DNA of 24,533 nt from a virus (lineage: Duplodnaviria; Caudoviricetes): the IMG/VR virus record IMGVR_UViG_3300012663_000598, positions 1 to 24,533 of that record; one strand, given 5' to 3'. Position numbers and translations under genes: made by a program. Under the pieces are notes generated by a model. It saw only the letters and a list, made by a program, of their open reading frames with translations, was not told the DNA's origin and did no database searches. Shown here piece after piece: positions 1 through 24,533 of this stretch (its first letter is position 1; each line of letters begins with the position of its first letter).

Positions 1-2433
1 CCCATCGACGATGCAGCTAAAGAAGAGCTTCTTGCGGCAGTAGACCCTAATAATTTTGCCGAAGCAGAAGCAGACCCGAATGACCCGCATGCTGGTATCC
101 CAGATAGCGTACGTCCCAAGGAGTACTTCCCTTTCCGTCGCTATGGTAAATACTGGCTGACGATCAAAGGCGATAACATTAAAACAGGCCGCGAGCGCCA
201 CCACTTTGAGACTGCTTTTGGGCGGAATGCCTTCCTGCGTAAGCGCGCCAAGGAATTAGGTGTAAACCCGCAAAACAGCGATATTTTTGAAAAGGGTGAT
301 ACGCTAGAGGACTTCCAGAATAACATGGTCGAGAGCAGCTTGATGCTCAGCAATATATTCTCGGTGATTGATAAGGCTGTAGTTTCCGGGAACTACGACA
401 CCACTAAGTACGCTAGCCCTGCCGAAGCAATGGAAGCCATGAAACAAGAGCTTAGGGATAAGCTCTACCAGACGTACCTCATGACGTTGCCGGAGCGTAG
501 CCTTCGTAGGCAGTTTATCCATGCCGAGCGCGTGACAGGTTTCAGCGGTGATGTGCTACGTAATTTTAAGTCTAGCTCTGCACAATATTCGGTACAAATT
601 CCGAAGCTGCAATATGGGTCTGACGTTAACAATGTAATCAGCGAAGGCTATGATGCCCTTGACGGGATGTCTGTGGATGAAAAATCCGCAGCAAAGACGT
701 ACGTCAATGAAATTGTGCGGCGTCTACGTGGAGCTATTAACCCTGACGAACCAAATGCATTCGTGGCGGGAATTAGCCGGTTCGCTTTCTACGAAGTCAT
801 GTCTAGTGTTGCGTCCGCTACGTCGCAGATGTTGTCTATCCCGATCTCGGTTATGCCTAAGCTCAATGCAGACTACGGGTATACCGCAGCTGCCGCTGCT
901 TTCATGCGTTACTCTTTCATTCCGTACAGCTTTGGTCTTCCTGAGCGCGATGCAGACGGCATGTTCTCGCAGGTTCTGCCTTCGATAGGGACATCCATGG
1001 CGGTTAAAAATAACCCTATTCGTGCCCGTGCGTTTAAGGAGTTCACCGACCGCGATTTGTTCGACTCTTCCTCGGCTAGCTCTCTGTTCCTTAACAACGA
1101 GATGGCGCATAAGTATTCTACCTACAACATTCCGGCAGAAGTGCTTGGTCTGGCGTTTAAGGCTATGCGTGTCCCCTTCACTATGTTTGATGTGGCTTCT
1201 CGTGAGATGAGCGCCATGATGTTCTTCGATCTCGACTACGGGAAAAACCGTGAGGCCGGTATGGACACGGAGGAAGCATTTAACACCGCTATTGAGAATA
1301 CCGTTACTGGCCTAAACGAAACCATTGGTAGCCATAACTTGTTCGAGCGTCCGCGTTACATGGTCGGGCAAATTCGTCAGTTGTTCTTCCTATTCCGTAT
1401 GTACGCTGTGAACCGCACCATATTCGGTTTGCGTATGGGTATGCAAGTTATGAGGGGTGAGAATGCCACTGGCCGTACTCGCGCTGCTGCCATACACGAA
1501 CTAGGCGGTAACTTGGCGATGGTGGCTGTCCTTGGCGGTATAGCAGGTGCACCGCTATTAGATGTGGTATGTGGGGCTATTGATATGATCCTGCCGTCGC
1601 TCATGGACGACGAGGAAGAAGAAGAGTTCCGGCGTCAGCATCCATACTCATTCAACAACTCTAAGCACCGGTTCCTATACGAGTGGCTACCAGAGAATTT
1701 CGGTGAGCCTACATTGCCCGGTCTAGATGGTAAGCAGCATGCGCTAGCGGACGTTCTGCGTAACGGCATACCGTCTGAGCTTATCGGCGCTAACTTCGCA
1801 TCTCGTATTAGCTGGAACGGCATGTGGATACGCGACAGCATTCCCGGAGAAAGCTGGGGCGAGTCAATCATAAACTGGCTTGAGATTAACCTGTCTCCCG
1901 GTGCGGCTATCAGTATCGAGTTCATCAAAGCGCTTGAGGATATATACAAGGGTGACGTTATGCGCGGCCTTGAAAAGATAGTCCCCGGCACATTCCGTGG
2001 TTCTATAACTGCTGAGCGGCTGTCAACTCAGGGGGCAGAAACCCGTAAGGGTACAAAAATGTTTACGAAGGACGAAATTACAGCTTTGCAGCTTAACTTC
2101 CAGCGTATGGGTTGGGCCCCGAATGAGGTGTCAGATTGGCAGCGTGAGCGCATGGGTAACCTTGCTATGATTAACGTTGTTACTGGCGAACGTGGCGACC
2201 TTATGGCTAACCTAAACAAAGCTAAGTCTGACCCCGAGGGTTCCGACCAGACAGTTGCTGAAGTCGAAGCCGATATCAAAGAGTTCAACAGGCTGCATCC
2301 TATCCCAGAACTGCAGATTGAAGAGAAGGACATAATCCAGTCTCGTAAGCGTTATCTGCAAGGCGAACTGGATAGCTATCGTGGTATGCAGCTTTCCAAA
2401 GAACAGGCAGCTATCCTGCTACGGAATAAATAA
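1..2433 (+). CDS. C-terminal part of a large polyvalent / virion-delivered (ejection-type) protein with PLxRFG-like motif; 5'-truncated by the window edge
   Basis: Frame 1 is open from base 1 (PIDDAAKEELL...EYFPFRRYGKYWL...) into the 325..2433 ORF. YFPFRRYGKYW resembles the PLxRFG signature. The remainder looks helical, with a hydrophobic segment (LAMVAVLGGIAGAPLL) typical of large phage internal proteins. Confidence 0.65.
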   Translation, partial: PIDDAAKEELLAAVDPNNFAEAEADPNDPHAGIPDSVRPKEYFPFRRYGKYWLTIKGDNIKTGRERHHFETAFGRNAFLRKRAKELGVNPQNSDIFEKGDTLEDFQNNMVESSLMLSNIFSVIDKAVVSGNYDTTKYASPAEAMEAMKQELRDKLYQTYLMTLPERSLRRQFIHAERVTGFSGDVLRNFKSSSAQYSVQIPKLQYGSDVNNVISEGYDALDGMSVDEKSAAKTYVNEIVRRLRGAINPDEPNAFVAGISRFAFYEVMSSVASATSQMLSIPISVMPKLNADYGYTAAAAAFMRYSFIPYSFGLPERDADGMFSQVLPSIGTSMAVKNNPIRARAFKEFTDRDLFDSSSASSLFLNNEMAHKYSTYNIPAEVLGLAFKAMRVPFTMFDVASREMSAMMFFDLDYGKNREAGMDTEEAFNTAIENTVTGLNETIGSHNLFERPRYMVGQIRQLFFLFRMYAVNRTIFGLRMGMQVMRGENATGRTRAAAIHELGGNLAMVAVLGGIAGAPLLDVVCGAIDMILPSLMDDEEEEEFRRQHPYSFNNSKHRFLYEWLPENFGEPTLPGLDGKQHALADVLRNGIPSELIGANFASRISWNGMWIRDSIPGESWGESIINWLEINLSPGAAISIEFIKALEDIYKGDVMRGLEKIVPGTFRGSITAERLSTQGAETRKGTKMFTKDEITALQLNFQRMGWAPNEVSDWQRERMGNLAMINVVTGERGDLMANLNKAKSDPEGSDQTVAEVEADIKEFNRLHPIPELQIEEKDIIQSRKRYLQGELDSYRGMQLSKEQAAILLRNK

Positions 2434-2460
2434 AAACCCCCCGCCGGTTAGAGCGGGGGG
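2432..2460 (-). terminator. Rho-independent terminator for the minus-strand replication operon, at the convergence point
   Basis: 8-bp stem CCCCCCGC (2437-2444) / GCGGGGGG (2453-2460), followed on the minus strand by TTTTTATTT. Confidence 0.85.
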
Positions 2461-2495
2461 CTAAGTGTGCCTAACGGAAGGAGCAAACTTCCGGT
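2432..2495 (-). ncRNA. Putative ~60-nt small RNA: anti-RBS hairpin (loop UUUGCUC) plus terminator
   Basis: Minus strand reads CGGAAG-UUUGCUC-CUUCCG and then the terminator. AGUUUGCUCCUU is complementary to the AAGGAGCAAACU RBS motif of the phage genes. A candidate promoter lies at 2500-2527. Confidence 0.45.
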
Positions 2496-2499
2496 GGTG

Positions 2500-2527
2500 C
2501 TTATATCATAGTGACCAAATACGTAAA
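2500..2527 (-). promoter_or_regulatory. Candidate sigma70-type promoter for the putative sRNA
   Basis: Minus strand TTTACG-N16-TATAAG with a TGn extension (TGA TATAAG), pointing into the hairpin. Confidence 0.35.
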
Positions 2528-2700
2528 CCCCTAATACCGTCTTCAATCACCGCTTTTATCAACACCTTGAGCTTCAAGCGCTTGGTAACCACTAGGACTT
2601 GTGTCTTGGCGCGTCTGGGGTCTAGGCATGGGAAGAATATAGAGGTCCCCCGCTTGAACTTTTTCCAGTTAACCTCGTAGCTAACTCCCTCCAGTTTCAT
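2506..2700 (-). CDS. Small basic hypothetical protein (64 aa)
   Basis: ATG start overlaps the primase 3' end, with GGAG upstream. Last gene of the operon. Confidence 0.75.
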   Translation of the reverse strand: MKLEGVSYEVNWKKFKRGTSIFFPCLDPRRAKTQVLVVTKRLKLKVLIKAVIEDGIRGLRIWSL

Positions 2701-5536
2701 CCCTAATCTCCACAGGCAATAAGCCTTCTACGTCCATAAAACCATTAACCGACGTATCGAAGAATAGCGCTTGTACGCCGAGGGTGTTAATCCTCATGCC
2801 CTTCGACATCCGCTTAGTATCGCTCCTGAGGTACACGCCGTCGTTCTTCAGCCTACGCAGGGTTTCCTTGTAGTTAATCTGGAACTGGACGCAGTACTCC
2901 TTGAACTTTTTAGCCGCGAAGAACAGCATCTTTGTATCAGGTTCGTAGCGAATGATGAGTTCGCCCTTAGGCTCCATCTTCGGCTTAACCTCCATGTTAG
3001 AGCGGCTGTCTACTTGGTCATCTACGACGAGCGTGTTCTGGATGTGGCGGTTCACGAAGTCACCGATAACTTGGCTTGTGTCCGTCGCTGGTGGCTCAAT
3101 CTCTTGCCTCAGTGTGATAATCATGTTGCATGCCCACTGGTACACATCGTTCATGTTCCAGTCGATTAGGCCCAGCATCTTGGCGATAAAACCCGCAGTG
3201 ATGTTAGCGGCAACGCCAGCTGACCAGAAACGTTCGCGCTGCGTTAGACGTAGTTCCAAGTCAAGCCGAGACTGGATGTTCATACATGCTTCGAGAACCT
3301 CCTCCATATTATCTAACACATACGCCATGAAGATCGGTCCCGCGTGGCCGTAGTTATCCATCAGCTGCTGGTCAAACATCTGCTTGCCTTCTTCAGTGCT
3401 AATGGCATCCGTCTGGCTAATGCGGTATTCAATTAGACGCATCATCTCCCCGTCAGGGCTATCCTTGCGGATAGACAGCTTTTCATAGAACGATGCGTTT
3501 GACGTACATATTGAGATAGTCTGCCACGTAGTCTCATTGATGCGCAGTTCGTTACCCCCTGCGGTCATACGTTCTTTACCCTTACCTTGGGACATGCCGT
3601 AAACCAGCTCGGAGAAATCATCAGCGCTCATGTTGGTGATTTCGTCCACACAATATGGCAAGTTGCACATGATAGCCAACCACTGCATCTTTGCATTTAG
3701 TGTGTCTGACTTCTTGGCAATAAGCTCAGTGGGGTGCCCGTAGGCACTCATAATCATACGAGCGATAGTCGTCTTACCCGTACCGGACTCTGGGCTTACG
3801 AGGTTGATAGCAGCACCTGACTGCTTAAGAAACTTCAAGAGCGGAGCGCCAAAGGCACTAAGCGCGGCAAAGGCATGGCCTTCTAAGCCGGGACGCCCGT
3901 ACAGCGACCACACTTCTTTCCATTTATCCAAGGAACCCACCGGCCCCATATACCGTGCTAGCGGCGCTGTGACTGCTGAAGGCGGGCTATAGAGCATACC
4001 CTCCCGAGTAACTTCTTGGTCACCGATGACAAAGCGGCTGTTGTTGTCTGCCCATCCAAATTGATTACGCATAATTTCTAACTTTCCTGTGTTCTGCGTA
4101 GCGTTCACCGACAGCATCACGTAATCCATGAACATGTCGAACTTCTTAGGGTGAACAGCTACGCTGTATGTTGATATAGCTTTGCGGAGTAGGTCTTTCG
4201 AGGACACCTCGTTAAGAGGCACCGCAAAATCTTCTACCCCGTCGAGTGGTAGGTGGCGGCGGAAGACTAGGACTTCCCCCATTTTCCTGTCCTTCATACG
4301 TTTAACGATATATATATCGTTATGATATACTAGGTCAGGTTGCACTTCGTCGTTGTCACCCTTCGGTGGCTTACGCCATATGCCCCCGCCTTCCCCACGG
4401 AAGAACGGGAACGGGTACTCTGGTATATAGAATGTTTCTGACTTAGGTCCTGTGGGTGTATTTACGACCTCTTCAACTCTGTTGCTCTTGGCTTCGTTTA
4501 TCTTACGCCCAAGATACTTAGGGCCGAGGATTTCCCCCTTCCACTTACATCCTTGGCATAAGGCTGGGTTCTTCCCCTCAAACTTAGCGCAGCTTGTAGC
4601 CCCCTTGATGGTGGCTACTTTGTTTTCCAGCGTAGCCGGATCGTATTCTGGGTGCCCTTCGGACATCATATGCACCGCTTCGGGTGCATCTTCGCACATG
4701 GCAGCGACCGAGATAGCGTGGAACCAGTCGTAATAGTCTATGGTATCACGGTTCTTATATGCGTGGAGTAGCTGTGCGCACCCTTCACCCTTTTCACTGC
4801 GGCGCATAATCTTACCGAAGTTGAACTGGACGCTTTTACTCATGGCCTTACCGAGTTCGGTAGGCTCCCACTTGGGCTGCGCTGCTAGGTGCTTCACACC
4901 TAACGTCTGTATAATCCAGTCAAAATTAACGGGCTTCCCAATAACCATTACCTCAACAGGTTTTGGAGGGTTGTCTTTGAAGTTGAATGTGCCCGGTATG
5001 CGCAGTATGCGCGCCGCTTCGAACACGGCTGGGTCCACGTAAAAGTTGTGGGTGTAGCACAAGTCACGGAGGCGGAGGGCGACAGGCTCCCACTCTTCGC
5101 GGGTTACATCTCGGTCAAGCGCCCAGTATGCGTGTATACCGCGCCCTGAGTTAACAAGGGTAGGCTTAGGTAACCCTGTGAGTTCACAGAAGTCCCGTAG
5201 CGCGGCAAGACCTGTCTCTTGGTCTATGTAACCATCAGGACGGCCAGTTTTTTCGCTGACCTCGGCTTTGCTTTCACCGCAGTCGATGTCTAGCCATAGG
5301 GCACGGAGCGCCTGTACGTTGTCCTTGGTACGCCCTGCGTCTGTCTTATATTTAGCAACACCGAAGAAAACATTACGCTCTTGAGAGAGGTACAGAGCGG
5401 CTACCCTATCTGCTTCCTCACGCGTCTGAACTAGCGTCTGTCTTACATCGTCTTTGCCTTTGTTACCGAAAATCGCAAACCACCCTTCAGATGGCTGTAC
5501 TGTCGATATGAGGTCAAACTCTTCCATTGGGCACAC
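2681..5536 (-). CDS. Primase-helicase: AEP/RepB-like primase, PriCT-like domain, DUF927 and P-loop helicase
   Basis: AEP motifs LWLDID, VNSGRGIHAYW and RILRIPGTFN; Cys cluster (C..C); QFGW DUF927-like segment; Walker A SPESGTGKTT and Walker B YCVDE. The start may be the ATG at 5527. Confidence 0.88.
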   Translation of the reverse strand: MCPMEEFDLISTVQPSEGWFAIFGNKGKDDVRQTLVQTREEADRVAALYLSQERNVFFGVAKYKTDAGRTKDNVQALRALWLDIDCGESKAEVSEKTGRPDGYIDQETGLAALRDFCELTGLPKPTLVNSGRGIHAYWALDRDVTREEWEPVALRLRDLCYTHNFYVDPAVFEAARILRIPGTFNFKDNPPKPVEVMVIGKPVNFDWIIQTLGVKHLAAQPKWEPTELGKAMSKSVQFNFGKIMRRSEKGEGCAQLLHAYKNRDTIDYYDWFHAISVAAMCEDAPEAVHMMSEGHPEYDPATLENKVATIKGATSCAKFEGKNPALCQGCKWKGEILGPKYLGRKINEAKSNRVEEVVNTPTGPKSETFYIPEYPFPFFRGEGGGIWRKPPKGDNDEVQPDLVYHNDIYIVKRMKDRKMGEVLVFRRHLPLDGVEDFAVPLNEVSSKDLLRKAISTYSVAVHPKKFDMFMDYVMLSVNATQNTGKLEIMRNQFGWADNNSRFVIGDQEVTREGMLYSPPSAVTAPLARYMGPVGSLDKWKEVWSLYGRPGLEGHAFAALSAFGAPLLKFLKQSGAAINLVSPESGTGKTTIARMIMSAYGHPTELIAKKSDTLNAKMQWLAIMCNLPYCVDEITNMSADDFSELVYGMSQGKGKERMTAGGNELRINETTWQTISICTSNASFYEKLSIRKDSPDGEMMRLIEYRISQTDAISTEEGKQMFDQQLMDNYGHAGPIFMAYVLDNMEEVLEACMNIQSRLDLELRLTQRERFWSAGVAANITAGFIAKMLGLIDWNMNDVYQWACNMIITLRQEIEPPATDTSQVIGDFVNRHIQNTLVVDDQVDSRSNMEVKPKMEPKGELIIRYEPDTKMLFFAAKKFKEYCVQFQINYKETLRRLKNDGVYLRSDTKRMSKGMRINTLGVQALFFDTSVNGFMDVEGLLPVEIRDETGGS

Positions 5537-5581
5537 TCGTCACTGCAGGTTAACCTGCTTGTTGTTTGCGGGGGGTGAAAC

Positions 5582-5815
5582 TTAAGCAGGGAAGTTGGTG
5601 ATGTATTTACGGATAAGTCCGATAAACTCGCCCTGCGGGGCGTTAACCCCGCAGAACCAATTATACACAGACTGCCGTGTGGCACCTAGGTCACGTGCGG
5701 CTTTGCTCACAGAGACTCCATGCTTAATGCACGTCCTCCCTAGCTGCACACCTAGATGCCCATCGTCAGCTTCGCTATTAGCTTCAACGGTTTTGATGCT
5801 ATAGCCGTAACCCAT
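5582..5815 (-). CDS. Cro/XRE-like helix-turn-helix protein
   Basis: VSVSKAARDLGATRQSVYNWFCG is a typical HTH pattern; TAATG coupling to the upstream gene. Confidence 0.8.
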   Translation of the reverse strand: MGYGYSIKTVEANSEADDGHLGVQLGRTCIKHGVSVSKAARDLGATRQSVYNWFCGVNAPQGEFIGLIRKYITNFPA

Positions 5816-6735
5816 TAGTCATCCTCATCACTACCCCAGTTGCTAATAACAGCAGCTAGGTTGGCTTTAGGTTCTGAGTTAGCGTCACTCTTAACAGCAG
5901 GGCGCTTCGTAGGCTCCGCTATAACGGCAGGAGCTTCTTCGTCCGGCTCATCCGACCGAGCAATTTGAGGTGCAGGTGCTGCTGTCTGCTTCTTAACACC
6001 ATCCTGCGCAGCTACGGTCAGTTCGCACATACGTTTTGTACCTGCGTCAGCTTGTGCAAGTTTTACGAGTTCCCGCTCTGCGTCACTGATGCCGCGCACA
6101 GGAGTAAAGAGAAGCTCCATGCTATCGGCGTTAAGGTCGTAGCTGATGTTGGTCACTACCGCATCTGGCGACTCGTGGTTAGCGAGCAGGTAGCGCACAT
6201 AGCTTTCAAACGGATGCACATTACCGACGCCCTTACCGAACAATGACTTGGCAGGAACATTGAACTGATACACTTCCCCTGTGGAGTCGGTAGGTAGGAT
6301 GACCGCAACACGGCGCTGATAGCGGCATGCGCGACCCTTACCGTTACTGCCTGAGCCGACCACATTCTTAGGGCAACTTACGCAGTTTACTCCCTGCTTG
6401 TTACCCGCAGCGGCTTCCGGAATGTCACCGTTGTTCGACCAGCAATCTGGTAGAGTTGGCTTAGCGTTAGGATCGTAAGCACCGGCATAAAACACACGGC
6501 TAACCTTAGGTAGCGCATGAACGATGATGACATCAATGTCGCCACGAACTGCGTCGCCAATCTGCTCACCGTTTACAAGGCGCTTAAACGTCCCGTTGGT
6601 GTTGGTCTGGATACGGCGGCTAGTACCACCGCTTGTAGCCCCTGCCAAAGTTTTGGCGAGTTCACTGAGTTGACCACGGTTAGCCGAAGTTGAGATTGCA
6701 CCGGGCTGCTTAAAGATAGAAATTTCATTGGACAT
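5815..6735 (-). CDS. Putative single-stranded DNA-binding protein (Zn-binding phage type)
   Basis: PDCWS...CVSCP...GKGRAC Cys motif; low-complexity Pro/Ala linker; acidic C-terminal tail (WGSDEDD); position in the replication module. Confidence 0.6.
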   Translation of the reverse strand: MSNEISIFKQPGAISTSANRGQLSELAKTLAGATSGGTSRRIQTNTNGTFKRLVNGEQIGDAVRGDIDVIIVHALPKVSRVFYAGAYDPNAKPTLPDCWSNNGDIPEAAAGNKQGVNCVSCPKNVVGSGSNGKGRACRYQRRVAVILPTDSTGEVYQFNVPAKSLFGKGVGNVHPFESYVRYLLANHESPDAVVTNISYDLNADSMELLFTPVRGISDAERELVKLAQADAGTKRMCELTVAAQDGVKKQTAAPAPQIARSDEPDEEAPAVIAEPTKRPAVKSDANSEPKANLAAVISNWGSDEDD

Positions 6736-6748
6736 GGGTATATCCCCC

Positions 6749-7153
6749 TTATTTAGATGTAGGTTTACGGACTTGTACTACGTACTTGTTATCGGCTTGT
6801 AGGCCAACAGGAAGAACCTCTGGGTTGTCGGCCAAGAATTGCTTCAAGTTACCATTATGGATGCGTTGTTCTAACAGGAAGGGTGCATCGTGGTCCCTAA
6901 TGAACTGATACATCGCATCCCAGTCGCTCGTCCAGTACCGAGTGTTAACCCGACGAGAGACCGTTCCTGCGTTGGTGCGTAAGCTATCTACATCTAGCGT
7001 ATTGCAGATGTCGAGTAAGCCTCCGGCAACAAGGTCTAATTGTTCTTTGAGGGAGGTAAGTTCATCCTTATACTCCTCTTCTTTGTCACGGATAGCATCT
7101 CGGATTTTCCGGTATGCGATCACCATTTCTTCTACGGACTGCTCTTTATCCAT
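6749..7153 (-). CDS. Conserved phage protein with an N-terminal coiled coil (replication module), 134 aa
   Basis: ATG at 7153 is preceded by the GAAGGAGCAAA RBS, so the start is reassigned from 7183. Coiled coil followed by DWDAMYQFI...LLEQRI. Confidence 0.7.
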   Translation of the reverse strand: MDKEQSVEEMVIAYRKIRDAIRDKEEEYKDELTSLKEQLDLVAGGLLDICNTLDVDSLRTNAGTVSRRVNTRYWTSDWDAMYQFIRDHDAPFLLEQRIHNGNLKQFLADNPEVLPVGLQADNKYVVQVRKPTSK

Positions 7154-7195
7154 TATTTGCTCCTTCGTGTTTGGGGTAGGCATACCCCGAGCCCC

Positions 7196-7223
7196 TACAT
7201 ATACTACCCTTTGACATTGTCAA
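7196..7223 (-). promoter_or_regulatory. Sigma70-type promoter whose -35 lies in a perfect palindrome TTGACAATGTCAA
   Basis: Minus strand TTGACA-N16-TATGTA; palindrome at 7211-7223; leader hairpin GGGGTA/TACCCC at 7173-7188. Confidence 0.55.
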
Positions 7224-8770
7224 GCAGTATAGCTTACCATTTCTCGGTATAGGTCGATAATTTTTTCATGGTTCTCGATGTTGCCACGGAGCATGCCATA
7301 CAGCCGCTCCTCCACCGGACTACCCTTGATGTGCACAATGGTCATAGCGTTCTTCTGGCCGGGACGATTGATACGGGCATTTGCCTGTAGATATGTTTCC
7401 ACACTGGTCACTGGTGCATACCAGATGATAGTATCTGCCGCCGTAAGGGTAAGTCCGTGAGATGCAGCTTGTGGCTGTATGAGCAGCACGTGCGGGTCTT
7501 TCCGCGACTGGAAGTCTTCGACAATCTCACTGCGTTTATTCATTGACACTTTGCCGTTGATGACCGCGCAACTAATCTTGTGTTTGGTAAGGTGGGCATA
7601 CAGCAGTTCTATGGTGTGCGTGAACGGTATGAAGACCAGTACCTTACTAGTAGCCTCTTCAATAACTTCCGTGACCACGTTCAGGCGGTTCGATACGTCG
7701 AACTCAATGACTTCCTTTTTGTCCGTATAGACCGCACCCCCACTGATTTGCAGTAGTTTGTTTATCTTAGTCGCTGCGTTGACCGCGCTGACTTCTTCCC
7801 CTGCCGCTTCAATCAGCATCTCGTCCTTAAGCTCGTTGTAGTACTTGCGCTGCTGTGGAGTGAGAGGTGCTTCGCGTTCAGTGTATGTCACTTCTGGTAG
7901 GTCGAGGCAGTCTTTCTTTTCGAACCTTATAGCAGGTTGTAGTACGCGATGGACGATACGGTCAGAGCCGGGTCGAGGTGACCACTTGAATTGAGTTACC
8001 TTCATCATAACTGAGTCGCGGAACTGGCCGAAGTATTTAGGGCAACCATCAGGGTTTACGAGCTTCGCCAAACCAAACGCATCGACAGGGCTTTGTGCTG
8101 CTGGCGTACCAGTAAGCATCCATAGAGCCGCGTCTGTCTTTTGTAAGATTTGTGCTAGCACTTTCCAGCGGTTTGTCTGCGGGTTCTTATAGGCGTTTGC
8201 CTCGTCCACCACGATAAGATCGAAACCACCAGCTATAATCTCGTCCTTAACGACAGCTACCCCGTCGAAGTTTATGATGACGAACTCAGCGCCAGCGGCG
8301 ATAATCTTTTTGCGTTGCTTGGCATCACCATGGGCGACGGAGCAAGACCGGTGCATAGCGAAGGTGAACAAGTCACGTTGCCATGCCGACTTCATAATCG
8401 AGAGGGGCCCAAGCACGAGGACGCGCTTAATCTTACCTAGGTTTAGTAGGTAGTCAGCGGCCCAGATAACGCTTGCCGTCTTACCCGTACCTTGTTCGTT
8501 AAAACAGAAGGCGCGTTTGTGCAGGGTAAAAAATGATGCGGTTGTCTCTTGGTGGGCAAACGGTTTGAACTTACCAGTCCACGTATAGTCGCGCTTAATA
8601 GGCGACGGGACATCGGTAAAACCAAGGGACGCTAGTGTCTGGGCTTCTTTTAAGCCCCACTTGACGGCCACTTCGCCTGTTTCGATGATTACGCTTTTAG
8701 GTATGCTCTTAGTTATTAGGCTTGGGTCGTCAGTCGTTAGGACTAACGCACGATTATCAACGATTTGCAT
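7220..8770 (-). CDS. SNF2-like superfamily 2 helicase
   Basis: Walker A NEQGTGKT, DEAN box, LTGTP motif III, C-terminal HGLTLT and QANARINRPGQ motifs. Confidence 0.92.
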   Translation of the reverse strand: MQIVDNRALVLTTDDPSLITKSIPKSVIIETGEVAVKWGLKEAQTLASLGFTDVPSPIKRDYTWTGKFKPFAHQETTASFFTLHKRAFCFNEQGTGKTASVIWAADYLLNLGKIKRVLVLGPLSIMKSAWQRDLFTFAMHRSCSVAHGDAKQRKKIIAAGAEFVIINFDGVAVVKDEIIAGGFDLIVVDEANAYKNPQTNRWKVLAQILQKTDAALWMLTGTPAAQSPVDAFGLAKLVNPDGCPKYFGQFRDSVMMKVTQFKWSPRPGSDRIVHRVLQPAIRFEKKDCLDLPEVTYTEREAPLTPQQRKYYNELKDEMLIEAAGEEVSAVNAATKINKLLQISGGAVYTDKKEVIEFDVSNRLNVVTEVIEEATSKVLVFIPFTHTIELLYAHLTKHKISCAVINGKVSMNKRSEIVEDFQSRKDPHVLLIQPQAASHGLTLTAADTIIWYAPVTSVETYLQANARINRPGQKNAMTIVHIKGSPVEERLYGMLRGNIENHEKIIDLYREMVSYTA

Positions 8771-8793
8771 GGGTGTATTTCCACCTTAAGGAG

Positions 8794-9075
8794 TTACTTT
8801 TTCTTACGTTCTCGCGTACTGGTTTCAGACACTAGGTTCTTCTTGCTATCGCGCTTAAACGAGCGGTTAGCAGATTTGCTAACTAGCCGCAGACCATCCT
8901 TATTGTTGCCGCCCTTATCTAGGGCCACAACGTGGGCGACGTCTTTCCCGTCACCCTTCTTGGCTTTGCCCGCTTTCATCATCTTGGCACGGGCTGCATT
9001 GCGCGAAGCACGGTTCTTCTTCTGCTGCTCGGTACCTTGGTACTTATCGTATTCGCGCTTGTAATCCCGTGCCAT
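8794..9075 (-). CDS. Small HNH-type endonuclease (93 aa)
   Basis: GDGKDVAHVVALDKGGNN...NRS HNH-like motif. The ATG at 9075 overlaps the upstream stop (TAATG). Confidence 0.7.
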   Translation of the reverse strand: MARDYKREYDKYQGTEQQKKNRASRNAARAKMMKAGKAKKGDGKDVAHVVALDKGGNNKDGLRLVSKSANRSFKRDSKKNLVSETSTRERKKK

Positions 9076-9746
9076 TAGCGTCTCCTTGGGCGATGGTGTT
9101 CGCATTCTACCACAGGACACCACCCACATAAAGGGCCACTTTTAGGGTTCCAAACCCCGCTTAGTTCTGCGTGTTCTAGCCTATCCAACTCGTCGCGGAA
9201 AGTCGCTAGGTATTCATCACGCTGCAAAGCAACGTGAACTTTCTTGATAAACTCATTGCTTACTACATATGCTAGAGCAGACTTAATCGTCTTAAGCTCT
9301 GGGTAGTGCACGAACAACGCGCCAGCCATCAGGTCAAGTTGCTTGGGGTCTGCGTACTTGGTGTTCTTGCCGGTTTTGTAATCAACCATGTGGGCCTTGT
9401 CGCCGTTGATGATAACAAGGTCAACGATACCGCGCCACCACACATCCTTATCGAAGAATCCGCATGGTTCGTAGCCAGTGTCCGTCTTCCTGACACCCAG
9501 CTTTAACTCTGTGTGCTTGTCACCTTTGATTTCCGTAAGGGACTCCACGATAGGCTTCATGTACCCAAACTTGTTCGGGATTGGTATCCCGTGCTTGACG
9601 TAATGCTCTGCCGCTTCATGGACGGCGGTCCCATAGTCAGCAGCTTCCCCCGGTTCATCCTTAACGTCCTTCGCTACCTTGAGGTGGAAGTACTTCTTAG
9701 GACACTGGTCGAAGGTCTTGATGCTACTATAGGACCACGCTGTCAT
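9075..9746 (-). CDS. PD-(D/E)XK Cas4/RecB-like exonuclease
   Basis: WSYSS...CP N-terminus, GTAVH, RGIVDL, VDYKTGK, QLDLMA, and C-terminal C..CP...C. Confidence 0.88.
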   Translation of the reverse strand: MTAWSYSSIKTFDQCPKKYFHLKVAKDVKDEPGEAADYGTAVHEAAEHYVKHGIPIPNKFGYMKPIVESLTEIKGDKHTELKLGVRKTDTGYEPCGFFDKDVWWRGIVDLVIINGDKAHMVDYKTGKNTKYADPKQLDLMAGALFVHYPELKTIKSALAYVVSNEFIKKVHVALQRDEYLATFRDELDRLEHAELSGVWNPKSGPLCGWCPVVECEHHRPRRR

Positions 9747-9749
9747 ATG

Positions 9750-10043
9750 TTATTCCTCCACGGGGAGTCGGGATAAAAGGGAAACTATGTCTTCGAAACC
9801 CTCGTCCGAAATATCAGCGATGCGGGTTAAGCCATCACGTAACCCTTCAAGCTGGCGCTGTATAGCCCAACCTACAAAGTCGGCAGATGCTGCCTGCATG
9901 AACCCCGCCATGAACGTAGCCGCTGCCTGTCGATCATTTCCTATCTCTGTATCGAACAGGTCTTCATAAGCCTTCTTTGCGTAGACGGCATACTCGCGGG
10001 CAGTCATGTGTGCTTGTTGCATCGCGTCACTAGGAGCAGTCAT
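9750..10043 (-). CDS. Hypothetical protein (97 aa)
   Basis: Tightly packed ORF with TAATG coupling to the upstream gene. Confidence 0.7.
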   Translation of the reverse strand: MTAPSDAMQQAHMTAREYAVYAKKAYEDLFDTEIGNDRQAAATFMAGFMQAASADFVGWAIQRQLEGLRDGLTRIADISDEGFEDIVSLLSRLPVEE

Positions 10044-10576
10044 TAGCGCACCTTCCCTTGGAGACGGTCAGCCACTAACGTAGCATATCCCGCTATATCA
10101 ATCCAGCTATCTATATGGTTTGAGTCACCATTTAGGATACGCCCTATCTTAGTAAAGATCATATCCAGTGCTTCGGCTTGGTCGGCATCGAAGGTCTTGT
10201 TGTTCTGCCCAGCAAACTGATGAGCCACTGCCTTAAGTCGCTGCGTAACCTGCGACAGCCCAAGGAAGCTACCGTACTTGGAGCCACGTTCGTCAAGGAT
10301 TACGTCTACGTCAGTATCAGCCTCTCCCTCTGCCTTCCAGTCTTCCTCTGCTTCGGCCCTCCAGCCTTCGATCATCTCTTTGACCTTGTTGGTGTGCTCT
10401 GTGGCAGTCTGCCGCACCGTTTCCACCGTATCTTTCGCTGCAGCCTCCAAATCCTTCTTCAGCTTCCATGCGTAATTGTAGCTTACCGCCATGCGTTTGG
10501 TAATCTCCTTAGGGGAGTAACCCTGCTTCAGTAGCTTTATAACGTTATCTGCTATGACTTTCTTTCTCATACTCAT
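10043..10576 (-). CDS. N-terminal HTH-like region fused to a DUF6378-like domain
   Basis: Start reassigned to 10576 (AGGAGCAAA RBS at 10581-10589). C-terminal ERGSKYG...KIGRILNGD...DSWIDIAGYATL is DUF6378-like; N-terminal LLKQGYSPKEITKRMAVSYNYAW is HTH-like. Confidence 0.7.
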   Translation of the reverse strand: MSMRKKVIADNVIKLLKQGYSPKEITKRMAVSYNYAWKLKKDLEAAAKDTVETVRQTATEHTNKVKEMIEGWRAEAEEDWKAEGEADTDVDVILDERGSKYGSFLGLSQVTQRLKAVAHQFAGQNNKTFDADQAEALDMIFTKIGRILNGDSNHIDSWIDIAGYATLVADRLQGKVR

Positions 10577-10589
10577 TTCATTTGCTCCT

Positions 10590-10778
10590 TTATGGTAGGC
10601 GATGTGCCGCTTTAGTGAAATCTTCGTAGTGCTTGCGGCATAGATAAAGCATAGTATCTTCAACGGTGAACTGGTTAAAATCCAGAAGCCGCTCGTGTTC
10701 ATGAGTGCATTCAGCAACCCCACACTCTACTGGTACGGTTATCATCATAGGGGTTAGCACTTCTATTTCTAACGTCAT
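10590..10778 (-). CDS. Small hypothetical protein, possible Zn ligands (C...C, C..H)
   Basis: ATG with an AGGAGCAAAC RBS; fills the gap between its neighbours. Confidence 0.7.
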   Translation of the reverse strand: MTLEIEVLTPMMITVPVECGVAECTHEHERLLDFNQFTVEDTMLYLCRKHYEDFTKAAHRLP

Positions 10779-10788
10779 TGTTTGCTCC

Positions 10789-11547
10789 TTATTTAAGATT
10801 GCCGCCGCTCTTCAAGATGTCACCGCCAAACACATACGTCCCTACATGGTATAACTGGATGAACGGGTGGGCGTGTATTTTGCCACCGTGGGTACGCCAC
10901 AGTTCGCAAAAATGGTAATCCTCTGACAACAGCGCCCCGCTCTCGTCGATAGACGTAGCGAAAAACTCATGGGTCAAAGGCTTGGCGTATTCGCCTGTCT
11001 CTGGGTCTTTGAACGACGATACGCGATAGGTTGGAACGTGGGGTATAAGATGCTCGAACACCCCCCGCTTGATGAGCATAAAGCCTGTGCCACCATGGCG
11101 TACTTCAATGCAGCCTTCCTCGTCTGTGTGTACGTCACTATTGCCTATCATATTAAACACAAATGCTCCAGCATGGTCCGCAAGGTCCGTCTTACCTTCA
11201 AGAGCAGCACGGTTGACGCTATCCCAGTTCACTTCCTTCTTAGGGTAGATACCACATGCAATGTCCTTGTCAGCCAGCATGAGGTGCGCGATACCCTCAC
11301 CATCAAAGCCAATGTCAGCGTCGATGAACATCAGGTAGTCATGGTCACTCTCAAGGAATACCCGTGCTAAATCATTACGGGCACGGGTGATGAGGCTCTC
11401 GTTCATAATCTGACACCACGCTACGTTGACCCCGACTTCGCGCATCTTAGCCATAGTCATAAGCAAACCTTGCACATAGTGTCCTGTGCACATGCCCCCG
11501 TACATGGGGGTGGCAATCATAAGGCTCGGTTTCTTTTCTTCAGTCAT
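10789..11547 (-). CDS. GT-A fold glycosyltransferase-like protein
   Basis: IATPMYGG, ESLITRARN, LMFIDADI (DxD), GTGFMLIKR and SEDYHFC motifs. Confidence 0.8.
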   Translation of the reverse strand: MTEEKKPSLMIATPMYGGMCTGHYVQGLLMTMAKMREVGVNVAWCQIMNESLITRARNDLARVFLESDHDYLMFIDADIGFDGEGIAHLMLADKDIACGIYPKKEVNWDSVNRAALEGKTDLADHAGAFVFNMIGNSDVHTDEEGCIEVRHGGTGFMLIKRGVFEHLIPHVPTYRVSSFKDPETGEYAKPLTHEFFATSIDESGALLSEDYHFCELWRTHGGKIHAHPFIQLYHVGTYVFGGDILKSGGNLK

Positions 11548-11729
11548 TTCTTGCTTCCTTTGAAACGACCACGCTCGTCGCGGTCTGTTAGTTTATGTAG
11601 TTCCTTGTTCAGTCGCTCGTTCTCACGTTTAATACCTTCGGTGGAGGCAAAGGTGCGTATCAACGCCACCAGATATCCAAGAACGAACAGTCCGATAAAA
11701 ATAAAAGTCAATAGCCAATCCATAATCAT
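11544..11729 (-). CDS. Small membrane-anchored coiled-coil protein
   Basis: N-terminal hydrophobic stretch (LLTFIFIGLFVLGYLVALI) and a charged tail; ATGA overlaps at both ends. Confidence 0.7.
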   Translation of the reverse strand: MIMDWLLTFIFIGLFVLGYLVALIRTFASTEGIKRENERLNKELHKLTDRDERGRFKGSKK

Positions 11730-12319
11730 TCTCCTTTCTTACGTACAATTAACTGATAGCCGATGTGCACAATCTCCACTTCCTCTGCGAACAGGTTAGT
11801 GAAGGCGTCGATGGCTGCTTTAGGGCGATGCAGGATATCCCGTGCGTTCGGTGTCCATAGGTAATCGTCAAACACCATCAGACCTTCGACCTTGAGCAAT
11901 GGCCAAGCCATGCAAGCATCAGTCAGCACATCCTTAGCAATGTGGCTCCCGTCGATATAGATAAAGCCATAGGTGTATTCCTTCTCAATAAACCGTGCCA
12001 GCGCTCTCGTAGATGTGTCCTTGATTTGGATAACACTTCGGTCGGGATACTTTTCTTCGAGCACTTTTGCGTTGTGTAGGAACCGCGCTTCGACTTCGCT
12101 CATGTTCTCTGCGCCATGTTCTTCGCCGCCTTCCCACGTATCCACGCACTGGATATTACCCTCGTCCTCCATCATATTCTCGACAATCCATGCGGCACTG
12201 CGGCCCTCGAAAGAACCTATCTCAAGAAAATTAAGGCGGTCTGGTAGCATAGGGATAAGCTGCTCCCATACTTGCGGTGCCCAGTTGAACCAGTCCTTGG
12301 TGAATTTGTAGCTAGTCAT
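11726..12319 (-). CDS. Class I SAM-dependent methyltransferase (Methyltransf_24-like)
   Basis: LEIGSFEGRS motif I, CVDTW, FIYIDGSH, GLMVFDDY. ATG at 12319 with a GAAGGAGCAAAC RBS. Confidence 0.88.
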   Translation of the reverse strand: MTSYKFTKDWFNWAPQVWEQLIPMLPDRLNFLEIGSFEGRSAAWIVENMMEDEGNIQCVDTWEGGEEHGAENMSEVEARFLHNAKVLEEKYPDRSVIQIKDTSTRALARFIEKEYTYGFIYIDGSHIAKDVLTDACMAWPLLKVEGLMVFDDYLWTPNARDILHRPKAAIDAFTNLFAEEVEIVHIGYQLIVRKKGE

Positions 12320-12333
12320 TGGTTTGCTCCTTC

Positions 12334-12618
12334 TCACGGTTGTAAATGTTCGGGCATAAACTCGAAGTACATTCTAATGCTGCTACCGGAAGACCGCCCG
12401 ACAGCGTTGGCACAGTCTTGCCAGCTTTCACCCTGCCTACGCATGATTGCCGCCCTGCGTAACTTAACCCCAGTCATCTGCTTATATGAATGAGTATTGT
12501 ACATTGAGCGCCTACGGTTTGTCGGCCTGTCTAACCATGCTTGATACTCTTCGGCAGATGGCACAGCGCTGGGCGTCATGTGCATGTCGCGGTATCCTTT
12601 TATACCTTTAACCTGCAT
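12334..12618 (-). CDS. Hypothetical protein with a possible C-terminal HTH
   Basis: AGGAGCAAG RBS; MRRQGESWQDCANAVGRS is an HTH-like pattern. Confidence 0.6.
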   Translation of the reverse strand: MQVKGIKGYRDMHMTPSAVPSAEEYQAWLDRPTNRRRSMYNTHSYKQMTGVKLRRAAIMRRQGESWQDCANAVGRSSGSSIRMYFEFMPEHLQP

Positions 12619-12630
12619 GGCTTGCTCCTT

Positions 12631-13278
12631 CTAAGGTTTTTCGCCGTGCTCGAACCGAGCACCCAGCGCAGCGTAAATAGCAGGTACTACCGCAGCCGAT
12701 TCTAACGACTGTGCCCACCCAACAGCTACCCCGAAGTTATCAATCCCCCCAGAAGAAGAGCCAAGATTGTCCCAAGTGTAGCACTCCCTGCTATCGTGCA
12801 CTAAGTTCAAACCGTCTGGGCGTACCTCGCAGTAAAAACCATGGACGCCTTTATTATGAAATATAACGGGCACCCAAATCTCTGCATTGTCGCGTACTCG
12901 TGGCACATCCCCAAGAAGTATAATTGGTTTACGTGTAGTTAAAGCTGCGGCGCTCGCACATCCGCTATCCCAGCTACTGTCCAGAAATCCCGGTGGCCCC
13001 CCGCCAAAATCTAAACGGTCCAACCAAATACCGTCCTTAAAGAAGTCAGGGTCGCCCTTCACCTCGACATAGAAATGCTGGCCTTTTGGCGTAGTAATTT
13101 CAAAATCAGGGAGCCACGGCAGCATAGCTTTTTCATGCCAACCCAACACATAACCCTCTTTCTCGTACTGCCAGTCCCAGCCAAGCGCATCGAAGAAGAC
13201 TGCCCACCGAGCTTCAAGCCGACTGCGGAAACGACAACCTCTATAGCTTGTTTCAATGGCCTTAATATTACTCCCCAT
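12631..13278 (-). CDS. Restriction-endonuclease-fold PD-(D/E)XK nuclease
   Basis: FRSRLEARWAVFFD, then WLPDF and YVEVKG catalytic pattern. Confidence 0.75.
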   Translation of the reverse strand: MGSNIKAIETSYRGCRFRSRLEARWAVFFDALGWDWQYEKEGYVLGWHEKAMLPWLPDFEITTPKGQHFYVEVKGDPDFFKDGIWLDRLDFGGGPPGFLDSSWDSGCASAAALTTRKPIILLGDVPRVRDNAEIWVPVIFHNKGVHGFYCEVRPDGLNLVHDSRECYTWDNLGSSSGGIDNFGVAVGWAQSLESAAVVPAIYAALGARFEHGEKP

Positions 13279-15085
13279 AACTTTCTCCTATCTTGCTCTC
13301 GCAGTTCAAGGGTAATCCCAGTGCCCACTTGGGGCGTATGCGCATGCAGATTTCTACAAATTCCTGAGCGCGTTCTGCTTCTTCTGTCGGGACAATACAG
13401 CCCACAGCATCATGCACCGTCATGACCACACGATACTTACGGGCAATCATCAACATCTGTTCGCCAATCACGATACGGGCAAGCGCCTGACATACGTTCT
13501 CGATGCACTTCCCGCCGTATATGCGGTTAGGTATAAGGGCTTTGCCTCTCTTCTGGTCGTAAATCATCTCTTGCTTACCATCGGTAAACACCCACCGAAG
13601 GTTCGGGTATTTGAGGTAGAGCCCGTTGGGTAGCCGGATGCCGTTATATCCTTCGACCTGTACAACGCCATCAAGTCCCAGTGGTGCTGTCTGGTTGTTA
13701 GCAATGGCTTCGAGCGCCTCGCCAGCCTCACGCCATAGCTCTGGGATTTTAGGATAGGTCTCCCGATAAACCCTGATGATGCGGTCACATTCACTTTGCG
13801 GTAGGTCAACGCCCATTGCCTTAAGCTGGATGCGAAACTTTTTAGGCCCCATACCGTACCCTGCGCCAAGAATGGTTGTCTTACCTACGAACCGCTGGTC
13901 CTTGGTCACAGCCTCGCGGTCAACGCCGTATATGGAGGAGGCCATAATCTTATAAACGTCCTCGCCTTTCTCAAAGGCTTCGACAAGGTCGTTCTGCCCT
14001 GCCAGCCACGCAAGTGTACGAGCTTCAATTTGCGAGGAGTCGCTGTCCACAAGCAAATAGTTTGGGGGTGCGAGGATACAGTCTTTAAGTGGTGAGTTGC
14101 GGGGTAGGTTCTGCATGTTCACCTTGTCGTCGCCGCCCCAGCGTCCTGTGTGCGCTGCGTAATACCGTAGCGGGATGGGTAGCAGCCCCCGTGTCGAGAT
14201 GCCCATGAACCGCTCGGTCCTTGTCTCTTCCAGCGTAGACTTTACACCTAACCGCGCAGCCACAAGTGCCTGAACCTGCGGATCGTGATGCTCCAACAGT
14301 GCCTTAAACTCCTCGTCGTTCTTGGCGAAGGCATAGGTTTCCTTACCCGTGGCAGGGCTAATCTTCGTTGGTGGCACTACCCCTAGTTCGGTTAGTATTT
14401 CAGCAAACTTTGGGTTGCTCATAAGCTGTTCGCGGTCAGCGTTTATCTGCTCCATTAGCTGTACCTTGGCTTCGCGTACCCTAGATAGATGTTCGGCCAG
14501 TGGGTAGTAAGACACCCGCAGCGTAGGTTCAGTAAACATACGTATCGTCAGGTCTATGAGCCGCAGTTCGGCCACAGGGAAGTCAACCGCAAGACACTCG
14601 AACAACTTATAAGTAAGCTCGGTGTCGTTCACGCAGTACTGTGCATAGCGGGATAGCTCATCAGACGTGAAGTCCAGTCGCCCTTTACCAAGGGCGTTTA
14701 TAACCTCGTTGCCTTTTACCCCTAGCTTATAATGCTCGGCCAATACTTTCAGGCTTCCGCCCACCGACGTGCCATGTTTGGCGCGGGCCATAGACAATGT
14801 ATCTACTATGCGCTTGGGTCGGATGTCGAATACCCAGTTAAGGATAGCCATGTCGAACACAGCGTTGTGAGCCACGGCGGTCGCCTCGTCCCACGCAAAC
14901 TGCGAAAGCCACTTCTTTGTAGCTTCCTTCGGACCGGAGAACCACTGGGCCGGTTCGTCGTTTATCTTTACAGATACGCCGATAGCCTCAAACAACTCAT
15001 CACGGATATACTCTTCGGTCGTAACCTTGGACAGGCTGTACGTCTTATCGTAGTAGGTCTCGAAGTCGATTGTGAGTATCATCAC
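13268..15085 (-). CDS. polA: Family A DNA polymerase with 3'-5' exonuclease
   Basis: Exo I DFET, Exo II AHNAVFD, Exo III YCVND; HTGRW, NMQNLPR; motif A DSSQIEAR, motif B KTTILGAGYG, motif C VHD. Confidence 0.95.
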   Translation of the reverse strand: MMILTIDFETYYDKTYSLSKVTTEEYIRDELFEAIGVSVKINDEPAQWFSGPKEATKKWLSQFAWDEATAVAHNAVFDMAILNWVFDIRPKRIVDTLSMARAKHGTSVGGSLKVLAEHYKLGVKGNEVINALGKGRLDFTSDELSRYAQYCVNDTELTYKLFECLAVDFPVAELRLIDLTIRMFTEPTLRVSYYPLAEHLSRVREAKVQLMEQINADREQLMSNPKFAEILTELGVVPPTKISPATGKETYAFAKNDEEFKALLEHHDPQVQALVAARLGVKSTLEETRTERFMGISTRGLLPIPLRYYAAHTGRWGGDDKVNMQNLPRNSPLKDCILAPPNYLLVDSDSSQIEARTLAWLAGQNDLVEAFEKGEDVYKIMASSIYGVDREAVTKDQRFVGKTTILGAGYGMGPKKFRIQLKAMGVDLPQSECDRIIRVYRETYPKIPELWREAGEALEAIANNQTAPLGLDGVVQVEGYNGIRLPNGLYLKYPNLRWVFTDGKQEMIYDQKRGKALIPNRIYGGKCIENVCQALARIVIGEQMLMIARKYRVVMTVHDAVGCIVPTEEAERAQEFVEICMRIRPKWALGLPLNCESKIGESYGE

Positions 15086-15282
15086 CTTATCCTTGTGACG
15101 TGTATGGTGTCACCCGCAGCGCGGGTTATATAGTAGCGGTCTGACCGCACGTTCTGGTTATGTGCAGAGCGGCGTATAAGGCTTCTGGAATGTGGCGTGG
15201 GGGTATCGAACACGCGCACCTCGTTTAGTTCCATCATGTTAAGTCCGTACTTAGACTTTCTTGTGTCTGTACCAAAGGCCAT
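15082..15282 (-). CDS. Hypothetical protein (66 aa)
   Basis: AAGGA RBS; ATGA overlap with the polymerase start. Confidence 0.7.
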   Translation of the reverse strand: MAFGTDTRKSKYGLNMMELNEVRVFDTPTPHSRSLIRRSAHNQNVRSDRYYITRAAGDTIHVTRIR

Positions 15283-15295
15283 TTATTTTTATTCC

Positions 15296-15463
15296 TTACT
15301 TGCGTAGCAAGTTTTCCAGTTCGCGGATTGCCCATTGGATACCTTGAATTTCTACACCCATGTCATGCAGACCATGCGCGTCCTTCGCGTGAAGGAACAC
15401 TTCCGACATATCCCAGCATACGGCTTCGCGCTTGCGTAGCGCCTCGATGCGTTCTTTAATCAT
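15296..15463 (-). CDS. Hypothetical protein (55 aa, MIKERIEALRKREAVCWDMSEV...), below the ORF-track cutoff
   Basis: Translated by hand; ATGA overlap with the upstream ORF; fills the gap. Confidence 0.7.
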   Translation of the reverse strand: MIKERIEALRKREAVCWDMSEVFLHAKDAHGLHDMGVEIQGIQWAIRELENLLRK

Positions 15464-15588
15464 CCCCACCAATCATCTTCCATGCTCTTGCGTTCTTCAT
15501 CTGTAATCACTGGTCGCGTGGCGATGAGCCACCCAGTCAGACCCAACAGCCCGACGATGATAATGAATAATGGTGTGTTGCTTGTCAT
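15460..15588 (-). CDS. Small single-TM protein (42 aa, MTSNTPLFIIIVGLLGLTGWLIA...)
   Basis: Translated by hand; ATGA overlaps at both ends. Confidence 0.65.
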   Translation of the reverse strand: MTSNTPLFIIIVGLLGLTGWLIATRPVITDEERKSMEDDWWG

Positions 15589-15941
15589 GTGCTTTGCTTA
15601 CCCTCCGATATGTGCTTATCTAGCAGTCGCTTCTCGAAAAACTTAAGCAGTGCTTTGAGCAGTGCAGCCGAACCCACCTTTGCGTTAGCGTTCCACTTAC
15701 GTTCGGAGTCACTGTTCCACCCAGTAGAGTAAGCGTTGGGCTTCGCGGTTGTGGCATGTTCTACCTCGGGCCGCTCGTCCTGTGGTTTACCCTGTTTGGG
15801 CTTCTTTATCTTATCGCGCAGGGCAATAACCCGCTTCACATCCACACCGTAGTATGATGCAATGTATTTCATGTCCGTTATGTATCCAATCGCACGGATA
15901 ATATCTTGGTCGGTTTGGCCCACGCCTTTGTATTTCGACAC
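15585..15941 (-). CDS. Hypothetical basic protein, possible N-terminal HTH
   Basis: GTG start with an AGGAGCGAAC RBS; MKYIASYYGVDVKRV is HTH-like. Confidence 0.65.
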   Translation of the reverse strand: MSKYKGVGQTDQDIIRAIGYITDMKYIASYYGVDVKRVIALRDKIKKPKQGKPQDERPEVEHATTAKPNAYSTGWNSDSERKWNANAKVGSAALLKALLKFFEKRLLDKHISEGKQST

Positions 15942-15979
15942 TCGTTCGCTCCTTCTATGATAGTAACCACCTAACTCTG

Positions 15980-16276
15980 TTAGGTATCACCATCCGTTAG
16001 TAGTGTAGCCATAACCCTGCGGCTGAAGCTGTCCCCTTGGATGCTCATATACTTATCATGGAGTATAAGGATTTCGCGGTCTGTCAGGAACCCAAGAGAC
16101 TCAAAGTGCATCACTGGGTCGTCGGCTGACGACCTTGCCATAAAGTCCATCCGTGTCTTGATGGACCCCGTTACCCACTTCCATTTCTCACGGACGTGCT
16201 TGTCTGGGTTGTATGCGTTAAATTCTTCGGGGTGGCTATCCATCCGTTGCAGCAAAAGCTCTACACCTTGGTTCAC
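15980..16276 (-). CDS. Hypothetical protein (98 aa)
   Basis: GTGA overlap with the VRR-NUC stop; GGGG RBS. Confidence 0.7.
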   Translation of the reverse strand: MNQGVELLLQRMDSHPEEFNAYNPDKHVREKWKWVTGSIKTRMDFMARSSADDPVMHFESLGFLTDREILILHDKYMSIQGDSFSRRVMATLLTDGDT

Positions 16277-16578
16277 CGTGTTTCCCCTTTTAGTTTTTTG
16301 ATGAGGTCAGGGAGCATGTCGTAGTTCGTTTCGTCTACTACTACAGCTACGCCGTTAGACCTACGTATCGCTTCAATCTCGCGCACCTGTAGGGCTGTAG
16401 TCTTACCGCCGTTTGCCTTGCACTCAACAGCAAGGAACCAGCCATTCACACAGGCTACAATGTCGGGGACGCCACTACGTCCGAAGCCGTGGGTTGCGGG
16501 TGAAAAGAAATATATCTCGTGTGCAGTGAAGATGGACTTTACCTTATCCTTCACTTTTTTCTCGGGCGTTGCTGCCAT
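16273..16578 (-). CDS. VRR-NUC domain nuclease (Holliday-junction resolvase-like)
   Basis: PEKKVK, SGVPDIV, AVECKA and TALQ motifs. Confidence 0.88.
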   Translation of the reverse strand: MAATPEKKVKDKVKSIFTAHEIYFFSPATHGFGRSGVPDIVACVNGWFLAVECKANGGKTTALQVREIEAIRRSNGVAVVVDETNYDMLPDLIKKLKGETR

Positions 16579-16602
16579 GGTTTGCTCCTCGTTTGGCTCA
16601 CC

Positions 16603-16631
16603 ACCCTACACCCTCAATTTACATTGTCAAA
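16603..16631 (-). promoter_or_regulatory. Sigma70-type promoter for the replication block; -35 lies in a near-palindrome TTGACAATGTAAA
   Basis: Minus strand TTGACA-N16-TAGGGT, directly after the terminator at 16641-16668. Confidence 0.6.
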
Positions 16632-16640
16632 CGATAAAAC

Positions 16641-16668
16641 AAAAAAAGACCGCCCCGAAAGGCGGTCT
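16641..16668 (-). terminator. Rho-independent terminator ending the early AAA/vWA operon
   Basis: Stem AGACCGCC/GGCGGTCT with a TTCG-containing loop on the minus strand, followed by a T7 run. Confidence 0.9.
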
Positions 16669-16700
16669 AGTCTAACATAGTTAGGAGCAACTATATGTTA
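16641..16700 (-). ncRNA. Putative 3'UTR-derived small RNA: anti-RBS hairpin (loop GCUCCU) plus terminator
   Basis: Stem TAACATAGTT / AACTAT(AT)GTTA at 16673-16700, with plus-strand loop AGGAGC. Same architecture as 2432-2495. Confidence 0.4.
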
Positions 16701-16871
16701 TTTGTGTGTATCGGCGTAGGCCGTAAGGATGTCACGCATCTTCCCTGTGAAGTTAGGGAACCTTTTATAAAAGTCCAAGGCTTCGCTCGATAGACGTATA
16801 GTGATGTGGCCCATGGCCGGACGCTTGCCCAGCCCACGCTGTCCGCGTTTGCGTTTTAGTTCCTCAATCAT
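16698..16871 (-). CDS. BrnA-antitoxin-like ribbon-helix-helix protein (57 aa), below the ORF-track cutoff
   Basis: MIEELKRKRGQRGLGKRPAMGHITIRLSSEALDFYKRFPNFTGKMRDILTAYADTHK: RG..K linker, ITIRL beta strand, then two helices. ATGA overlap with the upstream gene. Confidence 0.7.
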   Translation of the reverse strand: MIEELKRKRGQRGLGKRPAMGHITIRLSSEALDFYKRFPNFTGKMRDILTAYADTHK

Positions 16872-17737
16872 ACAAGTTCCTTATCAATAACAAAGAAGGT
16901 GCTCTCGTTAAGTCGCACACCTACGTTGGGTATAATCCGACTGCCCTCACTTAGTTTGAGGAAGCCGAGGTTGCGACGGATGTTGTCTGTCAGTTGTTCG
17001 CTGGACTTGACCTCTGTCTCTCGTGCGTCTCCGGAGCCACGCACCATGACGTAATCGCTGCCTCGCGTAAGTATAGTGAACCCTTCTTTGTTGCGGTAAG
17101 CCCGCTCCGTAGCTTCCGCTTCTTTCTTACTGGCAAGTCGTTCGGGTAGGTCGTCTGGCACTGGTGCGCCCCTTGCCTTTAACTCAGGCGCTATCGTATC
17201 CCAGTTGGCCATTATATATCCCGTGATGAACGCGCCCATGCGTCTAAAGCCGCTGTCAAAATCTGCATTAGCAGTCCTAGTATTCTCGCTCAGCTTAACC
17301 TCTACCTGTTGCTCGACCTCTACAATGGTCTCGGCTAATGTCTTAGCGTGAAAGGCTTTGAGTATATTCTTAACCGCTAGGTCGAGCTTACTAGTTTTAT
17401 TCCATATACCGCGCTGGCGCTTACTGGTTAGCCTTGGGTTGTCGTAGCGGTAGTATGTAACTTGCCCCGTATCAGTGCGATAGCCTGACTCAACGGAGAT
17501 TTCGCCTACCGACTGGCCGTTCTCGTAAACATCAAAGTGATGTGCCGACACCCCATCGCCCGTTGTAGCCTCGTTAGCAGACTTTAGCGTCCATTGTGGG
17601 CGGCTCTTACATAGCTCCTCCACTAGGGGTAGCACCTTATCATGAACCACAAATCGCGTATTGGGGTTTACGAAGGCAGGGTTGCGGTTGATGAACACGT
17701 TCGAGAAACCCTCACATGGGTATAGTTGCTTAGTCAT
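16868..17737 (-). CDS. Hypothetical protein (289 aa)
   Basis: Long ORF; start reassigned to the ATG at 17737 with AGGAG upstream. Confidence 0.8.
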   Translation of the reverse strand: MTKQLYPCEGFSNVFINRNPAFVNPNTRFVVHDKVLPLVEELCKSRPQWTLKSANEATTGDGVSAHHFDVYENGQSVGEISVESGYRTDTGQVTYYRYDNPRLTSKRQRGIWNKTSKLDLAVKNILKAFHAKTLAETIVEVEQQVEVKLSENTRTANADFDSGFRRMGAFITGYIMANWDTIAPELKARGAPVPDDLPERLASKKEAEATERAYRNKEGFTILTRGSDYVMVRGSGDARETEVKSSEQLTDNIRRNLGFLKLSEGSRIIPNVGVRLNESTFFVIDKELV

Positions 17738-17760
17738 TGTCCTTACTCCTTTCCTATGCC

Positions 17761-18603
17761 TTACCAATCAAACCCCGAAAGGATTGTATCGAGCTTGTCC
17801 TTGACGTTAGTGCGGATGTTCTCGCTCTCCTTGAGGTCATCAATATCCAAGCCAATCAACACCGACTCTAACTTGCGCCGCGCATCTTCTAACTTGGGGT
17901 CACCAGTGAGGTTGAGGTGAGTAAGCATCCCGCACATTTCCTGTGCGTTCGTAAGGAAGGTGTCGTGCCAACGGGTCTTCTCCTCTAGCCCTAGCTTGTT
18001 AGACATAGTGGTCAGCATCTTGTGTAGTTGGTCCCACGGGGTGCGCATGGCTTCGTCAACACGGCTAACAAAGTTAGCATCATATTCCTTGCGTATGGCG
18101 TCGAGTTCTTGGTTGGGTATGTCCACACGGAAGTCACCGGACTCTGGCACGGGAGAGAACACAAGGCGGAAGCCAAACTTGTCCATCACCTCGTCCACGC
18201 TTGGGTAGTCAGCAGGGTCATGTAGGTCGCCCATGTGCTGCGCCGCAGTTGTCATTAGTCGCGGATATTCGAGACGAAACTTTTCTACCAGCTGCGTAAA
18301 CGTAGTGCGTCTTGCGTTAATCTCGGTCTTGTATGCCATGAAGAGGCTTGTGGGTAGTAGCCTAGCACCTCGGTCTGCCCAAGCTAGTGTCTGGCTGTTG
18401 TGCCATGTGCGGCACAGCGCAGCGAAGTCCGCTATGTCCTTGCGTAAGGTTGTGCCAGCCATGAGGTTCTTACGCACTTGGGCTGCGTCGCTAGTCGCGT
18501 TGCTGTCAGCGGTCAGCTTGGTGGTGGTGTCCTTGTCCAGCTTGTTGGCTGTCCAGACGGAGATGTTCAGTTCGACAAGAACCGACGAAGATGTAATGCT
18601 CAT
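17761..18603 (-). CDS. DUF3150-like helical protein
   Basis: VLVELNISVWTANKLD N-terminus and YPS...KFGF pattern; located next to the AAA/vWA genes; AGGAGCAAACTAATG start. Confidence 0.6.
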   Translation of the reverse strand: MSITSSSVLVELNISVWTANKLDKDTTTKLTADSNATSDAAQVRKNLMAGTTLRKDIADFAALCRTWHNSQTLAWADRGARLLPTSLFMAYKTEINARRTTFTQLVEKFRLEYPRLMTTAAQHMGDLHDPADYPSVDEVMDKFGFRLVFSPVPESGDFRVDIPNQELDAIRKEYDANFVSRVDEAMRTPWDQLHKMLTTMSNKLGLEEKTRWHDTFLTNAQEMCGMLTHLNLTGDPKLEDARRKLESVLIGLDIDDLKESENIRTNVKDKLDTILSGFDW

Positions 18604-18664
18604 TAGTTTGCTCCTATTGTGTTATATGTAACTTAGTTAGGCGTCCGGTTTGCTATCCGGTATT

Positions 18665-18910
18665 TTATTTCTCTGGCGGTTTGCCAGCCAGTTTCGCCAT
18701 GCGGTAAAGGCCATCGGGCATCATCGTGATGTCACGCATGTCGCTATTCATGTCCTGCTCCCAGACATAGTAAGAAGTGCCGCCATTTTCCGTTGCGCGG
18801 TAGTTCCTATGGTAGTGTTCAGCCTTGGCTAGGATTTCATGTATGCGAAGCGCATCCTCTGCCTCCACCACATAGCTGTCGTAGCCGTAACGTATGATTG
18901 CTTTACCCAT
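18665..18910 (-). CDS. Hypothetical protein (81 aa)
   Basis: Start reassigned to 18910 (AAGGAGCAAACTAATG). Confidence 0.75.
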   Translation of the reverse strand: MGKAIIRYGYDSYVVEAEDALRIHEILAKAEHYHRNYRATENGGTSYYVWEQDMNSDMRDITMMPDGLYRMAKLAGKPPEK

Positions 18911-18921
18911 TAGTTTGCTCC

Positions 18922-20130
18922 TTATCCTTTGATGTGAACGGTTTTGCCAACCGGCGCTACGATACGACCTGATGTGTAGCGATGCTCGGAGATTACCCAC
19001 ATGATAGGCGCATCCCACTCGTTGCCCCAGTCACCGACATACCCGTCAGTTAGCTGGATGATGCACTCTGGCTTGATGTTTTGCTCCTTGAGGTAGCGCA
19101 TCATACAGGTTGGGTCAGTGCCGCCACCGCCTACTGGCTTAGTAGAGCTAACAAGGTTAGACATGGTTGCCATGTCATAGACCTCATGCCCCGCTACATG
19201 GCCATCCCAATAGATGAGGTCTATCTTGTCGGGATGCACCTCCTCGACGATAGCCTTGACCTCGGACAGAAACACATTGAGTTCGTCCGTGCCGATAGAG
19301 CCGCTTGTGTCTACACCCACAGCGATATGCCCGACCTTCTCACCTATTAGCGTAGGAAGATACACGTCTTGACTTAGCATGCGCCTGTTGACTCTGCGCC
19401 ATGATGACGCATCCTTGGCATTGCAGGTAGCGGACACAAACTCACGCAGTGCTTCGCGCCAATCTATCTGTGGCTGGAGCATGTCGCCTAGCTCGCGGTT
19501 GACGTTTAGTCCGCCTTTGCCCGTAGCTTTCATAGCTGCTATCTGGCCTTGACGTAGGGCTTGGTCTACCTCGCGCTCTAGTTCCTTGCGCTCGTCGGCA
19601 GTCATTTCCTTGGCCCCGTCCCAGTCATGCTCGTCGAACCCTTGGTCGCCTTGACCACCATTAGGGTTATCCTTCTTCTCCTGCTTGAGTATGTCGAAGA
19701 TTTGCTTGGTGTTCATGCCTTTGTATTTGACGTCATAGCACCCCATGCGTGAACCATCCTCGAAGCGTGGGAAGGCTACCACTTGCTCGTTCGGGTCCAT
19801 ATCCATAATCATAAGGTTGATTACATGGTCCATTGCGATGTTAGCTAGGCGAGCGTCCTCTGCTCGTAGCTTCTGCCATGTTGTCATGTGGCGTAAGCCC
19901 TTGTGCATGTTCTCGTGTAGCACGACGAACCCTAGCTGCTTCTCATCTAACTTTGTTATAAGTCCCAAGCCATACATCTCGTCGCGGCCATTGGTGCATG
20001 CTGTCGGCACGTCCTCGACTACGCTAGTCTTACCGACCATCATGATGCCAGACCACAATGCGAACATGGGGTTGCGCATGAGGTTAATCTTGACTTTCTT
20101 GAGCTTGCGCTCTGCTTTCTGCATATCCAT
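18922..20130 (-). CDS. DUF2201-type protein: N-terminal HExxH metallopeptidase-like domain and C-terminal vWA domain
   Basis: PTACTNG; LHENMH (HExxH); N.A.D..IN; MIDAS DTSGS; GGGGTD; LTDGY. Confidence 0.88.
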   Translation of the reverse strand: MDMQKAERKLKKVKINLMRNPMFALWSGIMMVGKTSVVEDVPTACTNGRDEMYGLGLITKLDEKQLGFVVLHENMHKGLRHMTTWQKLRAEDARLANIAMDHVINLMIMDMDPNEQVVAFPRFEDGSRMGCYDVKYKGMNTKQIFDILKQEKKDNPNGGQGDQGFDEHDWDGAKEMTADERKELEREVDQALRQGQIAAMKATGKGGLNVNRELGDMLQPQIDWREALREFVSATCNAKDASSWRRVNRRMLSQDVYLPTLIGEKVGHIAVGVDTSGSIGTDELNVFLSEVKAIVEEVHPDKIDLIYWDGHVAGHEVYDMATMSNLVSSTKPVGGGGTDPTCMMRYLKEQNIKPECIIQLTDGYVGDWGNEWDAPIMWVISEHRYTSGRIVAPVGKTVHIKG

Positions 20131-20151
20131 TAGTTTGCTCCTATGCTGGTA

Positions 20152-21219
20152 TCAAAGTAGGTCTTCGTTATCCCGCACCCAGTTAGCGAACGCACTGGAT
20201 GAGAACGCAACCGACTGGCGCTGTGGGTTCTTCGCAATGTTGATAGCGAAGCATGCTTGCCACTCTGACTCGAAGCGAGACAGGTAGGTCATGAACGGGG
20301 TCATGGTTTCTTTAGTCACCTTCATGATTGCACCAAAGATAAGCACCGCACATGCACCTGCTGACGTAGGGATAGCCGCTTCATTGGGCTTGGACGTGAT
20401 GTGGTCCCATGTCGGTAGCTGGTCTTGGTATGTGATGTAGGCTTGCATGTCCCGCGCTGCTGCCTCACCGATTGTGCCTGATAGCGCAGCGGTAAGAGCG
20501 TTGGATGAAACCTGCTCACGATGCCTAACAATGTTAGATGCACGCGACAAAGAACGGGGCGAGACATACGACTTCTGCATGGCCTTGGGGTTGTAGATGT
20601 ATGCGTTCTCGTTCTGCGTGCCGTCAGTGTATGAGGCCAGCGCATGTGGAAACTGCTTAACCCAAGCCATAACAACAGGCTCGATGTCGTTGTTGATTGC
20701 CCACTCAAGCCACTGGTCGCTGTCAGGCTTAGCTACACGCACTCTGGATACTCTGTTAAGAGTATGGCCCTTGATAACATCGCCAACACCATCGCTCGAC
20801 AAGTTAGACGTAAGAAACACGATTGAGTCTGGATGTAGCTCAATGTCGCCTAGCCGTGGGTTGTGTTCTTCGAGTAGCGGGTGAAGCATATTCTGCACTG
20901 GAGGCGGAGCCTTAGCAAACTCATCAAGCATGATGACTGCTGGCTTGCCATGCTGCAACTGGAGCGCAGCATTGGGGAAATACTCTGTTACCCGTAGCTC
21001 GCGGTTCACGCTTGGCATGGCGATGTCGCCAAGGTCTTTCTGAGCGCAGTCAAAGTAGGCATAGACGTAGCGGTCACCTAGCTTGGCCTTGAGCGCCTTC
21101 ATGATACTGGACTTACCAATTCCGGGCTCTCCTTCGAGTAGGAACCGATTGTCGGGGATAGCTGCGATAAGCTCTGCGGCTTCGGCAAGTGAGATATTCG
21201 AACCAAAATCAATAGACAT
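20152..21219 (-). CDS. MoxR/dynein-related AAA+ ATPase
   Basis: Walker A GEPGIGKS, Walker B MLDEF, sensor TSN, SPRS motif; adjacent to the vWA gene. Confidence 0.9.
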   Translation of the reverse strand: MSIDFGSNISLAEAAELIAAIPDNRFLLEGEPGIGKSSIMKALKAKLGDRYVYAYFDCAQKDLGDIAMPSVNRELRVTEYFPNAALQLQHGKPAVIMLDEFAKAPPPVQNMLHPLLEEHNPRLGDIELHPDSIVFLTSNLSSDGVGDVIKGHTLNRVSRVRVAKPDSDQWLEWAINNDIEPVVMAWVKQFPHALASYTDGTQNENAYIYNPKAMQKSYVSPRSLSRASNIVRHREQVSSNALTAALSGTIGEAAARDMQAYITYQDQLPTWDHITSKPNEAAIPTSAGACAVLIFGAIMKVTKETMTPFMTYLSRFESEWQACFAINIAKNPQRQSVAFSSSAFANWVRDNEDLL

Positions 21220-21292
21220 TGTATTACTCCTTCGTTGTAACTTTGTTAGGTCTTCTTACTCTAGTTGGCTGTTTACCCAGTTTTTTCTTTTT

Positions 21293-21343
21293 AATGTAGC
21301 ACAATAATATACCCAAGTCAAGCGATGTGGGCATGAGGTCGGG
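21293..21343 (-). promoter_or_regulatory. Early promoter, copy 2 (TTGACT-N17-TACATT, extended -10) with a conserved upstream box
   Basis: -35 at 21316-21321, -10 at 21293-21298; near-identical to 23817-23867. Confidence 0.8.
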
Positions 21344-21357
21344 GACCTCTAACTTTG

Positions 21358-22302
21358 TTAGAACCATTTTATATAGCGGTCCCGTGAGGCTACGCCTTGC
21401 TTTGCTGGCTTCTTCTCCAACACCTCGTAGCGGTGTATGAACATGATTAGTTCGTCGAGAGTTTTACCCACGCGCTCTGGTGTGACCGAAATGCCATCTG
21501 GTCCAATCCAATAACGTCCCTCATGGGCAGTCCTCATGATAGTTAGCAAGGCTCGGTAGTTATCCTGCGCATCATCACTGCGCATCAGGCCCTTAAGGTT
21601 GTCTGCCTGTGACGCGCTCTTTCGGTCAGTCTGCACCATAGAGTCGTAAGCTATTAGCCCGTGCTTATCTAACTCCTCGCGGCCTACCCTCACCACAGGT
21701 AGACTCACATCAGGTCCGTTCCAGCGTTGCTGCGTTACATACTCGGTGCGCAGCTTGGTCATTGCGGAGAGGTATTTCCTGAAGGCTGTGTATTCCTTCC
21801 TAACTTTGTTAGCTGCCTTGCGATTAACCACATGCGTTTCATGCGGCTCCATACCATCGAATAGCCAGTGGCCCTCGTGTGGGATAATCTTCACCGGCAC
21901 GTTGTTAGGCATACGCCAATCACCACGCACAATCTCAAGCGCGTTCGACCCTGTAGCCTTACGCATGAAGGCAGTAGCCCAAGCTCTGTGATGGAAGGTA
22001 TACATTTTCAGCCCAAGCAACATGTGGAACATGTCGTGCGTCGAGGGCGATACCCAGCCACCATTCTGTATGGTTATCGTATCATCTGGATGATAGCGCA
22101 CTATGTCCGTGTTGTGCATCTTGACCACGATGTCGTTACCATCCTTACGGATGTTGTAGTATTTCTTGTTACGCGCACCCAACGGCTTGGTTCCGTTCTT
22201 GTCGCCCCGAATCGGCTTGACTAAGGCTTCCCGCTTCACTGCGTCGTTGTATGTGGTAAGTCTGGGGATGTCCCAGTTACGATTGTAATTACTCCAACCC
22301 AT
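21358..22302 (-). CDS. Hypothetical early protein (314 aa, basic)
   Basis: Long ORF with a GAAGGAG RBS. Confidence 0.8.
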   Translation of the reverse strand: MGWSNYNRNWDIPRLTTYNDAVKREALVKPIRGDKNGTKPLGARNKKYYNIRKDGNDIVVKMHNTDIVRYHPDDTITIQNGGWVSPSTHDMFHMLLGLKMYTFHHRAWATAFMRKATGSNALEIVRGDWRMPNNVPVKIIPHEGHWLFDGMEPHETHVVNRKAANKVRKEYTAFRKYLSAMTKLRTEYVTQQRWNGPDVSLPVVRVGREELDKHGLIAYDSMVQTDRKSASQADNLKGLMRSDDAQDNYRALLTIMRTAHEGRYWIGPDGISVTPERVGKTLDELIMFIHRYEVLEKKPAKQGVASRDRYIKWF

Positions 22303-22324
22303 GTTCTTTCTCCTTCTAACTTTG

Positions 22325-22753
22325 TTAGGCTTGTGATTGAAACGATACTTCTGTTGAGCGGTTCACTGCGATTACCGCATCCGCGTTTGTGCTCATCCGT
22401 ATCTCGGTGTCTTGGGATTCCTCGCCCAAGCGCACAAACTCCCACGCTACGTTGAACGGCGTAGTGTTCTCGTCCGGCGCACCGGCTAGCTGCTCCTTGT
22501 CTAGTAGGGTGTCGATAGCCTCGAAGACTTTTTCTATTTGTTGCGGGTGTTCGTAGGTGTCATACCATTTCACGTCGTTGTAGTAGACTGCGATGCCTCG
22601 GCTGTCTGGGTCGTAGGTAATGTCCGCGCCCCATTCGTCCTTAGCCACAGCATGTGGGTAGTTCTCGTCGAACCATAGCTTGAGCAACGGATATGATGTC
22701 TCGCTGTCAACAGGCGCGTAGATAACTACGTCTACTTCTGACCTATAACCCAT
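22325..22753 (-). CDS. Hypothetical acidic early protein (142 aa)
   Basis: MGYRSEV...VKWY...FVRLGEE pattern; GGGAG RBS. Confidence 0.8.
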   Translation of the reverse strand: MGYRSEVDVVIYAPVDSETSYPLLKLWFDENYPHAVAKDEWGADITYDPDSRGIAVYYNDVKWYDTYEHPQQIEKVFEAIDTLLDKEQLAGAPDENTTPFNVAWEFVRLGEESQDTEIRMSTNADAVIAVNRSTEVSFQSQA

Positions 22754-22754
22754 G

Positions 22755-22850
22755 TCATCTCTCCCTTAGGGTTGCGTGTATTGCCCAGACTGCGAAGATT
22801 AATGTAGCTACAAAAAATACCTCGGCTGCTGCGTGTAGTAGGCTAGTCAT
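22755..22850 (-). CDS. Hydrophobic micropeptide (31 aa, MTSLLHAAAEVFFVATLIFAVWAIHATLRER)
   Basis: Translated by hand; AAGGA RBS; ATGA overlap; fills the gap. Confidence 0.55.
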   Translation of the reverse strand: MTSLLHAAAEVFFVATLIFAVWAIHATLRER

Positions 22851-23002
22851 GCTGCTTCCTTGGTGGTGTCGAGTGCCTCGCCCGCTTCCTCGATTATGTA
22901 GGTCAATGTGCTCACCATTTCGTCACGCGACTCGCGCTCTTCTAAGCCATACTGGGCAACCATGCGAATGCGCCGCAGCGCGGCTAGTAATTCCTCGGTC
23001 AT
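22847..23002 (-). CDS. Hypothetical protein (51 aa, MTEELLAALRRIRMVAQYG...)
   Basis: Translated by hand; ATGA overlaps at both ends. Confidence 0.65.
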   Translation of the reverse strand: MTEELLAALRRIRMVAQYGLEERESRDEMVSTLTYIIEEAGEALDTTKEAA

Positions 23003-23160
23003 CCGCCTGTCCTCTCGCGTAGTTCGCGCTCTGCTTTTAGTAACCGCTCGGATAGCACTTGCTCTAACTCTGTTAGGTATAAGCGTTCCTTGGTAGTCGC
23101 TATCAGCTCGGCGTTTGTAAGCATGCGGTAGTAGTTCCGGTCTTTATCTGTCTGTGTCAT
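22999..23160 (-). CDS. Hypothetical helical protein (53 aa, MTQTDKDRNYY...)
   Basis: Start reassigned to 23160 (GAAGGA RBS, ATGA overlap). Confidence 0.65.
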   Translation of the reverse strand: MTQTDKDRNYYRMLTNAELIATTKERLYLTELEQVLSERLLKAERELRERTGG

Positions 23161-23306
23161 CCGTTGTGTCCTTCTTCGTGAAAGGTTTCCCACAAGTCGC
23201 GGTCCACCTGTATCCATAGGGTTGTCTCAAACTCCTGCATTACATCGGCGTTCTCCAGTATGTCGAAGGCCAGTGCTACCTTGTTCCAGTCGTTCAATTC
23301 ATCCAT
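23157..23306 (-). CDS. Very acidic small protein (49 aa, MDELNDWNKVALAFDILENADVMQEFETTLWIQVDRDLWETFHEEGHNG)
   Basis: Translated by hand; GGGAG RBS; overlaps its neighbours at both ends. Confidence 0.65.
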   Translation of the reverse strand: MDELNDWNKVALAFDILENADVMQEFETTLWIQVDRDLWETFHEEGHNG

Positions 23307-23544
23307 GCGCTTTCTCCCATGCGTCACGCTCGGCTGCTATCTCCAGCCGGACTAATGATTCTCTCTCTAGCTCGCTGCGGAAGTGGTCTTTGGATAGACA
23401 CCAGCGTCCCGACTCTCTGGCGAAGTCAGTCACGGCCTTGCCTAGCTCTAGCTCTGTCTCGCGTAGTCGTTTGCGTAATAGGTCATACCTGCGTAGCAGG
23501 ACTGCTGCTTTCATCTTGGTGCTTAAGTCACTAACCATTTTCAT
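23299..23544 (-). CDS. Hypothetical coiled-coil protein (about 80 aa)
   Basis: GAGGA RBS; packed in the early operon. Confidence 0.7.
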   Translation of the reverse strand: MKMVSDLSTKMKAAVLLRRYDLLRKRLRETELELGKAVTDFARESGRWCLSKDHFRSELERESLVRLEIAAERDAWEKAHG

Positions 23545-23555
23545 TCCTCACTTTG

Positions 23556-23747
23556 TTAGGCGTTGTTGTATTTGGGGTTAAGCTGCTTGAGTTCGGTAAA
23601 GTTGGAGACGAGGATATAATTGCTCTTGTTGAGCGGGGCCACGCAGTGCCTTACCTTCCTCGCCTCCAAGTCCCCACACACAGGACAGGTTTGGTAGCCA
23701 ATGGCTACACGTTTCGGATTAATCTTATCGCCACAGGGACATTTCAT
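23556..23747 (-). CDS. DksA/TraR-like C4 zinc-finger protein (63 aa)
   Basis: MKCPCGDKINPKRVAIGYQTCPVC resembles the C..CG..I...R......C..C finger; AGGAGCAGAC RBS. Confidence 0.6.
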   Translation of the reverse strand: MKCPCGDKINPKRVAIGYQTCPVCGDLEARKVRHCVAPLNKSNYILVSNFTELKQLNPKYNNA

Positions 23748-23816
23748 AGTCTGCTCCTTTTCTAACTTTGTTAGACCCGTTGGGTTGAATCGGCTTAGTC
23801 TTTTGTTTTTCTTTTT

Positions 23817-23867
23817 AATGTAACACAAAGTCCCTCTTATGTCAAGTCATGTGGGCACGAGGTCGGG
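23817..23867 (-). promoter_or_regulatory. Early promoter, copy 1 (TTGACA-N17-TACATT, extended -10) with a conserved upstream box
   Basis: -35 at 23840-23845, -10 at 23817-23822. Confidence 0.85.
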
Positions 23868-23890
23868 CACGACTAACTAGGTTAGGTAGT

Positions 23891-24315
23891 GTAAGGAAAT
23901 GGGTAACGGGAAACCGCGCTTTGTAAGGAAATTCGGGGTAACGTAAGAAAAGTGAAGAGGAAAAACTTACGAAAGAAAATGGCGGATGGCTGCGGGTCTC
24001 GGTAAGGAAATTGGTTGTATTGTAAGAAAGTAAGGTAAAAATAATAATAATAAGGGCTGGGGCGATTTTTCTTACTGGCGTTACGCTGCATCTGCGAGAG
24101 AGCGTCCTTGCTGACCGAACCCCGAAAAAAACCTTACAACCCTTACGACCCTTACAAAGCGCAGAAATGCGTGGGTCAAAAACTTACAATAGGGCCAAGT
24201 TTCCTTACGATACCAAACTTTCCTTACAATACACTGTGCGCTCGTCAGTCCTGTTACTATCATAGGAGCACCTAACTAAGTTAGCACTGGTAATGTAAGT
24301 TTTCTGTATTGTAAG
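23891..24315. repeat. Array of 16 GTAAG/CTTAC pentamers around an AT-rich core (candidate origin or packaging site)
   Basis: GTAAG at 23891, 23923, 23943, 24002, 24022, 24030, 24295, 24311. CTTAC at 23966, 24071, 24133, 24142, 24151, 24183, 24204, 24223. AAAATAATAATAATAA at about 24037-24053. Confidence 0.75.
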
Positions 24316-24379
24316 ATTTCCTCCTACCTAATGCGCTCGTCAGTCTCGTTACTATCATGGCGACACCTAACTAAGTTAG
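24237..24379. repeat. 48-bp direct repeat, two copies (24237-24284, 24332-24379)
   Basis: 42/48 identical; each copy ends in CTAACTAAGTTAG. Confidence 0.9.
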
Positions 24380-24406
24380 ATGCGTTCACCCTACTGCGCG
24401 AGGTGC

Positions 24407-24440
24407 AAACAAAAACCCCCATGCTTTCGCACGAGGGTTC
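24407..24440 (-). terminator. Rho-independent terminator
   Basis: Minus strand AACCCTCGTGC-GAAA-GCATGGGGGTT (with G-U pairs), followed by TTTGTTT. Confidence 0.8.
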
Positions 24441-24494
24441 GGTGAGGGGTTCTAACTTTGTTAGGTCGGGGAGGCTTGCGCCTCCCCTTCCCGA

Positions 24495-24533
24495 TTAGTC
24501 TACTAGGTTGAATTGTGTCAGGTCGATGCCGAG
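24495..24533 (-). CDS. Probable 3' end of a gene extending beyond the window (...LGIDLTQFNLVD*)
   Basis: Open frame to a TAA at 24495-24497, followed by a hairpin and a terminator. Only 13 codons are visible. Confidence 0.4.
   Translation of the reverse strand, partial: LGIDLTQFNLVD

What the first reader, a model, noticed from the sequence alone, without database searches (positions are those of the whole stretch)
2432..2527. Candidate phage small RNA exposing an anti-RBS loop complementary to the start motif of many of the phage's own genes
Seen: between the last replication gene and its terminator, the minus strand reads CGGAAG-UUUGCUC-CUUCCG (6-bp stem, 2475-2493). AGUUUGCUCCUU(C) pairs perfectly over 12 nt with the RBS of 18665-18910 (AAGGAGCAAACU) and of the methyltransferase (GAAGGAGCAAAC). 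It pairs over 11 nt with the vWA and DUF3150-like genes (AGGAGCAAACU), and over at least 9 nt with four more genes. A candidate promoter (TTTACG-N16-TATAAG, 2500-2527) would give a stand-alone RNA of about 60 nt made of a seed hairpin plus terminator. Inference: a trans-acting antisense sRNA that shuts off a regulon of early/middle genes marked by a shared extended Shine-Dalgarno sequence, i.e. an RNA-based temporal switch. I do not know of a described family with this arrangement.
Basis: partly seen in the sequence, partly recalled or inferred. Interest (0 to 1): 0.85.

Follow-up and report, generated by a model that had tools for sequence, protein, structure and literature searches.

The report
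Phage RNA mirrors its early-gene starts
An uncultured phage and its relatives keep a predicted ~65-base RNA gene whose sequence mirrors a private tag on the ribosome-binding sites of the phage's early genes and the start of its primase-helicase, and RNA and targets change together between lineages, so one RNA likely turns down a whole class of the phage's own genes.

Summary
Confirmed and extended. The minus strand at 2493-2475 folds into CGGAAG-UUUGCUC-CUUCCG before a terminator; 9 of 32 same-strand gene starts pair with it over 10-12 nt. The unit is conserved across an uncultured ~62-kb phage family: 97 of 108 coding-anchored relatives carry an anti-Shine-Dalgarno stretch there, the stem has compensatory changes, and the -35 codon is constrained in 23 of 24 lineages. 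Early-gene tags track the loop; late genes do not, though the main base changes only five times on the tree. Best reading: a multi-seed antisense sRNA that likely represses the phage's own early and replication genes. No RNA, repression or timing has been observed; host unknown. No Rfam family reaches its threshold. Cluster K mycobacteriophages' unexplained reversed 'start-associated sequence' also sits in a hairpin loop. This scan noted the same kind of element on other genomes.

The parts
2522..2527 (-). Predicted -35 element TTTACG, inside the last codons (G-L-R) of the 64-aa ORF
   Evidence: Leu codon here is TTA/TTG in 23 of 24 lineages against 6.7 expected; a control Leu of the same ORF is TTR in 8 of 22
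2500..2505 (-). Predicted -10 element TATAAG, directly after the ORF's stop codon
   Evidence: TA lies 12-13 nt before the hairpin in 54 of 61 short-type elements; TANNNT (mostly TATACT) at a fixed place in 39 of 39 long-type elements; TANNNT in 80 of 106 coding-anchored relatives
2428..2495 (-). Predicted small RNA, about 65-68 nt (5' end inferred at 2495-2492 from promoter spacing)
   Evidence: Fold z=-3.4; conserved position and layout in relatives; not observed as RNA
2475..2493 (-). Seed hairpin CGGAAG-UUUGCUC-CUUCCG; seed 1 (AGUUUGCUCCUUC, 2489-2477) is complementary to the early-gene tag (G)AAGGAGCAAAC(U)
   Evidence: Loop predicted unpaired; three outer stem pairs kept in 67, 62, 63 of 68 with five compensated stem types
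2463..2480 (-). Seed 2 (CUUCCGUUAGGCACACUU), complementary to the primase-helicase start over 17 of 18 nt (2 G-U, 1 mismatch)
   Evidence: Best predicted target, -22.8 kcal/mol; rank 1 of 23 lineages both ways
2428..2462 (-). Rho-independent terminator, one-directional (T-run only on the minus strand)
2506..2700 (-). Conserved 64-aa ORF whose 3' end holds the promoter; function unknown
   Evidence: 57-row alignment; confident model, pLDDT 91.5; no Pfam/PHROG hit, no PDB fold at E<=0.001; DUF7303 only a weak lead
5521..5538 (-). Predicted target: start of the primase-helicase (GAGUGUGCCCA-AUGGAAG, AUG at 5527); no Shine-Dalgarno sequence
   Evidence: DUF927 / primase-helicase
18912..18923 (-). 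Predicted target: tag AAGGAGCAAACT (12 nt) before the 81-aa gene 18665-18910
12322..12333 (-). Predicted target: tag GAAGGAGCAAAC (12 nt) before the methyltransferase 11726-12319
20132..20142 (-). Predicted target: tag AGGAGCAAACT (11 nt) before the DUF2201 (vWA-like) gene 18922-20130
18605..18615 (-). Predicted target: tag AGGAGCAAACT (11 nt) before the 280-aa gene 17761-18603
7156..7166 (-). Predicted target: tag GAAGGAGCAAA (11 nt) before the 134-aa gene 6749-7153, the most consistently tagged family (32 of 41 orthologues match their own element over >=8 nt)
10780..10790 (-). Predicted target: tag AAGGAGCAAAC (11 nt) before the 62-aa gene 10590-10778
10581..10590 (-). Predicted target: tag AAGGAGCAAA (10 nt) before the 177-aa DUF6378/HTH gene 10043-10576
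12622..12631 (-). Predicted target: tag GAAGGAGCAA (10 nt) before the 94-aa gene 12334-12618
16580..16589 (-). Predicted target: tag AGGAGCAAAC (10 nt) before the 101-aa VRR-NUC/Hjc-like nuclease 16273-16578

Best explanation
The gap after the 64-aa ORF holds a conserved, predicted ~65-nt RNA gene with two stretches complementary to this phage's own gene starts, and the RNA likely represses their translation by base pairing. Shown by sequence and comparison: promoter-like constraint, a covarying seed hairpin, a one-way terminator, a tag on early but not late gene starts that changes with the loop, and a second seed matching the primase-helicase start. Inferred: the RNA is made from its own sigma-70-type promoter (possibly also cut from the operon's 3' end); the exposed UUUGCUC loop nucleates on GAGCAAA, the weak stem opens, and pairing covers the Shine-Dalgarno sequence of about 9-12 early/middle genes; the 3' half covers the primase-helicase start codon. 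Most inferred: the RNA builds up as genome copies rise, acting as delayed negative feedback that hands ribosomes to untagged late mRNAs and caps replication-protein output.
For: Chance excluded in the window. Conservation without selecting on the hairpin: 39 of 58 primase-selected loci have the exact hairpin; of 108 coding-anchored elements 49 exact, 19 same core in another stem, 29 another anti-SD stretch. Compensated stems GAA/TTC x5, GAG/CTC x2, GTA/TAC, GAC/GTC, AGA/TCT. Base after GGAGC at early starts (A/C/G/T): loop predicts A 173/1/7/6, T 15/3/2/29, G 4/2/7/2 (37 genomes); second set of 33 genomes A 41/3/1/1, T 16/3/3/23; 42 of 45 genomes with a clear mode agree. Early 137 of 663 against late 17 of 734 starts match their own element over >=8 nt. 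Lineage permutation in the T/G clade (13 lineages): 24 against 10.7 matches of >=10 nt (p=1e-4), 11 against 2.1 with the shared hairpin masked (p=5e-5); late starts show nothing (13 against 14.5). Tree-independent swap test: 17 of 25 pairs favour own RNA, 5 against, 3 ties, Wilcoxon p=0.0025. Seed 2 against primase start: -15.0 against -11.7 kcal/mol over 23 lineages, p=5e-5, including a matched one-base indel (GGCACACU/AGUGUGCC against GGCAUCACUC/GAGUGAUGCC) and a 17-nt perfect match in L053. Promoter. No tyrosine integrase or resolvase in 18 of 18 near-complete relatives.
Against: No experiment and no transcript data. The key base changes only 3 times on the first tree and 5 on the second; independent pairs on that base alone are 1 and 3 (p=0.25). 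The CUGCUC lineage (G003, G005) predicts GGAGCAG but keeps GGAGCAA (14 AA against 2 AG of 20 sites), and 3 of 45 genomes disagree outright. In T-loop genomes a third of tagged starts still read A. Within the A clade the masked test is significant only at >=10 nt, on two matches. Primase pairing is strong in only about 7 of 23 lineages. 9 of 108 relatives lack any anti-SD stretch. The pair just outside the stem is C-A in 36 of 100 elements, which would pair only on the opposite strand. A sigma-70 promoter gives no built-in delay. Gene starts came from my own simple caller, with visible errors in some families.
Confidence: 0.72

Rival explanations
1. Same pairing, but no stand-alone gene or timer: the element is the 3' end of the replication operon mRNA, acting after processing (or in cis) as negative feedback on its own operon, as OppZ and CarZ do.
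For: It lies between the operon's last stop codon and its terminator; its best predicted target, the primase-helicase start, is in the same operon, as is the most consistently tagged gene family (134-aa). OppZ/CarZ precedent (PMC7398697, abstract).
Against: Non-coding constraint on -35 and -10 positions with fixed spacing to the hairpin points to a dedicated promoter; many tagged genes lie beyond another terminator at 16668-16647, in a separate transcript.
Confidence: 0.12
2. A host-directed anti-Shine-Dalgarno sRNA (MmgR/SisA- or 'toxic sRNA'-like) that silences host mRNAs; the match to phage genes reflects a ribosome-binding style copied from the host.
For: Weak Rfam likeness to suhB/MmgR (24 bits), anti-hemB and betaproteobacterial toxic sRNA. 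Host is unknown, so host targets could not be checked.
Against: Late genes use the same ribosomes but lack the tag (perfect GGAGCAAAC: 40 early, 0 late); lineage-specific seeds match phage starts, including a primase start with no Shine-Dalgarno sequence. Host targets in addition are not excluded.
Confidence: 0.06
3. The tag is a protein-binding site (translational repressor or activator), and the functional copy is the plus-strand hairpin, a decoy made by read-through of late transcription.
For: The plus strand folds the same hairpin slightly better (-10.6 against -7.3 kcal/mol); the terminator has no plus-strand T-run, so read-through from the convergent late gene is possible; C-A flanks pair only on that strand.
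Against: Promoter and terminator both point along the minus strand; a protein would have to change specificity for several unrelated sequences in step with lineage-specific seeds; 29 of 42 single deviations in tags are G-U-compatible with the minus-strand RNA, though these are also transitions.
Confidence: 0.05
4. The RNA pairs with tagged starts but does not repress: it activates or stabilises them, or is itself titrated by the tagged mRNAs.
For: Comparative data show selection for pairing, not its sign. Several early leaders have upstream hairpins that pairing could remodel.
Against: Pairing covers the Shine-Dalgarno sequence or the start codon itself, which by established sRNA mechanism blocks 30S binding (SisA example, PMC12559287 passages).
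Confidence: 0.05

Closest known systems
alphaR8 sRNAs MmgR / SisA-D (Rfam RF00519 suhB; PMC12559287, passages read)
   Same: Short RNA with an anti-Shine-Dalgarno seed and Rho-independent terminator; SisA represses many mRNAs by pairing upstream of start codons.
   Different: Chromosomal, host-targeting; seed is a single-stranded UUUCCUCCCU after a weak hairpin. Here the seed is UUUGCUCCUU in a hairpin loop, the gene is on a phage, and predicted targets are the phage's own tagged genes. Score 24 bits against a threshold of 41.
c4 antisense RNA of phages P1 and P7 (review PMC12197685, section 9 read)
   Same: Phage-encoded trans-acting antisense RNA with loop-exposed seeds that blocks translation near a ribosome-binding site of the phage's own mRNA; seed and target differ in step between phages.
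   Different: c4 controls one antirepressor operon in temperate-phage immunity; this RNA is predicted to hit 9-12 scattered early genes plus the primase-helicase in phages without a detected integrase. No RF01695 match.
OppZ and CarZ, 3'-UTR autoregulatory sRNAs of Vibrio cholerae (PMC7398697, abstract read)
   Same: RNA from the 3' end of an operon that pairs with its own transcript to inhibit translation.
   Different: Those are cut out by RNase E and act on their own operon; this one has a constrained internal promoter and predicted targets in other transcripts.
Start-associated sequences (SAS) of Cluster K mycobacteriophages and Microbacterium cluster EF (PMC3203893, PMC7302621, PMC11373665; passages and one section read)
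   Same: An over-conserved extended Shine-Dalgarno tag on 11-19 non-structural genes, with a single reversed copy in four K1 genomes; function stated as unknown in 2011 and 2024. The reversed copy folds as a hairpin loop on the transcribed strand.
   Different: Unrelated sequence and phages; the reversed copy lies where late transcription begins, without an adjacent U-tailed terminator, and is lost in 2 of 7 aligned genomes. No antisense RNA was proposed for it in the passages read.
Betaproteobacterial toxic small RNA (RF02278) and anti-hemB (RF02837)
   Same: Short CUCC-bearing RNA ending in a terminator; weak covariance-model likeness (18.6 and 18.9 bits).
   Different: Far below thresholds (50, 49.5); chromosomal; function given as unknown in PMC4603805 (passages).

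Membership tests
alphaR8 / MmgR / suhB (RF00519) | Covariance-model score at or above 41 bits | tested here: not met
   24 bits, E=0.45 on the window; none of 20 relatives reaches any Rfam threshold
alphaR8 / MmgR / suhB (RF00519) | Single-stranded 10-mer UUUCCUCCCU after a weak hairpin | tested here: not met
   Core reads UUUGCUCCUU and sits in a hairpin loop and 3' stem (definition)
alphaR8 / MmgR / suhB (RF00519) | Rho-independent terminator at the 3' end | tested here: met
alphaR8 / MmgR / suhB (RF00519) | Usual linkage to an N-formylglutamate amidohydrolase gene | tested here: not met
   Flanks are a 64-aa phage ORF and a DarB-like large protein
c4 antisense RNA (RF01695) | Match to the c4 model | tested here: not met
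   No c4 hit up to E=10 in 2300-2700
c4 antisense RNA (RF01695) | Target is an antirepressor operon in a temperate immunity region | tested here: not met
   Predicted targets are scattered early genes and the primase-helicase; no antirepressor among 31 window proteins scanned; no integrase or resolvase in 18 relatives
Trans-acting base-pairing sRNA (general class) | Own promoter and terminator in a gap between genes | tested here: met
   By comparative constraint only
Trans-acting base-pairing sRNA (general class) | Conserved, accessible seed complementary to distant translation starts, covarying with them | tested here: met
Trans-acting base-pairing sRNA (general class) | RNA detected in cells | not testable with these tools
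   No transcript data available for this phage
Trans-acting base-pairing sRNA (general class) | Seed-dependent repression, rescued by compensatory mutation; Hfq dependence | not testable with these tools
   Needs reporters and a host
3'-UTR-derived autoregulatory sRNA (OppZ/CarZ type) | Located at the 3' end of an operon and complementary to that operon's mRNA | tested here: met
3'-UTR-derived autoregulatory sRNA (OppZ/CarZ type) | Released by RNase E cleavage rather than by its own promoter | tested here: inconclusive
   Promoter constraint argues against; 5' end not mapped

The most novel reading that the evidence does not exclude
Phages have repeatedly evolved an RNA-addressed regulon: early genes carry a private bar-code fused to the Shine-Dalgarno sequence, and one phage RNA with the mirror sequence in a loop switches the whole class off at the early-to-late transition, gaining extra seeds for chosen genes such as the primase-helicase. 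The same logic would explain the start-associated sequences of Cluster K mycobacteriophages, whose single reversed copy forms a hairpin loop where late transcription begins.
Probability: 0.4. Interest if true: 0.92.

Novelty: new variant of a known kind. Interest (0 to 1): 0.82.

Why it matters
Few small RNAs of lytic phages have a known function, and those reviewed act on host genes or on one phage operon (PMC12197685, first part, section 9 and passages read). A phage RNA that addresses a class of its own genes through a co-evolving ribosome-site tag would be a protein-free way to time or cap gene expression in infection, in a family estimated at about 1,700 stored viral contigs. It also gives a direct test of an open question: the role of Cluster K start-associated sequences, unexplained since 2011, can be probed in cultured phages on Mycobacterium smegmatis. 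Natural seed-tag pairs with different specificities would be ready-made orthogonal translation switches.

Tried and rejected
RNA evidence: no RNA holder was listed for window 1500-6000; this is no evidence either way, and no reads were laid. My recollection that PAK_P3 sRNA2 targets phage ribosome sites was wrong: its repeated match is to host tRNA loops (PMC4933390, passages). Rfam: only sub-threshold hits. Literature: ten searches listed no paper describing this arrangement; the library lacks most subscription journals. The viral structured-RNA catalogue PMC10690425 gave no hit for the seed in 6 supplementary files, but files 1, 2 and 4 were not searched, so the motif may be listed there. 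Host: genome-collection hits are metagenome bins of four unrelated groups (Caulobacteraceae, Actinomycetota, Sericytochromatia, a betaproteobacterium), so no host is assigned; the missing -7 T of the short-type promoters fits Alphaproteobacteria (PMC8407463, abstract) but is only a hint. Cultured distant relatives (Rhizobium phage RHph_TM3_14A, Pseudomonas phages Rollin and KPP25) show no dominant tag or equivalent element at the junction. Lysogenic-immunity reading: no integrase or resolvase in 18 of 18 near-complete relatives; a plasmid prophage is not excluded. The 64-aa ORF as an RNA chaperone: no fold match at E<=0.001; the wide structural search had not finished. Strand test from flanking pairs gave no support. 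Wobble test is confounded with transition bias. The first pattern scan selected on the hairpin, so its 111 of 131 in-context hits show location, not conservation. Rows dropped: G048 (no element called); genomes with under 17 early genes and under 9; G075 and G093, mis-parsed (both have UUAG loops and 9 of 10 T sites, counted under 'none') and left out.
Full report
Setting. The window is a 24.5-kb fragment of a phage. A minus-strand block runs from small early genes through a MoxR-type ATPase, a DUF2201 vWA-like protein, DNA polymerase, exonuclease, helicase and a primase-helicase to a 64-aa ORF ending at 2506; a large plus-strand gene ends at 2433. Complete relatives are 60-69 kb (one 84 kb); the nearest cultured phages are distant (primase 25-28%, polymerase 34-37%). 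The host is unknown.

Observation. The minus strand of the 72-nt gap reads TATAAG, seven bases, CGGAAG-UUUGCUC-CUUCCG (2493-2475), UUAGGCACACUU, then a terminator. Of 32 called minus-strand starts, 12 are complementary to the gap over at least 8 nt, 9 over 10, 6 over 11 and 2 over 12; shuffles of the gap average 0.29, 0.02, 0.005 and 0.0005, and no other 37-nt window of the contig matches more than 2 starts over 9 nt. The loop is predicted open.

Conservation. A scan for the hairpin found about 310 viral contigs, and 111 of 131 matches examined lay just after the primase or small ORF; that scan selects on the hairpin. Two samples do not. Of 58 distinct loci found through the primase, 39 have GGAAG-N1-4-GCTCCTTCC. 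Of 108 distinct elements found through the ORF's last codons, 49 are exact, 19 have the GCTCCT core in another setting, 29 have another anti-Shine-Dalgarno stretch, 9 have none and 2 have no terminator. Among 68 with the hairpin core, the three outer stem pairs hold in 67, 62 and 63, with compensated stems GAA/TTC (5), GAG/CTC (2), GTA/TAC, GAC/GTC and AGA/TCT. The next pair out is not kept (22 of 68), and its commonest form, C-A, would pair only on the other strand.

Promoter. In 54 of 61 short-type elements a TA lies 12-13 nt before the hairpin, without a conserved final T; all 39 long-type elements have a TANNNT hexamer, mostly TATACT, at a fixed distance from the ORF's G-L-R codons. The Leu codon under the -35 is TTA or TTG in 23 of 24 lineages against 6.7 expected from each genome's usage, while another conserved Leu of the same ORF is TTR in 8 of 22. 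This is comparative evidence for a promoter; no start site is mapped.

Seed 1 and the tag. In 37 genomes with the hairpin, the base after GGAGC at early starts follows the loop: A/C/G/T counts are 173/1/7/6 where the loop predicts A, 15/3/2/29 where it predicts T and 4/2/7/2 where it predicts G; late starts give 5/2/6/11, 5/3/1/7 and 0/2/0/2. A second set of 33 genomes, fetched afterwards, gave 41/3/1/1 and 16/3/3/23, with two T-loop genomes mis-parsed. Rarer loops find their own match: UUAGUUC with GAAAGGAACUAA, CUAGCUC with UAAGGAGCUAGC. Early starts match their own element over 8 nt in 137 of 663 cases, late starts in 17 of 734. Kinship limits this: the base changes 3 times on a 45-genome tree and 5 times on a 70-genome tree, giving 1 and 3 independent pairs. 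Two tests reach further. Permuting RNAs among 13 lineages of the T/G clade gives 24 matches of 10 nt against 10.7, and 11 against 2.1 when the shared hairpin is masked; late starts give 13 against 14.5. Swapping RNAs within 25 tree-disjoint pairs favours the own RNA in 17, the other in 5, with 3 ties (the script printed 18 and 7 by rounding; Wilcoxon p=0.0025). Against: the CUGCUC lineage keeps GGAGCAA tags, 3 of 45 genomes disagree, and in the A clade the masked test rests on two matches.

Seed 2. Co-folding the RNA with all 34 called starts ranks the primase-helicase first (-22.8 kcal/mol): GAGUGUGCCCA-AUGGAAG pairs with CUUCCGUUAGGCACACUU at 17 of 18 positions, across the AUG. This start has no Shine-Dalgarno sequence. 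A sister lineage has GGCAUCACUC against GAGUGAUGCC, one base longer on both sides; L053 has 17 perfect pairs; L034 and L084 have unrelated sequences that again pair best with their own primase start. Over 23 lineages the own pair averages -15.0 against -11.7 kcal/mol (p=5e-5), but the pairing is strong in only about 7. Long-type elements carry other extra seeds, matched for example at the ATPase start in G008, G017 and G006. The RNA therefore looks like a scaffold on which seeds are gained and lost.

Mechanism. Shown: layout, conservation, covariation, and selection for complementarity to early but not late starts. Inferred from established sRNA biology (SisA, PMC12559287 passages; c4, PMC12197685 section 9): loop-first pairing, stem opening and blocking of 30S binding. 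Most speculative: timing. No tyrosine integrase or resolvase is found in 18 near-complete relatives, so I favour a role in the lytic cycle over prophage immunity; a sigma-70 promoter has no built-in delay, so gradual build-up with genome copy number, or an unknown activator, is needed. DNA polymerase, the SNF2-type helicase and the 306-aa gene are untagged in this phage, so the shut-off would be selective.

Known systems. No Rfam family reaches threshold in the window or 20 relatives; the best is suhB/MmgR at 24 of 41 bits, and its defining 10-mer is absent. It works like SisA (many targets, anti-SD seed), like c4 (phage RNA on phage mRNA) and partly like OppZ/CarZ (3' end acting on its own operon), but belongs to none. 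Ten literature searches listed no description of this arrangement; three supplementary files of the viral RNA catalogue PMC10690425 were not searchable. Earlier notes of this scan report the same kind of element on other genomes; two look like this family. They are not independent support; the covariation was retested here, and one note reports a case where it failed.

Cluster K parallel. PMC3203893 (passages) describes 11-19 copies of a 13-nt extended ribosome site on non-structural genes, with one reversed copy in four K1 phages, and leaves the role open; PMC11373665 still calls it ill-defined. In Anaya 16 copies are forward and one is reversed. In Anaya and Adephagia the reversed copy is the 10-nt terminal loop of a long hairpin on the transcribed strand; in Adephagia it lies between genes 92 and 93, where late transcription appears to start. 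The hairpin is kept in 5 of 7 aligned genomes, with an altered loop in two of them, and is lost in Pixie and ShedlockHolmes. I did not test loop-tag covariation there. This is an analogy in unrelated phages, but it can be tested in culture.

Verdict. A real, conserved, multi-seed antisense RNA gene by comparative evidence; repression of the phage's own early and replication genes is the most likely function (0.72); expression and timing are untested. New variant of a known kind; interest 0.82.

Noticed in passing
window 15971-24464: Palindrome CTAAC-N3-GTTAG occurs 18 times (14 perfect, 4 with one mismatch; 0.7 expected), several inside genes and several just before tagged starts: an operator-like array across the early region.
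   Followed up: partly
window 16647-16697 (-): After the 57-aa gene, a hairpin with AGUUGCUCCU (10-nt anti-tag) overlaps one palindrome copy and precedes a terminator; kept in G001-G005 with loop GCUCCU or ACUCCU, absent in 14 other genomes examined. Could be a second anti-tag RNA or a by-product of the operator.
   Followed up: partly
window 24250-24300 and 24350-24392: Two imperfect direct repeats of about 45 nt, each holding a palindrome copy, in the long non-coding stretch at the contig end; one reads TAGGTGCTCCTA.
   Followed up: no
window 5545-5558: A short hairpin (GCAGGTTAACCTGC) sits 17 nt before the primase-helicase start, which lacks a Shine-Dalgarno sequence; many relatives have an unrelated hairpin at the same place.
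   Followed up: partly
window 2506-2700 (-): Conserved 64-aa ORF with invariant W, G, F-x-P and G-x-R-x-W; confident small alpha/beta model, no known fold match, weak DUF7303 lead.
   Followed up: partly
window 23845-23817 and 21321-21293 (-): Two near-identical strong early promoter candidates, TTGAC(A/T)-N17-TACATT with TG extension.
   Followed up: no
L319:1683-1695 and L302:34871-34883: Reversed start-associated sequence of mycobacteriophages Adephagia and Anaya forms the terminal loop of a long hairpin in the gap where late transcription begins.
   Followed up: partly
[not shown]
   Followed up: no
L162-L164, after the small ORF's stop: A lineage keeps the -10 and terminator but has a short hairpin with no anti-Shine-Dalgarno stretch; too little early region was held to see whether it has lost the tag.
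   Followed up: partly
L320:30240-33323: The Rhizobium phage RHph_TM3_14A gene annotated 'putative integrase' is the homologue of this primase-helicase.
   Followed up: no
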